In this document: positions 1-64,000 of the stretch, piece after piece
How positions within the stretch are numbered: the stretch's first letter is position 1
Layout: every line of letters begins with the position of its first letter
Origin: Clostridia bacterium
GTDB lineage: Bacteria > Bacillota > Clostridia > TANB77 > CAG-508
Length of the DNA stretch: 64,000 nucleotides
Direction: 5' to 3'
Assembly (NCBI GenBank): GCA_017934475.1
Contig: JAGBJN010000010.1
Span: 11,411-75,410, forward strand
Notes under the pieces: model-generated
Database searches by the model: none
Told to the model about the DNA's origin: nothing
The model's input: only the letters and a program-made list of their open reading frames with translations
Translations under genes and position numbers: made by a program

Positions 1-632
1 GAAGTTGAATGATTAATTAATGTTAAAAATGCAAAAGGACTAATTAAAACGAATACTTTTATTAAAATATAGCGGAGTGAATATGAAAAAATTAAATTAA
101 ATAATCCTATTGAAATAAAACTTTTTATTATACCATCAACTGAAAAAATATCAAAAGAGTTATTTCCAATTATTATTAATGAATCTAATTTTTGAATTAA
201 ATTAGAAAATGAAATATCTGTATTAAAAATATTTTTCCCAATGTAACAAATTGATTCTGAAATTAAATAATTAGTTTCTATTATTTTTTCACAAATAAAA
301 TATGAACAATTCATACAAATTCCAAAAATAATTAACTTAAAAATAAATTGATAAGGTTTTTCAACTTCAGTATAAGAAAAATGTGAAAATAATAATTTAA
401 AACAATAATAAATTGTAAAACCAACAAGTAAAGCGTTTGCAATAATTAATAAATTCTTGGACACAGAATGTCCTAGTAAATTTTCAAAAAAAGAATCATT
501 TAAAAAATCAGTATTAATAAATAATAGTTTATCTAATATTGAATATAAATTGTTATCTATAGAAGAAAATAAATTATTAAAAATTGTATTTATTGTATCA
601 ATTATTGTTTGAGTAATATTTGATTGTGACAA
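1..632 (-). CDS. polytopic membrane protein, VirB6/TrbL-like; the C-terminus runs off the window
   Basis: Not in the ORF track because it is open to the window edge. TTG at 632-630 lies 5 nt after AAGGAG. My translation, MSQSNITQTIIDTINTIFNNLF..., stays open to nt 1 and has several long hydrophobic segments. The T4SS gene context supports the call. Confidence 0.35.
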   Translation of the reverse strand, partial: MSQSNITQTIIDTINTIFNNLFSSIDNNLYSILDKLLFINTDFLNDSFFENLLGHSVSKNLLIIANALLVGFTIYYCFKLLFSHFSYTEVEKPYQFIFKLIIFGICMNCSYFICEKIIETNYLISESICYIGKNIFNTDISFSNLIQKLDSLIIIGNNSFDIFSVDGIIKSFISIGLFNLIFSYSLRYILIKVFVLISPFAFLTLINHST

Positions 633-650
633 AATAACTCCTTTCTTATT

Positions 651-992
651 TTAACTTATTAATGATTTTATTGCAGATAAAATTAAATTAATTGCTAAAA
701 CAAATGCATAAGAAAATAATGAGCCTTTTATTAATTTTTTTCCAGTTCTAATTTTCTCTTCGTCACCAAAACTAAATTTTTTCATAAATGCACCTGTAAT
801 TACAGCAACTGCAGCAGCTGGAGTTGCAAGCTTTATTAGCCAATCACGAATATGTTCAAAAGCACTATTTAATTTATTTACAATTTCAGGATCACCCCAA
901 GCTGCAAAACATGATGATGATAAAATTAAAATAAAATATATTGTAAATAAAGTAATAAATAAATAATAATATTTCTTTTTTATTTTTTTCAT
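651..992 (-). CDS. small exported membrane protein with TrbC/VirB2 pilin-like topology
   Basis: 113 aa. Signal-peptide-like N-terminus (...LILSSSCFAAWGD) followed by two hydrophobic helices (ATPAAAVAVITGAF and SLFSYAFVLAINLILSAI). AAAGGAGG RBS. Lies between the coupling ATPase and the VirB6-like gene. Confidence 0.4.
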   Translation of the reverse strand: MKKIKKKYYYLFITLFTIYFILILSSSCFAAWGDPEIVNKLNSAFEHIRDWLIKLATPAAAVAVITGAFMKKFSFGDEEKIRTGKKLIKGSLFSYAFVLAINLILSAIKSLIS

Positions 993-1006
993 ATAATTCC
1001 TCCTTT

Positions 1007-2707
1007 TTATTTATTTTTAAAATACGGGATTAAATTTAACTTTTGTGGAGATAAAATTCTATTTCCATCAGATAAGAATGATAAACATGTGAAAGTTTCT
1101 AATTTTTGTGTAAAGAAATTAGTGTCAAAAATAAAATCTGTTTGATAATATGAATTATAGGATTCTGAAAGTGAAGAATTTTTAGAATGAAATTTATTAA
1201 AAATATAATTAAAATTTGTTTCTTTTGCGTTTTCTGATATTGTTTTAGATATTTTTTCTTTTTCTTCTTTTCCAATTTGTTTTTGTGCATCTTCTATTGT
1301 AAGGATATCATCACTTCTAAACCATAATTTATTTACCAAATTTTGAACGATTACTTTTACTGATGATTGGTCATGTAATGTATTAAGAAGGGAGGTATAA
1401 CTCTGAGTTGCAATAATATTAATACATTTAGATTCTCTACTTTGACTATAAAAAGAGGCATCAGAAAGAGTGACGTATTCGTGATATTCATCACTAATAA
1501 AACATACACTTCTTTTATTTTCCAAGCTAGAACAATTAGAAAGTCTATTTAATACTTCAGTTTGAAAATCCAATTTTAAATATGCAGCAATTAATTTTGA
1601 TAAATTTTTATATTCTGAAATATTCAAATTTAGGACAACAATTTTTCCTTTTTCTAAAACATCATTAAAGCCAAAGAAATTAATTTCATTTTTGGGAGGA
1701 CAAAATGCTTTTTTTACAGAATAATCTGATAAAAAAATATTTGTAATTCGAGTTATTTCAGATTTTAATATTGATTTAGTTCTTTCATCTAAAATGGAAT
1801 ATTCTTTTTCGAAAAAATTTAAAGATGATAATAAATGATAAGAATCTTCTTTATTAAATTTATTTTTTAAAAATAGATTTCTAAGTATTTCTATTTTTTC
1901 TTCATAATAATTTGGAATTACAACTAAATTGTGTAGTTCTTCAAAAGTAACATATCCATTATTATATAGTCTACATAGTTTTATACATTCTGCTAATATT
2001 TGCTCAACTTTATCTAGCCAAAAAGATTCTGTGTTATTAGGAGAGAATAATAATAAAATTGTTTTTAATCTATTTGCTAAAACTGTTGGTTTTAAATTAG
2101 GTTTATCCAATGGATTATATTTTATATTTTCACTTAAATCTATTGTGATCAAATCGTTTTCTCTATTGTATTTTTCACAGTATGTTTTTACTTGTAAATG
2201 ATAATTTCCTTTAACATCTAAAATAAGCATACCAAGTTTTTCATTAGAATTATTACTTTTATATTCAATTAATTGTCTAGTAATAGGGTACATAGCAGAA
2301 GAAGTTTTACCAGTTCCAATTGTTCCTGTAATTAATAAATTTTGATATAAACTTTTTTCGGGAAGAGTTACGAGGTTATTTTTATTATCGTAACCAATTG
2401 ATATTGATAATTCTAAAGGTGAAATAATTTCTTTTTTTATTTTTTTATTTTCTTTAATATTTTTATTAAATATTTTTTTTGAAATTAAATAAGAGAAAAT
2501 AAAATTAGAAAAAAAATAAAAAATAATTGATGATATTTTTATTAAATTCCAAATCTCAGGTTGTTCTTCACATATATTAAAAGGGTGTATTGCATAATAG
2601 AAAATAATATCATTAGAAAAATATATGTTATTAAAAATGGAAAAATAAAGAGCAAAAGAAATTACTACCAATATTATTGAAAAAAATATTCTTCTTATAT
2701 AAATCAA
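1007..2707 (-). CDS. type IV secretion coupling-protein-like P-loop ATPase (VirD4/TraG/TcpA class)
   Basis: 566 aa. N-terminal TM segments, Walker A LLITGTIGTGKTSS and Walker B-like VCFISDEYHEY. The TTG start overlaps the stop of the upstream small ORF (ATTGA). Confidence 0.6.
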   Translation of the reverse strand: MIYIRRIFFSIILVVISFALYFSIFNNIYFSNDIIFYYAIHPFNICEEQPEIWNLIKISSIIFYFFSNFIFSYLISKKIFNKNIKENKKIKKEIISPLELSISIGYDNKNNLVTLPEKSLYQNLLITGTIGTGKTSSAMYPITRQLIEYKSNNSNEKLGMLILDVKGNYHLQVKTYCEKYNRENDLITIDLSENIKYNPLDKPNLKPTVLANRLKTILLLFSPNNTESFWLDKVEQILAECIKLCRLYNNGYVTFEELHNLVVIPNYYEEKIEILRNLFLKNKFNKEDSYHLLSSLNFFEKEYSILDERTKSILKSEITRITNIFLSDYSVKKAFCPPKNEINFFGFNDVLEKGKIVVLNLNISEYKNLSKLIAAYLKLDFQTEVLNRLSNCSSLENKRSVCFISDEYHEYVTLSDASFYSQSRESKCINIIATQSYTSLLNTLHDQSSVKVIVQNLVNKLWFRSDDILTIEDAQKQIGKEEKEKISKTISENAKETNFNYIFNKFHSKNSSLSESYNSYYQTDFIFDTNFFTQKLETFTCLSFLSDGNRILSPQKLNLIPYFKNK

Positions 2708-2856
2708 TTAGAACTCCAGTTTTTTTGTTTTTTATTTAACTTATAACCTTGTAAGTTTTGGAACATATAAACTTCGAAAAAAGTATATATTGAATAAAAA
2801 GTAATAAATAAATTAATAATATAAAGTATAAAAAATAGGTGTATTTGTATAAGCAT
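2704..2856 (-). CDS. 50-aa hydrophobic peptide, translationally coupled to the ATPase gene
   Basis: Below the ORF-track size cutoff. ATG at 2856 follows AAGGAGGAGG. Translation: MLIQIHLFFILYIINLFITFYSIYTFFEVYMFQNLQGYKLNKKQKNWSSN. Its TGA overlaps the TTG of the next gene. Confidence 0.35.
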   Translation of the reverse strand: MLIQIHLFFILYIINLFITFYSIYTFFEVYMFQNLQGYKLNKKQKNWSSN

Positions 2857-2998
2857 CCTCCTCCTTCGTGAGTTACATAATACAACTTTTTTTATTCAAT
2901 GTCTATACTTTTTTTGAAAAATATGGTAAAATGACAAAGGTTCTAAAATTACGACAAAAAAATACATAAATACAATTATAAATTGATAGGAGGTTATT

Positions 2999-3187
2999 AT
3001 GAAATTTGATAAAGATACAAGAATTGGTGAAATATTAGAAAATGCACCTGAAAAAGCAGAAATATTACTTGAAATTGGAATGCATTGTTTAGGGTGTCCT
3101 GCATCATTAGTTGAAACGTTAGAAGAGGCTTGCATGGTTCATGGTATTGATGTTGACGAAGTTTTAGAGGAATTGAATAAAGAATAG
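2999..3187 (+). CDS. DUF1858-type small disulfide/redox domain protein
   Basis: 62 aa. The motif EIGMHCLGCPASLVETLEEACMVHGID is typical of the hybrid-cluster-associated DUF1858 family. AGGAGG RBS. Confidence 0.7.
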   Translation: MKFDKDTRIGEILENAPEKAEILLEIGMHCLGCPASLVETLEEACMVHGIDVDEVLEELNKE

Positions 3188-3231
3188 ATTACCATAAAAT
3201 GCAAAAAAAATACAAAATTTTCAAAAAGTGA

Positions 3232-3260
3232 TTGACAAATCATAAAAAATATAGTAAACT
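3232..3260 (+). promoter_or_regulatory. sigma-A-type promoter of the tRNA operon
   Basis: TTGACA, a 17-nt spacer, then TAAACT, about 35 nt upstream of tRNA-Lys. Confidence 0.5.
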
Positions 3261-3294
3261 ATAAAAGCAGTCGCTAATTAATGCGACTCTACTT

Positions 3295-3370
3295 GGGTCA
3301 TTAGCTCAGGTGGTAGAGCACTTGACTTTTAATCAAGTTGTCCGCGGTTCGAATCCGCGATGGCTCACCA
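3295..3370 (+). tRNA. tRNA-Lys(UUU)
   Basis: 76-nt cloverleaf, anticodon loop CTTTTAA, T-loop GGTTCGAATCC, encoded CCA. Confidence 0.95.
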
Positions 3371-3416
3371 TACCAAGGATTTAAGTATAAACTTAAGTCC
3401 TTGGAAATTTATATAA

Positions 3417-3491
3417 GGCCCCTTGGTCAAGCGGTTAAGACATCGCCCTTTCACGGCGGAGACATGGGTTCGATTCCCGTAGGGGTCACCA
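3417..3491 (+). tRNA. tRNA-Glu(UUC)
   Basis: 75-nt cloverleaf, anticodon loop CTTTCAC, encoded CCA. Confidence 0.95.
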
Positions 3492-3500
3492 ATTTTATAT

Positions 3501-3810
3501 GCCACTTTAGCTCAGATGGTAGAGCAACTGACTTGTGGGATAGATAAGAAACGTCTTATTTTGAACTATCTTGCACCTTTAAATGGAAACGTTTAAAGTG
3601 GACACCGCTAATTCGGGGAAGACTAAGTGCGAAAGCATATGTTAATCCCGAGCTAGAAAAGAAATTTTCGAGTGTAGAGACTTTATACGGTGTACCTAAA
3701 GCATTAGCTAGGGTAAAGAGAAAGTCCAGGCTACAAACAGTCAAATGGTAGTGAAAACTATAGTAGTATGAATCAGTAGGTCGCCCGTTCGATTCGGGCA
3801 AGTGGCTCCA
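3501..3810 (+). tRNA. tRNA-Thr(UGU) interrupted by an intron (exons 3501-3536 and 3771-3810)
   Basis: The joined exons give a perfect 76-nt cloverleaf: acceptor GCCACTT/AAGTGGC, anticodon stem ACTGA/TCAGT, loop CTTGT|AA, encoded CCA. Confidence 0.85.
3537..3770 (+). ncRNA. group I intron (IC3-like, tRNA anticodon-loop type), 234 nt, no internal ORF
   Basis: The 5' exon ends in T and the intron ends in G. The core strings AATTCGGGGAAGACTAAGTG and GAGTGTAGAGACTTTATACGGTGTACCTAAAGCA closely resemble, as I recall them, the Azoarcus and cyanobacterial tRNA intron core. GACACCG (about 3601) can pair with CGGTGT (about 3688), consistent with P3. Confidence 0.75.
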
Positions 3811-3818
3811 ATACTTAA

Positions 3819-3852
3819 AATCAGGCTTGTAATTGTACTTGCTTGATTTTTT
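3819..3852 (+). terminator. intrinsic terminator after the tRNA operon
   Basis: 8-bp stem AATCAGGC/GCTTGATT with one G-U pair, followed by TTTT. Confidence 0.45.
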
Positions 3853-3883
3853 GTTATATAGATTTTATTTTGAGGTGATGATT

Positions 3884-4297
3884 ATGAATTGTATAAATTG
3901 TAATAAACCGATAAATAAACGTTCTAAATATTGTAGTATTAAATGTCAAAAAGAATATCAATATAAGATGTATATTGATAAATGGAAAGATAATAAAATT
4001 GACGGAATGAGAGGAGAATATCAAATTTCATTATATATAAAAAAATATTTATTTGAAAAATATAATAAAAAATGCGCAAGATGTGGGTGGGGAAAAGTAA
4101 ATCAATATACCAACAATATTCCTTTAGAAATAGAACATATAGATGGTAATTATAAAAATAATAATGAAAATAATTTAATATTATTATGTCCAAATTGTCA
4201 TTCTTTAACAAGTACATATAAAGGTGCAAATTTAAATAAAGGAAGGAAGTCGAGGAAGAAATATGCAAACAATAGTATATTTAATAAGGCATTCTAA
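3884..4297 (+). CDS. HNH endonuclease with an N-terminal zinc ribbon
   Basis: Zinc-ribbon motif CINCNK...CSIKCQ, then RCGWG...IPLEIEHIDGNYKNNNENNLILLCPNCH (HNH motif). Start chosen at the ATG 8 nt after GAGG. Confidence 0.8.
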   Translation: MNCINCNKPINKRSKYCSIKCQKEYQYKMYIDKWKDNKIDGMRGEYQISLYIKKYLFEKYNKKCARCGWGKVNQYTNNIPLEIEHIDGNYKNNNENNLILLCPNCHSLTSTYKGANLNKGRKSRKKYANNSIFNKAF

Positions 4298-4895
4298 AAA
4301 AATCAATAAAGAAGATATTGATTACAGTTTAAGTAATGAATCTAAACAAATCCAAAATGAAAAAATACCTTTAAGCATAGAAGGTGAAGAAAGAGCAAAG
4401 AAGTTATCTGAATTAGAAGAATTTGCCGATATAGAATCAATATATTCTAGTAATTATACAAGAACTATACAAACTGCAAAATATTTAGCAGAAAAAAGAA
4501 ATTTAAGAATAAATGTTGATGAAAGATTTAATGAAAGAAAGCATGGAATATTTAATGGAGAAATAAACCTAGAAAGATATTACCAAGAAGATTTTAAGAA
4601 TCCTGATGGAGAAAGTCCAAAAGAAGTAAGAAAGAGAATGGTTGAAGGATTTGAATATGCAATTAATAATAATAAAGGAAAGAAAATTGCTATATTTACT
4701 CATGGTGCAGCAATGACAATGTTATTAACAAAATGGTGCAAATTAGAACATATTACAAATGATACGAAAAAAACAATTAGTTATAAAGGCAAAATTCTTG
4801 TAGATAAAATATTTAATCAACCGGAAATATTTAAATTAATATTAGATGAAAATAATGATATAATAAACATAGAAAATATTGAAGTAAACTGGTAA
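4263..4895 (+). CDS. histidine phosphatase family protein (phosphoglycerate-mutase-like)
   Basis: VYLIRHS near the N-terminus (RHG-type motif) and FTHGAA later. Overlaps the 3' end of the HNH gene by 35 nt. Confidence 0.8.
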   Translation: MQTIVYLIRHSKKINKEDIDYSLSNESKQIQNEKIPLSIEGEERAKKLSELEEFADIESIYSSNYTRTIQTAKYLAEKRNLRINVDERFNERKHGIFNGEINLERYYQEDFKNPDGESPKEVRKRMVEGFEYAINNNKGKKIAIFTHGAAMTMLLTKWCKLEHITNDTKKTISYKGKILVDKIFNQPEIFKLILDENNDIINIENIEVNW

Positions 4896-4908
4896 ATAGG
4901 AGGAAAAC

Positions 4909-5637
4909 ATGAGAAAAACAATTATTGTTACAGGTGGAAGTAGAGGAATTGGTGCAGCAATAGTAAGACTATTAGCAAACGAAGGATACAATGTTGTACT
5001 TAATTATAATAAATCTGAAGAAATTGCTGAAAAAGCAAAAGAAGAATACACAAATAAAGGATATAATGTGGAAATCTTTAGAGCAGATGTTTCAAAAAGG
5101 GAAGAAGTAAAAAAATTAATAGAATTTGCAATAGATAAATTTGGTACAATTGATGTAATAGTTAATAATGCGGGTATTGATAATGAAAAATTATTTCAAA
5201 ATATAACAGATGAGGATTGGAATAATGTAATAAATACTAATTTATATTCAGTATTTTGTATGTGTCAAGAAGCAATACCTACAATGATTAATAAACAAAG
5301 TGGAAGTATTATAAATATATCATCAATTTATGGAACTAATGGAGGATCTTTTGCTGTTGCATATTCAGCAACAAAAGCAGGAATTATTGGATTAACAAAA
5401 TCTCTTGCAAAAGAACTAGGACCATCAAATATAAGAGTTAATGCAATAGCACCTGGAATAATAGATACAGATATGAATAAAGGGTATTCAAAAGAAGACA
5501 TTGATAATATAAAAGAAGAAATTCCTTTAAATAGAATTGGAGAAGGAATAGATATTGCAAAATGTGTAAAATGGATTATAGAAGATGAATATACTACTGG
5601 ACAAGTAATTAAAATAGATGGTGGATGGTATTTATAA
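4909..5637 (+). CDS. SDR-family oxidoreductase (FabG-like)
   Basis: TGGSRGIG cofactor motif, NNAG, YSATKAG catalytic motif; 242 aa. Confidence 0.85.
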   Translation: MRKTIIVTGGSRGIGAAIVRLLANEGYNVVLNYNKSEEIAEKAKEEYTNKGYNVEIFRADVSKREEVKKLIEFAIDKFGTIDVIVNNAGIDNEKLFQNITDEDWNNVINTNLYSVFCMCQEAIPTMINKQSGSIINISSIYGTNGGSFAVAYSATKAGIIGLTKSLAKELGPSNIRVNAIAPGIIDTDMNKGYSKEDIDNIKEEIPLNRIGEGIDIAKCVKWIIEDEYTTGQVIKIDGGWYL

Positions 5638-5638
5638 A

Positions 5639-5673
5639 AAATAAATCAGTATAAAATACTGATTTATTTTTTT
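5639..5673. terminator. bidirectional intrinsic terminator
   Basis: Perfect 13-bp stem AAATAAATCAGTA/TACTGATTTATTT flanked by an A-run and a T-run, between convergent genes. Confidence 0.7.
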
Positions 5674-6163
5674 ATTCTTCTTCATTTACTTTTCTTTTAT
5701 AATTTCCTGAAATAATTTTTGGGAAAAATTTAATTATTTTATATACTGCAAGTCTAACTTTTTTACTCCAAATATAAGTTTTTCTTAAACCTTTATGAAC
5801 TTGCATTTCATTTTCACTAACAAATGTTAAACCTAACTCTTCATCTGCTATTTCTTCAACTTGTTCTGCTTTTTCAATAGGGAATATAAAGTTTTCTCCA
5901 TTATTATTGTCCCATACATTATTTGTATTTCTAAAGCAAAGATTTAAAGTTTCAGCTTCAGCAACATCAATTTCACATTGGAAACCAAGTTCTGTTTTTT
6001 CCATTGGAACTTCAGTAACTCCGTCCCAATTTATACCAAAACCATAGTGCATATATAATTCTTCAGAACCTTCTTGAAATAAAGTTCCTACATAAGATAT
6101 CTTCAATTTAGTATTTTCAACGACCTTATCTGTATTGAAAAATATGTTTTTAACTAATTCCAT
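5672..6163 (-). CDS. hypothetical cytoplasmic protein, possibly with a CBM25/53-like carbohydrate-binding fold
   Basis: 163 aa. NNVWDNNNGENF resembles the WDNN-G-NY signature of starch-binding modules. The assignment is weak. Confidence 0.45.
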   Translation of the reverse strand: MELVKNIFFNTDKVVENTKLKISYVGTLFQEGSEELYMHYGFGINWDGVTEVPMEKTELGFQCEIDVAEAETLNLCFRNTNNVWDNNNGENFIFPIEKAEQVEEIADEELGLTFVSENEMQVHKGLRKTYIWSKKVRLAVYKIIKFFPKIISGNYKRKVNEEE

Positions 6164-6256
6164 TTTATTTCCTTCCCTCTTAAAAAAGTTTTATCTTTAG
6201 TAAAATTATTATATTATTAATAATAATTTTATTCAAGTATTTTTGACATTTTTTTT

Positions 6257-6826
6257 TTATAAATTTAAAATTTTGCCGACTATTGTAAAATCTTGTTCTG
6301 GCAAAACATATACATCATCATAATTCTTATTATCTGGTTTCAAAGTTATTATATCTTTCCTAACTATAAATCTTCGAATTAGAAATTCACCATCATATTC
6401 AAAAAGACCAACTTCCTTATTTTTTAAAGGTGAGCATAGTTCAACATAAGCATAAGTATCTTTTTTTAAATATGGTGCCATAGAATCATCTTGAACTTTA
6501 AGTGCAAATGATGCAGTTTGTATTTCAGAAGGAACATCAATTAACTCTGAAATAGAATCAACTGCAGGAATTTTGCTATAAGAAATATGATCTAATAAAT
6601 TATTTCTTTTTTGAGTAATTTGTAACTCCTTATCATAACAATTCATTAAATTTTGATAAGGTACATCAAGGGCTTTACTAATACTTTTTAAAGCTTTATG
6701 ACTAGGGTTTCTTTCACCTTTTTCAATATGGGTAATATGACCTATGTTTATCTTTGTTCTTTTTGAAAGTTCAACTTTTGTAATATTCTTATCTTTTCTG
6801 ATTTTTTCAATCATACTGCCTAACAT
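6257..6826 (-). CDS. XRE-HTH / S24 peptidase (LexA/CI-like) repressor
   Basis: N-terminal HTH (ITKVELSKRTKINIGHITHIEKGERNPS) and a C-terminal S24-like VQDDSMAP motif. Confidence 0.8.
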   Translation of the reverse strand: MLGSMIEKIRKDKNITKVELSKRTKINIGHITHIEKGERNPSHKALKSISKALDVPYQNLMNCYDKELQITQKRNNLLDHISYSKIPAVDSISELIDVPSEIQTASFALKVQDDSMAPYLKKDTYAYVELCSPLKNKEVGLFEYDGEFLIRRFIVRKDIITLKPDNKNYDDVYVLPEQDFTIVGKILNL

Positions 6827-6977
6827 ACAAAAACAACCTCTTTTTACTAATATTTTACAATATTATATAAAGAAACCCATTATTTGTCTACCATTAATTA
6901 AAAATTTAATATAATTGTAATAATTGTAATATTGTAAAAAGGTTTAGTATATGATAGTATAAAAGTAGGAGAAAAAT

Positions 6978-8672
6978 ATGAGAAGAAGAGGAAATCTAAG
7001 AAGAAATAAAATTACAAAGCCAAAGCGAGATTTGAAGAAAATTGCTATTCCACTAGGAATAGTAGCTTTAATTGTGCTATTTTTTTCAATTATATTTTCT
7101 CTAATAAATATAGGTAATAGAAAAATAATAAATGGTGTAAAAATTGGAAATATTGATGTATCAAACTTGACACAAGAAGAAGCAATAGAAAAAATAAATG
7201 CATGGAAAAAAGATATTGTATTTAAAGATATAGATATTAGCTACGAAGATTATGAAGAAAGCATAAATGTTGAACAATTTAACCCAAAAATAGAGACAGA
7301 TAGATTAGTTAGAAAAGCATGCAATATTGGGAAAACAGGAAATATTATTAAAGATAATTATGAAATATTACTTACTTCCATTTTTTCAAAGAGTATAAAT
7401 TTAGATATAAAAGTCGATGAAGAAAAATTAAATAAGAAGATAGTAGAAATAAATTCGAAATTACCAGGAACATTGGAAGAAAGTAATTATTATATTGAAG
7501 ATAATAATTTAATTATAAAAAAAGGTAAAGCAGGAATTGTTGTTGACGAAGATAATTTTAAAGATGAAATAAATTCAAAATTAATTAATACAAATAAAGA
7601 AATAAAATTAAAAGTTATAAATAGAAGTCCTTCTGAAATTAATATTGAAAAAATATATAATGAAATACATAAAGAAGTTCAAAATGCATATATTTCGCAA
7701 GATCCAACAGAAGTTCATCCAGAGGTAAATGGAGTAGATTTTGATATTTCAATAGAAGAAGCAAAGAAAAGTTTAGAAGAAGAAAAAGAAGAATATATAA
7801 TACCTTTGAAAATAACACTTGCAGAAGTTACATTAGACGATATAGGAAAAGAAGCATTTCCTAATTTACTTGGAAAATTCTCAACTACATATAATGTAGA
7901 AAATGAAAATAGATCTACAAACCTAAAATTAGCTGCTGAGAAGATTGACGGAACAATAGTACTTCCAGGTGAAGAATTCTCATATAATAAAGTTGTAGGG
8001 CAAAGAACGATTGCAGCAGGATATAAAGAAGCAGCGGTATACTCTGGAGGTAAAGTTGTTGACGGTATAGGAGGAGGTATTTGCCAAATATCATCAACAC
8101 TATATAATGCAGTCTTATATGCAAATTTAGAAGTAACGGAAAGATCAAACCATAGATTTTTAACATCCTATGTTGAAGCAGGAAGAGATGCAACAGTTTC
8201 ATGGGGAACACTTGATTTTTGTTTTGAAAATACAAGAAATTATCCAATAAAAGTTGTTACTAGTGTAAAATATGGAGTTGTAACAGCTGAAATATATGGA
8301 ACATATGAAGAAAAAGAATATGAGATAGAAATACAAAATGACTTAGATGAAGTACTTGAATATGAAACAACATATGTAAAAGACTATACTTTGGATGAAG
8401 GAATAGAAGAAGTAAAACAAAATGGATCTAATGGAGCAATAAGTACAACATATAAAATTACTAAATATAATGGAGCAGAAGTGTCAAGAGAAATACTATC
8501 ATCAGATACATATAGTCCACTTGAAAAAATAGTAAAAAAAGGTATGAAGAAAACAACAGAAACGAGTGCACCAATGTTTGCAGATGGTAGTGAAGATGAA
8601 GAGGAGAATGAAGAAGAAATTCTTACAAAAGAAATAAATCCAGAATTATTAGAATTGATTAAAGAATTATAA
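6978..8672 (+). CDS. VanW-family protein with a C-terminal G5 domain
   Basis: N-terminal TM segment. VanW core PGEEFSYNKVVGQRT...GGGICQISSTLYNAVLYANLEVTERSNH. G5-like region GIEEVKQNGSNGAISTTYKI. Confidence 0.85.
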   Translation: MRRRGNLRRNKITKPKRDLKKIAIPLGIVALIVLFFSIIFSLINIGNRKIINGVKIGNIDVSNLTQEEAIEKINAWKKDIVFKDIDISYEDYEESINVEQFNPKIETDRLVRKACNIGKTGNIIKDNYEILLTSIFSKSINLDIKVDEEKLNKKIVEINSKLPGTLEESNYYIEDNNLIIKKGKAGIVVDEDNFKDEINSKLINTNKEIKLKVINRSPSEINIEKIYNEIHKEVQNAYISQDPTEVHPEVNGVDFDISIEEAKKSLEEEKEEYIIPLKITLAEVTLDDIGKEAFPNLLGKFSTTYNVENENRSTNLKLAAEKIDGTIVLPGEEFSYNKVVGQRTIAAGYKEAAVYSGGKVVDGIGGGICQISSTLYNAVLYANLEVTERSNHRFLTSYVEAGRDATVSWGTLDFCFENTRNYPIKVVTSVKYGVVTAEIYGTYEEKEYEIEIQNDLDEVLEYETTYVKDYTLDEGIEEVKQNGSNGAISTTYKITKYNGAEVSREILSSDTYSPLEKIVKKGMKKTTETSAPMFADGSEDEEENEEEILTKEINPELLELIKEL

Positions 8673-8704
8673 AATAGAATTCATTATGAATTCTATTTTT
8701 TTTT
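8673..8704 (+). terminator. intrinsic terminator
   Basis: Perfect 11-bp stem AATAGAATTCA/TGAATTCTATT followed by a T-run. Confidence 0.7.
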
Positions 8705-8771
8705 GATAAAGCATATAATTGACAAAAAAAGGTTAAATGAATATAATCAAAATTATAAGGAGGTAATGTAT

Positions 8772-9752
8772 ATGAATAAAATAAGAATAGCAATTAATGG
8801 ATATGGAAATCTAGGAAAAGGAATTGAAAAAGAAATTACAAAGTCTGAAGATATGGAACTTGTAGCAATATTTACAAGAAGAGATCCAAATACAATAAGC
8901 AATATATCAGATGTTCCAGTAATTAGTATAAATGAGATTGAAAATTGGAAAGATAAAATTGATGTTGTAATTATGTGTGGTGGATCTGCTACTGATTTGC
9001 CAGTACAAGTACCACAAATGTCAAAGATATTTAATACAGTAGATAGTTTTGATACACATGCAAGAATTCCAGAACATTTTGCTAAAGTAAATGAAAGTGC
9101 ATTAAACTCTAAAAAAACATCTGTAATTTCAGGAGGATGGGATCCAGGAATGTTTTCAGTTATGAGAGTATATGCGGATGCTATACTTTCAAATGGTAAA
9201 ACATATACATTCTGGGGTAGAGGCGTAAGTCAAGGACATTCAGATGCAATAAGAAGAATTAATGGCGTAAAAGATGCAAGACAATATACAATTCCAATTG
9301 AAGACGCAATGGAAAGAGTAAGAGCAGGAGAAAATCCAAATCTTACAGCAAGAGAAAAACATTTAAGAGAATGTTATGTAGTTGCAGAGGAAGGTGCAGA
9401 TTTAGAAAGAATTGAAAAAGAAATAAAAACAATGCCAAATTATTTTGATGAATATGATACAACAGTTAATTTTATTTCAGAAGAAGAACTTAAAGCAAAT
9501 CACAATAAACTTCCACATGGCGGTTTTGTAATACATAGTGGAGAAACAGGAGAAGGAAATAAAGAAATAATTGAATATTCTTTAAAATTAGACTCAAATC
9601 CAGAATTTACATCTTCTGTATTAATAGCACTTGCAAGAGCAACATACAGAATGAATCAAGCAGGACAATATGGAGCAAAGACAATATTAGATATTCCACC
9701 TGCATTACTTTCAAAAAAATCACCAGAAGAGTTAAGAAAAGAATTATTGTAA
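8772..9752 (+). CDS. ddh: meso-diaminopimelate D-dehydrogenase
   Basis: IRIAINGYGNLGK, GGWDPGMFS and WGRGVSQGHSDAIRRI match the Corynebacterium Ddh pattern as I recall it. ATG lies 8 nt after AAGGAGG. Confidence 0.9.
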   Translation: MNKIRIAINGYGNLGKGIEKEITKSEDMELVAIFTRRDPNTISNISDVPVISINEIENWKDKIDVVIMCGGSATDLPVQVPQMSKIFNTVDSFDTHARIPEHFAKVNESALNSKKTSVISGGWDPGMFSVMRVYADAILSNGKTYTFWGRGVSQGHSDAIRRINGVKDARQYTIPIEDAMERVRAGENPNLTAREKHLRECYVVAEEGADLERIEKEIKTMPNYFDEYDTTVNFISEEELKANHNKLPHGGFVIHSGETGEGNKEIIEYSLKLDSNPEFTSSVLIALARATYRMNQAGQYGAKTILDIPPALLSKKSPEELRKELL

Positions 9753-9814
9753 TATAAAAAGGACAATTCAAAAAAAGAATTGTCCTTTATTTTATAAAAA
9801 ATTAAGTAACTTAA

Positions 9815-9843
9815 TTGACAAAATAATTAAAAGGAGCTATAAT
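9815..9843 (+). promoter_or_regulatory. sigma-A-type promoter for tRNA-Lys(CUU)
   Basis: TTGACA, 17-nt spacer, TATAAT. Confidence 0.55.
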
Positions 9844-9866
9844 AAATAACGTTAGCATAAATACAT

Positions 9867-9942
9867 GCACCACTAGCTCAGTTGGTAGAGCAGCTGACTC
9901 TTAATCAGAAGGTCCGGGGTTCGACCCCCCGGTGGTGCACCA
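9867..9942 (+). tRNA. tRNA-Lys(CUU)
   Basis: 76-nt cloverleaf, anticodon loop CTCTTAA, encoded CCA. Confidence 0.95.
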
Positions 9943-10103
9943 TAGAAATAGCAAGACTTTTAAAGTTTTGCTATTTTTTGATTTTTATGAAAATGTAACA
10001 ATCGCGCCAACTTTGTAAAAATGTTTGCTGTATTTAAGAAATATTGTCTTATAAAACTAAAAATAACTGGTCAATTACAATTTAACCAGTTATTTTTAAT
10101 ATA

Positions 10104-10289
10104 TTACCCCTCTGATTCTTTTTTACGTTTATTGTCTTCGAACTCTCCAATAGCCTTCGATATCCAGAATAATAATAGTAGTGCGTGGATTGGGGCTAAC
10201 CCAAAAAGAGGAAAATTGATAATAAAACCAATTACAGTTCCAAGAAGAGTAGTAATTACTAAAATAATGAGGATAAGTTTATCAGTCAT
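10104..10289 (-). CDS. 61-aa two-helix membrane protein
   Basis: AAGGAG lies 7 nt before the internal ATG (MTDKLILIILVITTLLG...). The longer ORF start at 10310 would include the RBS. The overlapping + strand ORF lacks an RBS. Confidence 0.5.
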   Translation of the reverse strand: MTDKLILIILVITTLLGTVIGFIINFPLFGLAPIHALLLLFWISKAIGEFEDNKRKKESEG

Positions 10290-10461
10290 ATATGATCTCC
10301 TTTTAGACAATGATGTAAAAATGATTACATTAAACCAACGAGTTACATGATATATATTATAAAAAACGATATATACATAAAAATCTATTACTTATAATAG
10401 ACTATTGAATATATATTTTTTTATGATATAATTGATAATATTGTTAATAAGGAGGATAAAT

Positions 10462-10956
10462 ATGGAAGAATTTAACACAATAGAAAAATGTTTAGAATTA
10501 TTTAAATCAGTAAATTGTATAGGAAAAGAAAATTTAATTTTTTTCGCTTATAAAGATAATGCTAAAGCAACAGGACCATCTGTTATGGTTGGAGGAGCTG
10601 TAGGTGCATTTGCTAGTGGTATGGTAAATGGTGCAGAGCATCCATATGATGGATTACTAATTAATAAAACAGAAGATGGTATTGGAATGTTTATGATAAA
10701 ACAACCTGGAGTACCACTAACATATAAATTAGAAAAAATGGAATTACAAAAAGATAAATTTATTTTTTATAAAAATGAAGATATTAAAGAGATTAAAGTA
10801 AAAAAATTTGCTTTATTAAATAATAAAAAGAAAAGTATTTTCATAACAACAAATGATAAGAAAAAATATGTGTTATTTTCAGATGTTAATGAACCTAGAT
10901 TACCATATCATAATGATAATTTTTCTAAATTCATTGAAAAATATTCTGCAAAATAA
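10462..10956 (+). CDS. hypothetical protein
   Basis: AAGGAGG RBS, 164 aa, no motif recognised. Confidence 0.6.
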   Translation: MEEFNTIEKCLELFKSVNCIGKENLIFFAYKDNAKATGPSVMVGGAVGAFASGMVNGAEHPYDGLLINKTEDGIGMFMIKQPGVPLTYKLEKMELQKDKFIFYKNEDIKEIKVKKFALLNNKKKSIFITTNDKKKYVLFSDVNEPRLPYHNDNFSKFIEKYSAK

Positions 10957-11135
10957 AAGACAAATATTAGATTAAAGTTGTAAGATAAAAGTGGGCATAT
11001 AAAAATATTTCCACTTTTTTTTTATCCAACTTGTTTACAATATTACAACATATTACAAAAACATATATTTTTGTGGAAATTTTTAAATATATAAGTTATA
11101 ATATACATATATTTTTTTTTGAAAGGAGTATTTTA

Positions 11136-12704
11136 ATGAAAGAAAATAGTCTAAAAATACAAAGGATAACAAGAACTTATAAAAATAAAAACATAAGAAA
11201 AATGAATTTTAGATTCCTTACAATTTTAACTATACTTACTATGGTATCTTATGGAATTATAGCAAATGTATGGAACAATAAAGTAGAAGCAACAACAAAA
11301 GATGTATATGATGTAATATTATTCTATGGTCAATCAAATATGATTGGATCAGCATTTGGTACACCAGAAACACGTCATGTAGGAAGAAAGATACAATTTG
11401 GAGGAGAAACAAATACAGATTTATCCATAGTTGAAAAAATTAGAAATTGTGCATCTGTAGATATGGAAATGCCAAGTGGAATAGCATATGAATATTTATA
11501 TTACAAGGAAGATAGTTTCACTGAAAGAAATGATATAAGAGAAATAAAAGAAAAGTCTAATGGTTGGTGGACAACAGGGGAATATCTAAAATGGAATGGA
11601 ACAGGAATAAATAAAGTAAGTGATGCTGATGCATTTGCAGGTGTACAAAATGCAGATACACATAAATCAAATGGAATGAATATGATTCCTCAATTTTGTA
11701 AAACATATAATGCATTAACAGGACATAAAGTTTTAGCTGTTGTGTGTGCGAAAGGATCACAGCCAATATCAGAATTTACATCTAATGGTAATATAGGAAA
11801 AGTAATGAATGAAAAATATAAAGCAGCTGTTCAATATGCACAAAGCAGAAGTGATTGGAAAGTTGAAAATTATTTTGCAGTTGCAATCCAAGGTGAAATG
11901 GATGTAGAATTAGTAAGAATAAATCAACAAACTGTAGAGGGATATAAACAAAGCTATGCAGATATAAAGGCTATGCTTTGTGATGTTAGAGGAATTTCAA
12001 AAATTGCTATAGTAGAAACAGGCTATGAGGTTCCTTATACTTTAGAAAGATATAGAACATATACAACTAGTATGGCAAATGTAAATGTAATTTATAATGC
12101 TCAAGAACAATTAATAGCTGAAAACCCACAAATTATATTAGGATCAAATTACCTTTATAATAGTTTTGTTCCAGATACAAAGGAAGATTACGATGCAAAT
12201 TGTTTTACAAATGTAGCTTATACATATGATGGAGAAGTAAGAAATGGAAAAACATATGCGTTTAGAGAATTAAAGATTCCTTATGGAGAAGCAATGGCTA
12301 AAGCACTAGAAAGGGTAGATATAGGTGCTAGCCCTATAACTGGTGAAAAAAATAATGTTATTCACTTTACATCAGCATCACTTTCTCAAGTAGGAATGGA
12401 AGTTGCTACAAACTTGGCAAAATGTGTAGGTGAAGTAAATTTAAGATTATTAGAAAATAACACTGAAGTTACAAGTGGAACAACCTCATATTGGAATACT
12501 AAAACTCTTAGAATAAGTAGAACTGCAACTGAAGGAAGATTATCAGCTGAATCAGGAGATCCTTCAATCGCTACAGTAGTATTATGGGGAAATTATTTAA
12601 CAATAATCCCTAGAAAAAGAGGAACAACAAATATTTGGGTTGCAAGTCATGGAACTGATACTTATAGAACAGAAGTTAAAATGTATACTTTAACTATATA
12701 TTAA
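11136..12704 (+). CDS. secreted GQSNM-type (sialate O-acetylesterase/SGNH-like) esterase with an Ig-like C-terminus
   Basis: TM/signal segment, VILFYGQSNMIGS motif. The C-terminal 90 aa look like a Big_2-type beta-sandwich (GTTNIWVASHG). Confidence 0.55.
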   Translation: MKENSLKIQRITRTYKNKNIRKMNFRFLTILTILTMVSYGIIANVWNNKVEATTKDVYDVILFYGQSNMIGSAFGTPETRHVGRKIQFGGETNTDLSIVEKIRNCASVDMEMPSGIAYEYLYYKEDSFTERNDIREIKEKSNGWWTTGEYLKWNGTGINKVSDADAFAGVQNADTHKSNGMNMIPQFCKTYNALTGHKVLAVVCAKGSQPISEFTSNGNIGKVMNEKYKAAVQYAQSRSDWKVENYFAVAIQGEMDVELVRINQQTVEGYKQSYADIKAMLCDVRGISKIAIVETGYEVPYTLERYRTYTTSMANVNVIYNAQEQLIAENPQIILGSNYLYNSFVPDTKEDYDANCFTNVAYTYDGEVRNGKTYAFRELKIPYGEAMAKALERVDIGASPITGEKNNVIHFTSASLSQVGMEVATNLAKCVGEVNLRLLENNTEVTSGTTSYWNTKTLRISRTATEGRLSAESGDPSIATVVLWGNYLTIIPRKRGTTNIWVASHGTDTYRTEVKMYTLTIY

Positions 12705-12791
12705 AAAAGGTAAGAAATTTTACTGTTTTGTAAATAAAGCTAAGAATGAAAAAGCACCTAGGAACTTAATCCTAGGTGTTTTAGTATGTAA

Positions 12792-13145
12792 TCAGTTTGT
12801 GGGAAGTACTTTCCAATCAACATCTTCATCTGCAGGGACAAAAGCTGTATGATTGCTACCAAGTATTAATGTGGTAGTATAGGAGAAAGGCTCTCCTTCT
12901 GCATTTGGCCCAGCATAAGATGGAACTTCTCCATCTTCATTTACCTCCCATTTTTTAAGCGGAAGCTTACGCCCTGTTAAATGGGCTTCTCTTTTGTATT
13001 TATCCCATTTATATTCATTATACATCATAGCACTCTGCCGTTCCTGAGCACATTTTGCACAAATCTTGGGGGAAAGATCTTCCATTGGGTGCCATAATTT
13101 GACACCTGTTTTACCACAAAAAATACATTTGTAATTTTCGTCCAT
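12792..13145 (-). CDS. hypothetical zinc-ribbon protein in a G+C-richer islet
   Basis: CIFCGK...CAKCAQ. AAGGAGGAT RBS. Composition differs visibly from the neighbouring genes. Confidence 0.6.
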   Translation of the reverse strand: MDENYKCIFCGKTGVKLWHPMEDLSPKICAKCAQERQSAMMYNEYKWDKYKREAHLTGRKLPLKKWEVNEDGEVPSYAGPNAEGEPFSYTTTLILGSNHTAFVPADEDVDWKVLPTN

Positions 13146-13276
13146 ATTTTATCCTCCTTATTGGATTTGTAAAAACTGAAAATATTATATCATGTTTTAC
13201 ATAATTTGACAAGACAGGTAAAAATTTGATATTATATTATGAGTAAAAAATATAAATATAAGAAAAGGAGGATATT

Positions 13277-14227
13277 ATGATTAAGATTTATAATACTGAT
13301 TTGCAAACAAATAAAACAGAAGAAAGTCAAGAATATAATAAAGGCGCATGGATTAATATGACAGCGCCGACAGATGATGAAATTAAAAAAGTTTGTAGTA
13401 AATTAAAAATAAGTGAAGATTTCTTAAAATATCCTCTAGATAGTGAAGAAAAAGCCAGAATTGATATAGATGAAGAAGAAAAAACAGTTTTATTTATAGT
13501 GGACGTACCTGTAATAGAAAAACAAGATAAAGAAAAAGTATATTCTACGATGCCACTTGGTATGCTTGTGGTAAGAGATGATTTTTTTGTTACAATAAGC
13601 TTAAAACAAAATAAAGTAATTTCTGACTTAGAAAAATTAAAAGATGTATGTACTTATAAAAAGAGTAGATTAATTTTACAAATATTTTATAAAAATGCAG
13701 AATTATATTTAAATAACTTAAAGAAAATAAATAAAGAAACGGAAGTAGCAGAAAGTGTTTTAAAATCTTCATTAAAGAATAAAGAATTACTAAAAATGCT
13801 TAGTTTGGAAAAAAGTTTGGTATATTTCACAACATCATTAAAAGCAAATGAAATAGTAATGGAGAAAACATTAAGGGGCAAAATAATTAAGTTATATGAT
13901 GAAGATGAAGATATATTAGAAGATGCAATCATTGAAAATAAGCAAGCTATTGAAATGTCAAAAATATATAGCGATATTTTAAATGGTACAATGGATGCAT
14001 ATGCATCAATTATTTCTAATAATTTAAATGGAGTAATGAAATTCTTAACATCAATAACAATTATTCTTGCAATTCCAACTATGATAGCAAGTTATTGGGG
14101 AATGAATGTTGATGTACCAATGCAATTTAGTCATAGTCCATGGGCATTTTATGTAGTAGTTGCAATATCTATAATACTTGGTTTAATTGCAATGATTTGG
14201 CTTAAGAAAAAAGATATGCTAGATTAA
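13277..14227 (+). CDS. corA: CorA-family magnesium/cobalt transporter
   Basis: 316 aa, two C-terminal TM helices with YWGMNV (GMN motif). Confidence 0.9.
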   Translation: MIKIYNTDLQTNKTEESQEYNKGAWINMTAPTDDEIKKVCSKLKISEDFLKYPLDSEEKARIDIDEEEKTVLFIVDVPVIEKQDKEKVYSTMPLGMLVVRDDFFVTISLKQNKVISDLEKLKDVCTYKKSRLILQIFYKNAELYLNNLKKINKETEVAESVLKSSLKNKELLKMLSLEKSLVYFTTSLKANEIVMEKTLRGKIIKLYDEDEDILEDAIIENKQAIEMSKIYSDILNGTMDAYASIISNNLNGVMKFLTSITIILAIPTMIASYWGMNVDVPMQFSHSPWAFYVVVAISIILGLIAMIWLKKKDMLD

Positions 14228-14288
14228 TGTATAAATATAAATATTTTGAATATAATAATGATGAGAATAAGAAAAAGGAGAAAAGATT

Positions 14289-14483
14289 ATGAAAATAATA
14301 GATATTATTGCTCTTATTTTAGTCATTGTTGGCGCTATAAACTGGGGATTAATAGGAATATTTAATTTTAACTTAGTAGAAACACTATTTGGTGGATTTT
14401 CTGTAATTAGTAGAATTGTATATATTCTAGTAGGAATTTCAGGATTATGGAGCATAAAAACCGTAGTAGAAAAATTATCATAA
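14289..14483 (+). CDS. DUF378 small membrane protein
   Basis: ALILVIVGAINWGLIGIFNFNLV is the typical DUF378 signature. Confidence 0.75.
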   Translation: MKIIDIIALILVIVGAINWGLIGIFNFNLVETLFGGFSVISRIVYILVGISGLWSIKTVVEKLS

Positions 14484-14487
14484 AAAA

Positions 14488-14512
14488 CAACCTCTTTGAG
14501 GTTGCTTTTTTT
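14488..14512 (+). terminator. intrinsic terminator
   Basis: Stem CAACCTC/GAGGTTG followed by CTTTTTTT. Confidence 0.65.
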
Positions 14513-14614
14513 ATTTGATTATTTTTGCTTTTCTCGTTTTCTATTAATAATAGTTGAAATATTTAGATAAATCATATATAATATTATAGATAAAAAAAAT
14601 AAGGAGGAAAATAA

Positions 14615-16195
14615 ATGTTAAATGCAATAGGAGTAACAATTAGATTTGGAAAAAGAACATTATTTGAAGATGTTAATATTAAATTCAATAAAAGTTGTTG
14701 CTATGGAATAATTGGTGCAAATGGTGCAGGAAAATCAACTTTCTTAAAAGTATTATCTGGAGAACTAGAACCAAGTAAGGGTGAAGTTACAAAGGAAAAA
14801 GGAGAAAGACTTTCAGTATTAAAACAAGACCACTTTGCATTTGAAGAATATACAGTAATTGATACTGTAATTATGGGAAATAAAGAATTATATGATATAA
14901 AACAAGAAAAAGATGCTATATATATGAAGCCAGACTTTAGCGAAGAAGATGGAATGAAAGCAGCAAAATTAGAAGAAAGATTTGCAGAACTAGATGGATG
15001 GAATGCTGAATCAGATGCAGCTCAACTTTTGAATGATTTGGGTATAGATACAGAAAAACATTATAAATTAATGAGTGAACTAGAAGCTAAAGAAAAGGTT
15101 AAAGTACTTTTAGCACAAGCGTTATTTGGAAATCCTGATATATTATTATTGGACGAGCCTACAAACGACTTAGATTTAAAAAGTATTGCATGGCTTGAAG
15201 AGTTTTTAATTAATTTTGAAAATACAGTAATAGTAGTATCACATGATAGATATTTCTTAAATAAAGTATGTACGCATATTTGTGATGTTGATTTTGGACA
15301 AATAAAAGTATATCCTGGAAACTACGATTTCTGGTATGAATCTAGCCAACTTTTATTAAAACAAATGAAAGAACAAAACAAGAAGAAAGAAGAAAAAATA
15401 AAAGAATTACAAGCATTTATTGCAAGATTTAGTGCTAATGCTTCAAAATCAAAACAAGCTACATCAAGAAAAAAATCATTAGAGAAAATAGAACTTGATG
15501 AAATAAAACCATCAAATAGAAGATACCCATATATTGATTTTAAACCAGATAGAGAACCTGGAAAAGAAATACTAAAAGTAAAAAATATTTCTAAAACAAT
15601 AAATGGTGAAAAAATATTAAATGATGTTTCATTTACAGTAAAAGAAAATGATAAAATAGCATTTTTAGCTGATAATGAAATAGCAAAAACAGTATTGTTC
15701 CAAATAATAGCTGGTGAATTAGAACCAGATGAAGGAAAAATAGAATGGGGAACAACAATTACAAATACATATTTTCCAAAAGATAATAACTATTTATTTG
15801 ATCAAGATTTATCTATAACAGATTGGCTTCGTCAATATTCTAAAGATCCAGATGAAACATATGTAAGAAGCTTCCTAGGAAGAATGTTATTCTCTGGTGA
15901 AGAAGCTTTAAAATATGTTAAAGTATTATCTGGTGGTGAAAAAGTAAGATGTGTTCTTTCAAAAATGATGTTATCTGGTGCAAATATGCTTATAATGGAT
16001 GAACCAACAAACCATTTAGATATGGAAAGTATAACAGCATTAAATGAAGGAATGAAGAAATTCAAAGGAAATATATTATTTACATCTCATGACCATCAAT
16101 TAACTGAAACAGTTGCAAATAGAATAATTGATATTAAATTAGATAAAGTGGTTGATAGAGAAGTAACATATAACGAATATTTAGGAATTGAATAA
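14615..16195 (+). CDS. ABC-F family ATPase (YbiT-like, two ABC domains, no TM domain)
   Basis: GANGAGKST, LSGGE, LLLDEPTN, and a second LSGGEKVR/MDEPTNHLD set, with a charged linker between the domains. Confidence 0.9.
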   Translation: MLNAIGVTIRFGKRTLFEDVNIKFNKSCCYGIIGANGAGKSTFLKVLSGELEPSKGEVTKEKGERLSVLKQDHFAFEEYTVIDTVIMGNKELYDIKQEKDAIYMKPDFSEEDGMKAAKLEERFAELDGWNAESDAAQLLNDLGIDTEKHYKLMSELEAKEKVKVLLAQALFGNPDILLLDEPTNDLDLKSIAWLEEFLINFENTVIVVSHDRYFLNKVCTHICDVDFGQIKVYPGNYDFWYESSQLLLKQMKEQNKKKEEKIKELQAFIARFSANASKSKQATSRKKSLEKIELDEIKPSNRRYPYIDFKPDREPGKEILKVKNISKTINGEKILNDVSFTVKENDKIAFLADNEIAKTVLFQIIAGELEPDEGKIEWGTTITNTYFPKDNNYLFDQDLSITDWLRQYSKDPDETYVRSFLGRMLFSGEEALKYVKVLSGGEKVRCVLSKMMLSGANMLIMDEPTNHLDMESITALNEGMKKFKGNILFTSHDHQLTETVANRIIDIKLDKVVDREVTYNEYLGIE

Positions 16196-16373
16196 TGGGT
16201 ATATCCCTAAGAAGAATGCATATTAAATATGCATTTTTTTGTTACGCAAGATATTGACAATAATAAAATATGATGATAAAATGCAAACAAATGTTCAGAT
16301 ATAAAAATAAATGAAAATATAATTAATTAATAAATATAGTAGGAACTTAATCTATAAAAAAAGGAGAAAAAGC

Positions 16374-16871
16374 GTGTTACCAAGCAATTTTTATAGTGAT
16401 ATAAGTAAAGTTTCTAATAGATTTGAGTTCGAAAAACATTTTAATTGGTTTATTCAAGTATTCGAATTAACTGATAAATCAAAAATGTTAAATAACAAAA
16501 AAATAAACAATTTACATCCAATAAGACCTAAAAAAGGTGAAATATATCTAATTGAATTTGGACAAAATGTTGGAAGTGAATTAAGTAATACACATATGGG
16601 AATAATAATTCAAGATTCAGCGAAAAATAATTATTCTAGTACAGTTATTGTAGTACCAATATCAAGCTCACCTAAAATATATGATACTCATGAGATTATA
16701 TTATTTGAAGATTTAAAAAATGGATACTTAAATAAATTACCATCAAAGGCTAAAGTAGAACAAATGATATGTGTAGATAAAGCAAGACTAATACATAGAA
16801 TTGGAGAATTGACGCCAGAGTTTATGAATAGGCTTGCAAGAAAAGTTTTAAAGGTTTTAGATATAAAATAA
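16374..16871 (+). CDS. MazF/PemK-fold endoribonuclease toxin homologue with an N-terminal extension of about 50 aa
   Basis: KKGEIYLIEFGQNVGSELSNTHMGIIIQ...VIVVPISS aligns by eye to the MazF/EndoA core. GTG start after AAAGGAG. Confidence 0.65.
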   Translation: MLPSNFYSDISKVSNRFEFEKHFNWFIQVFELTDKSKMLNNKKINNLHPIRPKKGEIYLIEFGQNVGSELSNTHMGIIIQDSAKNNYSSTVIVVPISSSPKIYDTHEIILFEDLKNGYLNKLPSKAKVEQMICVDKARLIHRIGELTPEFMNRLARKVLKVLDIK

Positions 16872-17105
16872 GAGTAGGCGCGTTGCCTACTCTAAATCAA
16901 CCATACAACTATGTGTATGCAAGTTCCACAAATGTGGAAAATATTATTAAATACATTTTAACAAAAATATTTAATAATGTCAAACGTTTGATATATTTAT
17001 TATATGCAAATTAGCTTAATATATAAGAAAAAAATGAAAAAGTATAGAAATATTTTTTGAAGTAATATATAATGCAAATATAAATAAAAAAAGTGAGGTA
17101 CAGGA

Positions 17106-19295
17106 ATGAATATTACAAAAATAATAGCAGAAGAATTAAAAGTAAAAGAAAGTCAAGTAGATGCAACAATAAAGCTTATTGATGATGGAAATACAATTCC
17201 ATTTATAGCACGTTATAGAAAAGAAGTGACAGGTGGACTTTCAGATGAGCAATTAAGAGATTTAGGAGAAAGACTAAATTATTTAAGAAACTTAGAAGAA
17301 AGAAAGAAGGAAGTTGTAAGTTCAATTGAAGGACAAGGAAAACTTACAGATGAAATAGTAATTGCACTTGAAATGGCAAAAACTCTTGCTGAAGTTGAGG
17401 ATATTTATAGACCATATAAACAAAAGAAGAGAACAAGAGCAACTATAGCAAAAGAAAAAGGATTAGAGCCTTTAGCTGAAATAATATATGCGCAAGAAGA
17501 AAAAACACCAATTGAAGAGCTTGCAAAAGAATATATAAAAGAAGTAACTGATAAAGACGGAAAAATAGATAAAGATAAAACTGTAGCAAGTGTAGAAGAT
17601 GCAATAGCAGGAGCACTTGATATAATTGCCGAAAATATTTCGGATAATGCAGATTATAGAAAGAAAATAAAGAAATTAATTTATAGAGAAGCGGTTGTTG
17701 AAACAAGAGCAGCAAAAGAAGATGAAAAATCTAACTATGAAATGTATTATGAATTCAACGAAAAAGTAAATAAATTACCAAGTCATAGAATACTTGCTAT
17801 AAATCGTGGTGAAAAAGAAGAATTCTTAAAAGTAAAAATTGAAAAGCCTGAAGATAGAGTTTTAGATATAATGGAAAAAGATATCTTAAAAGGAGAAAAT
17901 CAATTTACAAATTACTTAAGAGATACTATTTTAGATAGCTGGAAACGTTTAATAGAACCATCAATAGATAGAGAAATTCGTTCAGATTTAACAGAAAAAG
18001 CAGAAGAACAAGCAATAAAAGTATTTGGACAAAACGCAAAACAATTATTACTTGGAGCACCACTTTTAGGATTAACAGTAATTGGATTTGACCCTGCATA
18101 TAGAACAGGATGCAAAATTGCAGTTATTGACGAAACTGGTAAATTACTTGACACAACAACAATCTACCCAACAGAGCCACAAAATGATGTTGAAGGTGCA
18201 AAGAAAGTATTAATTGGATTAATAGCCAAATATAATGTAGATATGTTTGCAATTGGTAATGGAACTGCATCTCGTGAATCTGAAATGTTTGTTGCAGATG
18301 TAATTAAAGAAGTAAAAGAAAAATATGGAAAAGATGTGCATTATGCAATAGTATCAGAAGCAGGAGCATCAGTTTATTCAGCTTCAAAACTTGCAACAGA
18401 AGAATATCCAGATATAAATGTTTCTTTAAGAGGAGCAATTTCAATAGCAAGAAGATTACAAGATCCTTTAGCAGAACTTGTAAAAATAGAACCAAAAGCA
18501 ATTGGTGTTGGTCAATATCAACATGATGTTGATCAAAAGAAATTAGGAGAAAGTTTAACAGGTGTTGTTGAAGACGCCGTTAATAAGGTCGGAGTTGATG
18601 TAAATACTGCAACACCATCACTTTTATCATATGTATCAGGAATAAACAAAACAATAGCAAATAATATTGTGAAATATAGAGATGAAAATGGTAAATTAAA
18701 AGAAAGAAAAGAACTTTTAAAAGTACCAAAGTTAGGAAAAGTTGCATTTGAACAATGTGCAGGATTTATAAGAATATTTAATGGAAAAAATCCATTAGAG
18801 ATAACATCAGTTCACCCAGAAAGTTATGAAATTGCAGAAAAATTATTAGAAAATATTGGATACAAAAAGGATGATTTATTAAATAAAGATTCATTAAAAG
18901 AAATAAAAGAAAAACTTGCTAGAGTAAATGTAGCAAAAACAGCAACAGAACTTAATGTTGGTGAAATGACTTTAAAAGATATTATAGATGAACTTTCAAA
19001 ACCAGGAAGAGATCCAAGAGAAGAAATGCCAAAACCAGTGTTGCGTTCTGATGTATTAAAATTTGAAGATTTAAAAATCGGTCAAATACTTACGGGAACA
19101 GTAAGAAACGTAATAGATTTTGGTGCATTTGTTGATGTTGGAGTAAAACATGACGGTTTAGTACATATTTCAGAAATGAGTGAAAAATTTGTTAGAAACC
19201 CATCAGAGATAGTATCTGTAGGTGATGTTGTAAAAGTTAAAGTAATTGATGTAGATATGGAAAGACAAAAAGTTAAATTAAGTATGAAAGTATAA
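17106..19295 (+). CDS. tex: transcription accessory protein Tex (S1 domain)
   Basis: 729 aa. IPFIARYRKE near the N-terminus, a YqgF-like middle region, HhH motifs, and a C-terminal S1 domain (GTVRNVIDFGAFVDVG). Confidence 0.95.
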   Translation: MNITKIIAEELKVKESQVDATIKLIDDGNTIPFIARYRKEVTGGLSDEQLRDLGERLNYLRNLEERKKEVVSSIEGQGKLTDEIVIALEMAKTLAEVEDIYRPYKQKKRTRATIAKEKGLEPLAEIIYAQEEKTPIEELAKEYIKEVTDKDGKIDKDKTVASVEDAIAGALDIIAENISDNADYRKKIKKLIYREAVVETRAAKEDEKSNYEMYYEFNEKVNKLPSHRILAINRGEKEEFLKVKIEKPEDRVLDIMEKDILKGENQFTNYLRDTILDSWKRLIEPSIDREIRSDLTEKAEEQAIKVFGQNAKQLLLGAPLLGLTVIGFDPAYRTGCKIAVIDETGKLLDTTTIYPTEPQNDVEGAKKVLIGLIAKYNVDMFAIGNGTASRESEMFVADVIKEVKEKYGKDVHYAIVSEAGASVYSASKLATEEYPDINVSLRGAISIARRLQDPLAELVKIEPKAIGVGQYQHDVDQKKLGESLTGVVEDAVNKVGVDVNTATPSLLSYVSGINKTIANNIVKYRDENGKLKERKELLKVPKLGKVAFEQCAGFIRIFNGKNPLEITSVHPESYEIAEKLLENIGYKKDDLLNKDSLKEIKEKLARVNVAKTATELNVGEMTLKDIIDELSKPGRDPREEMPKPVLRSDVLKFEDLKIGQILTGTVRNVIDFGAFVDVGVKHDGLVHISEMSEKFVRNPSEIVSVGDVVKVKVIDVDMERQKVKLSMKV

Positions 19296-19349
19296 AAATC
19301 AAAAATGTAAAGAAAAAATAATATTTAATTAAAAAATAAAGAAAAAAAG

Positions 19350-19379
19350 ACTTCCGTAAATAAAAACGGAAGTTTTTTT
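19350..19379 (+). terminator. intrinsic terminator
   Basis: Stem ACTTCCGT/ACGGAAGT followed by a T-run. Confidence 0.7.
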
Positions 19380-19490
19380 GTAATATATTAGAAACATAAA
19401 AAAGCCTGTATTTACAACTAAATACTCCTATGAAATAATATTATTTAATAAAAAAAATAAATAAATATATATATATATGAGGAGTATCCT

Positions 19491-22400
19491 ATGAAAAAAT
19501 CAGTTTTTGAGAAAATAATTAGTTTATTATTAACTATTATGATGGTATTAAGTTATGTGCCACCATTAATTTCTTATGCAGAAGGAGATAGTAATACTAG
19601 TGTACCTACATTAGTATCTACACAATATGAGACAAATGATACTGTTGTAGCAGACTATGTAATTAAACCAGCGGGTGATTCTTCAATAGATATGTATTCA
19701 ACTATTCAGGATACATTAAATGCTTGCTACGATCAAGGTGGTGGAACAGTATTTCTAGAGGAAGGAATATATTATATTTCAAGAAATATAACGATTCCAA
19801 AACTATGTACTTTAAGAGGTGATTATCAAGATCCGGACAAAAATACAGGAACACTAGAATATGGAACTATAATAGTTGCTGATGTAAATAACATTCAGTA
19901 TAGTTCTTCAGATATGGAAAGAACAGGACTATTTAATTTATCAAATAGTTCTGGAGTTATTGGAATAACTGTATATTATAAAAATCAATCTATAACAAAT
20001 CCAGTTGAGCAACCATGGACTTTCTATTATGGAAATAAAAATTTAATGACAATAAAAAACGTAACAATGATTAATAGTTACAGAGGAATAGGTAGATCAA
20101 CAGCAGATGGTGGAAGAGATGAACCAGAGCAAGTACATGAAATGTTAATGATTGAAAACGTTAAGGGTACAGTTCTAATGAAAGGAGTTGTACTTCATAA
20201 TTCATCAGATGTTGGAACAGTAACAGGTCTAAGTTTGCAACCAAATTATTGGTCAACTGCTAATTTATCTGCTTTAGGAGAAAGTGGAACAAAGCCATCA
20301 AGTGATACTATAATTTCAAAAATAAAATCAATGAATGGTAAAGGACTAATACTTACAGATATAGAACAACAACAATTTGCTAATATAACAATAGTTGGAT
20401 ATAAATATGGAGTTTATATTCCAAAAGATGATGGGGTAGAAGTAAAAATAAGAGCACATGGTAGTGGTTTGATGTATAATTTAAATATATCAAATTGTAA
20501 CTATGGAATAATGGCAGAGGATGGACATGAACTTGACTGGAGATGTGGATATTATATTACAAATTCATATATTGAAGGAAGTGAATATGCTCTATATAAC
20601 AAGGCTGTAAATCTTAACGGGAAAGCAGGAACTTTGCAATTAAATGATGTAACACTAAAAGGAAAAGTGGGAGGAACTGCACCTATTATATATTATTCAA
20701 AAGAAGCAGGAGACTATGTTTCAGTATATGATAAGGTAGGAAGCGGAAATGCTGACGGAATAATAAATAATACAGGAGATTTTTCAAACTTTAATTTAGA
20801 TAGAAAAACAAAAACTTATGGAAATAATTTTATGGCAATTGAAGCAGGAAGTTCAGCAAGTATAATAAATGCAGCTTTAGATTACGTTGGAAGCAATGGT
20901 GGAGGAGTAGTATACTTAAAATCAGGATTGTATGAAATAAATCAAACAATAGTTGTTCCAGAAAATACAGAATTAAGAGGTGTTTCAGGAGTATCATCTA
21001 GAATTGCTGGAACAGGGGAAAAATACGATACTGCAGGTAGTGTAATAGGAGGAGACTTGCTTGGTACAGTTATAAATGTAAAAACTACAAATTCATCAGC
21101 TGTTAATTTAAACGGTGATAATTCAGGAGTATCAGGAATTTTATTCGCATATGAAGATAATATAGAAAATGTTCAGAAAGCAAATTATGAATATTCATCA
21201 AATGAATGTACAATTATAAGTCATGGTAAAAAAGGAGTATACATCAAAAATGTAACAATTATAGGTTCTTCACATGGAATTGGTTTAGATAATTGTGATT
21301 ATTATACAATATCAAATTATGTTACAGGTGTATTTGAACAAGGAATATTAATAGTAGGCGGAAATAATGGTTTAATAGAAAACTGTTTACAAAATTCAAC
21401 AGTACTTTCACTTAATGGGTTATATGACTTTAATGGTGGTTATTTTGGAAATTTACTAGATATTACACATGATAAATTAATTAATATATATTTACAAAAT
21501 GCTAAGAATGTAGAAATGCTAAATACATTTGCATATGGGGCTAATAAATTTTTGGTTTCTATTGGATCAGAATCATATCTGATTAATTCAGGACTAGATG
21601 GTTATCCAGCATGGTTAGAGTATCAGAATGGAATAAATACAAGTATTAAATCTCCAAGATATATGTTTTATTTTGATGGAAATTCACGCTCTGATAGTAT
21701 GATAGTAAATGCTCTAAGAATTAATGGAACTTATGGTGTTTCTCAAGTAAATGGAGATTATGGTTCAAATAATGTAGGAATATATAATAGAGGAAGCCTT
21801 GGACCTAATAGAGGAAGTCTTCTTGAACCTGAATATGAAGGAGAGAGAGAAAACGACTTAAGAAGTGATATATTCAGAGCAGATGATTGGACTGTAAAAC
21901 AATATAACGATACCAAAATTGAAGCAAATACTGACTTCAGTGGTAGTTCTAATATGTTAAATGTAACTAATAAAAAAGATACACCTTATTACAGTGTAAA
22001 TACAGAAATAGATGAATTAAACTACAGTACTGTAGGAGGAACCTCAATACCAACAATTGAAGGAAGAGAAGAAGGAATATATACTGTATATTACTATATA
22101 CCAGAAACCAATGGCTATTATGAAAGAAAAGGAAGCGTAAGTGTTACAATTGAAGATATTGTAGAATTAGAAGCAACGGTAAGTTATAATCCAACAACTT
22201 TAACAAATCAAAATGTAACTGCAATAATTACGGCGAATAAAGAATTACAAGAAATAAGTGATTGGGTATTATCAACTGATAAGAAAAAGTTAACAAGGAC
22301 ATATAAAGGAAATGTAAGTGAGACGGTAACAATAACGGATTTAGCAGGAAACACAGAAAATGTAGAAATATCTATAACAAATATAGACAAAGAGCCACCA

Positions 22401-25400
22401 GCAGCAAATATTTTTTATAGTACAACCGAGTTAACAAATGAAGATGTAACTGTAAAGATTATAGCATATGAACCTTTACAAGATGTAGAAGGTTGGGAAA
22501 AATCAACTAATGGAAAAATATTAACAAGAACATATGACAGAAATACAGAAGAAACAGTAACAATAACGGATTTAGCAGGAAATACAGAAACTAAAACAAT
22601 ATCTATATCAAATATAGATAAAGAGTCACCAACGGCAAATGTAAGTTATAATATAACAAATCCTACTAATGATAAAGTAAAAGCAATAATAACAGCGTAT
22701 GAAGAAATTCAAGAAGTAGATGGATGGATATTATCAAGTAATAAAAAAATATTAACAAGAGAATATACAGAAAACACAACAGAGACAGTAACAATAAAAG
22801 ATTTAGCTGGAAATGAAACAACAGTAACAGTAAAAATAACAAACATAGACAAAGAAGCGCCAACAGCAAATGTTAGCTATAGTACATTAGAACCAACTAA
22901 TGGTAATGTAACAGCTACAATAACAATAAACGAAGAAATACAAAATGTAAATGGTTGGACAATATCAAGTAATGGAAAAGTATTAACAAGAGAATATGCA
23001 GCAAATGTAGAAGAAACAGTGACAATAAAGGATTTAGCTGGAAATACAACATTGGTTGAAATAAAAATTTCAAATATAAATAAAGAAGGACCAACAGCAA
23101 CAGTAAGTTATAATACTTTAGAATTAACGAATCAAAATGTTACAGTTACAATCACAGCTAATAAAGAATTACAAGATGTAAATGGCTGGACAAAATCAAA
23201 TGATGGAAAAGTACTAACAAAAGTATATACAGCAAATATAAGTGAAGAAGTAATTATTAAAGATTTAGTAGGAAATCAAACAACAGTAACAGTAACAATA
23301 ACAAATATAGATAAAGATGCACCTACAACAAGTATAAGTTATAGTAATTTAAATCCGACAAATGGAGATGTAACAGCAACAATCACATTAAACGAAGCAG
23401 TTCAAGAGGTAAAAGGTTGGACAAAATCGAGTGATGGAAAAGTATTAACAAAAGCATATACATCAAATGCTACTGAAATAGTAGTAATAAAAGACTTAGT
23501 AGGAAATCAAACAACAGTAACAATAACGATAACAAATATAGATAAAGAAGCACCTACAACAAGTATAAGTTATAGTACTATAAATCCAACAAATGGAGAT
23601 GTAACAGCAACAATCACATTAAATGAAGCAGTACAAGATGTAAGTGGCTGGACAAAATCGAGTGATGGGAAAGTATTAACAAAAGTGTATACATCAAATA
23701 CTACTGAAAGAGTAGTAATAAAAGACTTAGTAGGGAATCAAACAACAGTAACAATAACAATTTCAAATATAGATAAAGAAGCACCTACAATAAGCATAGA
23801 TTATAGTATTGTAGAACCAACAAATAGTAGTGTAACAGCAACAATAACAGCAAATGAAGAAATACAAAGCGTAACAGGTTGGTCATTATCAAACGATAAA
23901 AAGAAATTATCAAGGATATATACAGCAAATACAAATGAAACGATAGAAATAAAAGATTTAGTTGGAAATACTGTAACAGCAAAAATTATCATAAATAATA
24001 TAGATACAACTGCGCCAGTATTAAGTGTAAGTTATAGTACTACAGAGCCAACAAATGGAAATGTAACAGCAACAATAACAGCAAATGAAGAAGTACAAGA
24101 TGTAAATGGTTGGACAAAGTCAAGTGATGGAAAAGTATTAACAAAAACATATTCAAATAATGTATCTGGAGAAAAAGTTGTTGTAAAAGACTTGGTAGGA
24201 AATGAATCAACAGCAACAATAACAATTGCAAATATAGATACAGATGCACCAGTATTAAGCGTAAGTTATAGTACAACCAATATAACAAATCAAAATGTAA
24301 CAGCAACAATAACAGCAGATAAACAACTACAAGAAGTATTGGGATGGAACTTATCAAATGATAAAAAATCATTAACAAAAGAATATACAGAAAATATAAC
24401 AGAAACAGTAACAGTAACAGATTTAGTAGGAAATACATCAACAGTAACAGTAACAATAGGAAATATAGATAAAACTGCACCAACAGCAACAGTGAACTAT
24501 AGTACAACCAATATAACAAATCAAAATGTAACAGCAACAATCACAGCAGATGAACAATTACAAGAAGTTACAGGATGGAGTCTATCAGATGATAAAAAGG
24601 TATTAACAAGAACATATACTGAAAATGCAAATGAAAATGTAATAATAACAGACTTAGCAGGCAATAATACAAATGTTATAATATCAATAGTTAATATAGA
24701 TAAAGAAGCACCAATACTAAATGTAAGCTATAATCCAATAACAGCAACAAATGGAAATGTAACAGCAACAATAACATCAAATGAAGAAGTACAAGAGGTA
24801 ATTGGTTGGTCATTATCAAATGATAAGAAAATATTAACAAAAATATATTCAAATAACATATCTGGTGAAAAGGTTGTTGTAAAAGACTTAGTAGGAAATG
24901 AATCAACAGCAACAATAACTATAACAAATATAGACACAGATGCACCAATATTAAATGTAAGTTATAGTACAACAAATCCAACAAATCAAAATATAACAGC
25001 GACAATTACAGCCAATAAAGAACTACAAGAAGTTACAGGATGGAATTTATCAGATGATAAAAAAATACTAACAAAAGAATATACAGATAATACAACAGAG
25101 ATAGTAACAGTTATGGATTTAGTTGGTAATTCATCATCGGTAACAGTAACAATAGATAATATAGATAAAGAAGCACCTATACTAAATGTAAATTATAATC
25201 CAACGATAAGAACAAATGGAAATGTTGAAGTTACAATTATATCGAATGAACAATTACAACAAGTAGATAATTGGATATTATCAAATGATAAAAAAGAATT
25301 AACAAAAACATATACAGAAAATGTAGATGAGATAGTAATTGTTAAAGATTTAGCTGGAAACAGTACAGAAGTAAAAATTGTAATAAGTAATATAAAGAAA

Positions 25401-25664
25401 CCAAGCAAAGGCGATTTAAATGAAAATGAGCAAATAGATTTAGGAGATATTTTAATATTACAAAGACATATAGCTCAAACTAATTCAAGTGAAGTTGCAA
25501 GTAAACATTTAGATTGGAAATTATCTGAAGAAAAAATAAGAAAAGCAGACTTAAATAATAATGGAAAAGTGGATATTGGAGATATATTGATATTACAAAG
25601 ATACATAGCGGCCAATAATGATAATGATATTGCAGCAAAACATCCAGCTTGGTTAGAGATTTAA
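19491..25664 (+). CDS. 2057-aa secreted protein: two right-handed beta-helix (pectate-lyase-3-like) domains, 14 Ig-like repeats and a C-terminal dockerin
   Basis: Signal peptide. The motifs IQDTLNACYDQGGGTVFLEEGIYYI and IINAALDYVGSNGGGVVYLKSGLYEI are typical of PF12708-type beta-helices. The dockerin has two Ca-loop repeats, DLNENEQIDLGDILILQRHIA and DLNNNGKVDIGDILILQRYIA. Confidence 0.9.
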   Translation: MKKSVFEKIISLLLTIMMVLSYVPPLISYAEGDSNTSVPTLVSTQYETNDTVVADYVIKPAGDSSIDMYSTIQDTLNACYDQGGGTVFLEEGIYYISRNITIPKLCTLRGDYQDPDKNTGTLEYGTIIVADVNNIQYSSSDMERTGLFNLSNSSGVIGITVYYKNQSITNPVEQPWTFYYGNKNLMTIKNVTMINSYRGIGRSTADGGRDEPEQVHEMLMIENVKGTVLMKGVVLHNSSDVGTVTGLSLQPNYWSTANLSALGESGTKPSSDTIISKIKSMNGKGLILTDIEQQQFANITIVGYKYGVYIPKDDGVEVKIRAHGSGLMYNLNISNCNYGIMAEDGHELDWRCGYYITNSYIEGSEYALYNKAVNLNGKAGTLQLNDVTLKGKVGGTAPIIYYSKEAGDYVSVYDKVGSGNADGIINNTGDFSNFNLDRKTKTYGNNFMAIEAGSSASIINAALDYVGSNGGGVVYLKSGLYEINQTIVVPENTELRGVSGVSSRIAGTGEKYDTAGSVIGGDLLGTVINVKTTNSSAVNLNGDNSGVSGILFAYEDNIENVQKANYEYSSNECTIISHGKKGVYIKNVTIIGSSHGIGLDNCDYYTISNYVTGVFEQGILIVGGNNGLIENCLQNSTVLSLNGLYDFNGGYFGNLLDITHDKLINIYLQNAKNVEMLNTFAYGANKFLVSIGSESYLINSGLDGYPAWLEYQNGINTSIKSPRYMFYFDGNSRSDSMIVNALRINGTYGVSQVNGDYGSNNVGIYNRGSLGPNRGSLLEPEYEGERENDLRSDIFRADDWTVKQYNDTKIEANTDFSGSSNMLNVTNKKDTPYYSVNTEIDELNYSTVGGTSIPTIEGREEGIYTVYYYIPETNGYYERKGSVSVTIEDIVELEATVSYNPTTLTNQNVTAIITANKELQEISDWVLSTDKKKLTRTYKGNVSETVTITDLAGNTENVEISITNIDKEPPAANIFYSTTELTNEDVTVKIIAYEPLQDVEGWEKSTNGKILTRTYDRNTEETVTITDLAGNTETKTISISNIDKESPTANVSYNITNPTNDKVKAIITAYEEIQEVDGWILSSNKKILTREYTENTTETVTIKDLAGNETTVTVKITNIDKEAPTANVSYSTLEPTNGNVTATITINEEIQNVNGWTISSNGKVLTREYAANVEETVTIKDLAGNTTLVEIKISNINKEGPTATVSYNTLELTNQNVTVTITANKELQDVNGWTKSNDGKVLTKVYTANISEEVIIKDLVGNQTTVTVTITNIDKDAPTTSISYSNLNPTNGDVTATITLNEAVQEVKGWTKSSDGKVLTKAYTSNATEIVVIKDLVGNQTTVTITITNIDKEAPTTSISYSTINPTNGDVTATITLNEAVQDVSGWTKSSDGKVLTKVYTSNTTERVVIKDLVGNQTTVTITISNIDKEAPTISIDYSIVEPTNSSVTATITANEEIQSVTGWSLSNDKKKLSRIYTANTNETIEIKDLVGNTVTAKIIINNIDTTAPVLSVSYSTTEPTNGNVTATITANEEVQDVNGWTKSSDGKVLTKTYSNNVSGEKVVVKDLVGNESTATITIANIDTDAPVLSVSYSTTNITNQNVTATITADKQLQEVLGWNLSNDKKSLTKEYTENITETVTVTDLVGNTSTVTVTIGNIDKTAPTATVNYSTTNITNQNVTATITADEQLQEVTGWSLSDDKKVLTRTYTENANENVIITDLAGNNTNVIISIVNIDKEAPILNVSYNPITATNGNVTATITSNEEVQEVIGWSLSNDKKILTKIYSNNISGEKVVVKDLVGNESTATITITNIDTDAPILNVSYSTTNPTNQNITATITANKELQEVTGWNLSDDKKILTKEYTDNTTEIVTVMDLVGNSSSVTVTIDNIDKEAPILNVNYNPTIRTNGNVEVTIISNEQLQQVDNWILSNDKKELTKTYTENVDEIVIVKDLAGNSTEVKIVISNIKKPSKGDLNENEQIDLGDILILQRHIAQTNSSEVASKHLDWKLSEEKIRKADLNNNGKVDIGDILILQRYIAANNDNDIAAKHPAWLEI
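22170..25400 (+). repeat. 14 tandem coding repeats of 231-234 bp (77-78 aa)
   Basis: Unit consensus AP..NVSYS...PTN.NVTATITAN.ELQ.V.GW.LS.D.K.LTK.YT.N..E.V.V.DL.GN...V.V.I.NIDK. Units 6 and 7 are near-identical. Units 9-11 are mirrored by units 12-14 at an offset of 696 bp. Confidence 0.9.
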
Positions 25665-25813
25665 AACCAAAAGAAGGTTTATACTTATTTTATAAGTTAA
25701 ATCTTCTTTTTATTTTATTATTTTGCATTAACTTATTTAGATAAAAAAATATTGTAAAAAAAATATTTATGTTATAAAATTAAAACATAAAATAAATTTG
25801 GAAGGAAAAGAAG

Positions 25814-26629
25814 ATGAAAAACAAATTAATATCAAGTTTTTTAATAATATTTGTATTATTAAGTATATGCGGAATAAACAATATCTATGCAGATACAGCA
25901 ATTTGTGAATTTGATCCAAATGTCCCTAGTATAGTAGAACCAGGAAAAGAATTAATTATTCCAATTTTTTTGAAAAACATAACAGAAGGAATTTCAGGAG
26001 TTGGATTTACATTTAATTACAAAGATTCATTGTTTGATTTTGAAAGCGTAACAGCAGAGTCAGGGTGGACTGTGAGTAGAATAGAAAATTCATATACAAT
26101 ACTAACAGAAACACTAGAGTCAACAACAAATGCTGGAAAAATAGCAACAATAGTTTTAAAAGCAAAATCTACTATTAAAACTACAACAACAGAAACAGTA
26201 ACATTTACAGCAATAGAAACTTCTAAAGATGATGCAACAACAGTTAACTTAAATTCAATATCTAAAAATATAAGTATACAAGTAAGCAATAATGGAGAAA
26301 CAGAAGAAGATAATAATAATGAGAATACAATAGATGACGGAACAAGAAATGATAATAATAAAGAAAATACAACAGATGGTGAAACAAGAAATGATAATAA
26401 TAAAGAAAATACAACAGATGATGAAACAACAAATAATAATGATAACGAAAATACAACAAATGGTGGAACAAAAAATAATAATGATAACAAGAACACAACA
26501 AAAGATGAGGGAAAAACGGAAGGAAAAATTCCTCAAACAGGAGAAGAAAAAATTATAATATTTGCAGCAATTGCAGGATGTGTAGCGGTAGGAATAGCAA
26601 CATTTGTATTTTATAAGAAAACAAAATAA
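25814..26629 (+). CDS. cell-wall-anchored cohesin-domain protein with an LPXTG-like sorting signal
   Basis: Signal peptide. Cohesin-like module of about 140 aa (VEPGKELIIPIFLKNITEGISGVGFTFNYKDSLFDFESV...GKIATIVLKAK), an N/T/D-rich linker, then IPQTGEE, a TM segment and KKTK. Confidence 0.65.
   Translation: MKNKLISSFLIIFVLLSICGINNIYADTAICEFDPNVPSIVEPGKELIIPIFLKNITEGISGVGFTFNYKDSLFDFESVTAESGWTVSRIENSYTILTETLESTTNAGKIATIVLKAKSTIKTTTTETVTFTAIETSKDDATTVNLNSISKNISIQVSNNGETEEDNNNENTIDDGTRNDNNKENTTDGETRNDNNKENTTDDETTNNNDNENTTNGGTKNNNDNKNTTKDEGKTEGKIPQTGEEKIIIFAAIAGCVAVGIATFVFYKKTK
26342..26509 (+). repeat. 4 x 42-bp in-frame tandem repeat (14-aa N/T/D-rich linker units)
   Basis: The ACAAGAAATGATAATAATAAAGAAAATACAACAGATGGTGAA unit starts at 26342, 26384, 26426 and 26468. 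Confidence 0.75.
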
Positions 26630-26632
26630 AAG

Positions 26633-26666
26633 AAATCCACATTTATTTAATTAAATGTGGATTTTT
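26633..26666. terminator. bidirectional intrinsic terminator
   Basis: Perfect 13-bp stem AAATCCACATTTA/TAAATGTGGATTT between convergent genes. Confidence 0.7.
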
Positions 26667-26677
26667 ATTATCTAAAA

Positions 26678-27340
26678 TTAAAATTCAAAGAATTTATTTA
26701 TTCCTGTATTATCAAATTTATGCATTATACTATGTATTTTATCTGATTCATTATTTAAAATATCTAAAAAAATACTTGTTATTTGTGGATCAAATTGAGT
26801 GCCAGAGCCTTTTGCAATTTCACTTTTAACAATTTCTAAAGGTAAGGCTTTTCTATAAACTCTGTCTGAAGACATTGCATCAAATGAATCTGCAACAGAA
26901 ACTATTCTTGTTAATAAAGGAATTTCCTCTCCTTTTAAGCCTTCAGGATAACCACTACCGTCATATTTTTCATGATGATATTTGACAATAGGTATAATAT
27001 TATTAAAAGTAGGAGAATGAGATAAAATATCTGAACCTATAAATGTATGTTTTTTCATTTCAATATATTCTTCATCAGTAAGTTTTGTATCTTTAAATAT
27101 TATTTTTGTAGAAATTCCAACTTTACCAATATCATGATAAAAACTACCTAAGCGAAGAGTTTCCATATCTTCATTACTTAAATTTAATTTTTCACCAATA
27201 AGTGAAGCATAAGATGCGACTCTGTCAGAATGTTCTTTTGTATATATATCTTGCTCATGATCGACATGATTAAAAAATTTTAAACATTCATTGCATTCAA
27301 AATCAAATTTTTTATAAATATTTGAGTAATCATATTCCAT
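26678..27340 (-). CDS. HD-GYP domain protein (putative c-di-GMP phosphodiesterase)
   Basis: HSDRVASYA, FYHDIGK, and HHEKYDGSGYPEGL followed by ADSFDAMSSDRVYR. Confidence 0.85.
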   Translation of the reverse strand: MEYDYSNIYKKFDFECNECLKFFNHVDHEQDIYTKEHSDRVASYASLIGEKLNLSNEDMETLRLGSFYHDIGKVGISTKIIFKDTKLTDEEYIEMKKHTFIGSDILSHSPTFNNIIPIVKYHHEKYDGSGYPEGLKGEEIPLLTRIVSVADSFDAMSSDRVYRKALPLEIVKSEIAKGSGTQFDPQITSIFLDILNNESDKIHSIMHKFDNTGINKFFEF

Positions 27341-27444
27341 AAAATCACCTCTTTACACAATAATATTATACATCAAAATAGTAATTTTGGCAACGGAATG
27401 ATTAAAGTCAAAATTAGTGGGAAAAATGAAAATAGGTGATGGAT

Positions 27445-28575
27445 ATGTATAAATATAAAAAAGCGTCAAAAGGTACATTTAAGAATTTAATAACTATTTT
27501 TGGAATAATGATTTTAACAGCGATTATAAGTATCTCGATGTATAAAATATATGAAGGAATAGAAATAGATACATATATGGTACAAGCATATGAAGCAGAA
27601 AAAACGATTGCAACTGTTGAAGATAAAAAGAAAAAAGGCAGTGAAGTAGCTGATGTTGTAGAAAATGTTACATCATGTGTAGTAGGAATATCTAAAATAA
27701 AGAATACTGGAAATACAATTTTTTTAAAAGATAGTGCAACTTCTCTTGGACTAGGTACAGGAATTATTGTGTCTGAAAATGGATATATTCTTTCAAATCA
27801 GCATGTTACAGGAGATAAATATACCAATTGTTATATAACACTTGAAAATGGAAGAACATATACAGCAAATGTAGTGTGGGCAGATAATGGATTAGATTTA
27901 TCTATATCTAAAATAACTGCGAAAAATTTACCTTATGTTACATTTGGAGATTCAGAAAACATAAGAGTAGGAGAAGAAGTTTATGCGATAGGAAATCCAA
28001 TAGGTTTTGAATTTCAAAGAACAGTAACTTCAGGAATAGTAAGTGCTGTCAATAGAACAGTAAGAATAGATGAGAATGATACAAGTGTATATATGGAAAA
28101 TTTAATTCAAACAGATGCAACAATAAATCCTGGAAATAGTGGAGGACCTTTAATTAATTTAGATGGAAATGTAATTGGAGTAACTTCTGTGAAAATAACA
28201 TCTGCCGAAGGAATAGGTTTTGCTGTTCCAATTAATATTGTAAAACCAATAATAGAATCATTTTTAAAAGAAGATAAATTTGATGAAGCTAATTTAGGTA
28301 TATTTGCTTATGATAAAGAAATAATACCGTATTTAGAAGAAAAAATAGATAATGTAAAGGGAATTTATGTAGGGCAAGTAGCACTTGATTCTCCTGCATA
28401 TAAATCAGGTATAAAAATAGGTGATAAAATTACTAAAATAGATAATTTAGAATTAAATAAAATGTGTGATTTAAGATGTTATATTTATTCAAAGAAGCCA
28501 GGGGATGAAGTAACTTTAAATATAATTAGAAATGGAAAAGAAGAAAAAATAGGAGTTATACTGGGTGGTAGGTAA
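27445..28575 (+). CDS. htrA: HtrA/DegP-family serine protease with a PDZ domain
   Basis: N-terminal TM segment, catalytic TDATINPGNSGGPLIN, C-terminal PDZ-like domain (GIKIGDKITKID). Confidence 0.9.
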   Translation: MYKYKKASKGTFKNLITIFGIMILTAIISISMYKIYEGIEIDTYMVQAYEAEKTIATVEDKKKKGSEVADVVENVTSCVVGISKIKNTGNTIFLKDSATSLGLGTGIIVSENGYILSNQHVTGDKYTNCYITLENGRTYTANVVWADNGLDLSISKITAKNLPYVTFGDSENIRVGEEVYAIGNPIGFEFQRTVTSGIVSAVNRTVRIDENDTSVYMENLIQTDATINPGNSGGPLINLDGNVIGVTSVKITSAEGIGFAVPINIVKPIIESFLKEDKFDEANLGIFAYDKEIIPYLEEKIDNVKGIYVGQVALDSPAYKSGIKIGDKITKIDNLELNKMCDLRCYIYSKKPGDEVTLNIIRNGKEEKIGVILGGR

Positions 28576-28633
28576 AAATTGACTTTTAAGGGCAAAGAGT
28601 GTATAATTTTGCTATATTAAAGGAGGAATAATT

Positions 28634-30268
28634 ATGAAACTAGCAATTATTTGTAGTTTAATTTTAAGCATTATACACTCTATTTTATTTTTTGGTGAGG
28701 ACTGGGGAATATCAGTATTATTATTTGCAATATCTGCAGTGTTTATATTTATATTCGTACTAGGTAAAAATGGAAAAATAAAGAAAAAATCACCATTAAT
28801 ACTTTCAGTTCCAATAATATTACTAAGTGCAACATACTTATTATTTAATAATATGTTTTTTGCAATAATGAACTTTTTTGTAATAATATCATTATTCTTA
28901 ATAATGATTATATGGGCTTGTACAGGTGAACTTAATCCAATTAAATTATTAAAAAATATGTGGATATTATTCTTTGCACCAGTTACAGAAATAGCAGAAG
29001 TTGCAAAAGAATTTTCAAATAACTTCCATGTTGAAAAAACACCTGGAAAAGCTAAAAATCCTATAGCATGGAAAATAGTAAAAGCATTATTAATTTCATT
29101 ACCAATTGTAATAATAGTTGTTGCTTTACTTGTTGCAGCAGATGATACATTTGGAGTAATATTTAAAGATATAGTAAATGCAATATTTAGTTGGATAAAT
29201 ATTGGAACAATATATAAATTTGCTATCAGAATAGTATTTGCAGTATTATTAACAATCTATTTTGTAGGCGCAATACTAAAAGTAACAAGAGGAAAAATAA
29301 ATAATGATGTAAAACCAGGTAGAAAAGGTTTAAGAATTGAGGGGATGACTTTAGGATTTCTTATTACTTTCTTAAATATAATTTATTTTATATTTACAGG
29401 AATCCAAGTTATGCATATAGTTCAGCAAATAAATGTAAGTGATATTACAAATTATGCAGGATATGCAAGAGAAGGATTCTTCCAACTAATGGTCGTATCA
29501 TTTATAAACTTTATTATAATACTTCTTTCAAAATTAAATAAGAAAGAAATGGGAGTAGGATCTAAATCTTACATAAAATCAATGAATTTTATACTAGCAT
29601 TATTTACAGTAGTATTACTTGTAACATCTGTTATAAAAATGACATTATATGCACAAGAATTTGGATATACATTCCTAAGAATACTTGTATTTGTTACACA
29701 AATAACAGAGTTATTATTAATACTTCCAACACTTGTATATATAATTAGTGATAAATTTAAAGTAGCAAAATGGTATTTAGGAATAATAGTAATAATGTAT
29801 GTATTATTTAACTTCATGAATGTAGATTACTTTATAGCTAAACAAAATATCGATAGATATTTAAATAATGAAAATGCACAGACAAGAAAATTAGATTTTG
29901 AATATTTAAGAAAACATACATCAGCAGATGCAATACCACAAATTACAAGACTTTTAAATGATAAAGATGAAAAATTACAAAGAGAAGTAAATAATTACTT
30001 ATATACACAAAAAGAAAATATAAATGAAAAAGAAATGACATGGCAATCATTTAATATATCTAGATTTATAGCAAAATTAGAATTAAATAAATATAATTTA
30101 GAATATAAATATTATAATAGTTATAATAATAGAAAAAATAATACGATATATGAGAAGGGTAATAATAATTATTATGATGATGACTATGACTACGACTATG
30201 ACTACGACTATGATTACGATGATTATTATAATAACAATTATTATTCAAATTATTATACAGATTTATAG
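28634..30268 (+). CDS. polytopic membrane protein (DUF4153/DUF4173-like) with a D/Y/N low-complexity tail
   Basis: About 12 hydrophobic segments. The family call is from memory only. Confidence 0.55.
   Translation: MKLAIICSLILSIIHSILFFGEDWGISVLLFAISAVFIFIFVLGKNGKIKKKSPLILSVPIILLSATYLLFNNMFFAIMNFFVIISLFLIMIIWACTGELNPIKLLKNMWILFFAPVTEIAEVAKEFSNNFHVEKTPGKAKNPIAWKIVKALLISLPIVIIVVALLVAADDTFGVIFKDIVNAIFSWINIGTIYKFAIRIVFAVLLTIYFVGAILKVTRGKINNDVKPGRKGLRIEGMTLGFLITFLNIIYFIFTGIQVMHIVQQINVSDITNYAGYAREGFFQLMVVSFINFIIILLSKLNKKEMGVGSKSYIKSMNFILALFTVVLLVTSVIKMTLYAQEFGYTFLRILVFVTQITELLLILPTLVYIISDKFKVAKWYLGIIVIMYVLFNFMNVDYFIAKQNIDRYLNNENAQTRKLDFEYLRKHTSADAIPQITRLLNDKDEKLQREVNNYLYTQKENINEKEMTWQSFNISRFIAKLELNKYNLEYKYYNSYNNRKNNTIYEKGNNNYYDDDYDYDYDYDYDYDDYYNNNYYSNYYTDL
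30176..30229 (+). repeat. GAYTAY hexanucleotide (Asp-Tyr) coding microsatellite
   Basis: gatgatgactatgactacgactatgactacgactatgattacgatgattat encodes DDDYDYDYDYDYDYDDY. Confidence 0.8.
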
Positions 30269-30324
30269 AAATAAGAATAATACCTCTAATATTGGTAAAA
30301 ATACCATTATTAGAGGTGTTTTTT

Positions 30325-31843
30325 ATGGATAAATCATTATGGATAAATTTAGGAATAGATAAAAAGAAAAATTATAATAAATTAGAAGGTGAACAAGAAG
30401 CGGAAATAGTAGTAATAGGCGGAGGATTGACAGGACTTACAACAGCATATTATTTGGCTAAAGAAGGAAGAAAAGTTATATTAGTAGAAAAAGATGAAAT
30501 ATGTAATCATACAAGTGGCAATACAACAGGAAAAATAACAAGTCAGCATGGATTATTTTACAATTACTTATTACAATCTAATGGGAGAAAAGAAGCAAAG
30601 CACTATTTAGAAGCAAATGAAGAGGCGATAAAAAATATAAAAAAAATAATAGATGATGAAAATATAGAATGTGATTTTGAATATCAAGATAATTATGTAT
30701 TTATACAAAAAGAAGAAGATATAGAAAAAATAAAGAAAGAACAAGAGGCTTTAGAATATTTAAGTTTTAATTCTGAACTAGTAAATGAAATAGAATTGCC
30801 AATAAAAAATACGAAAATGTTAGGAGCAATAAAATTTAAAAATCAGGCACAGTTTAATGCATATTTATATGGAATAGGACTAGCAGAATGCATAGAAAAA
30901 TATGGTGGTAAAATATATGAAAATACAAAAGTACTTGATGTAAAAAAAGAAAATGATAATTATGAAATAATAACAGAAGAAGGAAAAATTAATTGTAAAT
31001 TTATGGTTATCGCTACTCATTACCCTATAATAAATGCACCACGGATTTTATTTTATGAAAATGTATCAAGAAACTTCATATTTAATTACAATTGAAACAA
31101 AAGCACCATTATTTAATGGAATGTATATAAGTGAAGGTAATACTGAAACAATTTCATTTAGAACAACAAAAATGGGAGATAAAAGAGTAGTAATTATTGG
31201 AGGAATGCAGCATAAAACTGGTGCAAAAATAGATTTAAAGAACAGTTATAAAAGATTAGAAAATATAGCAAACGAAATATACCCTGGATCAAAAGTATTA
31301 TTTAGATGGAATACAGAAGATTGTATTACATTAGATAAAATTCCCTATATTGGTGAATTTTCAAATTTATGGCCCAATGTATATGTAGGTACAGGTTATA
31401 AAAAGTGGGGAATGACTAGTTCAAATGTTGCTGCAAATATCATAAAAGATAAAATATTAGGAATAGAAAATAAATATGAAGATGTATTTACTTCAACTAG
31501 AGTTAAACCTTTAAAAAATTATAAAGAATTTGGAAATATGTTAAAAGAAGTAGTTTATTCAGAAATATTAAATAAACTTAAAAATATTGATGAATATATA
31601 GAAGATGTAAAACAAGGAGAAGGAAAAATTATAGAAGTAGATGGAGAAAAAGTAGGTATTTATAGAGATAAAAATGGAAAAATATTTGCTGTAAAACCAT
31701 ATTGTAGTCACTTTGGTTGCGAATTATCATGGAATAATTTAGAAAATACATGGGATTGTCCTTGCCATGGATCAAGATTTACTTATGAAGGAAAATCGAT
31801 ATATGACCCATCTATAAAAGATTTAGAAAGAATAGATATTTAA
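30325..31843 (+). pseudogene. FAD-dependent oxidoreductase fused to a Rieske [2Fe-2S] domain (YhfW-like), interrupted by a frameshift near 31034-31045
   Basis: The N-terminal ORF has VVIGGGLTGLTTAYYLAKEGRKVILVEKD. The C-terminal ORF has GGMQHKTG and CSHFGCELSWN...CPCHGSRF. The reading ...HYPIINAP/GFYFMKMYQ continues only after a +1 shift. Confidence 0.7.
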
Positions 31844-31954
31844 TATAATTATAACTTTGAAATATCCAAAATTGTAGGAAAACATAAAAAAATAATTAAA
31901 AAGTATTGATATTTATAAAAAAATGTGTTATTATATTAAAGCAGTTGGATATTT

Positions 31955-32030
31955 CGAGGTGTAGCGCAGTTGGTAGCGCGCGTGGTTTGGGACCATGAGG
32001 TCGCAGGTTCGATCCCTGTCACCTCGACCA
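31955..32030 (+). tRNA. tRNA-Pro(UGG)
   Basis: 76-nt cloverleaf, anticodon loop TTTGGGA, encoded CCA. Confidence 0.95.
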
Positions 32031-32234
32031 TATTTAGAAGAATTCGTAAGAGTTCTTCTTTTTTTATTATATTAAGCAAATACAGGTATTTCAATATATT
32101 GAACAATTTCATCAAATCAACTACTCAAAATTATTGTAAAAATAAGGCTTGTATGATATATTAAAACTCAGAAATAAATAGAAATATAAAGATATATTAA
32201 AAATAAAAAAAAGATTTTATGAGGAAGTGATTAA

Positions 32235-33230
32235 ATGGAAGAATTAATAAAAGAATGTAATTTAGGAACAACAATTAAAAGTATAGTTAAAATAACTGGT
32301 GGATTATCTCATAGAATGTATAAAGTTGTAACAGATAAGGGGACCTACGCTATTAAAGAATTAAATAGTGGTATTATGAAAAAAGATACAGCTTATTCCA
32401 ATTTTTTATTTGCTGAAAAATTTACTGATTTAGCTAAAGCAAATGGTATTCCTGCAATTGGAACAATTAAAATTGGTAATGATATTATGAAGAAAATTGA
32501 TAATAAATATTATATGATTTTTGAATGGATTGAAGGTACAATATTAAAATCAGAAGATATTGAAGAAAAACATTCAGAGATAGTCGGTAAATTATTGGCT
32601 AAAATACATAATATAGATTCTTCATCAATCGATGATGATAATAGAAAACATATAAATACAAAAATGTATGATTGGAATGAGTATATTTCTATTGTAAGTG
32701 AACAAAATAAGCCATATTTTCAATTATATAAAGATAATATTGATTTATTATATGATCTAAATAAAAAATCAAAAGAAGCAATCGAATATGCAAATAATAA
32801 TTTAGTTATAAGCCATAGAGATTTAGATAGAAAAAATATAATGTGGCAAGGAGATAACCCATATATTATAGATTGGGAAGCAAGTGGATATATTAATCCA
32901 ACATTAGAATTAATTCAAGTTGCATGGTATTGGTCAGGTGGAGATATTGAAAAAATTGATTATAATAAATTTGAAAAAGTAATAAAAAGTTATAAGGAAA
33001 ATTATAATGGTTATATAGATAGTAATATTGATGTATTGATTCATGCAGATATTTATTCTGGACTTGAATGGATTGATTACAACTTAAGAAGATCTTTGTG
33101 CATTGGACATGATTATGATGAAGAAGAAGTTCATCTAGCTGAAAATGAAGTAATTCAATCTATAAATGAAATAAAATATAATGTTAGTCAATTTAATAAA
33201 ATGACAGAAATATTAAAAAAAGTTGATTGA
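32235..33230 (+). CDS. aminoglycoside/choline-kinase-type phosphotransferase (APH family)
   Basis: HRDLDRKNIMW (Brenner motif) and IIDWE. Confidence 0.75.
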   Translation: MEELIKECNLGTTIKSIVKITGGLSHRMYKVVTDKGTYAIKELNSGIMKKDTAYSNFLFAEKFTDLAKANGIPAIGTIKIGNDIMKKIDNKYYMIFEWIEGTILKSEDIEEKHSEIVGKLLAKIHNIDSSSIDDDNRKHINTKMYDWNEYISIVSEQNKPYFQLYKDNIDLLYDLNKKSKEAIEYANNNLVISHRDLDRKNIMWQGDNPYIIDWEASGYINPTLELIQVAWYWSGGDIEKIDYNKFEKVIKSYKENYNGYIDSNIDVLIHADIYSGLEWIDYNLRRSLCIGHDYDEEEVHLAENEVIQSINEIKYNVSQFNKMTEILKKVD

Positions 33231-33325
33231 TTGTAATTTTTTTATGTTTCGAGATTTGTGTTATTGTAAAATAAAAAATAGTATGAAAAAAGCAGCAGAG
33301 ATAAAATTTCTCTACTGCGTTTTTA

Positions 33326-33694
33326 TTATTCATCATATTGTTTTACTGTAAATCCACTTGTGCCTGTACCTGTAAACATATTGCTGTGATTTGATCCTGC
33401 TTTATATGTTGGTGTTTGTTCTACGTAAACTTTTGTTAAACTACTACTTTGACGGAGCATATTAGCACAATCTGAACAATTTGATAAATCAAGATGTCTA
33501 AAATCTATTGTATTAATTGATGAAAAACCAAACATTGCATTTGCATTATTTAAATTTGCTGTATTCCATTTACTTAAATCTAATTCTGTTAGATGATTAC
33601 ATCCATAGAACATTGATTTCATTGTTGTAACACTTGATGTATCAAAACTAGAAATGTTTAATGTACTTCCACCAAATTTACAAGTATAAAAAAA
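33326..33694 (-). pseudogene. 3' remnant of a DUF285/BspA-type leucine-rich-repeat surface protein
   Basis: Repeat signature SSFDTSSVTTMKSMFYGCNHLTELDLSKWNTANLNNANAMF. The frame is open upstream of the first ATG to a TAG at 33697-33695, with no RBS or N-terminal region. Confidence 0.6.
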
Positions 33695-33871
33695 CTAAAA
33701 ATACTTAGGATAACAGGAATTTACTAAATATAGTACGTTACAGGGTGTTTTACATTTTCATTATTTTTTAATTACGCTTTTATTACACAGAACATATTAA
33801 TTAAGAAAATCACAGTTATTGTAAATATGTGGATTGTATGATATACTTTTGCAAGAAAATGAGGAGATTAT

Positions 33872-34274
33872 ATGAGAAAAGAAATAGAAAAATATAAATG
33901 AAAACTATGATATATTACAAGAAAATCCATGGGAAAAGAATCCAAATTTTACAACATACAAACATAAAGATAATAAAAAATGGTTTGCATTAATAATGGA
34001 AGTTCCTTATGAAAAAATAAATGTAGATAAAGATGGATTAGTAGAAGTTGTAAATTTAAAGAACATACCTGAAATGATAGGCGGATTGAGAAAAAATGAT
34101 GGAATATTACCTGCATATCATATGAATAAAGAATATTGGATAACAGTTTTACTTGATGGAACAGTAGAAAAACAAACAATTTTTAATTTAATTGATATAA
34201 GTTATGATTTAACAAAAAATAAAAAAAATAAAGAAAAGAAAACAAGGAGTATAATATGTCAAATTTATATATAA
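33872..34274 (+). pseudogene. MmcQ/YjbR-family protein gene with a frameshift in the A-run near 33888-33899
   Basis: GAGGAG RBS, ATG at 33872, then MRKEIEKYK-stop. The +1 frame continues NENYDILQENPWEKNP...KKWFALIMEVP...YHMNKEYWITVLLDG (family signature). Confidence 0.6.
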
Positions 34275-34762
34275 TAACAGGTCCTGCTGGTGTAGGAAAA
34301 AGTACTATTTCAAAAAAAATAGCAGAATTAAAAGAAAAGTCTGTACTAATTGAGGGAGATGAAATATATCATCAAGTAGTTGGTGGATATATTCAAGCGT
34401 GGAAAGAGGGAAATCATTTAGAAACATTTTGGAAAGTATGTATAAATACTATAAAAATATATTTAGAGGATGGATATGATGTTATATTTAATTATATAAT
34501 ATCACCTAAAGACATTGAAAAGATAAAAGAAGAACTTAAAAAATATTCTATAAAATTTGTTGTACTATTAGTAGACGAAAAAACATTACTTGCAAGAGAT
34601 AAAGAAAGACCAAGAGATTGTCAAATGAAAGAACGTTGTATTATTTTATTAAATAATTTTAAAAATAAAAATTATAATGAAAATAATATAATAGATACAT
34701 CTAATTTAACAATAAATGAAGTAATAGAAATTATAGAAAATGAAGATAGATTTATTATTTAA
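34256..34762 (+). CDS. small P-loop kinase/AAA-type ATP-binding protein
   Basis: IITGPAGVGKST Walker A near the N-terminus; 168 aa. Confidence 0.7.
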   Translation: MSNLYIITGPAGVGKSTISKKIAELKEKSVLIEGDEIYHQVVGGYIQAWKEGNHLETFWKVCINTIKIYLEDGYDVIFNYIISPKDIEKIKEELKKYSIKFVVLLVDEKTLLARDKERPRDCQMKERCIILLNNFKNKNYNENNIIDTSNLTINEVIEIIENEDRFII

Positions 34763-34849
34763 AGAATAATAAATTTCATGAATTCTCACTTTGTGTCCTT
34801 TTAATTTTTATATGAAGAATATAAAATTGACACTAGAAAGGAGGAAAAT

Positions 34850-35758
34850 ATGAATCAAGAAAAAATAGGAGTATTTATAGCTAATTGTAGAAAAGAAAAA
34901 AAGTTAACACAAGAACAACTAGCTGAAAAATTAGGAGTATCAAGTAAAAGTGTTAGTCGTTGGGAAAATGGTAAAACAATGCCAGATTATTCTTTATTAA
35001 AAGATTTATGCGAAATATTAGGTATTAATATAAATGAACTTTTATCAGGCGAAAGAATAAAAAAGGAAGAAATACAAATACATACTATTGAAAATTTAGA
35101 TTCTATTTTAAAAGAATATTATAAAATGAAAAAACAAAAAGATTTTTTTAAATTTTTTACAATACTAATTTCAATGACTTTACTATGTGTATTAATAGTT
35201 ATCATGATTTATGTTGCTATGTTGCTTGGTGGAATATTTATTATTGGACTAGGATTTAATGATAAATACGATATAACAACAGATATAACTAAATATCAAG
35301 AAGTTATAGGGAAAAATGCAAAAGGACAATATGAAAGTAAATGGGGAGTAAGTGAAGAAATATTTCCAAGTGAAATAAGTGACAAAAACGTATCTGATTT
35401 TAAAATGGTTTATTATGATCCATGGGATAAACAATTCTTATCTTATTTAGTAGTAAATTATAATGAAAAAGAATATGAGAAAGAAGTTAAAAGATTAAAT
35501 GATTATGGAATAGAAGATTATGTAGGTTATTATGGAGTAACAGGATTTGAAAATTACAAATTACTTGCAATGGAATCTGATCCATATTATGGATTTATAT
35601 ATGCTATTACTGATGGAAAAGAAAAAATAATATATGTAGAAATTATTTTCTGTAATAATTATATGGATATAAAATATGCAGAACAAATACCAAATGAATA
35701 TTTACCAGATAATTTTGATGCAAAAATAGATAATAAATACAATTATAAAGATATTTAA
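34850..35758 (+). CDS. membrane-anchored XRE-family HTH regulator
   Basis: HTH region LTQEQLAEKLGVSSKSVSRWENGKTMP, a central TM segment and a C-terminal extracytoplasmic domain. Confidence 0.75.
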   Translation: MNQEKIGVFIANCRKEKKLTQEQLAEKLGVSSKSVSRWENGKTMPDYSLLKDLCEILGININELLSGERIKKEEIQIHTIENLDSILKEYYKMKKQKDFFKFFTILISMTLLCVLIVIMIYVAMLLGGIFIIGLGFNDKYDITTDITKYQEVIGKNAKGQYESKWGVSEEIFPSEISDKNVSDFKMVYYDPWDKQFLSYLVVNYNEKEYEKEVKRLNDYGIEDYVGYYGVTGFENYKLLAMESDPYYGFIYAITDGKEKIIYVEIIFCNNYMDIKYAEQIPNEYLPDNFDAKIDNKYNYKDI

Positions 35759-35868
35759 GAAGAGTTCATAAGAATTCTTCTTTTTTGATAAAATAAAAAA
35801 AGAAGAAAAAATGTGTAACAAAATAAAAAATAATGTACCTTATATTATAGAAGGAGGTAAAAAAGGTT

Positions 35869-36357
35869 ATGCAGAATATTGAAGAAATATATAAAGAATA
35901 TTCTACATCTGTTTACAAATACTTATTCTGCTTAACGCAAAATAAGGAAATTGCAGAAGATTTAACTCAAGAAACATTTGCATATGCTGTTAAAGATATC
36001 AAAAAATTTAGAGGAGAATGTAAATTATCGGTCTGGTTATGCCAAATTGCAAAACACTTGTGGTATAAGGAATTAAAAAAGAAAAATAATAATATATCTC
36101 TAGAAGATATTAATGAAAATGTTTTATATGATGATAATTTAGAAGAAAATTATTTAAAAAAGGAAGACAGAATAAAGGTATTTAAGGATATGCAAAAACT
36201 AGATGAAAAAACAAGAGAGGTAATGTACTTAAGATTAATAGGAAACTTAAGTTATGAAGAAATAGGAGAGATATTAGGAAAAAGTTCTAATTGGACAAGA
36301 GTTACTTTTTATAGGGCAAAACAAAAAATAAAGGAGGAAAATAAAAATGATAAATAA
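35869..36357 (+). CDS. ECF-type sigma-70 family RNA polymerase sigma factor
   Basis: Region 2 (AEDLTQETFAYA) and region 4 (LSYEEIGEILGKSSNWTRVTFYRAKQKI). Confidence 0.9.
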   Translation: MQNIEEIYKEYSTSVYKYLFCLTQNKEIAEDLTQETFAYAVKDIKKFRGECKLSVWLCQIAKHLWYKELKKKNNNISLEDINENVLYDDNLEENYLKKEDRIKVFKDMQKLDEKTREVMYLRLIGNLSYEEIGEILGKSSNWTRVTFYRAKQKIKEENKNDK

Positions 36358-37267
36358 AAAAGAATGTGAAATAGTACAAGATTTACTATTTAATTATTCA
36401 GATGATTTATTAAATCCAGAATCAAAAAAATTAGTTGAAAATCATTTATTAGAATGTAAAGAATGTCAAAATAAATTAACACAAATAAAAGAAGATAATA
36501 AAAAATATAATAATAAAGAAAAAATAGAAATAGACTATTTAAAAAAAGTAAGAATAAAATCAAAAATAAAATCATTACTTATGACATTAGCGATTATATT
36601 TATTATAGTATTTGTATATTATTTTATTAAATTTATTAAAATAAATGATATTATAAGAAAATCAGAAGAGTATTCAAAGTCTAACAATTATTATATTGAA
36701 AGAATTGAAATTTCTGATGGTGTAGCATTTGGATTAAAAACATATTATAAAGACGGAAAATATAAGGAAGTATGCGAAGTATACACAGATGCAGGTGTAG
36801 AAAAAGACATGGAAATATATGGCTCAAAAGGATCAAGTGAGAGAGTAACAATTAGTTATAAAAATAATACTGCATTAATTGAAACAGGCACATCTGCTGA
36901 AATAACAAATAATGCAAATAAAATCAAAACTGATAAAGATAAAAATATATTTGAAATAATAGGAAAAACTTTTAAAACTTCAATTACAACAGATAATTAT
37001 GATATTGGAAGAGAATATTATGTTATAAAAGATTATCCATATTATGATAGAATAGAAACTTGGGTAGATAAAGAAAATGGATTACCTATAAGAAAAATAA
37101 CAAGAGGCGCATATAAAGACTTTTTTGCAGGAACAAAAATAATGAAAAAAGTAAGTGATAGAATTGAAAACTATAGTTATGAATTTGGCAATGTAACAGA
37201 TGAAGATGTAAAAGTGCCAGATTTATCAAATTTTGAAATAAAATACAGTACGACAATGGGTGGATAG
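36347..37267 (+). CDS. anti-sigma factor (zf-HC2 N-terminus, single TM segment, extracytoplasmic domain)
   Basis: C...H..LLECKECQ zinc motif. Overlaps the sigma gene by 11 nt. Confidence 0.75.
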   Translation: MINKKECEIVQDLLFNYSDDLLNPESKKLVENHLLECKECQNKLTQIKEDNKKYNNKEKIEIDYLKKVRIKSKIKSLLMTLAIIFIIVFVYYFIKFIKINDIIRKSEEYSKSNNYYIERIEISDGVAFGLKTYYKDGKYKEVCEVYTDAGVEKDMEIYGSKGSSERVTISYKNNTALIETGTSAEITNNANKIKTDKDKNIFEIIGKTFKTSITTDNYDIGREYYVIKDYPYYDRIETWVDKENGLPIRKITRGAYKDFFAGTKIMKKVSDRIENYSYEFGNVTDEDVKVPDLSNFEIKYSTTMGG

Positions 37268-37313
37268 ATGAATCGAATAGTAAAATAAATGCGGAGCAAA
37301 CCAAAAAAAATAC

Positions 37314-37471
37314 TAATACATTTTGTGACCAAGAAGATAATAAATATTAAAAAAATCGATACATTCTGTGACCAAAAAGGTAATGAATAAATGAATATAA
37401 AAAACACCGATACATTCCGTGACCAGAGAATAATAAATAAATATAAAAAATACCGATACATTTTGTGACCA
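37314..37471. repeat. 4 degenerate tandem repeats (period about 43-51 bp) with an 18-bp conserved core, CGATACATTYYGTGACCA
   Basis: Cores at 37314-37331 (TA instead of CG), 37357-37374, 37408-37425 and 37454-37471, each followed by an A-rich tract. Lies between convergent genes. Confidence 0.75.
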
Positions 37472-37475
37472 AAAA

Positions 37476-37508
37476 AATAATACTATGAAAAACATAGTAT
37501 TATTTTTT
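37476..37508. terminator. bidirectional intrinsic terminator
   Basis: Perfect 12-bp stem AATAATACTATG/CATAGTATTATT, loop AAAAA, flanked by an A-run and a T-run. Confidence 0.75.
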
Positions 37509-38267
37509 AATATATTTAATTACTTCAATATTATTATTTTTACTTCTTTCTACCATCTGGTCATATATTGTATTTCTTAAATCTTCTTGTGCTTCTTTTA
37601 GATTTAAATTTTCTTTTTTATAAAATGGTCCATCGACATATGAAACTATTTTTACTTTACCATTTTTTCTTTTTTGATATGTATTTGTTATACAAAAAAC
37701 AGGAACATTTAATTTAACAGGATATTTAAAAGATACTGATTTAAATGGTCTTATTTTTGTATAATATGGCCAAATATGTGCTTCAGGATAAATAGTAATA
37801 GAACATTTTTTATTTATTCTATAATTTATTATATCTAAGAATTTTTTCATTGCTTCTTTTGTATCTGGAATAGGAATTGCACCAAGCCATTCAACAAGAG
37901 TTTTCATTCCTTTCATGGAAACATTTGCAGGATTAACAATCAGAAAATTTCTTTTTGGATAATTAGCAACACTTGGTATAAAAGTATCTTCAAAAGCTTG
38001 AGTGTGATTTGCATAAATGAAATAACCTGTTTTCTTACATTGTTTAAATTTTTCTTTTCCAATATATTTATGCTTAAATTTTAATTTTAAATCAAAATAC
38101 TTTATTGGCATACTTACAAAGTTTTGCATCATAAAAGAACAAAAATTCCAAAAAGGATTTTTGTGAAAATATTTATAATTTTCATCAATTCTTCTTGGAG
38201 TTATTTTTGCTTCTGAAAATTCATCATTTAATTCATCTTCATAATAAATTATTTTTTTATCTTCCAT
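37500..38267 (-). CDS. PlsC/LPLAT-superfamily acyltransferase
   Basis: ANHTQAFED (HX4D/E-type block) and IYPEAHIW. Confidence 0.65.
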   Translation of the reverse strand: MEDKKIIYYEDELNDEFSEAKITPRRIDENYKYFHKNPFWNFCSFMMQNFVSMPIKYFDLKLKFKHKYIGKEKFKQCKKTGYFIYANHTQAFEDTFIPSVANYPKRNFLIVNPANVSMKGMKTLVEWLGAIPIPDTKEAMKKFLDIINYRINKKCSITIYPEAHIWPYYTKIRPFKSVSFKYPVKLNVPVFCITNTYQKRKNGKVKIVSYVDGPFYKKENLNLKEAQEDLRNTIYDQMVERSKNNNIEVIKYIKK

Positions 38268-39225
38268 TTAATGCCTCTAATCTTATTTTTTCTGTTGAAT
38301 ATTCTAATGGTGTTTTATAAAAATCTTCATATATTTTTTTCCAAACACTATAATTTTCGGATTTTAAAAACTCACAATTTTCTTTATCTGATAATTCATC
38401 TTTAGAATAAATTGGTTTTCCAATATTTACTGTATATGCTTGGACTATACTTCCATCATCATCTTTATATTCACTATCTTCCATAGTAATAAAAATTGGA
38501 ATAATTGGACATTTATTTTTTACAGCTATTTTAAATGCTCCAGGTTGTAATAATTTTGGCTTTTTATAATTCAACCACATACTTTGTTCAGGATAAATTA
38601 TAATGTAATTTTTCTTTTTTAATATAATACTAATAGATTTCATAAATTCTACCATTACGCTTTTATTTGAAGCAAGTGGCAAAGTATCACAATTTCTAAA
38701 TAACATACCATATAATCCTGGAAAATTAGTATAATTTCCTTCACGAATTACTTTATATAATCTTCTTTTTTTATGTTCTCCTGAATCTCTAAATATTTTT
38801 TCTAAAGTAAATACATCAAAAGGATTGAAATGATTACAAGTAATTATTGCACCTGTATCAAGATTTTGGAGATTTTCTATTCCAATAACATCTTTTATAA
38901 TTAATTTATGGTCATCAAAAGCTTTATAAATATATTTAGTAGCAGCTGAATAGGCCATTTTTCTATTTATTTTATTTTTTATTTTTTTTGTTAAATAATC
39001 AACTTGATCAAGTGTTAAAGGTACAGTAGGAGGGTCATCGTTTACATCTAAGTGAAATAATCCAGCATTTTCAAGAAATTGAATTCTTTTATTTATATCT
39101 ATTTCAAAAAATCCAAGATTTCGTAGAAAATCTATTTGTGCTAATTCATTTTTGTTAAAGAAATTTTCGTTTTCTAAAATATGTAATTGCTCCTGTATAT
39201 CTTTGTCAAAAAAGTCCTTATTCAT
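38257..39225 (-). CDS. PlsC/LPLAT-superfamily acyltransferase, paralogue of the C-terminal half of the upstream gene
   Basis: CNHFNPFD (HX4D), VIREGNYTNFPGLYG, YPEQSMW. Confidence 0.75.
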   Translation of the reverse strand: MNKDFFDKDIQEQLHILENENFFNKNELAQIDFLRNLGFFEIDINKRIQFLENAGLFHLDVNDDPPTVPLTLDQVDYLTKKIKNKINRKMAYSAATKYIYKAFDDHKLIIKDVIGIENLQNLDTGAIITCNHFNPFDVFTLEKIFRDSGEHKKRRLYKVIREGNYTNFPGLYGMLFRNCDTLPLASNKSVMVEFMKSISIILKKKNYIIIYPEQSMWLNYKKPKLLQPGAFKIAVKNKCPIIPIFITMEDSEYKDDDGSIVQAYTVNIGKPIYSKDELSDKENCEFLKSENYSVWKKIYEDFYKTPLEYSTEKIRLEALNGR

Positions 39226-39234
39226 TTTATCCCC

Positions 39235-41052
39235 TTATTTATTTTCATTAATTACTTCTACTATTGCATTTTCTGTTGTATATTCAAGTGGTATTTTATA
39301 AAATTCTTCATATATGTTTTTCCATATTTGGAAATTCTTTTCTTTTAAGGCTTTTGCATTTAATCCCTCAGATAAAGTATCTTCTGGATAAATAGGTTCA
39401 CTTATATTAATTGTATATTGTTGAACTGGGAAACCATCATTTCCAATGATATCGCTATCTTCCATAGTAATAAAAATTGGAATAATTGGAACATGGTTTC
39501 TTGCTGCAAGTTTAAATGCACCGTTTTTTAATGGCTTTGGTTTTTTATAATTCCACCATAAGCTTTGCTCTGGATACATTAATATAAAGTCACCTTTTTG
39601 AAGAATTGTATCAACTGCTTTTAAAAATTTAATCATTGTTCTATTGCTAGAACTTAGTGGCAATGTATCACAATTTCTAAAGAAAAATCCATATAATCCT
39701 GGAAAGTTAGTATAATTTCCTTCACGAATAACTTTATATAGTTTTTTAGATTTAGCATTTTCACTTTTTCTATATGTTGATTCAATAGCAAAGCAGTCGT
39801 ATGGATTAAAGTGATTACAAGTAACTACTGCACCTGTTGTCACTTTATCAAGATATTCTAATCCTTTTATTTCTTTAATTAATAATTTATCATTTCTTAA
39901 TAAACTATTTAAGTAACCTTTTCCAACTCTATTTGCTAATGCTGTTTTCAATTTTTTGTAGCTTCCTTTTCTTAAGTAGTCAATACTTTTAGCCATTAAA
40001 GGTCTTGTTGGAGGATCTTCTTCAGCATCTGAGTCAAATTTTCCTTGTTTTTCAAGTTCTTCAATTTTCTTTAATATTTCCAATCTGTCCTTAGATTTCT
40101 CAATATCATCTGCAATTTCTTGTTTTTTAGAAATTCTATCATCTCCAACACATTCAGCTTCTTTAATTGCAAGTTCAATTAATCTTTCTCCAGCCAATAA
40201 ATCATTATTTCTTTGTTCATCTGTATATTCATTTTTTATTTTTAAAATTTCATCATAATAATCAGTTTTTTTAGCATAATACCAGAAATAGTCTTGATAC
40301 ATTATGTTATCAAAGTGCCATGGTTTGTAAGATAAATTGTAGTGAATTATATTTAAATTATCTTTTGATTCTTCAACTAAACCACCTGGCATTGTATTCC
40401 AAGATCCAGGTAAGATTAAAGTTCTACCTTTACAAATTCTATTTAAATAATCCTGATCTTGTGCTACAGCAAATTTAACTGTTTCTAATAAGTATAAGAA
40501 TTTTTCTTGAAATTTAAATTTTCTAAGTTCATCTAAATTCATTAAAAGCATACCAGCATTAAAGTATGATTTGGAATCTGCCATTCCGACAACTTTTTCA
40601 ACATATTCTTGAAATGGTGGAATTGCTTGAACTGCACCATCTGTTGATGCACCAACTAAATTATTTCCTAAATCAATATTGTATAAATTTGCAACATCAG
40701 TTAGAACAGCCATATCACTATCTAAATAAATTGCTTTATCAAACTCAGGATATAAATCTGGTATAAATAATCTGTAATATGTAGTTTTTGAATAATAATC
40801 TCTTGTATAGAATTTATCAAAGAATTTTTCAAGATAATTATTTAAATCAACAAATTCTATTTTTACATTATCACTTTCATATTTATTTTTTATTCTTGAT
40901 TGGTTCTCATCAGAAATTTTTGTATATAAGATTTTTAAATCATATATATAATCTTTTGATGAATTATCAATTAATGACTGTATTACAACTGCAAGAAATG
41001 GCATATAGCCATCATCTACTGCAAAAAATACAGGTATATTTTGCTTATCCAT
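39235..41052 (-). CDS. fusion protein: N-terminal GT8 glycosyltransferase plus C-terminal LPLAT acyltransferase
   Basis: N-terminus: IPVFFAVDDGYMPF, YLDSDM, FNAGMLLMNL (GT8). C-terminus: CNHFNPYD, VIREGNYTNFPGLYG, YPEQSLW. Confidence 0.8.
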   Translation of the reverse strand: MDKQNIPVFFAVDDGYMPFLAVVIQSLIDNSSKDYIYDLKILYTKISDENQSRIKNKYESDNVKIEFVDLNNYLEKFFDKFYTRDYYSKTTYYRLFIPDLYPEFDKAIYLDSDMAVLTDVANLYNIDLGNNLVGASTDGAVQAIPPFQEYVEKVVGMADSKSYFNAGMLLMNLDELRKFKFQEKFLYLLETVKFAVAQDQDYLNRICKGRTLILPGSWNTMPGGLVEESKDNLNIIHYNLSYKPWHFDNIMYQDYFWYYAKKTDYYDEILKIKNEYTDEQRNNDLLAGERLIELAIKEAECVGDDRISKKQEIADDIEKSKDRLEILKKIEELEKQGKFDSDAEEDPPTRPLMAKSIDYLRKGSYKKLKTALANRVGKGYLNSLLRNDKLLIKEIKGLEYLDKVTTGAVVTCNHFNPYDCFAIESTYRKSENAKSKKLYKVIREGNYTNFPGLYGFFFRNCDTLPLSSSNRTMIKFLKAVDTILQKGDFILMYPEQSLWWNYKKPKPLKNGAFKLAARNHVPIIPIFITMEDSDIIGNDGFPVQQYTINISEPIYPEDTLSEGLNAKALKEKNFQIWKNIYEEFYKIPLEYTTENAIVEVINENK

Positions 41053-41893
41053 TTACTAGTTCCTCCGTTTTACTTCCTTCAAATTCTTCTTTTAATTTTA
41101 TATATTCATTTAAATCATTATCAAATTTGTAACATTTAAAAACTTTATGTATTTGATCTATATGCCATTGTTTAAAATTAGAAGTATGTGGGAAAGGTGT
41201 AAATACTAATCTTTTACAAAAATGGCATATTATTGTATCATCTCTTTTAAAACTAGATTGTTCATTAAATTTTCTAGGTAATAAAAGTTTTTTAGTTGTA
41301 GAATAAAATACTGCACTTTGATCTGCAAATAATAATTTCCTATTTCTAAGAAGCTCTCTAGATTTATCTAAAAGATTTGTTTCTTTAGCTTTCTTTAGAT
41401 TGAATAAAAGCATACCAGCATTTATATAATCTGGATATAAGAAAATACAACCATATTTTTCTTTAACTGCAGCATATTCATATTCGGTTACATCTGTGTT
41501 ATAAAGCTCACTAATATCGCCACCTGCCATCATATCTACATCTAAATATAAAAGTTTATCAGGCATATCTGGAACTAAATCTGCAAGTAATCTTAAAAGA
41601 GTATAAGGTGTACAGTATGCAGTTTCATTTTTACAACCGCCAAATTCTTGGTTATAAAGGTCTGTGACGTCAACTTTTATTACTTTATTTTCGTTATTTT
41701 TTCTTTTAATAACTTTATCTAAAAATTCAACTTGTTCATCTTCAATAGATAGAAAATCTGGATTCAAATTTTCCAAATGCATTGTGTAAATATAACAAGT
41801 GATTGGCTCTTTTGTTTTATTGGTAATTGAAATAAGTTCTGATAAAGCACCGTCAAAAACTTTTTTATTACCACATAAAAGTATATTAATCAT
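41045..41893 (-). CDS. GT8-family glycosyltransferase
   Basis: LYLDVDMM (DXD) and INAGMLLFNL. Overlaps the next gene by 8 nt. Confidence 0.8.
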   Translation of the reverse strand: MINILLCGNKKVFDGALSELISITNKTKEPITCYIYTMHLENLNPDFLSIEDEQVEFLDKVIKRKNNENKVIKVDVTDLYNQEFGGCKNETAYCTPYTLLRLLADLVPDMPDKLLYLDVDMMAGGDISELYNTDVTEYEYAAVKEKYGCIFLYPDYINAGMLLFNLKKAKETNLLDKSRELLRNRKLLFADQSAVFYSTTKKLLLPRKFNEQSSFKRDDTIICHFCKRLVFTPFPHTSNFKQWHIDQIHKVFKCYKFDNDLNEYIKLKEEFEGSKTEELVNG

Positions 41894-42060
41894 ATTAAAT
41901 TATCCCCTAACATTTTTTTAAATTATATTATAAAACAGAAATATATTCAAGTAAAAAATGTAATTATATAAAAACTAAAAAACTAAATCATCTATGCACA
42001 TAAATATAAATAAAAATTAATTTGAATATTTGGTCAAAAAAATAGATTATTAAAAATAAT

Positions 42061-42996
42061 CTATTTTTCAATTTTATTATAATTTTCTCTTATTATATTT
42101 GCACTTGTACTAAACTGTAACTGTTCCTGCTTAGTTAAATTTAATTCAAGTAATTCTCTTGCACCATAACTATTTAAAACCGTTGGAACACCTAAATAAA
42201 TATCATTTTCTCCGTATTTATTATTAAGATATGAAGAAACAGTTAAAATTTCATTTGTATCATTCATTATAGTTCTTACTATTTTTGCAAGTCCAAGACC
42301 AATGCCATAGTATGTTGCTTTTTTCTTATTTATAATTTCATATGCAGCATCTCTAACAGATAAATACAAAGCATCAAGTGCAGAAGTATTTGGAACAATA
42401 TCTAAAATTCTTTTACAGCCAACATATGCATGTTCCCATACAGGAAAAGAAGAATCTCCATGTTCCCCCATAATATATGCGTGAATATTATTACTTGAGA
42501 CATTTAGATATTCACTAAGTAAATACCTAAGTCTTGCAGTATCTAATGCAGTGCCTGAACCAATAACTTTACTTGGAGGAAAATTTGAAACATCCTTTAC
42601 TAATTTTGTCATTATATCAACAGGATTTGTAGCAACTAAAAATATACCACTAAAACCACTTTTAACAACATTTTCAGTTATTTCTTTTAAAATAACTGCA
42701 TTTTGAACGGAAAGGTCCAACCTAGTTTGTCCAGGTTTCTGATTTATTCCTGCAGTAATTAAAACCAAATCAGCATCTCTACAATCATGATAATCACCAG
42801 CTTTTATACTCATATGGCTACCAGAACAGGGTAATCCATGAGATAAATCCATTGCTTCTCCTATTGCTTTATCTTTTTGTATATCAATTAAAACAATTTC
42901 ATTAACGCCAGAAGATCTATTACAAACTAAAGCATATGCTGTGCTCATACCAACAAAACCTGTCCCAATAATAACTAATTTTCTTTTTTCTATCAT
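42061..42996 (-). CDS. ldh: L-lactate dehydrogenase
   Basis: KLVIIGTGFVGMSTAYAL, ITAG, GEHGDS. Confidence 0.9.
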   Translation of the reverse strand: MIEKRKLVIIGTGFVGMSTAYALVCNRSSGVNEIVLIDIQKDKAIGEAMDLSHGLPCSGSHMSIKAGDYHDCRDADLVLITAGINQKPGQTRLDLSVQNAVILKEITENVVKSGFSGIFLVATNPVDIMTKLVKDVSNFPPSKVIGSGTALDTARLRYLLSEYLNVSSNNIHAYIMGEHGDSSFPVWEHAYVGCKRILDIVPNTSALDALYLSVRDAAYEIINKKKATYYGIGLGLAKIVRTIMNDTNEILTVSSYLNNKYGENDIYLGVPTVLNSYGARELLELNLTKQEQLQFSTSANIIRENYNKIEK

Positions 42997-43123
42997 ATTT
43001 TTATCCTTTCTAAAAATAGTATGTACAGAAAAATTTTTTTTATAAATAAATAGTTAAAAACGAATATAAAGTTTCATTGACTTTTGAAAAAAAATATGCT
43101 ATTATTTTAAATGAGCTTTATAT

Positions 43124-43200
<77 letters not shown>

Positions 43201-43248
43201 AAAAAGTAAAGCCATATTATATGGCTTTACTTTTTTTCAAATCTATGT

Positions 43249-43325
43249 GTTCCAGTAGCTCAGCAGGATAGAGCGACAGTTTCCTAAACTGCAGGTCGGA
43301 GGTTCGAATCCTCTCTGGGACACCA
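43249..43325 (+). tRNA. tRNA-Arg(CCU)
   Basis: 77-nt cloverleaf, anticodon loop TTCCTAA, encoded CCA. A hairpin plus T-run (43203-43237) separates it from the previous tRNA. Confidence 0.9.
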
Positions 43326-43347
43326 TTTTTGTATTAAGGAAATTAGT

Positions 43348-43812
43348 ATGGAAGAAAAATTTATGAAAGAAGCCCTAAAGGAAGCAAAAAAAGCATTTGA
43401 TAAAGACGAAGTTCCTGTGGGGGCAGTCATTGTTAAAGATGGAAAAATAATTGCAAGAGCACATAATTTAAAAGAAAGTAAAAGTGATACAACATATCAT
43501 GCAGAAATACTAGCTATACAAAAAGCAAGTAAAAAAATTGGAAGTTGGCGCTTAGAAGGATGTACAATGTACGTTACTTTAGAACCATGCCCAATGTGTG
43601 CAGGAGCTTTAATACAAGCAAGGTTAGATAAAGTAATAATTGGTACAATGGATTACAAAACAGGTGCATGTGGAAGTATTCTAAATTTACTTAAAGATTA
43701 TAAATTCAATCATAATGTTGAAGTACAAGGTGGAGTACTAAAAGAAGAATGTGAAGCAATACTTCAACAATTTTTTAAAGAATTGAGAAAAAGAAAAAAA
43801 GAAATAAAATAA
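43348..43812 (+). CDS. tadA: tRNA-specific adenosine-34 deaminase
   Basis: HAEILAI and PCPMCAGA zinc-binding motifs; 154 aa. Confidence 0.9.
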   Translation: MEEKFMKEALKEAKKAFDKDEVPVGAVIVKDGKIIARAHNLKESKSDTTYHAEILAIQKASKKIGSWRLEGCTMYVTLEPCPMCAGALIQARLDKVIIGTMDYKTGACGSILNLLKDYKFNHNVEVQGGVLKEECEAILQQFFKELRKRKKEIK

Positions 43813-43840
43813 AAAAGACAAGCATAAAATTTATATTAAT

Positions 43841-43933
43841 GGAGATGTATCGAAGCGGTCATAACGAGGTTGTCTCGAAAACAATTAGGCGATGAAAGTC
43901 GCCCCGTGGGTTCGAATCCCACCATCTCCGCCA
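43841..43933 (+). tRNA. tRNA-Ser(CGA)
   Basis: 93 nt with a long variable arm, anticodon loop CTCGAAA, encoded CCA. Confidence 0.9.
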
Positions 43934-43955
43934 AAGATAAAAGAGGTGAATTAGT

Positions 43956-44696
43956 TTGGGTGATTATAGAAAAAGTGAAATAATTAAAGCTAGTATAGCA
44001 ATATTAATTATAATAATTGCCGTTTTTATAGTATTCACATTTGGGTATAAAAATTTAATAGAGGGCGAAAGAAAAATGCCGTTTAAACTTTCTAAAGTTA
44101 CAGTAGTTAGTACAGTAGAAGGTGAAGAAAATAAAGACAAAGACGAAAAATGGAATTTAAATATTTTTCAAAACAACGATGTGTACTTTTCAATAGAGAA
44201 AAACGAAGAAAGTGATAAAGAAGATATAATTCAAACCGTTGTTATTCAAAATGTAAAAGTAGAGAAATCACCAAAATTAGGAAAAATAGTTACATTTATG
44301 CCAAACAGTTCAGAAGGAAGACTTTTTAATAATTCAGAAGAAACATTAGTAGAAGAAAAACTTACATATAGAGGTTCAAGTAAAAGTGATTCGAAAACAT
44401 TAGAAATAGCAAATCAAGGTGGAACAGCAGTTGTTAGATTTTCAATAGCAGACCTTGGAAAATATATTTCAAACGAAGATGAAGAAATAAGACATGATTT
44501 TAGTTTATTAGAAAAAATAGGAGTAAATAAAGAACAAGTAGATTTTGAATTATCATTTGATTTAGTAATTAATTTAAAAGAAGAATCTTATGTTACAACA
44601 ATTAAATTAAATTTACCATGTGAAGGAATAGAGGAAAAAGGAACATCAAGTATAGAACTAAATGATAATTTTATATTTAGAAAATCAAAAAAATAG
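43956..44696 (+). CDS. hypothetical N-terminally anchored protein
   Basis: TTG start after AGAGGTG, one TM segment, no recognised motif. Confidence 0.55.
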   Translation: MGDYRKSEIIKASIAILIIIIAVFIVFTFGYKNLIEGERKMPFKLSKVTVVSTVEGEENKDKDEKWNLNIFQNNDVYFSIEKNEESDKEDIIQTVVIQNVKVEKSPKLGKIVTFMPNSSEGRLFNNSEETLVEEKLTYRGSSKSDSKTLEIANQGGTAVVRFSIADLGKYISNEDEEIRHDFSLLEKIGVNKEQVDFELSFDLVINLKEESYVTTIKLNLPCEGIEEKGTSSIELNDNFIFRKSKK

Positions 44697-44704
44697 AAAA
44701 TTAC

Positions 44705-44733
44705 TTGTCAACTAAAAAAAAAGAGTATATAAT
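44705..44733 (+). promoter_or_regulatory. consensus sigma-A promoter of the SRP RNA gene
   Basis: TTGACA-like TTGTCA, 17-nt spacer, TATAAT. Confidence 0.6.
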
Positions 44734-44737
44734 ACAG

Positions 44738-44884
44738 AAGGTATAAGAAATTATAGTTCTTGTATGGAGAATAATTCAATGTAAGCCTATGAATCTTGTC
44801 AGGTCCGGAAGGAAGCAGCAATAAATAGTTACTTATGTGTGAATTATTTTCCCTAGAGGAACTATATGCTCTTATACCTTTTTG
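44738..44884 (+). ncRNA. ffs: signal recognition particle RNA (short, 4.5S-like hairpin form)
   Basis: Conserved domain IV string GTCAGGTCCGGAAGGAAGCAGC. The 5' AAGGTATAAGA pairs with the 3' TCTTATACCTT, followed by TTTT. It sits in the classic position upstream of dnaX. Confidence 0.85.
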
Positions 44885-44913
44885 AAAATCTATCTTTAGG
44901 GGGGAAGAAGCAA

Positions 44914-46569
44914 ATGGCATATACAGCGTTATATAGAAAATTTAGACCGGTAACATTTGAAGAAATTGTTGGTCAAGAACATATAACAAAAACTCTAAGA
45001 AACCAGATTGTCGCCAATAGAGTTGGACACGCTTATTTGTTTAATGGGGGTAGAGGAACAGGAAAAACATCTGCTGCAAAAATACTTGCAAGAGCAATTA
45101 ATTGTTTAAATCCTAAAGATGGAGAACCTTGCAACGAATGTGAAATCTGTAAAGAAGCATTAACAGGTAGTCTTACAGATATAGTAGAGATGGATGCTGC
45201 TTCCAACAATAGTGTAGAAGATGTAAGACAAATAAGAGATGAAGTTAATTTTTTGCCTACAAAGGCTAAATATAGAGTATATATAATAGATGAGGTTCAT
45301 ATGCTATCAACAGGTGCTTTTAATGCATTATTAAAAACACTTGAAGAACCACCAGAACATGTAAAATTTATACTTGCAACAACAGAACCTCAAAAATTAC
45401 CAGCAACAATACTTTCAAGATGCCAAAGATTTGATTTTAAGAAAATATCTGAAGCTAATATAGTAAAAAGATTAGAAATAGTTTGTAAAGAAAGTAATAT
45501 AGATATTACTGAAGATGCACTTAATATTATTTCTCATCTTGCAGAAGGTGCAATGAGAGATGCACTAAGTATACTAGAAAGATGTGCACAAGATGAAGAT
45601 GGAAAAATAGATGAAGCAAAAGTTAAGGACTTAGTTGGAATTCCTAAGCTTACATATATTAGTAATTTAACTAAAAATATAGTAAATAATAATGAAGAAG
45701 AGGCTTTAAGAACAATTGAAGAAGTTATAACAGAGGGAAAAGATCTACAAAATCTATTATGGGAGTTAATAAAATATGTAAAAGATATTCTAGTATTTAA
45801 ATCAGGAAGTAAGCTTTCAGTATATAGCAAAGAAGAATTACAAGAAATAGAGGAAATATCAAATAAGGTTGATAAATCAAAATTGCTAAATATTATTTAT
45901 GAATTATCTAATTTGTCAAATGACATGAAATTATCTACACAAAAAATAATTTTATTCCAAGTTGGAATTATAAAGTTATGTAGTAATGAAGCAGTATCAT
46001 CAAATGGGTATGCAATATCTGATGGAAGTATAGATGATGGAGAAGTTAGAGAATTAAAGCAAAGAATAGCAAACTTAGAAAATGAAATAAGGGTTATAAA
46101 AAATTCGGGAACAGCTATCAACAGACCTGCCCAAAATGTGGAAAACTATTCTCAAAAAGTTACTCCAAGTGCAAGAAAAATGGAAATAAAGGCAGAACCT
46201 ATTAAACAAGAAGTTCCACAATATAAACCAACAGGAAAAGGTGTAGGCGCTTGGCCACAAATAATAGATAGCATGAAGCAAGATGGAAAAATAATGTTAT
46301 ATACTAATTTGATAAATTCAAGAGCAGAAGAAATAAATGATATGACTATAGGAATTTCTTTCCCAAAAGGATTAACTCCATTTGGAAAGACAGTGCTTGA
46401 AAAAAGTGAAAATATAGTTGAAATTGAAAGAAAAGTTTCAATGGAATTTGGTAAACCAATGAAAATAAAATATATAGATGGTACAAAACAAAGTGAACAA
46501 GCAACAGAGGTTAATCCTATTGAGAGTTTTTCACAAGATAATGATATACCATTTAATATAGTAGATTAA
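44914..46569 (+). CDS. dnaX: DNA polymerase III subunit gamma/tau
   Basis: YRKFRP, GGRGTGKTS, zinc module CNECEIC, DEVHMLS. The true ATG lies after the SRP RNA. Confidence 0.95.
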   Translation: MAYTALYRKFRPVTFEEIVGQEHITKTLRNQIVANRVGHAYLFNGGRGTGKTSAAKILARAINCLNPKDGEPCNECEICKEALTGSLTDIVEMDAASNNSVEDVRQIRDEVNFLPTKAKYRVYIIDEVHMLSTGAFNALLKTLEEPPEHVKFILATTEPQKLPATILSRCQRFDFKKISEANIVKRLEIVCKESNIDITEDALNIISHLAEGAMRDALSILERCAQDEDGKIDEAKVKDLVGIPKLTYISNLTKNIVNNNEEEALRTIEEVITEGKDLQNLLWELIKYVKDILVFKSGSKLSVYSKEELQEIEEISNKVDKSKLLNIIYELSNLSNDMKLSTQKIILFQVGIIKLCSNEAVSSNGYAISDGSIDDGEVRELKQRIANLENEIRVIKNSGTAINRPAQNVENYSQKVTPSARKMEIKAEPIKQEVPQYKPTGKGVGAWPQIIDSMKQDGKIMLYTNLINSRAEEINDMTIGISFPKGLTPFGKTVLEKSENIVEIERKVSMEFGKPMKIKYIDGTKQSEQATEVNPIESFSQDNDIPFNIVD

Positions 46570-46596
46570 TGTAGTAAATTTAAGGAGGAAATTATA

Positions 46597-46941
46597 ATGT
46601 CAAAAAGAGGCGGATTCCCAGGAGGTATGGGAGGATTTGGTGGAATGAACATCAATCAATTAATGAAAGAAGCAAAGAAGATGCAAGCAGATATGGAAAA
46701 ATCTCAAGAGGAACTTGCAGCAAGAGATTTTGATGCAACTGCAGGTGGAGGAGTAGTATCTGTAAAAGTATCAGGAAATAAAGTAGTAAAAGAAATAAAA
46801 ATAAAGAAAGAAGCAGTTGATCCTGATGATGTAGAAATGCTAGAAGATTTAATTTTATCATGTGTAAACGAAGCATTAAGACAAGTAGATAGTGCACAAG
46901 CAGCAAGTTTAGGAAAATACAATATTCCAGGAATGATGTAA
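46597..46941 (+). CDS. ybaB: YbaB/EbfC nucleoid-associated protein
   Basis: 114 aa. NINQLMKEAKKMQ and the conserved dnaX-ybaB-recR gene order. Confidence 0.9.
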   Translation: MSKRGGFPGGMGGFGGMNINQLMKEAKKMQADMEKSQEELAARDFDATAGGGVVSVKVSGNKVVKEIKIKKEAVDPDDVEMLEDLILSCVNEALRQVDSAQAASLGKYNIPGMM

Positions 46942-46956
46942 TAAAGAGGTAAAAGG

Positions 46957-47556
46957 ATGTCATATTATTCACCATCAATAGAAAAATTAATAGAAGCATT
47001 TGAAAAACTACCTAGTATAGGAAATAAAACAGCAGCAAGATTGGCATTCCATATGCTAGATAAATCAGAAGAAGAAGTAAATGAATTTATTTCAGCAATA
47101 GTAAATGCTAAAAAGAATTTAAAATATTGCTCAAAATGTTATAATATATCAGATACAGACCCATGTAACATATGCTCAAATCCTAAAAGGGATAATAGTA
47201 TAATATGTGTAGTAGAAGATGTAAAAGATGTTGTGGCAATGGAAAGAACACATGAATTTAGAGGATTATATCATGTATTACATGGTTCAATATCTCCAAT
47301 GAATGGAGTAGGACCTGATGATATAAAAATAAAAGAACTCCTTTCAAGATTAATGGAGGGAGAGGTTAAAGAAATAATTCTTGCAACTAATCCAAGAGTT
47401 GAAGGTGAAGCAACTGCAATGTATATTTCAAAACTTGTAAAACCACTTGGAGTTAAAGTAACAAGAATAGCACATGGAATTCCTGTTGGAGGGGACTTAG
47501 AGTATACAGATGAAGTTACTTTAAGTAAAGCTTTAGAAGGAAGAAGAGAATTATAA
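46957..47556 (+). CDS. recR: recombination protein RecR
   Basis: LPSIGNKTA HhH motif, C4 zinc finger CSKCYN...CNIC, Toprim domain. Confidence 0.95.
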
Positions 47557-47609
47557 TAATTGAATAAAACAAAAATCCTTCTCATAAAATATATGAGAGG
47601 GATTTTATT

Positions 47610-48662
47610 TTGAAAAATATTAGAAATATAGTAATGGTAATAATAGGAACTCTAATAGGTGCAGGATTTGCATCTGGAAGAGAGATATATGTTTTTTTCT
47701 TTAAATTCGGAAAAACAGGAATACTTGGGATAGTAGTATCTGCAATAATAACAGGATTAATAATTTATTTTACACTAAAAATTGCAAAAAAAAATGAACT
47801 AGATAATTATGATGAATTTATAGAAACGGTAAATAAAAAAAATAAAATAATAAAACCAGTAGTAATAGTGTTTTTATTAATTTCTTTTTTTATAATGATA
47901 GCAGGATTTTCAGCATATATAAAACAAGCATATAAAATAGAAATATATATTTCATCCACAGTTTTTGCATTAATTGTGTATTTTATACTAATAAAAAACG
48001 TACAAGGAATGTTAAAAATTAATAATTTTTTAGTTCCAATAATAATAATTTTAATTATATTTTTAGGAATAAAGAATTTACCATATATTTTTTCAAAACC
48101 AAATATAGTTAGTATTTCAGAAAATGGATATTGGTTAATTTATAGCATTCTATATGCAAGCTATAATAGTATAATACTAGTTCCTGTAATTGTTACTTTA
48201 AAAAAATATATAAAAAATAAAAATGAAATAAAATACATATCAATAATAAGTGTAGGAATAATAGTTACTCTTTCATTATGTATATTTGGGTTATTATTAA
48301 AAGCAAAATTTAATATAGAAAATGTTGAGATGCCGATACTTGAAGTGCTTAATGGAACAAAATTAAAAAATGTTTATGGAATAATAATTATAATGTCAAT
48401 TTTTACTTCAGCAATATCAGTGGGGTATAGCTTTTTAGAAAATATAAGTACAGAAAAAACATATAAAAGAAATTTAATTATTATTTGTGTATTAGGTATT
48501 TTAGTTTCAAATATAGGATTCTCTAATTTAGTATCAATATTATATCCAATATTTGGTGTGTTAGGGCTTGTGCAAATTTACTATATTTGTAAAAATGCAC
48601 TTGAAAAAAAAGCCAATAAATGCTATAAATTAAGTAATAAAAAATGTGGGAGAATCAAATGA
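47610..48662 (+). CDS. YkvI-like polytopic membrane protein
   Basis: TTG start, IGAGFASGREI near the N-terminus, about 10 TM segments. The family call is from memory. Confidence 0.55.
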   Translation: MKNIRNIVMVIIGTLIGAGFASGREIYVFFFKFGKTGILGIVVSAIITGLIIYFTLKIAKKNELDNYDEFIETVNKKNKIIKPVVIVFLLISFFIMIAGFSAYIKQAYKIEIYISSTVFALIVYFILIKNVQGMLKINNFLVPIIIILIIFLGIKNLPYIFSKPNIVSISENGYWLIYSILYASYNSIILVPVIVTLKKYIKNKNEIKYISIISVGIIVTLSLCIFGLLLKAKFNIENVEMPILEVLNGTKLKNVYGIIIIMSIFTSAISVGYSFLENISTEKTYKRNLIIICVLGILVSNIGFSNLVSILYPIFGVLGLVQIYYICKNALEKKANKCYKLSNKKCGRIK

Positions 48663-49852
48663 AAATAATTGGAATAGATGAAGAAGAGGAAGTTAAGAAA
48701 AAAGTCCTAAATCATAAAAAAATAGTTATTACAATTGCAGTTGTACTTATTACATTAACATTAATAATATTTTATTGTATATATTTAGGAAATAGAGATT
48801 TTAGAGAATTTACAGATAAGTATTTATTTATGAAAAATGTAACTGAAAATAATTTAGTATCAATTGCATTAGAAGAAGGAGAAGACAACTATGTGTATGC
48901 TTATGATAAGTATGTAAGTATACTTAGTCAAAATAGATTAGTAGGATACAATAAACTTGGAAACAAAGAGTATGAACTTAAAGTAGAAGTTTCAAATCCA
49001 ATATCTGATTCAAATGGAAGATTTCTAATAATTGGAGAAAAAGAAGGCAAAAAAGTATACTTAGTTTCTGGAAATAATATAGTTTGGGAAAATCAGCTAG
49101 AAGGAAATATATCAAGGGTATCAGTTAATAAAAATGGATATGTATCAGTAATTTTAACAGGGACAACATATAAATCAATAATTCAAACATTTGATAATAA
49201 TGGAAAAGAATTATTTAAAACATACTTATCAAGTTCATTAGCAATGGACAGTGATATATCAAGTGACAATAAATATTTGAGTTTTGCAGAAGTTAGTACA
49301 AATGGTACATTAGTTCAAACAATAGTAAAAACAATATCAATACAAAAAGCACAAGAAAAACCATCAGAATCAATAATTCATGCTGTATCAGTTCCAAGTG
49401 ATAAGGTTCCTTTAAACTTAAAGTATCAGGATTCAAATAAATTAATATGTATGTTTAATGATTCAGTAGAATTAATAAAAGATGATGAACATCAAGAAAT
49501 AATGAATTTAACAGAAAATGGTAAGAAGATTACATATGGTGGAGCAGAACTAAACAATAGTATATTTAGAGTAGTAGAAAAAAATACTTTCTTAAGTTCA
49601 GAAACAACAATAGAAATACAAAATACAGGAAGTGGACAAGTAAGCCTATATATACTTGATGGAACAGCGAAAGAAGTATATTCACATGATAATACAATTG
49701 CATTAAATTTAGGAACTGAAGTACACTTTGTAGGTTCAAATGGATGGCTTCTAAAGAAATATACATCAAATCAAGATGTAAAGAAAATTGTTATAAATAA
49801 TGATTTTGCAGGAGTAATTTATAAAAATAAAATAGAAATAGTTGATTTATAG
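48659..49852 (+). CDS. hypothetical membrane-anchored protein (DUF5711-like)
   Basis: ATG after GGGAG overlaps the upstream stop. One TM segment, then a repetitive beta-rich region. Confidence 0.55.
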   Translation: MKIIGIDEEEEVKKKVLNHKKIVITIAVVLITLTLIIFYCIYLGNRDFREFTDKYLFMKNVTENNLVSIALEEGEDNYVYAYDKYVSILSQNRLVGYNKLGNKEYELKVEVSNPISDSNGRFLIIGEKEGKKVYLVSGNNIVWENQLEGNISRVSVNKNGYVSVILTGTTYKSIIQTFDNNGKELFKTYLSSSLAMDSDISSDNKYLSFAEVSTNGTLVQTIVKTISIQKAQEKPSESIIHAVSVPSDKVPLNLKYQDSNKLICMFNDSVELIKDDEHQEIMNLTENGKKITYGGAELNNSIFRVVEKNTFLSSETTIEIQNTGSGQVSLYILDGTAKEVYSHDNTIALNLGTEVHFVGSNGWLLKKYTSNQDVKKIVINNDFAGVIYKNKIEIVDL

Positions 49853-49864
49853 AGGAGGTAAAAT

Positions 49865-50527
49865 ATGGCGATAATTATAGATTTAATTATAGTAGCAATT
49901 TTAGCAATTTCAATAATTATAGGTTATTACAAAGGATTAACAAAAAGCTTAATTAGAATATTATCATTTGTAGTAGCAATAATAGTTGCAGCAGTGTTTT
50001 TTAAACCAGTTAGTAATTTGGTAATAGAACATACAGAAATAGATGATCAAATAAGGTCCTCAATAGTTAGTTTAGTTCAAGATGAAGTAAAAGAAGATGG
50101 AGAAGTAAAAGAGGAATCAAATTTACCGAATGCTTTAATCGATTATATAAATCAATCTATAGAAAATGCAGTAACAGAAACAAAGGAAGCTATAGTTATA
50201 AATGTAGCTGACACTTTAACAGAAACAATAATAAATGTAGGTGTTGCTATTTTACTATTCATAATAACAGAAATAATTCTTTTAATAGTAAGTATTGCAT
50301 CAGATTTAATTACAAAATTACCAGTAATAAAACAATTTGATAAAACAGGTGGTGTAATATATGGTATAGTTAGAGCTTTAGTTTTAATATTTGTTATACT
50401 TGGAGTATTTTCATTAATTAGTCCACTAATAGAAGGAACAGGAATAATTGCAATGATAAATAAATCATTTATCGGAGGCTGGTTATACAACAATAATTTA
50501 ATATTACAATTAATATTCAAAAAGTAG
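49865..50527 (+). CDS. cvpA: CvpA-family membrane protein
   Basis: N-terminal IDLIIVAILAISIIIGYYKGL pattern and four TM segments. Confidence 0.65.
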   Translation: MAIIIDLIIVAILAISIIIGYYKGLTKSLIRILSFVVAIIVAAVFFKPVSNLVIEHTEIDDQIRSSIVSLVQDEVKEDGEVKEESNLPNALIDYINQSIENAVTETKEAIVINVADTLTETIINVGVAILLFIITEIILLIVSIASDLITKLPVIKQFDKTGGVIYGIVRALVLIFVILGVFSLISPLIEGTGIIAMINKSFIGGWLYNNNLILQLIFKK

Positions 50528-50675
50528 AAAAGAGCACGTATGGAGCATTTTAATAAGGACAAACTAGAAAAACATAATAGTCAATAATGATTTTAGAAGG
50601 TGAGTAAAAAATAATTACTCACCTTGAATTATATTGTAATTATCTTGATCGTAATATCAAAATATTGCGAGCATA

Positions 50676-51269
50676 TTACCATTCAACGATATTTAAATTA
50701 TCAAATCTTTCGTTCCAACTCATAGCTTTTTTATCATATATTTCTTTAGTATTGTACTTATGTTTAATAGGTCTAATTGTTTTACTAAAAATATCACTTA
50801 AGCCATATGGTGCATATATTTTTAGTTCATCATGTCTTTTTGTTATTCCAATGGCATGCACTGTTGCAATCCATTTATCAATTGCATCTTCAGAACACCT
50901 ATATGGTTCTACATCGATATTGAATTTTTCTTTTTTCCACAAATGCATCCTTGCTTCATTTGATACATCTATTTCATATTTATATCCTTTATTCTTGCAA
51001 AAATCATTAATTAAACTATAGTATTTAATATCTGTATCTATAGATAAATCTTTATCATTATAGTAGATAACATCTATATCTTTTATATTGTAATTTAAAT
51101 CTTTTTTATCATAAAAATTCCATATTGTTTGAAATACACTCCCTGCTGCTATATAAAAGTTTGGCAAATTTAGTGTTTCTATATAGTCTAAAACATCCAT
51201 TAATTTTTTATTTTCTTTAAGAATTTTTATTATTCCTTCATTTTGCTCATAAAGTGATTTATATTGCAT
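50676..51269 (-). CDS. nucleotidyltransferase-family protein (NTP_transf_6/DUF925-like)
   Basis: FYIAAGSVFQTIWN ... DIDVIYY pattern. Confidence 0.55.
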   Translation of the reverse strand: MQYKSLYEQNEGIIKILKENKKLMDVLDYIETLNLPNFYIAAGSVFQTIWNFYDKKDLNYNIKDIDVIYYNDKDLSIDTDIKYYSLINDFCKNKGYKYEIDVSNEARMHLWKKEKFNIDVEPYRCSEDAIDKWIATVHAIGITKRHDELKIYAPYGLSDIFSKTIRPIKHKYNTKEIYDKKAMSWNERFDNLNIVEW

Positions 51270-51365
51270 ATTAATCGCCTACTTTCTATAAATATTAAAC
51301 CATACATTTTAATAATTTAATTACATCGGAATATTACTATTTTTCGAACAAATGCATTAAGCAAT

Positions 51366-52244
51366 TTATTTCTTCTCTTTAAATTTTTTGTCTTCAATTA
51401 ATTTCTTGTCATCTATATATTTATAATTTAAAACATTTTCTTTGCTAATAACTGATTTTCCTAAATTTTTCTCTAGGTCATCTCTTGCAACTTTTGCAGC
51501 ATGACCGCCCATTTTTGCAACTTCTCTATTTGCTTTCAGTCCATAAGGTCTATGTTCTTTTGCTAATTCTCTAGTTGCTATTTCGCCCAAATCAGTCAAA
51601 GCAACTTCTATATCTGTCATATTATCTCTTAAAGATTCTTTTCTTATATTTTTATAATCTCTATATTCACTTGCTTTCATTCCAGACCAACTTTGATATA
51701 TTTCGTTAGTTAATATAGCATATTCATAATTTTGTTTTATTCCATTTTCTTTCCATACATCTGTTAATTTCTTTCTATCTAAAATTCCTTTTAATCTTGC
51801 TTCAATCCATTTATCATCATATCCTTGATTTCTGTAATAATCAATAGCACGGTTAACAGCAATTTCTGGGTCAAATACTTCGTCAATTCTTTCCTTTCCC
51901 ATTTGTGCTAACCAAAGTTTGAATGGCTCTGCTTTTGGACTTGGTATTGACTCAATTAATCTTAATATTCCTTTTGTATCTAGTGTATCTGTTAAATAAC
52001 TTTTTCCATCTTTTTGAGATTTCATTTTCAGTTGTACGCATTTTGCGTACAACTCACTTTTTTCTTCTTCTGTCATTCTTCTTTTAAGTGTATTCCAATA
52101 ATTCCTTGGATTACTACTTTCAGTTAATGCACTAATAATATCAATTACACTGAAAAAATATTCTTCTTTTTCACTGTCCCAAATACTTCTAATTTCTTTG
52201 CCTTCGAACAAGTTTGTGATTGTATCTAATTTATTATTATCCAT
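51366..52244 (-). CDS. BRO-N domain protein (phage antirepressor/DinD-like)
   Basis: N-terminal FEGKEIRSIWDSEKEEYFFSVIDIISALTES is Bro-N-like. Confidence 0.65.
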   Translation of the reverse strand: MDNNKLDTITNLFEGKEIRSIWDSEKEEYFFSVIDIISALTESSNPRNYWNTLKRRMTEEEKSELYAKCVQLKMKSQKDGKSYLTDTLDTKGILRLIESIPSPKAEPFKLWLAQMGKERIDEVFDPEIAVNRAIDYYRNQGYDDKWIEARLKGILDRKKLTDVWKENGIKQNYEYAILTNEIYQSWSGMKASEYRDYKNIRKESLRDNMTDIEVALTDLGEIATRELAKEHRPYGLKANREVAKMGGHAAKVARDDLEKNLGKSVISKENVLNYKYIDDKKLIEDKKFKEKK

Positions 52245-52520
52245 ATATTAAAATACCTCCTTGTATTTTTTGGCTATTTGTGACATTTTATCATAAAACA
52301 TGTGATTCCACAATATATTTTACAAACATTTTTTTGCTTTTAAAAATCTTTGCAGTTTGATATCAATTGTTTTATGCCCTCAACTAAGGAGCCCACTGAC
52401 ATCTTTGTAGACAATAGTCTGAAAGTGTCATAGTGGGTTACACACTTTGAAAAAGTTGTGTGACTTCTTCAAAGATTTGCTATAGTAAATACTCCATTAA
52501 GCAAAATAGAAAAATATAAT

Positions 52521-52550
52521 AAAAAAACAGCATAGTATGAACTACACTGT
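52521..52550 (-). terminator. strand-specific intrinsic terminator with no annotated gene feeding it
   Basis: On the minus strand: a 10-bp stem ACAGUGUAGU/ACUAUGCUGU (two G-U pairs), loop UCAU, then U7. On the plus strand the same stem has two C-A mismatches and no U-tract. Confidence 0.5.
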
Positions 52551-52723
52551 TTAAAAGCCTAAGGAGCATTTTATAGTAATTGTCCTTATTTAAGTTCTCA
52601 TTAGTGCTCTTTTTTTTTTAGATTATAAAGCTTAATTATAATTGTTTTACAAAATATTATTTTTTATTGCTATTTATTTATTTTTTTGGTATACTCTTAT
52701 TATGCTATGAAAAATAGGAGTGA

Positions 52724-54109
52724 ATGAAATTGAGAAAAGAAGCAAAAGCTAAAGAAAATATGAAGAAAAAAAGGAAGAAAAGCAAGCTTAAGAAAATTTT
52801 AGGAATATTATTTGTTTTATTAATATTAGGAGGAGCAGGAACAGTTGCTGCAATTTGGATAAAGACGCAAATGACTATTAGCAAATACACAGAAAGCGGA
52901 TTAACTGAAGAAGTAATAGATCCGTTATCTGCAGCTGCACTTGGACTTGATGCAGATAAACTAGCAAAACTTGAAAGAATAAATGTACTAGTTATGGGAG
53001 AAAGTGGTGTTGGAGATGGATACAATCTTACAGACAGTATAATGGTTGCATCATATAATCCACAAACACAACAGGCAGGAATTTTATCTATTCCAAGAGA
53101 TACATATGTTGGTAGAAAAGATAAAAATTCAGCCTCTCAAAGTTATTTACAAAGTTATAAAGTAAATGCAGCATATAGAAATGGTGAAAATATTCCAGAA
53201 ACAGTAGAACTTGTTAGTAACTTAACTGGTGTGGATTTAGAGTATTATGTACTTATAGATACAAGTGCTATAATAGATTTAGTTGATGCTGTAGGAGGAA
53301 TAACATTTGATGTTCCAATAGATATGGATTATGATGATGATACACAAGATTTACATATCCATTTACAAGCAGGTGAACAATTAATAGATGGAGATAAAGC
53401 AGAACAATTACTAAGATTTAGACATAATAATGATGGATCTTCTTATCCAACAGAATATGGTGATAATGACTTAGGACGAATGAGAACACAAAGAGAATTT
53501 ATACAAGAAGCTGCAAGACAATTAATAAAATTAGAGAATGTTCCAAAAGCATTAAGTATAATGGACATAGTATTCAAAAATGTTAGAACAAATATAGATT
53601 TTGAAACAGCCAAATATTATATTCCATATGTATTCAAATTTAATGCTGAAAATATAGTTTCAGATATGGTACCAGGTGTTCCAGAAAAGGTAAATGGAGT
53701 ATGGATTTACACAGCCAATAAAGCACAAACAGCACAAGTTGTAGAAGATTTATTTGCGGATAGGGTATATGAAGAAAATGAAGAAACTACTGAAGGAACA
53801 ACTGAGAATACTGTTGAAGGAACAACTACAACAGATAATGAAGAAAAAACAACAGTAGAATTACTAAATGGTACAGGAAATAAAGAGTTACTTACAAAAG
53901 CAAAAGCTGAATTGAAGAAAGCAGGATATGATGTTACAAAGAGTGGGGAAACATCAGAAACTGAAAAAACGCTTATAATAAATAGAACAAAACAAGCAAG
54001 TAGTGTATCAAAAGATATTAAAGAAACTGTTGGAACAGGAACAATACAAAGTGGTTCTGATAATTCAAAAGTTGATTTTACAGTAATACTTGGACAAGAT
54101 TATGAATAA
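52724..54109 (+). CDS. LytR-CpsA-Psr (LCP) family cell-wall polymer ligase with a LytR_C-like tail
   Basis: TM segment, NVLVMGES...DSIMVASYNPQ...ILSIPRDTYV. A promoter (TTGCTA, 17-nt spacer, TATACT) lies upstream. Confidence 0.85.
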   Translation: MKLRKEAKAKENMKKKRKKSKLKKILGILFVLLILGGAGTVAAIWIKTQMTISKYTESGLTEEVIDPLSAAALGLDADKLAKLERINVLVMGESGVGDGYNLTDSIMVASYNPQTQQAGILSIPRDTYVGRKDKNSASQSYLQSYKVNAAYRNGENIPETVELVSNLTGVDLEYYVLIDTSAIIDLVDAVGGITFDVPIDMDYDDDTQDLHIHLQAGEQLIDGDKAEQLLRFRHNNDGSSYPTEYGDNDLGRMRTQREFIQEAARQLIKLENVPKALSIMDIVFKNVRTNIDFETAKYYIPYVFKFNAENIVSDMVPGVPEKVNGVWIYTANKAQTAQVVEDLFADRVYEENEETTEGTTENTVEGTTTTDNEEKTTVELLNGTGNKELLTKAKAELKKAGYDVTKSGETSETEKTLIINRTKQASSVSKDIKETVGTGTIQSGSDNSKVDFTVILGQDYE

Positions 54110-54150
54110 AAAAATAGGGGCTTAGGTTTAATACCTATGCCCTTTTTATT

Positions 54151-55443
54151 TTACCAATACATATAATCTGTTCTATCTTTAGTTTTCTTTTTAGATTTCT
54201 TTTTCCTTTTTTTATTATATTTTAATAATTTAAATAATAAAAATACAACTAGAATAATAGAACCTGTAGTTAAGATATTACTCATTAAAGTTGATTCAGT
54301 CATATCCTCACCTGCAAGTAAATTTGAAGTATATATGTTTCCATTTATATTGTATGTTATTTTTCCAATCACAGAATTCTTAATAATAGGTGCTTTTAAA
54401 TCAGAAGTAAACTCTATTGTTGGAGTAATACTATTTAAATCTTGATTATTTTTTATTAATACATCAATTTTATCTTGAATTAAAACATCCATATTTTTAT
54501 TAAAAATATTTGCGTTTGAAATTTCAACTTCCTTTAATAAAGCGTTTTCGTTATTTAAATTACATGTTTTATAATTATTAAAAGCATAATCAAATAAAAC
54601 TTTACTATCTAAAAATCTTTCACTTAATCCATTTTCAGTTCTTCCAGATCCTAGAATAACAATAATAAATTCTTTGTCATCTTTTTTAGCAGAAGCAACT
54701 AAACATTCACCAGCTGGATTTGTAAAACCAGTTTTAATACCATTTGCATAAGGGTAATAGTAGTTATCGACTGCATCTCTTTCATCTGGCATAATTAATT
54801 CATTTGTATTTTTAAAAAATCTATCTGCTTCAGGATATAAATTTGTAGCAGGAAGTGTGTATTTTGTTGTAGTAACGATCTTTCTAAATATTTCATTATT
54901 CATAGCATATCTTGCCATAATAGCCAGATCCCTTGGTGTAGTGTAATGGTCATCAGAATGAATACCATTTGGATTTACAAAGTTTGTATTTGTACAACCA
55001 AGTTCTAAAGCTTTTGTATTCATCATCGTAGAAAAGCTATCAACAGAACCTGCAATATGTTCTGCAAGAACAACTGCTGCATCATTTGCAGAAGGAATAA
55101 GTAATAGATGTAATAATTGATCAATTGTAAGTACTTCTCCTTCAACAAGCATAGCATGTGAATATCCTACAGGAACAGAAAAAATAGCATTATGGCTAAC
55201 AGTTGCTGTATCAGTTAAGTTGCAATGTTCTAAAGTAAGAATTGCAGTCATAATTTTAGTTGTACTTGCAGGATATAAAACTTCGTTTGAATCTTTTTCA
55301 CATACAACTTTTCCAGTTGTTGTTTCAATCATAATATAATTGCCAGAATATACATTTACTTCAGATTCTGCAAAAGAATAATTATTAAAAATTGTTATAA
55401 TCAAAAGTAAAGTAACTAAAGCAATTGTAGTAAATTTCTTCAT
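54151..55443 (-). CDS. D-alanyl-D-alanine carboxypeptidase (S11, PBP5-like)
   Basis: ASTTKIMTA (SXXK), SANDAA (SXN), KTGFT (KTG), C-terminal anchor. Start set at the ATG 5 nt after GAGGA. Confidence 0.9.
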   Translation of the reverse strand: MKKFTTIALVTLLLIITIFNNYSFAESEVNVYSGNYIMIETTTGKVVCEKDSNEVLYPASTTKIMTAILTLEHCNLTDTATVSHNAIFSVPVGYSHAMLVEGEVLTIDQLLHLLLIPSANDAAVVLAEHIAGSVDSFSTMMNTKALELGCTNTNFVNPNGIHSDDHYTTPRDLAIMARYAMNNEIFRKIVTTTKYTLPATNLYPEADRFFKNTNELIMPDERDAVDNYYYPYANGIKTGFTNPAGECLVASAKKDDKEFIIVILGSGRTENGLSERFLDSKVLFDYAFNNYKTCNLNNENALLKEVEISNANIFNKNMDVLIQDKIDVLIKNNQDLNSITPTIEFTSDLKAPIIKNSVIGKITYNINGNIYTSNLLAGEDMTESTLMSNILTTGSIILVVFLLFKLLKYNKKRKKKSKKKTKDRTDYMYW

Positions 55444-55536
55444 ATATTTCCTCATTTCAAATTTATTTATTAGTATTTTATGACTGTTATCATATCTTAA
55501 TTACTAGTTTTTTTCAATAGTTTAAGGAGGTGTTTT

Positions 55537-56133
55537 ATGGAAAAACTAAAAATTATTTTAAAAGAAAAATATAAATATTTAATTATTGTAATTGTAATAA
55601 TTTGCACAATAATAGGAATATTTGTGTATAACTTATTACAAAATCAAACAGAAGAAGAATATAATTTCCTAGAAAATGAGAAAGAAGAAAATGTAATAAT
55701 AGAAAAAGTAATAAAAACACAAATGATAAAGGTACATATAGATGGTGAAGTAGTAAATCCAGGAGTAATAGAAATAGAAGAGGGAAAAAGGATAATAGAT
55801 GCAGTTAATTTAGCAGGTGGGTTAACAGAAGAAGCAAATATAAAAAATATAAATTTAGCATATGTGTTAGAAGATGCAATGAAAATACATATACCAAATA
55901 TAAATGATGAGGAAGAAGAAATGCAACAAGAACAAAATTTAAAAATAAATTTAAATACTGCAAGTGTAGAAGAGTTACAAAAATTAGATGGAATAGGAAG
56001 TTCAATGGCGCAAAAGATAGTTAATTATAGAAAAGAAAATGGAAAATTTAATTCAATAGAAGATTTAAAAAATATAAGTGGAATAGGTGATAGCAAGCTA
56101 GATAAAATAAAAAATAATATATATGTTAAATAA
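55537..56133 (+). CDS. comEA: ComEA-family DNA-binding competence protein
   Basis: TM segment, SLBB-like middle region, C-terminal double HhH (INLNTASVEELQKLDGIG...ISGIGDSKLDKI). Confidence 0.85.
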   Translation: MEKLKIILKEKYKYLIIVIVIICTIIGIFVYNLLQNQTEEEYNFLENEKEENVIIEKVIKTQMIKVHIDGEVVNPGVIEIEEGKRIIDAVNLAGGLTEEANIKNINLAYVLEDAMKIHIPNINDEEEEMQQEQNLKINLNTASVEELQKLDGIGSSMAQKIVNYRKENGKFNSIEDLKNISGIGDSKLDKIKNNIYVK

Positions 56134-56152
56134 AAAGAGAGAGGTGTTTATT

Positions 56153-56326
56153 ATGGAAAAAATGTATAAAAGAAGTTTACAAATGATGAAAGAATTAGAA
56201 GAAATGCCAACAAAAGTAGAATGGAATAAAATTGCAAAAGAAAAATGTCTTATGAGTTATGTATCAATTAGTTGCAGGAAAAGAAAGTCTTTTCCTACAG
56301 TATGGAAAGAACTAAAAGAAGATTGA
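56153..56326 (+). CDS. 57-aa hypothetical protein
   Basis: ATG lies 6 nt after GAGAGGTG. No motif recognised. Confidence 0.4.
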   Translation: MEKMYKRSLQMMKELEEMPTKVEWNKIAKEKCLMSYVSISCRKRKSFPTVWKELKED

Positions 56327-56370
56327 ATTAATAAATTTGATGTGATATTATAAGGCAAAGGAGATTAACA

Positions 56371-56964
56371 ATGAGAAAAGAAAAATTAGAAGAATTAGAA
56401 AGAATAATGGAGCAATATAAAACAATAGAAATAAAAAATCTACATCAGGAAGCAAATGGATATATAAAAATAGAAGAAGCAGATTATGTACTTGGAAATA
56501 ATAAAATAATTTCAAGAGATAGATATACTAAAGGGGGAAATGATGCTAGTTGTAGCATAATACTTCCAGTACTTGAAAATGGTGATGTAATATTGGTGGT
56601 ACAACCACGTGTACATACAAAAAATACAGTTACAGTAGAGGCACCGGCAGGGATGATGGATAAGGGAGAAGTTGCCGAAGAAGCGGCAAAAAGAGAATTA
56701 GAAGAAGAAACAGGATGTATAGCAGAACAAATAATAAAAATAGCATCAGGATATGGAGATCCAGGTTCATCATCTGGAATAACAAATCTTTTTATAGCTA
56801 AAAAAGCAAAAGTAGTAAAAGAACAACATTTAGATGAAGATGAATATTTAAGTTTATTTACATGCACATATGAAGAAGCATTAGAATTAATTGATATGGG
56901 ATATATATGTGATATAAGTACAATGTTTATTTTAGAAAAAGCAAAGGAATATATGATAAAATAG
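56371..56964 (+). CDS. NUDIX hydrolase (ADP-ribose pyrophosphatase-like)
   Basis: Nudix box GMMDKGEVAEEAAKRELEEETG. Confidence 0.85.
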   Translation: MRKEKLEELERIMEQYKTIEIKNLHQEANGYIKIEEADYVLGNNKIISRDRYTKGGNDASCSIILPVLENGDVILVVQPRVHTKNTVTVEAPAGMMDKGEVAEEAAKRELEEETGCIAEQIIKIASGYGDPGSSSGITNLFIAKKAKVVKEQHLDEDEYLSLFTCTYEEALELIDMGYICDISTMFILEKAKEYMIK

Positions 56965-57003
56965 TAAAACCAGGAACTAAATGTTCCTGGTTTTTTGAAA
57001 TAA

Positions 57004-57237
57004 TTAATCTACAATTTCACCGGTATATTCCTCCATTGCCCATGAGGCACCACCTGCATAAAAATCTACAGGCTGACAAGCTTTGTATACTTCTTTGAGC
57101 TTGTCATAAGATTCCTCGTCCAGTCCAGCAAAGTTTGCCACTTTTTTTCCGTGAACAACACCGTCTTTAACCTCGGGGTTTTCCAAGATTGCCAGTATGG
57201 TTATGTTTCCAGTTCTCTGTGAAAATAAGTATTTCAT
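57004..57237 (-). CDS. 77-aa hypothetical protein in a G+C-richer islet
   Basis: AGGAGG lies 9 nt before the ATG (MKYLFSQRTG...). The longer ORF start would include the RBS. Confidence 0.55.
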   Translation of the reverse strand: MKYLFSQRTGNITILAILENPEVKDGVVHGKKVANFAGLDEESYDKLKEVYKACQPVDFYAGGASWAMEEYTGEIVD

Positions 57238-57485
57238 GTTGTTAGTCCTCCTGCGCATTGCGCTTACAAAATGTTGATAGTTACTATGATGCAACGAGGA
57301 TAATACAAATTGTTACATCGCATATAATTATAACATATTTACATAAAATAAGCAAATTACAAAGAGGAGATAGAATAATCAGATAAAAAAATATAATAAA
57401 AACGGAATAATAGAGGGATTAATAACATATAATAAGAAAGAAAATACAAAATATTGGAAAAAATCAATATTTATATAGATAATAC

Positions 57486-57514
57486 TTGACAAAAAAAAAC
57501 AATCGTTGTATAAT
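57486..57514 (+). promoter_or_regulatory. consensus sigma-A promoter of tRNA-fMet
   Basis: TTGACA, 17-nt spacer, TATAAT. Confidence 0.6.
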
Positions 57515-57530
57515 AAGACCGTTGATACAT

Positions 57531-57606
<76 letters not shown>

Positions 57607-57614
57607 CTAATACC

Positions 57615-57646
57615 AAGCATTTGCTAAATTCAAGCAAGTGCTTTTT
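57615..57646 (+). terminator. intrinsic terminator after tRNA-fMet
   Basis: 11-bp stem AAGCATTTGCT/AGCAAGTGCTT with one G-U pair, followed by TTT. Confidence 0.6.
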
Positions 57647-57840
57647 CTATGGAAAATTACCCTTGTTGGGAACACTTTGGGAACACTTTATACCTAAATT
57701 GCCCTTAAAATAGCCAATAAATTAGTATAAAAACAAGGGTAACTTTATTCTAACGCATATAAAGATTTGTAAATAGCAAAGCTATTAACACAATCTTTTA
57801 TAATTCCGAAAAAGTAATTAATGTAGAATATCAAAAGAGG

Positions 57841-59013
57841 TTAAGATAATATTTTCTCAATTTTATCACTTGCAATTTTATCTCTTGAAGATATACTATG
57901 AACATAATATTGATTTGTTATATTAGTATCTGCATGACCTAGCCTTGCAGATAAAGTAGGTATATCCATATTATTACTTGCAAGTAAAGTCGCATGAGTA
58001 TGTCTTAATCCATGAACTGTAATTTTATCTAGTTCATTCTTTTCTATAAATTTTGAAAACCAATCTGTTATATTATCTGGGTTTAATAGACCACCATTTT
58101 CAGCATAAAATAACATGCCAGAGTTTTGAATATCTATAACTTTTTTATTTTGATTATACCATTTTTTGTATGCTTTAATTTGCTCTATTACAGCTTTAGG
58201 AATAGTTATTGTTCTTATGGATTTTTCACTTTTTGGAGTTTTTAGATATACACCTTTACTTGATGAATATTTACATTGTTTTTCAATATGTAATAAGCCA
58301 TTTTTTAAATCAATATTATCCCAACTTAAACCTGCTATTTCGCCCCTTCTCATTCCTGTATATATTCCAATTTTTATAATGGTTTGCCATTTTATGTTTT
58401 CATCTTCTAAATAAGCTAATAGTGTTTTAGTTTGTTCATCATCATAAAATTGAATATTTTTCTTTTTGAATTTTGGAGTTTCAACCTTTTGAGCAGGATT
58501 ATAACCTAACTTTCCCCACATAACAGCTTTATCTAACATTCTTCTTAATAGTTTAAAAACTTCGTTTTTACTTTTATCAGATATAGGTTTATCTGTTTTA
58601 GGTTTATTGGCTCTGTCTTTATACTTGTTACTACTACTAAATTTCTTTTCTTTGTCTAAATCCTTTTTGAATTTATCAATAATATATACATTTAGATCTT
58701 TTAATTTATAATTTCCGAGTTTTGGTATTATTCGTAATTCTATATCTAATTTATATCTATTAACTGTTTCTTCAGAAATTTCAGATTTTATAAAATCAAG
58801 CCATTCGTAAGCAAAATCTTTAAATTTCACATTGTTATTTGTTGCAAAATTACCTGTTTCATATTCCATTAAGAATTTTGCTTTTTCTCTTTCAAGTTCC
58901 TTGTCATTTTTAGCAGTAACAGTTTTTCTTATAAAGTTTCTTTTGCCATCTTCTTTAAAGCCACAAGATATACTCAAACGATATGTATTTTGTCCTCTTT
59001 TCTCTACATTCAT
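57841..59013 (-). CDS. int: tyrosine-type site-specific integrase
   Basis: C-terminal catalytic region HGLRHTHATLL ... LGHADTNITNQYYVH. ATG lies 8 nt after GAGGAGGTG. Confidence 0.9.
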   Translation of the reverse strand: MNVEKRGQNTYRLSISCGFKEDGKRNFIRKTVTAKNDKELEREKAKFLMEYETGNFATNNNVKFKDFAYEWLDFIKSEISEETVNRYKLDIELRIIPKLGNYKLKDLNVYIIDKFKKDLDKEKKFSSSNKYKDRANKPKTDKPISDKSKNEVFKLLRRMLDKAVMWGKLGYNPAQKVETPKFKKKNIQFYDDEQTKTLLAYLEDENIKWQTIIKIGIYTGMRRGEIAGLSWDNIDLKNGLLHIEKQCKYSSSKGVYLKTPKSEKSIRTITIPKAVIEQIKAYKKWYNQNKKVIDIQNSGMLFYAENGGLLNPDNITDWFSKFIEKNELDKITVHGLRHTHATLLASNNMDIPTLSARLGHADTNITNQYYVHSISSRDKIASDKIEKILS

Positions 59014-59065
59014 TACTTTTTCACCTCCTCTCAAATGATATTAATAGTCTATATTTTGGTATAGA

Positions 59066-60043
59066 TTATTTTTTACAATTACTACAAATTGTGTCAAACA
59101 TATCTGTTGTTAAAAAATATTCTCCACATTTATAACATTTTCTAGCATATATTCCATTTTGCATATCTGACAATATTTCTAATTTCATCAATCCTAGCAA
59201 AGAACCATAAGTATATGTAGTTTTTAATTCTTTTTGTCTTGAATATATAAGTACATTAATATCTTCACTAGGCTTTTCAAATGGGATATTCTCATACAAA
59301 ATATCTAGTATTTCATTGTAATAAGTAAAATAATTGTTTATATCTTCAAAATAAACATCTTCATTATTATAAGAAGATAACCAATTGCTAATATTTTCAT
59401 TTAGTTCATCATCAACTTCTTCATAAGGATTAATAATGCTTGTCATACTACCTTTATATAATTCTTTCCAAAAATTAAAGTCTTGATTTTCTTCATTGTT
59501 ATATATAGATAAATAATCTTTAACAAAATATTTTATTTTAGATTGATTTAAGTTTAATCCTAAAAATCCATATTTTTTTATAAATTCATAATAGTTATTG
59601 TTTCTTGTTTCTACATCATCAGAGTAACAATTTAAAAATTCTAAATAGATTCTATTATTTTCTTCTAATAATGATAAAGGATTATATAATTCAATATCAT
59701 ACTTCTTGTTAAAAATATTTAACATATTATTTTTAGGTCTATTATTAGGCAAGTTTTTTATTCTAATCCATTTGCTACTCGATAGATTGGCTTTTAATTC
59801 ATCTTGAATTTTACTAAAGTTAGTTAAATTAAATTTTTTATTTTCTTCTAATCCTAATATTTCATCTACAGATTTATTAGTTATTTTAGATAATTTTATT
59901 AGGATATTAGCATCTGGAACAGACTTATCTTTTTCATAAGAAGCCCATGTTTGTCTTTTAATATTAAATAATTCTGCTATTTTGTCTTGCGACCAATTAT
60001 TATCAATCCTTAACTTCTTTAAATTCTCTCCTATACTATTCAA
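59066..60043 (-). CDS. XRE-HTH protein with a 260-aa C-terminal domain ending in a zinc ribbon
   Basis: HTH region WSQDKIAELFNIKRQTWASYEKDKSVP. C-terminal CYKCGE...CSNCKK. TTG start after AAAGGGGA. Confidence 0.7.
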   Translation of the reverse strand: MNSIGENLKKLRIDNNWSQDKIAELFNIKRQTWASYEKDKSVPDANILIKLSKITNKSVDEILGLEENKKFNLTNFSKIQDELKANLSSSKWIRIKNLPNNRPKNNMLNIFNKKYDIELYNPLSLLEENNRIYLEFLNCYSDDVETRNNNYYEFIKKYGFLGLNLNQSKIKYFVKDYLSIYNNEENQDFNFWKELYKGSMTSIINPYEEVDDELNENISNWLSSYNNEDVYFEDINNYFTYYNEILDILYENIPFEKPSEDINVLIYSRQKELKTTYTYGSLLGLMKLEILSDMQNGIYARKCYKCGEYFLTTDMFDTICSNCKK

Positions 60044-60348
60044 TGTAATTCCCCTTTCACATTATTTTTCAGTTAAGGTGGGTATCACTTACTTTGTGAT
60101 ACCACCTTAGACTATTATAATTGCGATTACATTGTCAATTACGAAAATGGCATAAAGAAGAATAAATATTAAGTCAAGTCATTTTATACATTTTCTTCAT
60201 TGACAATAAAGATTTTGATTTTACCTAACAAAACTTTACTTTTCTATATTAAAGCATAATAAAGTAAAATTGTCAATACATTTTGTTATAAAATTATGAT
60301 AAATGTTAAATAAAAATAACAAAGTTATAAAAAATAAACAAAAACTAT

Positions 60349-60376
60349 TGACAAACAAAAAATACTATGTATAATA
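60349..60376 (+). promoter_or_regulatory. promoter of the xis-rep operon
   Basis: TTGACA, 16-nt spacer ending in TG, TATAAT. Confidence 0.5.
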
Positions 60377-60434
60377 TAATCAAACTTGATTTGAAAATGC
60401 AAAAAGAAAATTTTAGAAGAAGGAGGACAAACAC

Positions 60435-60629
60435 ATGGACAGTAATATTTTATCAGCAAAAGAGGCTGCGAAATACTTAGGGATTTCTTATTGGCTTATA
60501 TTAGAACTTGTTAGAAAAAAAGAGATTCCACATACTAAACTTAGTTCAAAGATAATATTTAGAAAAGAAAGTTTAGACAATTACTTGTTAGAAAGTGAAC
60601 AAAAATCAGTAAAAAAGGAGATTAATTGA
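60435..60629 (+). CDS. xis: excisionase-like (MerR/Xis-type) HTH DNA-binding protein
   Basis: LSAKEAAKYLGISYWLILELVRKKEIPHTKL; 64 aa. Confidence 0.7.
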   Translation: MDSNILSAKEAAKYLGISYWLILELVRKKEIPHTKLSSKIIFRKESLDNYLLESEQKSVKKEIN

Positions 60630-62545
60630 GTATGGTAGAAGAACAAAAAAATAATACTCAGGTAAATGCTTTGAATGTTGGCACAGAAAAGCATACTGAA
60701 TATTATTCTTATCTAAATGATTCTACTGCTATTATACAGGAAAGTGGCGAAAATATCAATACTAATCAAGAAAAATTTACAGATTTTTTGTTCAAAGGCA
60801 CTCAATATAAAGTTATAGATGGCTCTTTATATGTTTCTTCAGAAAGAAAAGGCAATACTACTACACGAAAACTAGCTAATTTTGTTCCCTTTTTAAGAGG
60901 AGAAATTACATTAGATAATGGAATAGAAATAAAAAAATATCTACAACTTAGTGCAATACATTGTTCTGGTAAACATCTACATACAATAAGAATACCTGCT
61001 AGTGAATTTAATAATATGAATTGGATCACAAAAAATTGGGGTTTAAATTGTAATATAGAAACAGGACAAACAGTAAAAGACTATATAAGACATGCAATAC
61101 AATGTACTGCAAAAAATGCTAAACAAAGTAATATATATACTCATACAGGGTGGACTAAAATCAATAACAAGTTAGTATTTTTATGTAATGGCTTATATTT
61201 AGATGAAGATATAGAACAATCTGTTGAATTAGATGGAAAATTAAGTAGATATTGCTTAACTGATATAACTAAAAGAAATATAGATGAAGATTTAAAAAGC
61301 ATATTCAAGTTATTAGATAAAGAATTTGTATCACATGAAATTATACTACCATTACTTGCATTTGCTTTTTTATCTCCATTAAATCATTTCTTAAAAGTTG
61401 CTGATTGTGAGCCTAAATTAGTATTATTTCTTATTGGAAAAACAGGTGTAAAAAAAAGCACAATTTCATCTTTGATATTATCATTCTTTGGAGATTTTAC
61501 TAATACAGATTTACCAATATCTTTCAAAGATACAGGAAATAGCATTATAGAGCAAACATTCATATTAAAAGATGTTCTAACAGTAATTGATGACTTCCAC
61601 CCATCTAATAAGTTAGATGAGCAAAATCTTAATAAAAATGCACAAACAATAATGAGAGCCTATGGAGATAGAATTGGAAGAAACAGATTAAAATCTGATA
61701 GTACACTTATGGTTGCAAAACCACCAAGAGGAAATGCAATACTTACAGGAGAATCTGCACCAGATATTTCTGAAAGTGGTACAGCAAGGTATATTGCAGT
61801 TGAATTAAAAAAGGGAGATATAAACACAGATAAATTAACAGAATTACAAGAAATTGCAAGAAAAGATACATTTAAAGCAATAATGAGTTTTTATATTAGA
61901 TGGCTATATTTCACAGTAGATACATTTGGAGAAAAAAGATTTTCTGAACAATTGCGAGATAAATTTATTGGTTATAGAAAATTATTCGGAGATCAATTAA
62001 AAAATGAAAATGTATCAGTACATAGTAGAACAACAGAAGGACTTAGTCATTTATTATTAGGGCTAGAATATTTTTTTGAATGTATTACAAATGCAAAAAT
62101 CATAACAGAAGAAGAAAGTGATAATATACTACTTGAATTTATTAATATATTGGTCGATTTAGCAAAAAAACAAACAGAAAGCGTAAAACAGGACAAACCT
62201 TCTATCAAATTTATTACTAAATTAAATGCACTACTTGAAAGCAGACAAGCAATAGTATGTGATAAAAAAAACTATATGTATGCAGGAGGAACAGGCTTTA
62301 TAGGGTATGAAGATGATGAATATTATTACTTGATACCAGATATTTCTCACAAAATGGTTAAAAAACTATGTGAGGAACAAGGCGAATCATTCCCTACTAC
62401 ATATAAGAGTTTATTATCACATTTAAAAGATGATGGATTTATAGAAGTGGCAAATGACTCAAATACAAAGCAGTTAAGATTAGGCACAAAAACAAGTAGA
62501 TTTATATGGTTAAAGAAAAATGAATTTTATAGTGTAGTATCATAA
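60626..62545 (+). CDS. DUF927-like replication/primase-helicase-type protein with a deviant P-loop
   Basis: 639 aa. FLIGKTGVKKST P-loop-like region and VIDDFHP Walker B-like region. Start overlaps the xis stop. The family call is tentative. Confidence 0.5.
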   Translation: MSMVEEQKNNTQVNALNVGTEKHTEYYSYLNDSTAIIQESGENINTNQEKFTDFLFKGTQYKVIDGSLYVSSERKGNTTTRKLANFVPFLRGEITLDNGIEIKKYLQLSAIHCSGKHLHTIRIPASEFNNMNWITKNWGLNCNIETGQTVKDYIRHAIQCTAKNAKQSNIYTHTGWTKINNKLVFLCNGLYLDEDIEQSVELDGKLSRYCLTDITKRNIDEDLKSIFKLLDKEFVSHEIILPLLAFAFLSPLNHFLKVADCEPKLVLFLIGKTGVKKSTISSLILSFFGDFTNTDLPISFKDTGNSIIEQTFILKDVLTVIDDFHPSNKLDEQNLNKNAQTIMRAYGDRIGRNRLKSDSTLMVAKPPRGNAILTGESAPDISESGTARYIAVELKKGDINTDKLTELQEIARKDTFKAIMSFYIRWLYFTVDTFGEKRFSEQLRDKFIGYRKLFGDQLKNENVSVHSRTTEGLSHLLLGLEYFFECITNAKIITEEESDNILLEFINILVDLAKKQTESVKQDKPSIKFITKLNALLESRQAIVCDKKNYMYAGGTGFIGYEDDEYYYLIPDISHKMVKKLCEEQGESFPTTYKSLLSHLKDDGFIEVANDSNTKQLRLGTKTSRFIWLKKNEFYSVVS

Positions 62546-62551
62546 AATTTC

Positions 62552-62860
62552 TGATACAACTGATACACACATAAAAAATTCAATAATAGTAACAGTTTTA
62601 AGTTATCAAAAATTTATAGATAATCTGTTACAAAAATTGATACAAAATTATCAAATTTGTATCAGTAAATAAAAAAGTTAAAAAGCATTGAAAAATCAAG
62701 TTTACAACAATCTGTATCAAATGTATCAGAAAAAATAAATATACAGTTAAATAATGGGGCTAATAACTTATATTTTTTCAGAATTAATTTTGCAAGATTC
62801 GCCTTTGTATATACATACAAGAGGCATTTTGAAAAGGGGCAAGCCCCTAAAACCCCTTTT
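62552..62860. promoter_or_regulatory. putative oriT/iteron field
   Basis: TGATACA at 62552, 62561 and 62638. The inverted copy TGTATCA at 62658, 62713 and 62722. A G+C-rich inverted repeat AAAAGGGG-N13-CCCCTTTT at 62832-62860, just upstream of mobC. Confidence 0.5.
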
Positions 62861-62877
62861 AAGATATGGAGGTAAAC

Positions 62878-63186
62878 ATGGTAAAAAATAAACAATTAAA
62901 TATCAGAATAAGTGAAGATGATTTCAATTATATAAAACAAAGAAGTAAAAAAGCTAACTTAACAATAACTGGATATGTAACTAAATCTGCATTAAATAAA
63001 AAAATACTTGTAGCAGATGGATATAAAGAGTTTGTATGCGAATTAAGAAAAATTGGTGTTAATATAAATCAAATAGCAAAAAATAGTAATGCAGGAATAA
63101 ACACCAATCCAGACATTCGTGAATTTCAAAAGGATATTAATAATATATGGCAATCGTTAAAATCTTTTCCTCTAAAGGAAGTTTAA
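62878..63186 (+). CDS. mobC: MobC-family relaxosome accessory protein
   Basis: RISEDDFNYIKQRSKK (RHH-like) and GVNINQIAKNSN signature. ATG after GGAGGT. Confidence 0.8.
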   Translation: MVKNKQLNIRISEDDFNYIKQRSKKANLTITGYVTKSALNKKILVADGYKEFVCELRKIGVNINQIAKNSNAGINTNPDIREFQKDINNIWQSLKSFPLKEV

Positions 63187-64000
63187 AAGCCATATTAAAA
63201 TATATTACAAATCCAGAAAAAACTGATACAAGCTTAATTTCAGGAAAAGATTGTGTACCAGAGAGTGCTTACAATGAAATGATGAGTGTAAAAAATATTT
63301 ACAATAAAACAACAGGCAATAATTATTTTCATGTTATACAATCTTTTTCTCCTACAGATAAATTAGATTATCAAAAAGCACATGAAATAGGATTAAAATT
63401 TGCAGAATATTTTAAAGATTACCAAGTTGTAGTTGCAACACATAAAGATAGAAAACATGTACATAATCATCTAGTTATAAATTCTGTTTCATTTGAAAAT
63501 GGAAAAAAGGTACACATGAGTAAAAACGATTTAGAGGATTTAAAAGAATATTCAAATAAATTATGTAGTGAGGAAAATTTAAGTGTTATCAGTACAAAAA
63601 AATCAAAAGTTAAAGATGTAAGTAAAAATGAGTTAGCAGTTGCACAAAAGGGAGAAAGTTGGAAATTTAGATTGATGAACGATATAGATTATTGTATATC
63701 GATTTCTAATACCAAAGAAGAATATATAAAAAATATGAATAAATTAAATTATCAAGTTACATGGACTGACACAAGAAAATACATTACTTATACAACTAAA
63801 GAAGGTTATAAGTGTAGAGATAGAAGTTTGCACGATACCAAATATTTAAAGGAGGCAATGGAAAATGAATTTAGACAATCTAAAAGAAATAAACAAAGTA
63901 ACACAGCAATCGGATATAATACAACCAACAATAAAGATGGAGTATTATCTAATAGCTCCAGAAATAATGAAAGATATTTACGAATGGAATCAAACAATGA
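63147..64000 (+). CDS. MobA/VirD2-family relaxase (N-terminal part; runs off the window)
   Basis: Not in the ORF track. My translation is MAIVKIFSSKGSLKAILKYITNPEKTD...YFHVIQSFSP...ATHKDRKHVHNHLVINS (HxDxxHxH-type motif) and stays open to nt 64000. Confidence 0.85.
   Translation, partial: MAIVKIFSSKGSLKAILKYITNPEKTDTSLISGKDCVPESAYNEMMSVKNIYNKTTGNNYFHVIQSFSPTDKLDYQKAHEIGLKFAEYFKDYQVVVATHKDRKHVHNHLVINSVSFENGKKVHMSKNDLEDLKEYSNKLCSEENLSVISTKKSKVKDVSKNELAVAQKGESWKFRLMNDIDYCISISNTKEEYIKNMNKLNYQVTWTDTRKYITYTTKEGYKCRDRSLHDTKYLKEAMENEFRQSKRNKQSNTAIGYNTTNNKDGVLSNSSRNNERYLRMESNN

Follow-up and report, generated by a model that had tools for sequence, protein, structure and literature searches.

Comparative evidence for an optional Azoarcus-type group I intron in the tRNA-Thr(UGU) gene of gut Clostridia

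The 64,000-nucleotide stretch of DNA analyzed in this study (the window) contains what is very probably a functional tRNA-Thr(UGU) gene that is split between nucleotides 36 and 37 by an optional, ORF-less group I intron of the Azoarcus/IC3 type. Downstream of the split gene lies a free-standing HNH endonuclease gene, and its involvement in homing of the intron is the less certain part of this interpretation. By the class definitions of the bioRxiv preprint Williams 2020 (doi 10.1101/2020.01.27.920355), the intron belongs to the already catalogued Thr.5Ug class; new here are its optionality and the adjacent HNH gene.

Results

The split tRNA-Thr(UGU) gene and its cluster

Joining of window positions 3501-3536 and 3771-3810 gave a tRNA-Thr(UGU) of 76 nt, which ARAGORN identified as tRNA-Thr(tgt). 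The statement of the first-pass annotation that the gene folds into a tRNA only after removal of 3537-3770 was thereby confirmed. The split gene was called neither by ARAGORN with default settings nor by the Rfam tRNA model. The intron mode of ARAGORN, which had been suggested as a check, recovered it from the unspliced DNA with the output 'Intron Length: 234, Insertion Position (36-37): cttgt-Intron-aatca'. The anticodon loop reads CUUGU/AA, with the slash marking the insertion point, and the junction of the spliced exons is ACTGACTTGTAATCAGT. The exons were 100% identical to those in five other species, and the cloverleaf is perfect. The coordinates of all features are listed in Table 1.

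Table 1. Features of the split tRNA-Thr(UGU) locus (window positions)
Feature	Position	Strand	Remarks
Promoter-like site TTGACA-17-TAAACT	3232..3260	+	~35 nt 5' of the tRNA-Lys/Glu/Thr cluster; consensus match only
tRNA-Lys(UUU)	3295..3370	+	First gene of the cluster
tRNA-Glu(UUC)	3417..3491	+	Directly 5' of the split tRNA-Thr gene; Glu-Thr tandem kept in relatives
tRNA-Thr(UGU) exon 1	3501..3536	+	tRNA positions 1-36; 3' end is the anticodon UGU, ...ACTGACTTGT
P1 and extension	3534..3575	+	GGGAUAG 3537-3543 pairs with CUAUCUU 3566-3572; P1a hairpin 3544-3559
ORF-less group I intron, IC3/Azoarcus type	3537..3770	+	234 nt; begins GGGATAG, ends ...GTATG
P2 hairpin	3577..3598	+	GAAA tetraloop L2 3586-3589; 9 pairs, 7 double-changed, 99.6% paired
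P3	3602..3607 (ACACCG) with 3688..3693 (CGGUGU)	+	98.8% paired
P4-P5-P5a	3612..3652	+	P4 3612-3618/3646-3652; P5 3621-3623/3641-3643; P5a 3627-3638, GAAA cap
P6 hairpin	3653..3672	+	GAAA loop 3661-3664; 5 of 7 pairs double-changed
P7	3677..3682 (G(A)GACU, A3678 bulged) with 3723..3727 (AGUCC)	+	5 of 5 pairs invariant
P8 hairpin	3695..3713	+	Presumed 11-nt-receptor-like motif, CCUAAA...UAGGG in the window
P9 domain	3731..3766	+	Outer helix 3731-3734/3763-3766; small P9a hairpin; P9b with GAAA L9 3753-3756
tRNA-Thr(UGU) exon 2	3771..3810	+	tRNA positions 37-76; begins AATCAGT; CCA encoded
Free-standing HNH endonuclease gene	3884..4297	+	137 aa; 73 nt 3' of exon 2

U36 of exon 1 is U-1 of the 5' splice site, and the omega-G at 3770 is invariant in 27 sequences; the last exon U and last intron G that had been pointed out in the first-pass annotation as group I rules are thus both present. 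The splice boundaries cannot be shifted, since the bases at T36 and G270 differ, as do those at G37 and A271 (numbered from the first nucleotide of the gene); the tRNA thus dictates both U-1 and omega-G. A shifted splice site was ruled out, as the flanking bases differ and a single junction restores the anticodon loop.

The count of TTGACA-17-TAAACT-type sites was not above shuffle expectation, and we only weakly infer from the sequence that the site listed in Table 1 may be the promoter of the tRNA-Lys/Glu/Thr cluster. ACA accounts for 72% of the threonine codons in the window (50 per 1000 codons), which implies a high demand for tRNA-Thr(UGU). No second tRNA-Thr was found in the 64-kb window or in 245 kb of intron-bearing loci, window included. 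If the split gene were the sole UGU gene of the genome, splicing would be essential, as the first-pass annotation proposed.

Secondary structure and covariation of the intron

The structure alignment comprised 27 sequences, namely, the window and 26 genomes with the intron at the identical site. With the tRNA and P1-P9 structure, 98.7% of the cells were paired, compared to 33-41% when the partners were slid, and compensatory double-sided changes were found in 40 of the 95 pairs. The observed covariation was reached by none of 500 shuffles. An energy-only fold independently gave the stems of the tRNA and the majority of the intron helices (z = -3.2). All helices from P1 to P9 can form in the window sequence and its core helices are intact, including P3 and P7, on whose formation the first-pass annotation had made its reading depend.

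Covariation was present in P1, P1a, P2, P3, P5, P5a, P6, P8, and P9. P4 and P7 were invariant in the 27 sequences and are therefore conserved but uninformative as to covariation. In P1, the exon nucleotides U34-G35-U36 pair with A75-C74-G73 (window 3575-3573), the U-1/G wobble between U36 (3536) and G73 (3573) being invariant in 27/27 sequences. All pairs of P1 are standard in the window, the helix is 100% paired in the alignment, and three of its pairs have changed on both sides; in P1a, all six pairs covary. One P3 pair changes from C-G to U-A in 7 sequences, one P5 pair occurs as A-U, G-C, U-A, and G-U, and helices 14-16 of the P9 domain are 96-100% paired with compensatory changes. P7 is presumed to be the guanosine-binding helix, pseudoknotted with P3. 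The exon stems covary too (four acceptor pairs and three T-stem pairs), which indicates selection on a working tRNA and thus on splicing.

The peripheral motifs of the IC3/Azoarcus type are also present in the sequence: GAAA loops L2 and L9 and receptor-like elements in P8 and in J5/5a, where a CUAAG/UAUG receptor-like internal loop separates P5 from P5a. The P8 motif, CCUAAR...UAKGG overall, reads CCUAAG...UAUGG in most relatives and in Azoarcus, and we take the window version to be an 11-nt-receptor-like motif as well. By analogy with Azoarcus, L2 and L9 presumably dock into P8 and J5/5a.

Only two substitutions at otherwise invariant positions are unique to the window, at 3711 and 3730, and neither lies in a core helix. 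G3711 is read as unpaired within the P8 receptor, and 3730 is located in J7/9 and is a G in Azoarcus as well. These two private changes, together with an Rfam score that was the lowest among the homologues tested (see below), could be taken as signs of a tRNA pseudogene whose intron no longer splices, with an intact tRNA-Thr(UGU) elsewhere decoding ACA, and the search for such a second copy covered 64 kb of this genome. Such a decay is nevertheless very improbable in light of the intact core helices of the window, the location of the private changes, the exons shared without a difference with five other species, and the compensatory changes across 27 genomes, which indicate long-term selection for folding; moreover, a second tRNA-Thr was lacking throughout the 245 kb of intron-bearing loci. 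Structure and conservation of the intron are thus shown by comparative analysis at the sequence level, and we infer catalysis by 3537-3770 from its family membership.

Class assignment and similarity to the Azoarcus intron

A permissive local search of 411 nt with RF00028, another check proposed in the first-pass annotation, yielded a match at 3547-3744 that spanned the full model length (E = 1.8e-7), but its score of 35.1 bits lies below the curated gathering cut-off of 50 bits, which is why no intron is listed for the whole window at the Rfam gathering threshold. Homologous tRNA introns scored 39.3-63.5 bits; among them, the Thr ortholog in Clostridium sp. CAG:492 (L031), at 51.2 bits, exceeded the cut-off. 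The gathering threshold is operational and no defining property of group I introns. According to Williams 2020 (doi 10.1101/2020.01.27.920355), the Rfam model used there was built from 12 seeds, none of them bacterial, with a cut-off then of 40 bits, and the survey itself worked with cut-offs of 18-20 bits.

The closest described counterpart in our comparison is the Azoarcus pre-tRNA-Ile(CAU) intron (IC3; Ile2.5Ug), which occupies the same slot after nucleotide 5 of the anticodon loop (36/37). This shared position had been noted in the first-pass annotation and agrees with the Ile2.5Ug slot in Williams 2020; likewise, both strings that had been noted as Azoarcus-like occur in the Azoarcus olearius Ile2 intron given in the supplement of that study. 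Global alignment of the two introns showed 63% identity over 189 aligned positions. Both are small and ORF-less (205 nt in Azoarcus versus 234 nt in the window), with a U-1.G wobble, just three exon base pairs in P1, and an omega-G. They have in common the P4/J4-5/P5 string AAUUCGGGGAAGACUAAG and identical P7 strands (GUAGAGACU...AGUCC), GAAA loops on P2 and P9, and receptors of the CCUAAG/UAUGG type in P8 and J5/5a. The earlier reading as a group I intron is supported by the intron mode of ARAGORN, the full-length but sub-threshold RF00028 match, the similarity to Azoarcus, and the compensatory changes in P1-P9.

Distribution and prior descriptions

An orthologous intron at the same site was found in at least 26 GTDB species-representative genomes, with 76-83% identity over the full alignment. 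The carriers are uncultured gut Clostridia, Clostridium sp. CAG:492, and two 'Bacilli' metagenome-assembled genomes (MAGs). In Williams 2020 (doi 10.1101/2020.01.27.920355), the number of bacterial tRNA intron classes rises from 4 to 21 through 17 additions that include 'Thr.5Ug', a code denoting tRNA-Thr, anticodon-loop position 5, U at -1, and G at omega. The window intron shows these features, with ARAGORN placing it at position 36-37, a U at -1, and G as its last nucleotide. With 21 classes on record there, the list of host tRNAs in the first-pass annotation, Leu(UAA), fMet, Ile(CAU), and Arg(CCU), is outdated. Its claim of novelty for a Clostridia tRNA-Thr(UGU) intron has to be narrowed: the Thr.5Ug class has been known since 2020 and the intron is present in at least 26 genomes, but a description of the UGU/Clostridia lineage was not found in the available portion of that source. 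The Thr.5Ug seed example given there, Rba53, differs from the window in that it is a Thr(GGU) gene with an exon ending in ...GGU and with G+C-rich helices, and it resembles the SAR116 locus L063 of our genome scan.

Our literature search for group I introns in tRNA-Thr genes of Clostridia or Firmicutes retrieved nothing specific, Williams 2020 being the sole relevant source; such an intron goes unmentioned in the Hausner 2014 review, in the tRNADB-CE paper, and in a 2025 intron database. Among the matches listed, the intron core was also present in Phe, Asn, Ser, Tyr, Val, and Pro tRNAs, in several Leu and Arg isoacceptors, and in Thr(GGU).

When the locus was compared by blastn with 50,697 phage genomes, no phage relative emerged; matches were only short (≤23% of the query) and hit either tRNA-Thr exons or the core regions of other introns in phages. 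The intron core occurred 56 times in IMG/VR viral contigs. As none of these 56 occurrences belonged to the Thr.5Ug lineage, a phage vector for the Thr(UGU) intron is unsupported.

Presence and absence of the intron at the same locus

On at least 120 metagenome contigs, the same exons are contiguous and directly follow the same tRNA-Glu; most of these contigs also share the DUF1858/SDR synteny. The junction of the intronless tRNA-Thr(UGU) genes is GCAACTGACTTGTAATCAGTAGGT, and the insertion site is flanked invariantly by GCAACTGACTTGT on its 5' side and AATCAGTAGGT on its 3' side. A neighbor-joining tree of the SDR gene next to the tRNA shows loci with and without the intron interleaved; the nearest neighbor is intronless for 9 of 18 intron-plus loci, and the closest intron-plus/intron-minus pairs are ~85% identical in SDR. 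Intron polymorphism within a species was not seen among the SDR loci compared. Given this abundance of intronless Glu-Thr tandems in shared synteny, interleaved with intron-bearing ones, the Thr(UGU) intron is optional in this gut Clostridia clade at the population level.

The existence of intronless close relatives argues against an indispensable regulatory role of the intron. This is relevant for the idea that splicing efficiency, for example, through sensitivity to the GTP or Mg2+ pool, gates the supply of the most-used threonine tRNA. The dominance of ACA among the threonine codons means that this supply could limit translation, and the intron has been kept in many lineages that lack an intact nuclease gene. 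On the other hand, the structure revealed the standard IC3 helices and no further appendage that could bind a ligand, and we regard a regulatory function as highly unlikely.

The downstream HNH gene

The HNH protein scored 23.2 bits with Pfam HNH (cut-off 21.4) and matched PHROG HNH families down to E = 6e-19, and a PDB sequence search with it gave McrA-type matches only, which were marginal. The arrangement of a tRNA-Thr intron followed by an HNH gene was found in nine further species-level loci. Among the matches listed, a full-length HNH gene was present at 10 of 24 intron-plus loci versus 0 of 107 intron-minus loci (Fisher p = 7e-9), or at 7 of 19 versus 0 of 63 after dereplication (p = 1.3e-5), counts that are not phylogenetically independent because the loci share ancestry and that come from metagenome matches that are incompletely dereplicated. 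The association of HNH and intron could therefore result partly from shared ancestry.

The HNH homologues numbered 1871 and were all close relatives, the 120 listed being 72-87% identical. An intron-containing tRNA-Thr gene lay upstream in all eight sampled homologue contexts with sufficient upstream DNA, and every sampled context was a tRNA-Thr(UGU) locus. Among the 120 genome loci listed, no HNH gene was found beside other intron-bearing tRNAs (Tyr, Asn, Leu, and others) or the 'Bacilli' Thr genes, so that the association is without an independent replicate. Truncated HNH remnants were located beside both intron-plus and intron-minus loci, and their occurrence beside intronless alleles implies that intron and HNH can separate.

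An intact HNH gene was absent at 14 of 24 intron-bearing loci; the intron thus persists without the nuclease.

Discussion

The HNH gene at 3884-4297 is a candidate trans-acting homing endonuclease for the Thr(UGU) intron. Collaborative homing is suggested because full-length HNH was found only beside intron-containing alleles, and the genetic arrangement agrees with it: the intron is ORF-less, a free-standing gene for a homing-type endonuclease adjoins the interrupted gene, and intronless alleles exist (at least 120), with HNH correlating with the intron among loci that share ancestry. From these sequence comparisons we consider it possible, though less likely than not, that the two act together in bacterial chromosomes as a pair for collaborative (trans) homing.

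The competing explanation, whose probability we place slightly below even, holds that the intron splices but that HNH is an unrelated selfish or leftover neighbor, which entered the intergenic spacer by chance in an intron-bearing ancestor, while the immobile intron is inherited vertically and owes its patchiness to repeated precise losses. The synteny of the whole neighborhood fits such vertical descent, and the explanation also accommodates the many intron-bearing loci without intact HNH, the remnants beside intronless alleles, and the confinement of the sampled homologues to one locus, with no second, independent association. It is less easily reconciled with the lack of full-length HNH at all 107 intronless loci among the matches listed, many of which are as close to HNH-bearing loci as the latter are to one another. 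Restriction of intact HNH to intron-bearing alleles is predicted if the nuclease targets the uninterrupted tRNA gene and is unpredicted by chance co-location. The two 'Bacilli'-labelled MAGs also speak against purely vertical inheritance, as their exons are 75% but their introns 78% identical to the window with an identical anticodon arm, which hints, at the level of sequence identities, at lateral spread of the intron.

In the splicing pathway that we propose, the tRNA-Thr(UGU) precursor would be co-transcribed with the upstream tRNA-Lys and tRNA-Glu. Anticodon nucleotides U34-G35-U36 would pair with the internal guide GCA to form P1, with U36 in the U.G wobble, and the P3-P7 pseudoknot together with the P4-P6 domain would form the core, in which the GAAA loops of P2 and P9 would face the receptor-like loops of P8 and J5/5a in an Azoarcus-like manner. 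Exogenous guanosine would attack 3' of U36, after which omega-G (3770) would take its place in the P7 site and exon ligation would release the 76-nt tRNA. In the collaborative homing model, our preferred but less certain reading, the free-standing HNH protein would cleave intronless tRNA-Thr(UGU) alleles in the anticodon arm, and repair from an intron-bearing donor would copy the intron, often along with the HNH gene, into the cut allele. Once in place, the intron would make its carrier immune to HNH cleavage.

In phages, the combination of a free-standing endonuclease with an ORF-less intron, as seen in the window, is known from cyanophage S-PM2 (psbA/F-CphI), T7-like phages, and T4 (mobE/I-TevIII). 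The endonuclease target in these systems is the intron insertion site, so that the intron shields its carrier; in the window clade, intact HNH occurs only with the intron. All described cases of collaborative homing concern phage protein-coding genes, whereas the candidate presented here resides at a bacterial chromosomal tRNA gene. To our knowledge, no collaborative pair has been described outside phages or with a tRNA gene as its target, and HNH and the tRNA-Thr intron would be the first in both respects. If the model is true, the pair would represent the stage that has been proposed as intermediate in the origin of mobile introns with their own endonuclease, and intact HNH could be tolerated only in the presence of the intron. 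The IC3 introns in cyanobacterial and plastid tRNA-Leu(UAA) and in cyanobacterial tRNA-fMet likewise have a patchy distribution, which has been ascribed to loss and lateral transfer. They differ from the window intron in their position (Leu.3Ug and fMet.2Ug versus Thr.5Ug in Williams 2020), and their nuclease, where present, is intron-internal, whereas the window intron is ORF-less and the candidate nuclease is encoded outside the tRNA gene.

For genome annotation, the split gene means that the tRNA for the commonest threonine codon will seem to be missing from carriers in this gut Clostridia clade, in genomes and MAGs alike, which distorts estimates of tRNA complement and completeness. Low-GC bacteria of the human and animal gut commonly harbor Azoarcus-type ribozymes, in far more isoacceptors than the textbook four; this distribution backs the survey of Williams 2020 and extends it to the tRNA-Thr(UGU) lineage of gut Clostridia. 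With a single conserved locus that occurs both with and without the intron, and with all stages of HNH decay, the clade offers an experimental system in which the group I intron cycle of invasion, decay, and loss is directly testable in bacteria.

The window intron also differs from its Azoarcus counterpart in several respects. Its host is a Clostridia-like gut bacterium with 26.5% G+C, in which it interrupts Thr(UGU), whereas Azoarcus is a betaproteobacterium. It has a 7-bp P1 extension, an extra P1a hairpin, and an additional small P9 hairpin that are lacking in Azoarcus, and its helices are A/U-rich. It thus provides a very A/U-rich small ribozyme for biochemical comparison with the G+C-rich Azoarcus model.

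An intron-interrupted tRNA-Thr(UGU) gene

The first-pass annotation had read a tRNA-Thr(UGU) gene split by a 234-nt group I intron in the window. The finding is real and the reading is right. The exon and intron sequences are as described there: the joined exons form a 76-nt tRNA-Thr(UGU) that folds as a regular cloverleaf and has its CCA end encoded (ARAGORN), and ARAGORN with intron detection, applied to the unspliced genomic DNA, returned the same tRNA-Thr gene with a 234-nt intron at position 36-37. The splice junction is unambiguous because the flanking bases differ at both boundaries; the U at position -1 and the G at omega, which had also been noted, are therefore dictated by the tRNA sequence. 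ARAGORN with default settings and the Rfam tRNA model missed the tRNA-Thr(UGU) gene and called only its neighbors tRNA-Lys and tRNA-Glu. As a consequence for annotation, standard tRNA finders would score such genomes as lacking tRNA-Thr(UGU).

Features of the tRNA cluster, the intron, and the adjacent genes
Feature	Position	Strand	Remarks
TrbC/VirB2-type pilin gene	651-992	-	type IV secretion-like
TrwB/TraD-type coupling protein gene	1007-2707	-	type IV secretion-like
tRNA-Lys(UUU)	3295-3370		ARAGORN default, Rfam tRNA model
Spacer hairpin	3373-3404	+	CCAAGGATTTAAGT...ACTTAAGTCCTTGG, 14 bp, perfect
tRNA-Glu(UUC)	3417-3491		ARAGORN default, Rfam tRNA model
tRNA-Thr(UGU) exon 1	3501-3536	+	GCCACTTTAGCTCAGATGGTAGAGCAACTGACTTGT
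P1	exon U34-G35-U36 with A3575-C3574-G3573		U-1 in U.G wobble
P1 extension into intron			GGGAUAG/CUAUCUU, capped by extra hairpin P1a (3544-3559)
P2	3577-3598		GAAA tetraloop at end
P3	3602-3607 with 3688-3693		
P4	3612-3618 with 3646-3652		
P5/P5a	3621-3643		CUAAG/UAUG internal loop
P6	3653-3672		GAAA loop
P7	3677-3682 with 3723-3727		G(A)GACU (A3678 bulged) with AGUCC; pseudoknot with P3
P8	3695-3713		CCUAAR/UAKGG motif
P9	3731-3766		GAAA tetraloop at end
omega-G	3770		
tRNA-Thr(UGU) exon 2	3771-3810	+	AATCAGTAGGTCGCCCGTTCGATTCGGGCAAGTGGCTCCA
3' hairpin	3820-3853	+	AUCAGGC...GCUUGAU, then UUUUUU
HNH endonuclease ORF	3884-4297		73 nt after exon 2; Pfam HNH 23.2 bits, cut-off 21.4
Histidine-phosphatase-family gene	4263-4895	+	
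LexA-like repressor gene	6257-6826	-	HTH + peptidase S24

Across 31 long window ORFs, 72% of the threonine codons are ACA (50 per 1000 codons), and no second tRNA-Thr gene was found in 245 kb of intron-bearing loci, window included, which represent a small part of each genome. A promoter-like site, for which the evidence is weak, lies ~35 nt upstream of tRNA-Lys. The hairpin occupying the tRNA-Lys/tRNA-Glu spacer was flagged by the terminator scan despite its location within the presumed tRNA operon and may act in processing or as an attenuator. Directly 3' of the tRNA-Thr CCA, a second hairpin looks by eye like an intrinsic terminator between the tRNA operon and the HNH gene; it is absent from the automatic terminator list because its loop is too long for the rules of the scan.

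Group I architecture of the intron

The window intron gave no match to the Rfam group I model RF00028 at the gathering score (cut-off 50). In a local search the whole model aligned to 3547-3744 with 35.1 bits (E = 1.8e-7), below the cut-off. For calibration, the same search was run on homologous tRNA introns of other bacteria, which scored 39.3-63.5 bits; with 51.2 bits, the Clostridium sp. CAG:492 ortholog of the Thr intron slightly exceeded the cut-off. According to Williams (bioRxiv 2020), none of the Rfam seeds of the group I model is bacterial, and 18-20 bits served as working level. Two core strings that the first-pass annotation had given for the Azoarcus intron are indeed present in the Azoarcus olearius Ile2 (tRNA-Ile(CAU)) intron of the supplementary alignment of Williams 2020. 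Over 189 aligned positions, the identity between this intron and that of the window is 63%.

Helices P1 to P9 were assigned by hand. The minimum free energy fold of the 310-nt precursor independently recovered the tRNA stems as well as P1, P1a, P2, P4, P5, P5a, P6, P8, and P9b, and was more stable than 100 of 100 shuffled sequences (z = -3.2). We take the tetraloop/11-nt-receptor pairs to be those of the Azoarcus ribozyme, in line with the Azoarcus sequence of the Williams 2020 supplement.

Comparative support from related loci

One genome per GTDB species was scanned with the degenerate core pattern AATTCGGNGAANNCTAAG-N35-65-GTAGAGACT. Among the at least 120 matching loci, ARAGORN in intron mode identified 27 tRNA-Thr(UGU) genes with a 220- to 244-nt intron at position 36/37. 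In 25 of these 27 listed loci the split gene comes immediately after tRNA-Glu(UUC), an arrangement shared with the window. The listed hosts comprise MAGs of uncultured gut Clostridia, Clostridium sp. CAG:492, Clostridiales UBA7001, and two MAGs labeled Bacilli, in which the split gene is preceded by tRNA-Val. The introns of the relatives are 76-83% identical to the window intron over the whole alignment and 78-88% in local BLAST alignments.

When the tRNA and P1-P9 structure was imposed on an alignment of the window and 26 of the listed loci, 98.7% of 2529 cells were paired, compared to 33-41% when the 3' partners were slid by 1-3 columns. Both-sided changes occurred in 40 of 95 pairs, and none of 500 shuffles reached the observed pairing or covariation. 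Covariation was seen in P1, P1a, P2, P3, P5, P5a, P6, P8, and P9, whereas P4 and P7 were invariant, i.e., conserved but uninformative on pairing in either direction. The exon stems covary as well (four acceptor pairs and three T-stem pairs), and the exons therefore evolve as a working tRNA, which requires removal of the intron. Only two private substitutions of the window intron affect positions otherwise invariant in the alignment: G3711 in the P8 receptor, at a position read as unpaired, and G3730 in J7/9, where Azoarcus also has a G. No sign of decay was seen in the window copy. The comparison shows a structurally intact IC3-type group I intron whose host gene, tRNA-Thr(UGU), evolves like that of a functional tRNA. 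As a member of this family, the intron would be expected to undergo guanosine-initiated self-splicing, yielding mature tRNA.

Distribution of the intron family

The classical bacterial tRNA hosts are Leu(UAA), fMet, Ile(CAU), and Arg(CCU), a list mirrored in a 2014 review (Hausner 2014) and repeated in the first-pass annotation. It has been superseded: in about 80,000 genomes, Williams (bioRxiv 2020) found 5292 split tRNA genes and raised the tRNA/position classes from 4 to 21, with Thr.5Ug, Thr.3Ug, and Thr.2Ug represented in the seed alignment. In agreement with that study, the IC3 core is spread far beyond the four classical hosts. In our scan of at least 120 loci the same core occurred in introns of tRNA Met/Ile(CAU), Leu(CAA, UAA, CAG), Phe (locus L005), Asn (L020), Ser(UGA, CGA) (L027), Tyr (L073), Val(CAC) (L092), Pro (L074), Arg(UCU, CCU, UCG), and Thr(GGU) (L063), at least 12 other isoacceptors among the loci listed. 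Their hosts belong to Proteobacteria, Acidobacteriota, Chloroflexota, Planctomycetota, Patescibacteria/CPR, Verrucomicrobia, and Firmicutes.

In the Williams 2020 nomenclature the window intron is Thr.5Ug, sharing its slot with Azoarcus Ile2.5Ug. The Thr.5Ug seed there is rich in G+C and interrupts a Thr(GGU) gene, whereas the window intron interrupts Thr(UGU) in a window of 26.5% G+C. Because of these classes and our own scan, the intron kind and a Thr class at position 36/37 were already known, and the earlier impression of novelty holds for the lineage only: no description of the Thr(UGU) intron lineage of low-GC gut Clostridia was found in the literature, the phylum counts of Williams 2020 aside.

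The core pattern was also present on 56 viral contigs of IMG/VR (L254-L309), and ARAGORN detected an intron-interrupted tRNA on 26 of them (Met/Ile, Gln, Leu, Arg, and others). In the 2014 review, all phage group I introns are located in protein-coding genes (Hausner 2014). The viral tRNA introns could be the first phage cases or host DNA of prophage contigs. ARAGORN found no split tRNA at core matches in L033 and L087 ("uncultured Bacilli" MAGs, with two matches in L087) or in L017, L039, L044, L072, L076, L079, L085, L098, L115, and L120; the gene interrupted there may be that of an atypical tRNA, of a tmRNA, or some other gene.

An optional intron and an adjacent HNH gene

Metagenomes were searched for uninterrupted tRNA-Thr(UGU) genes preceded by the same 3' end of tRNA-Glu, which gave at least 120 matches; most of those listed share the DUF1858-tRNAs-SDR synteny. 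In a neighbor-joining tree built from the adjacent SDR protein, loci with and without the intron are intermingled, the nearest neighbors of the window are intronless, and 9 of 18 intron-plus loci have their closest SDR in an intronless locus (listed loci in each case). This shows that the intron is optional, being present in some members of the clade and absent from others. The exon block at the insertion site, GCAACTGACTTGT followed by AATCAGTAGGT, is invariant in 27 of 27 sequences. Compared to the window, the two "Bacilli" MAGs have exons of just 75% identity and introns of 78%, which together with the invariant block hints at lateral spread.

The HNH ORF matches phage HNH PHROGs down to E = 6e-19; no close relative of the protein was found in the PDB. 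At least 1871 close homologues exist in gut metagenomes, and wherever a sampled context extended far enough upstream (eight of eight), the HNH gene is immediately preceded by an intron-containing tRNA-Thr. Full-length HNH genes follow the tRNA in 9 of the 27 listed intron-bearing genome loci, with a tenth copy 1.7 kb off, and short remnants are present at four; at the remaining loci there is no HNH and the SDR gene comes directly next. None of the 107 evaluable intronless loci listed carries a full-length HNH, but 28 contain remnants of 20-41 amino acids, including N-terminal pieces and internally deleted forms. Full-length HNH was thus found in 10 of 24 intron-plus versus 0 of 107 intron-minus listed loci, which are phylogenetically non-independent (Fisher p = 7e-9), and in 7 of 19 versus 0 of 63 after dereplication by SDR sequence (p = 1.3e-5).

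With moderate confidence, we infer from this distribution that the intron has been gained and/or lost repeatedly and that it is functionally linked to the free-standing HNH. In collaborative (trans) homing of phages, the target of a free-standing endonuclease is the site at which an ORF-less intron is inserted. By this model the HNH would target the intron insertion site, intact HNH genes would be confined to alleles whose presumed target is interrupted by the intron, and decayed copies would occur with either allele, as was observed. The chief competing explanation is coincidence combined with shared ancestry, in favor of which speak the lack of phylogenetic independence, the restriction of the known association to one locus type, and the missing intact HNH in about half of the intron carriers. 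Collaborative homing of the tRNA-Thr intron with the HNH is accordingly put forward tentatively, as somewhat less probable than not. The main scientific interest is that a single conserved locus offers a natural series of intron-plus and intron-minus alleles, with an HNH that is intact, decayed, or absent.

Neighboring genes

The histidine-phosphatase-family gene lies between HNH and SDR and shares 35 nt with the 3' end of the HNH ORF. By tblastn, none of the 120 genome loci listed has a counterpart at this position, and the gene looks like an insertion confined to the species of the window. The LexA-like repressor gene, located several genes downstream of the cluster, was found at the corresponding place in the relatives whose gene tables were examined; that it matters in a DNA-damage response set off by the HNH nuclease is pure speculation. 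Just upstream of the cluster are the pilin and coupling-protein genes. The latter is syntenic in most relatives, intron-plus or intron-minus, and would thus seem to be a chromosomal trait conserved in the clade rather than a recent mobile element.

Follow-up and report, generated by a model that had tools for sequence, protein, structure and literature searches.

The locus described here comprises two neighbouring genes on the forward strand of a 64-kb stretch of DNA, which was analysed as a whole and is termed ‘the window’ below. The first gene (19491..25664, +) is an open reading frame for a protein of 2057 amino acids, predicted to be secreted, in which two tandem beta-helices are followed by fourteen repeats of 77 residues and a C-terminal type I dockerin; orthologues of the same build are encoded at two related loci (L001 and L012). 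The second (25814..26629, +) is an open reading frame for a protein of 271 amino acids, in which a single cohesin is followed by a low-complexity linker and a sortase sorting signal. The host DNA is of low GC content (26% GC) and belongs to a gut or rumen Clostridia bacterium.

The two genes and the region between them

The large gene is preceded by a promoter-like site (TTTACA-17-AATAAT with a TG; 19411..19439, +) that scores 10/12 in a consensus scan; it is no more than a candidate, since DNA this rich in AT yields no more matches of this kind than chance would. Its product begins with a putative signal peptide (aa 1-30; 19491..19580, +), read from the sequence as a charged start, a hydrophobic core and an A-x-A-like site, with cleavage after SYA. 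Between the enzyme region (discussed below) and the repeats lies a segment of about 120 residues (21804..22166, +) that is modelled by AlphaFold2 at low confidence; a Pfam search of this segment returned no family match, and it is kept in the orthologues at L001 and L012.

The repeat region (22167..25403, +) was detected by Tandem Repeats Finder as a 231-nt period in 13.6 copies, and was delimited into fourteen tandem units of 77-78 residues, with a mean identity of 58% (89% between units 6 and 7). The units probably form an Ig-like stalk: the Pfam families Big_13 and Big_3_2 match them weakly, and Big_3_2 reaches 31.9 bits on the same type of repeat at another locus (L015), while a profile of the repeats found no significant match among solved structures. 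The number of repeats varies, a strain variant having one extra 77-residue unit.

The protein ends in a dockerin (aa 1973-2057; 25407..25661, +) that belongs to an extended subtype of type I. The identity of this module is established by Dockerin_1 (PF00404; gathering score 22.9), which gives 36.5 bits (E 5.6e-9) for the full-length protein and 46.2 bits (E 5.4e-12) for the tail alone, by its resemblance to solved type I dockerins (4fl4 at E 6.4e-5, with the NagJ/NagH-system dockerin structure 2jnk also matching), and by an alignment of the subtype (A4) in which 40 columns are invariant among 5 loci. The two-segment dockerin reported in the initial annotation is therefore present, together with both of the calcium loops quoted there (25413-25448 and 25548-25583, +): DLNENEQIDLGD at aa 1975-1986, followed by ILILQRHIA, and DLNNNGKVDIGD at aa 2020-2031, followed by ILILQRYIA, each with D or N at positions 1, 3, 5, 9 and 12. 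The linker between them had been called unusually long, at about 38 residues. Unusual spacing there is (45 residues from first Asp to first Asp, versus approximately 33-34 where paralogous members of the family carry ordinary dockerins), because a tail of the form NS..[IV]A.KH..W is duplicated after each helix; the length itself has to be revised to 33 residues between the loops. A word-based search with a profile of the subtype returned 12 matches, mostly short fragments, and the range of cargo attached to it is under-sampled because assemblies break within the repeats.

The second gene has a ribosome-binding site, GGAAGGA (25800-25806, +), and its product carries a putative signal peptide (aa 1-26; 25814..25891, +; cleavage after IYA, as read from the sequence) and a cohesin module (aa 42-156; 25937..26281, +). 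A profile search for this cohesin had been named beforehand as a check that could refute the initial reading, and PF00963 recognised the module across aa 42-156 at 32.3 bits (cutoff 24.1). Judged by sequence, the cohesin of this protein is near the detection limit, and in the 66%-identical orthologue P0002 a Pfam cohesin match was absent at E 0.01; relatives at two other loci, L008 and L015, reach 46.4 bits and 37.7 bits, respectively, with PF00963. A profile of the cohesin subfamily matches solved type I cohesins, with 1g1k at E 9.7e-6 and with 2vn5, 4ums and 2jh2 also reached (range E 1e-5 to 1e-4), the last of these being the Clostridium perfringens NagJ cohesin at E 7.3e-5. Such matches to solved structures came from family profiles, both for this protein and for the first 900 residues of its large neighbour; single-sequence searches of solved structures returned nothing significant for either. 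When a fusion of cohesin, linker and dockerin was folded without an alignment (pLDDT 50.5, pTM 0.37), the low-confidence model showed about eight strands of at least three residues, compared with the nine strands of the beta-sandwich typical of cohesins.

The cohesin is followed by a linker rich in N, T, D and E (26297..26508, +), in which Tandem Repeats Finder identified a 42-nt period; the composition and the 14-residue unit agree with those first proposed, and the number of copies becomes 5.0 (85% matches) rather than four. The C-terminus (26528..26626, +) consists of IPQTG, 21 hydrophobic residues and KKTK, and the original reading of these elements as a sorting signal is upheld by Gram_pos_anchor (PF00746; 21.6 bits, cutoff 20) and TIGR01167 (22.3 bits, cutoff 15.9). 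Cohesin-LPXTG anchors of this family form 621 clusters in metagenomes at E 1e-10 or better. Among the 148 listed representatives examined, at least 121 share the same build (signal peptide, one cohesin, linker and sortase signal), the median length is 274 residues, and 21 carry IPQTG.

The two genes are separated by a stem-loop followed by a U-rich tract (25669..25724, +), a candidate intrinsic terminator or attenuator. The hairpin, which had been placed at about 25671-25712, is substantiated by its folding energy (delta G -16.6 kcal/mol, z -5.8, with 0 of 200 shuffles folding as well) and by its counterpart at L001 (-19.6 kcal/mol, z -4.9), where compensatory changes are found in the apical stem. 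Downstream of it lies a candidate promoter for the cohesin gene (25752..25780, +; 9/12 in the consensus scan), with a -35 box TTGTAA and an extended -10 element TGtTATAAA (25770-25778). The promoter-like TTGTAA-N17-TAAAAT of the initial annotation does occur; however, promoter-consensus matches are no commoner than chance in a window of 26% GC (59 found versus 52.4 expected), and the promoter is supported by the conservation of its boxes at the orthologous locus L001 (TTGTCA and TGgTATAAA), not by the consensus match. The two genes probably have separate promoters, split by the terminator-like hairpin, which suggests that they are not strictly co-expressed. Another terminator-like hairpin (26633..26664, with no strand assigned), found in a scan as a 13-bp stem followed by a T-run, lies between the convergent cohesin and HD-domain genes.

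The twin beta-helix and the GH55 enzymes

The AlphaFold2 model of the catalytic region (pLDDT 85.9, pTM 0.89) consists of two tandem right-handed beta-helices in one chain, the first spanning approximately aa 39-416 (19605..20738, +; pLDDT mostly above 90) and the second approximately aa 446-771 (20826..21803, +). The two beta-helices of the initial description are borne out by the model and by precomputed PF12708 matches in most homologues of the region; their Pectate_lyase_3 type is not recognised above threshold on the protein itself, where PF12708 (Pectate_lyase_3 / Pect-lyase_RHGA_epim) reaches 20.5 bits in the first helix, against a gathering score of 27, and gives no Pfam match in the second. 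The twin-PF12708 family numbers more than 280 homologues, the closest of which often end in a dockerin, and acidic residues are invariant in both helix domains across it.

A likeness of this arrangement to GH55 had also been proposed. As the nearest solved relatives of the catalytic region, the GH55 beta-1,3-glucanases are supported by the model and by both profile and fold searches. A family profile of the region matches the GH55 structure 5m5z at E 1.3e-12, in an alignment that spans both helix caps and the domain junction; in a family-profile search the cap motif of the first helix resembles those of GH55, GH87 and AlgE, and the cap motif of the second (GGGVVYL..G.Y) agrees with the second domain of the GH55 structures 5m5z and 8jhh. 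Superpositions of the model on GH55 are the best obtained for the whole model (target-normalised TM 0.36-0.51, query-normalised TM 0.31-0.35, rmsd 12-14 Å), values that are low and yet the highest among two-domain matches. The predicted structure has in common with PcLam55A (3eqn), CtLam55 (5m5z), SacteLam55A (4pew) and MnLam55A (8jhh) the two tandem right-handed beta-helices in a single chain, with a PF12708-type cap opening each helix. However, the similarity is limited to the two caps and the junction, at a sequence identity of about 10%, and HMMER profiles of either the whole catalytic region or the second helix alone align the cap motifs with GH55 while leaving the catalytic Glu, which GH55 enzymes carry in the second helix, not alignable. 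With the alignment restricted to the caps and the junction, membership in GH55 is not established; it is probable that the protein represents a family of its own, yet to be classified, rather than GH55 proper. Fold and conservation, the basis of any functional reading here, make glycan cleavage the most probable activity of this N-terminal domain, which would then be an enzyme of an uncharacterised family akin to GH55. The initial suggestion that its target is a host, mucus or microbial glycan is conjectural.

Two-domain PL6 alginate lyases returned the best Foldseek E-values, yet were dropped as the closest architecture at TM values of 0.14-0.19. A viral fold library produced generic beta-helix and tailspike matches only, at low TM; a phage-depolymerase origin of the large gene was ruled out because the same chromosomal surroundings (Tex ... 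HD ... HtrA) are conserved around the gene in three genomes.

Related loci and a model of surface display

The pairing of the adjacent dockerin and cohesin genes finds support in comparative genomics. In five independent loci, a gene that ends in a dockerin stands directly 5' of a gene of the cohesin-anchor family, with a cargo that varies between a twin beta-helix and leucine-rich repeats. At L001 the pair is kept in the same gene context, with an anchor (P0002) that shares 66% identity in an alignment covering 58% of the query; at L008 and L022 an extended dockerin gene is directly upstream of a cohesin-LPXTG gene, the cargo at L008 being leucine-rich repeats; and at L019 an ordinary dockerin is directly upstream of a member of the anchor family. 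The anchor at L018 adjoins a BspA-type leucine-rich-repeat protein with 77-residue repeats. Adjacency is not obligatory, because at the syntenic locus L012 two paralogues with the same dockerin are found without any cohesin gene; in the sample that yielded this locus, an anchor of the same family adjoins another 77-residue-repeat protein. At L015 an anchor lies approximately 6 kb downstream of the nearest dockerin gene of the locus, where two dockerin genes carry the extended dockerin and a third, cut by the end of the locus, gives a faint Pfam dockerin match. Two more distant proteins, P0004 and P0005 (28% identity), give no Pfam cohesin match and are encoded on a conjugative element, with no dockerin gene beside them; they were not regarded as members of this system.

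The idea of a ‘self-contained’ pair, put forward in the initial annotation, probably does not hold in view of L012, L015 and L018, where two or three proteins with the extended dockerin subtype are present per visible anchor, or the anchor is absent at the locus; the anchor thus resembles a socket for display that several proteins share. That no cellulase or scaffoldin is visible was correctly noted, and neither of these, nor a sortase or a second dockerin, was found within the 64-kb window. The multi-cohesin scaffoldin with dockerin-bearing cellulases or hemicellulases that marks a cellulosome is absent from the window and from all related loci examined.

We read the locus as a non-cellulosomal cohesin-dockerin surface-display module, in which binding is inferred, and assign this reading a probability of roughly 70%. 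According to this model, the 271-residue protein would be secreted and cut by a sortase at IPQTG, which would link it covalently to peptidoglycan, and its low-complexity linker of about 80 residues would cross the wall and present one cohesin. The 2057-residue protein would be exported separately, and its calcium-dependent C-terminal dockerin would plug non-covalently into the cohesin of the anchor; the fourteen Ig-like repeats would then provide a stalk, tens of nanometres long, that keeps the twin beta-helix and its presumed glycan-cleaving activity off the cell. In related genomes the anchor would probably act as a general socket, serving several extended-dockerin proteins, including those with leucine-rich repeats.

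The two modules might instead not be cognate, with the dockerin binding a cohesin elsewhere (for example, on a multi-cohesin scaffoldin) and the anchor cohesin binding other dockerin proteins. Such an arrangement would be compatible with the fact that the visible part of the genome is 64 kb, with the same dockerin subtype at L012 and no cohesin in that locus, with the hairpin that divides the two genes, and with the behaviour of the R. bromii Sca2 cohesin, which binds several different dockerins (PMC4611034). We nevertheless consider it quite unlikely, given that in five independent loci, whose cargo differs, a dockerin gene stands directly 5' of the cohesin family, that an anchor of the same family lies beside another 77-residue-repeat protein in the sample of L012, and that none of the related loci showed a multi-cohesin protein. 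That recurrent genomic coupling would be hard to explain if the modules never interacted, the cohesin-like beta-sandwich being independent and the dockerin serving as a calcium-binding, stabilising tail. The cohesin lies just 8 bits above the Pfam cutoff, its single sequence matches no solved structure, and the single-sequence fusion model was uninformative; however, the subfamily profile matches bona fide dockerin-binding cohesins and the cohesins of relatives score 37.7-46.4 bits, and an absence of any interaction appears highly improbable.

A different question is whether the displayed protein is an enzyme. The twin beta-helix might be a binding or adhesin module within what would then be a long surface adhesin: the other cargo of the dockerin subtype consists of leucine-rich-repeat binding modules, beta-helix adhesins exist (PfbA, 4mr0, is among the fold matches), and catalytic residues could not be mapped onto GH55. 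Against this stand the Asp, Glu and Asn residues that are invariant in both helices among family sequences 31-42% identical, the PF12708 cap motifs, which are typical of glycosidases, lyases and epimerases, and the nearest structures, which are overwhelmingly glycan-cleaving enzymes; an adhesin is an unlikely alternative to an enzyme.

The surface-display module might also be one instance of something broader, a possibility that is advanced tentatively and held with less than even confidence: a distinct, widespread and undescribed cassette of gut and rumen Clostridia, in which a cohesin-LPXTG anchor of approximately 270 residues co-evolves with the extended dockerin (in which each repeat runs from a calcium loop through a helix to an NS..A.KH..W tail). 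The cassette would be swapped onto different long-stalked cargo, such as the uncharacterised twin beta-helix glycanase family or BspA/internalin-like leucine-rich repeats, and the length of the stalk would be adjusted as 77-residue repeats are gained and lost. If so, it would amount to a modular toolkit for meeting host, food or microbes tens of nanometres off the cell.

Comparison with known systems

The pairing of cohesins and dockerins is best known from cellulosomes and, to our knowledge, there are few examples beyond plant-fibre degradation, such as the R. bromii amylosome and the glycosidases of C. perfringens. In the NagJ/NagH system of the latter, cohesins and dockerins are borne by the enzymes themselves and link them together. 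That system is likewise a non-cellulosomal pairing in a low-GC Clostridium, where large glycoside hydrolases are involved; here, in contrast, the cohesin is carried by a dedicated small anchor protein.

The anchor may be likened to ScaE (Ruminococcus flavefaciens, R. champanellensis) and to Sca2 of R. bromii, cohesin proteins that are anchored by a sortase and bind dockerins carried by enzymes, a peptidase and leucine-rich-repeat proteins (PMC4611034). The likeness is one of build (the same signal peptide, single cohesin, linker and LPXTG-type signal), not of direct sequence comparison, the nearest solved cohesins being those of Clostridium cellulolyticum CipC and C. perfringens NagJ (E about 1e-5). 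The role assigned is also the same, namely the tethering of dockerin-bearing proteins to the wall, which for the present anchor is proposed from its gene neighbourhood. Sca2 binds the dockerins of amylases, of a peptidase and of a leucine-rich-repeat protein, and therefore acts as a display socket of general use in a setting other than cellulose degradation (PMC4611034). The system described here differs in its partner, a single giant extended-dockerin protein encoded next door rather than a set of amylases or a ScaB-type scaffoldin, and in its host, a Clostridia bacterium of 26% GC and no Ruminococcus.

That a two-gene cohesin-dockerin system can work alone follows from ClcC and ClcD of Cellulosilyticum lentocellum, which are encoded by adjacent cohesin and dockerin genes and were found experimentally to form a heterodimer (PMC13487519). 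ClcC, which is cell-free, has the build CBM3-X2-cohesin, its partner ClcD is a cellulase of family GH5, and their genes are predicted to be co-transcribed (PMC13487519). The present locus likewise has two adjacent genes, with the cohesin on one and the dockerin on the other; in contrast to ClcC and ClcD, the cohesin is predicted to be wall-anchored, the cargo is no cellulase, the dockerin gene comes first, and a hairpin and a candidate promoter lie between the genes.

The locus accordingly exemplifies, outside the cellulosome, an established mode of surface display, and the mechanism is not new; this example has an extended dockerin subtype and uncharacterised cargo. Small sortase-anchored cohesins constitute a large metagenomic family that is repeatedly encoded beside a presumed displayed protein, with a cargo that includes predicted non-cellulolytic enzymes as well as leucine-rich-repeat proteins, and the combination of a cohesin anchor and a dockerin protein is a two-protein system that is easy to test. 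The twin beta-helix family, with its more than 280 members, is a candidate for a new CAZy family, and the dockerin subtype, through its extended repeats, may represent a new group of binding specificity that could be employed as an orthogonal component in designer protein display.

Dockerin, cohesin and sorting signal in two neighboring genes

Two open reading frames on the same strand of this strongly AT-rich window (GC 0.21-0.31) encode the proteins considered here: a secreted product of 2057 aa (positions 19491-25664; ‘the large protein’) and a product of 271 aa (25814-26629; ‘the anchor’). The initial annotation ended the former in a canonical two-segment dockerin, and this assignment held: Pfam Dockerin_1 (gathering score 22.9) matches residues 1973-2039 at 36.5 bits (E 5.6e-9) within the whole protein and reaches 46.2 bits on the isolated C-terminal tail; the calcium loops that had been quoted were found, with Asp or Asn at positions 1, 3, 5, 9 and 12; and a search of solved structures pairs the tail with type I dockerins (4fl4, E 6.4e-5; CelS; Xyn10B). 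The cohesin proposed for the anchor was recognized by Pfam at residues 42-156 (32.3 bits versus a threshold of 24.1), so the refuting outcome named in the initial annotation, a profile search blind to this module, did not occur. The C-terminus of the anchor does consist, as described, of IPQTG, 21 hydrophobic residues and KKTK, with Gram_pos_anchor (Pfam, 21.6 bits versus 20) and TIGR01167 (NCBIfam, 22.3 versus 15.9) both above threshold. Its linker of short repeats required an amended count: the unit is 14 aa (42 nt), as stated, but is present in 5.0 copies rather than four.

The spacing of the two calcium loops, measured from first Asp to first Asp, is 45 aa in the large protein versus approximately 33-34 aa in ordinary dockerins, the kind that closes many paralogous members of this enzyme family. 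The added residues are no random linker. Each repeat unit consists of a loop, a helix and a tail that reads NS..[IV]A.KH..W, and this tail is present again after the second dockerin helix. Among five such ‘extended’ dockerins, drawn from four metagenomic sources, 40 of 85 alignment columns are invariant.

A word-indexed search returned only five relatives of the anchor; an exhaustive HMMER search returned 1958 clusters with E-values up to 1e-3, 621 of them at or below 1e-10. The family statistics were taken from the 148 representatives listed, which align end to end with a median length of 274 aa; at least 121 of these carry an LPXTG-like signal, including LPKTG (33), IPQTG (21) and LPQTG (20). 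A profile of the anchor’s subfamily matches solved type I cohesins (CipC 1g1k, E 9.7e-6), as well as the non-cellulosomal NagJ cohesin of C. perfringens. One distant protein (P0004, from loci L004 and L007; 259 aa, LPQTG, 28% identity to the anchor) has no Pfam cohesin match; its gene is located at the edge of a conjugative element with its own sortase, PrgI/TrbL/VirB4-like genes and an SpaA/TED adhesin, and its upstream neighbor encodes a polytopic membrane protein rather than a dockerin protein.

The hairpin previously placed between the two genes is present just past the stop codon of the large gene, as a stem-loop followed by a U-tract (-16.6 kcal/mol, z -5.8). A related locus, L001, retains it, and base changes in its apical stem are compensatory (-19.6 kcal/mol, z -4.9). 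The promoter-like site reported upstream of the cohesin gene fares less simply: its -35 box (TTGTAA in the window, TTGTCA in L001) and an extended -10 (TGnTATAAA) are both conserved, but the match to the promoter consensus is not by itself significant in DNA this rich in AT. The conserved hairpin and promoter boxes therefore suggest that the two genes probably have separate promoters, possibly with attenuated read-through from the large gene into that of the anchor.

A twin beta-helix and a probable stalk of variable length

The N-terminal region of the large protein (residues 32-880) has more than 280 homologues, almost all of them unnamed or ‘hypothetical’ proteins of uncultured Clostridia. 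The closest 40 or so end in a dockerin as a rule, with DUF4214 added in some. Two pectate-lyase-3-type beta-helices had been proposed for this region. PF12708 is found on most of the homologues, but on the large protein itself it remains below threshold and covers the first helix only (20.5 bits versus 27, Pfam). Both helices are nevertheless present, at approximately residues 39-416 and 446-771, in a confident AlphaFold2 model computed from a 56-sequence alignment (pLDDT 85.9, pTM 0.89).

The suggested resemblance to GH55 enzymes was borne out for architecture, though not for family membership. A profile of the cargo family matches GH55 beta-1,3-glucanases (5m5z, E 1.3e-12; also 3eqn and 8jhh), and GH55 structures provide the top whole-model superpositions in Foldseek (target-normalized TM 0.36-0.51), with two-domain PL6 lyases and phage tailspikes far below. 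However, alignment to GH55 is confined to the two PF12708 caps, one on each helix, and to the junction between the domains; whether a profile was built from the second helix or from the entire region, it never extended into the GH55 catalytic region. Because the similarity stops at the caps and junction, the cargo is GH55-like in architecture, and membership of that family is not established. Asp, Glu and Asn residues that are invariant in both helices, at pairwise identities of 31-42%, favor the view that the twin beta-helix is an enzyme. The invariant acidic positions are D36, D209, E261 and D672 in the numbering of the family alignments, to which approximately 31 is added for the full-length protein.

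Between this region and the dockerin, residues 893-1971 form a probable stalk of fourteen repeats of 77-78 aa (mean identity 58%), of which repeats 6 and 7 are 89% identical. These repeats weakly match the Ig-like Pfam families Big_13 and Big_3_2, the latter of which is above threshold (31.9 bits) on the same repeat type in another locus, L015; sequence searches found no solved relative. Comparison with a strain variant of 2134 aa in the large protein’s own 90% cluster (members P0318 and P0319) reveals that the repeat region (window positions 22167-25403) is polymorphic in copy number: the variant differs by exactly one added 77-aa repeat, which follows residue 1353 and separates the most similar pair of units, and by one substitution elsewhere. 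Two relatives of the same build (75% and approximately 48% identical in the catalytic region) have about five to six repeats each. Stalk length is therefore evolutionarily labile.

Gene pairing and a proposed mechanism of surface display

Related loci from rumen and gut metagenomes repeatedly place an anchor-family gene beside a dockerin gene. L001 and L002 have the same gene order as the window (Tex, large protein, cohesin, HD gene, HtrA-like gene), with a large protein of 1360 aa of the same build and with the same dockerin, and an anchor with 66% identity across the aligned stretch, which makes up 58% of the query. In a rumen MAG (L008), the gene for a 251-aa cohesin-LPKTG protein (Cohesin, 46.4 bits) directly follows that for a 1234-aa protein with LRR_4, LRR_8 and EndoS-type leucine-rich repeats and a terminal extended dockerin. 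In L022, the gene immediately upstream of the anchor-family member encodes a protein that terminates in 77-aa repeats and the extended dockerin; in L019, the preceding gene has a terminal ordinary dockerin. At L015, a 278-aa cohesin-LPKTG protein is encoded approximately 6 kb downstream of the nearest dockerin gene; two extended-dockerin genes were read there, one encoding 13 stalk repeats plus a wall-binding repeat resembling pneumococcal ones and the other BspA-type leucine-rich repeats, and a third gene, cut by the end of the locus, has no more than a faint Pfam dockerin match. The syntenic locus L012 has no cohesin gene beside its two tandem twin-beta-helix paralogues with repeats and extended dockerins (positions 6001-15214; 1447 and 1609 aa), an arrangement that shows gene duplication within the locus of a related genome; in the same sample, an IPQTG anchor of the family adjoins a BspA-type leucine-rich-repeat protein with 77-aa repeats. 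Thus, anchor and dockerin genes are often, though not always, adjacent. Several dockerin proteins probably share one anchor, so the description of the pair as ‘self-contained’ is doubtful. No cellulase or scaffoldin was found within the 64-kb window, in agreement with the initial annotation, nor was a second dockerin or a sortase gene.

Alongside the demonstrated domain identities, catalytic-region fold, gene coupling and repeat variability, we assign a probability of about 0.7 to a mechanism of cohesin-dockerin surface display. A sortase would join the anchor to peptidoglycan at IPQTG; the acidic, polar linker of approximately 80 aa would cross the wall; the cohesin would take up the calcium-loaded dockerin of the large protein; and the 14-repeat stalk would keep the twin beta-helix, which probably cleaves glycans, well away from the cell. 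A model of a cohesin-dockerin fusion, computed from a single sequence without an alignment, was uninformative, with a pLDDT of 50.5 and a pTM of 0.37.

Sortase-anchored proteins with a single cohesin are established, among them ScaE of R. flavefaciens and Sca2 of R. bromii; the dockerin partners of Sca2 are amylases, a peptidase and a leucine-rich-repeat protein (PMC4611034). LPXTG ‘non-SLH anchoring scaffoldins’ have been catalogued, as have scaffoldins of non-cellulolytic bacteria (PMC11557425), and in C. lentocellum the products of an adjacent cohesin-dockerin gene pair have been demonstrated to form a complex (PMC13487519). Because both sortase-anchored cohesins and an adjacent two-gene pair are already on record, the window pair belongs to a known kind of system; what is new lies in the detail: a dockerin subtype of extended form, cargo from an uncharacterized twin beta-helix family, a stalk that varies in length and anchor genes placed recurrently beside those of the cargo.

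Other features of the window

Just upstream of the dockerin locus, a PemK/MazF-type toxin gene (16374-16871, plus strand) separates the genes for ABC-F and Tex. In L001 its place is taken by a Y1 transposase, and in L012 by a different set of three small genes, so this is a variable insertion site. Type IV secretion genes at the start of the window (1-2707, minus strand; a TrwB/TraG-like coupling protein and a sub-threshold pilin-like ORF) could mark the edge of a conjugative element or what is left of one. At the other end, a tRNA gene (57531-57603) precedes a phage-type integrase (57841-59034, minus strand), beyond which the genes up to position 64000 resemble, by eye, an HTH regulator and a mobilization/relaxase gene; the stretch from 57531 to 64000 is probably a mobile element inserted at the tRNA.

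Overlapping ORFs for an FAD oxidoreductase (DAO; 30292-31095) and a Rieske domain (31034-31843), both on the plus strand, correspond to a single 505-aa DAO-Rieske gene in L001 (12754-14271), and the split probably reflects a frameshift, pseudogene or sequencing error. The C-terminus of a DUF4153 membrane protein (28634-30268, plus strand) is an unusual low-complexity stretch in which Tyr, Asp and Asn abound (..DDDYDYDYDYDYDDYYNNNYY..). An isolated 98-aa ORF matching DUF285, a BspA-like leucine-rich repeat (33326-33622, minus strand), appears to be a piece of a longer gene for a surface protein. Finally, a minus-strand cluster (37500-41893) of two GT8 glycosyltransferase genes and two acyltransferase genes, with another acyltransferase fused to one of the GT8 genes, is a possible cell-envelope glycolipid or glycopolymer locus.
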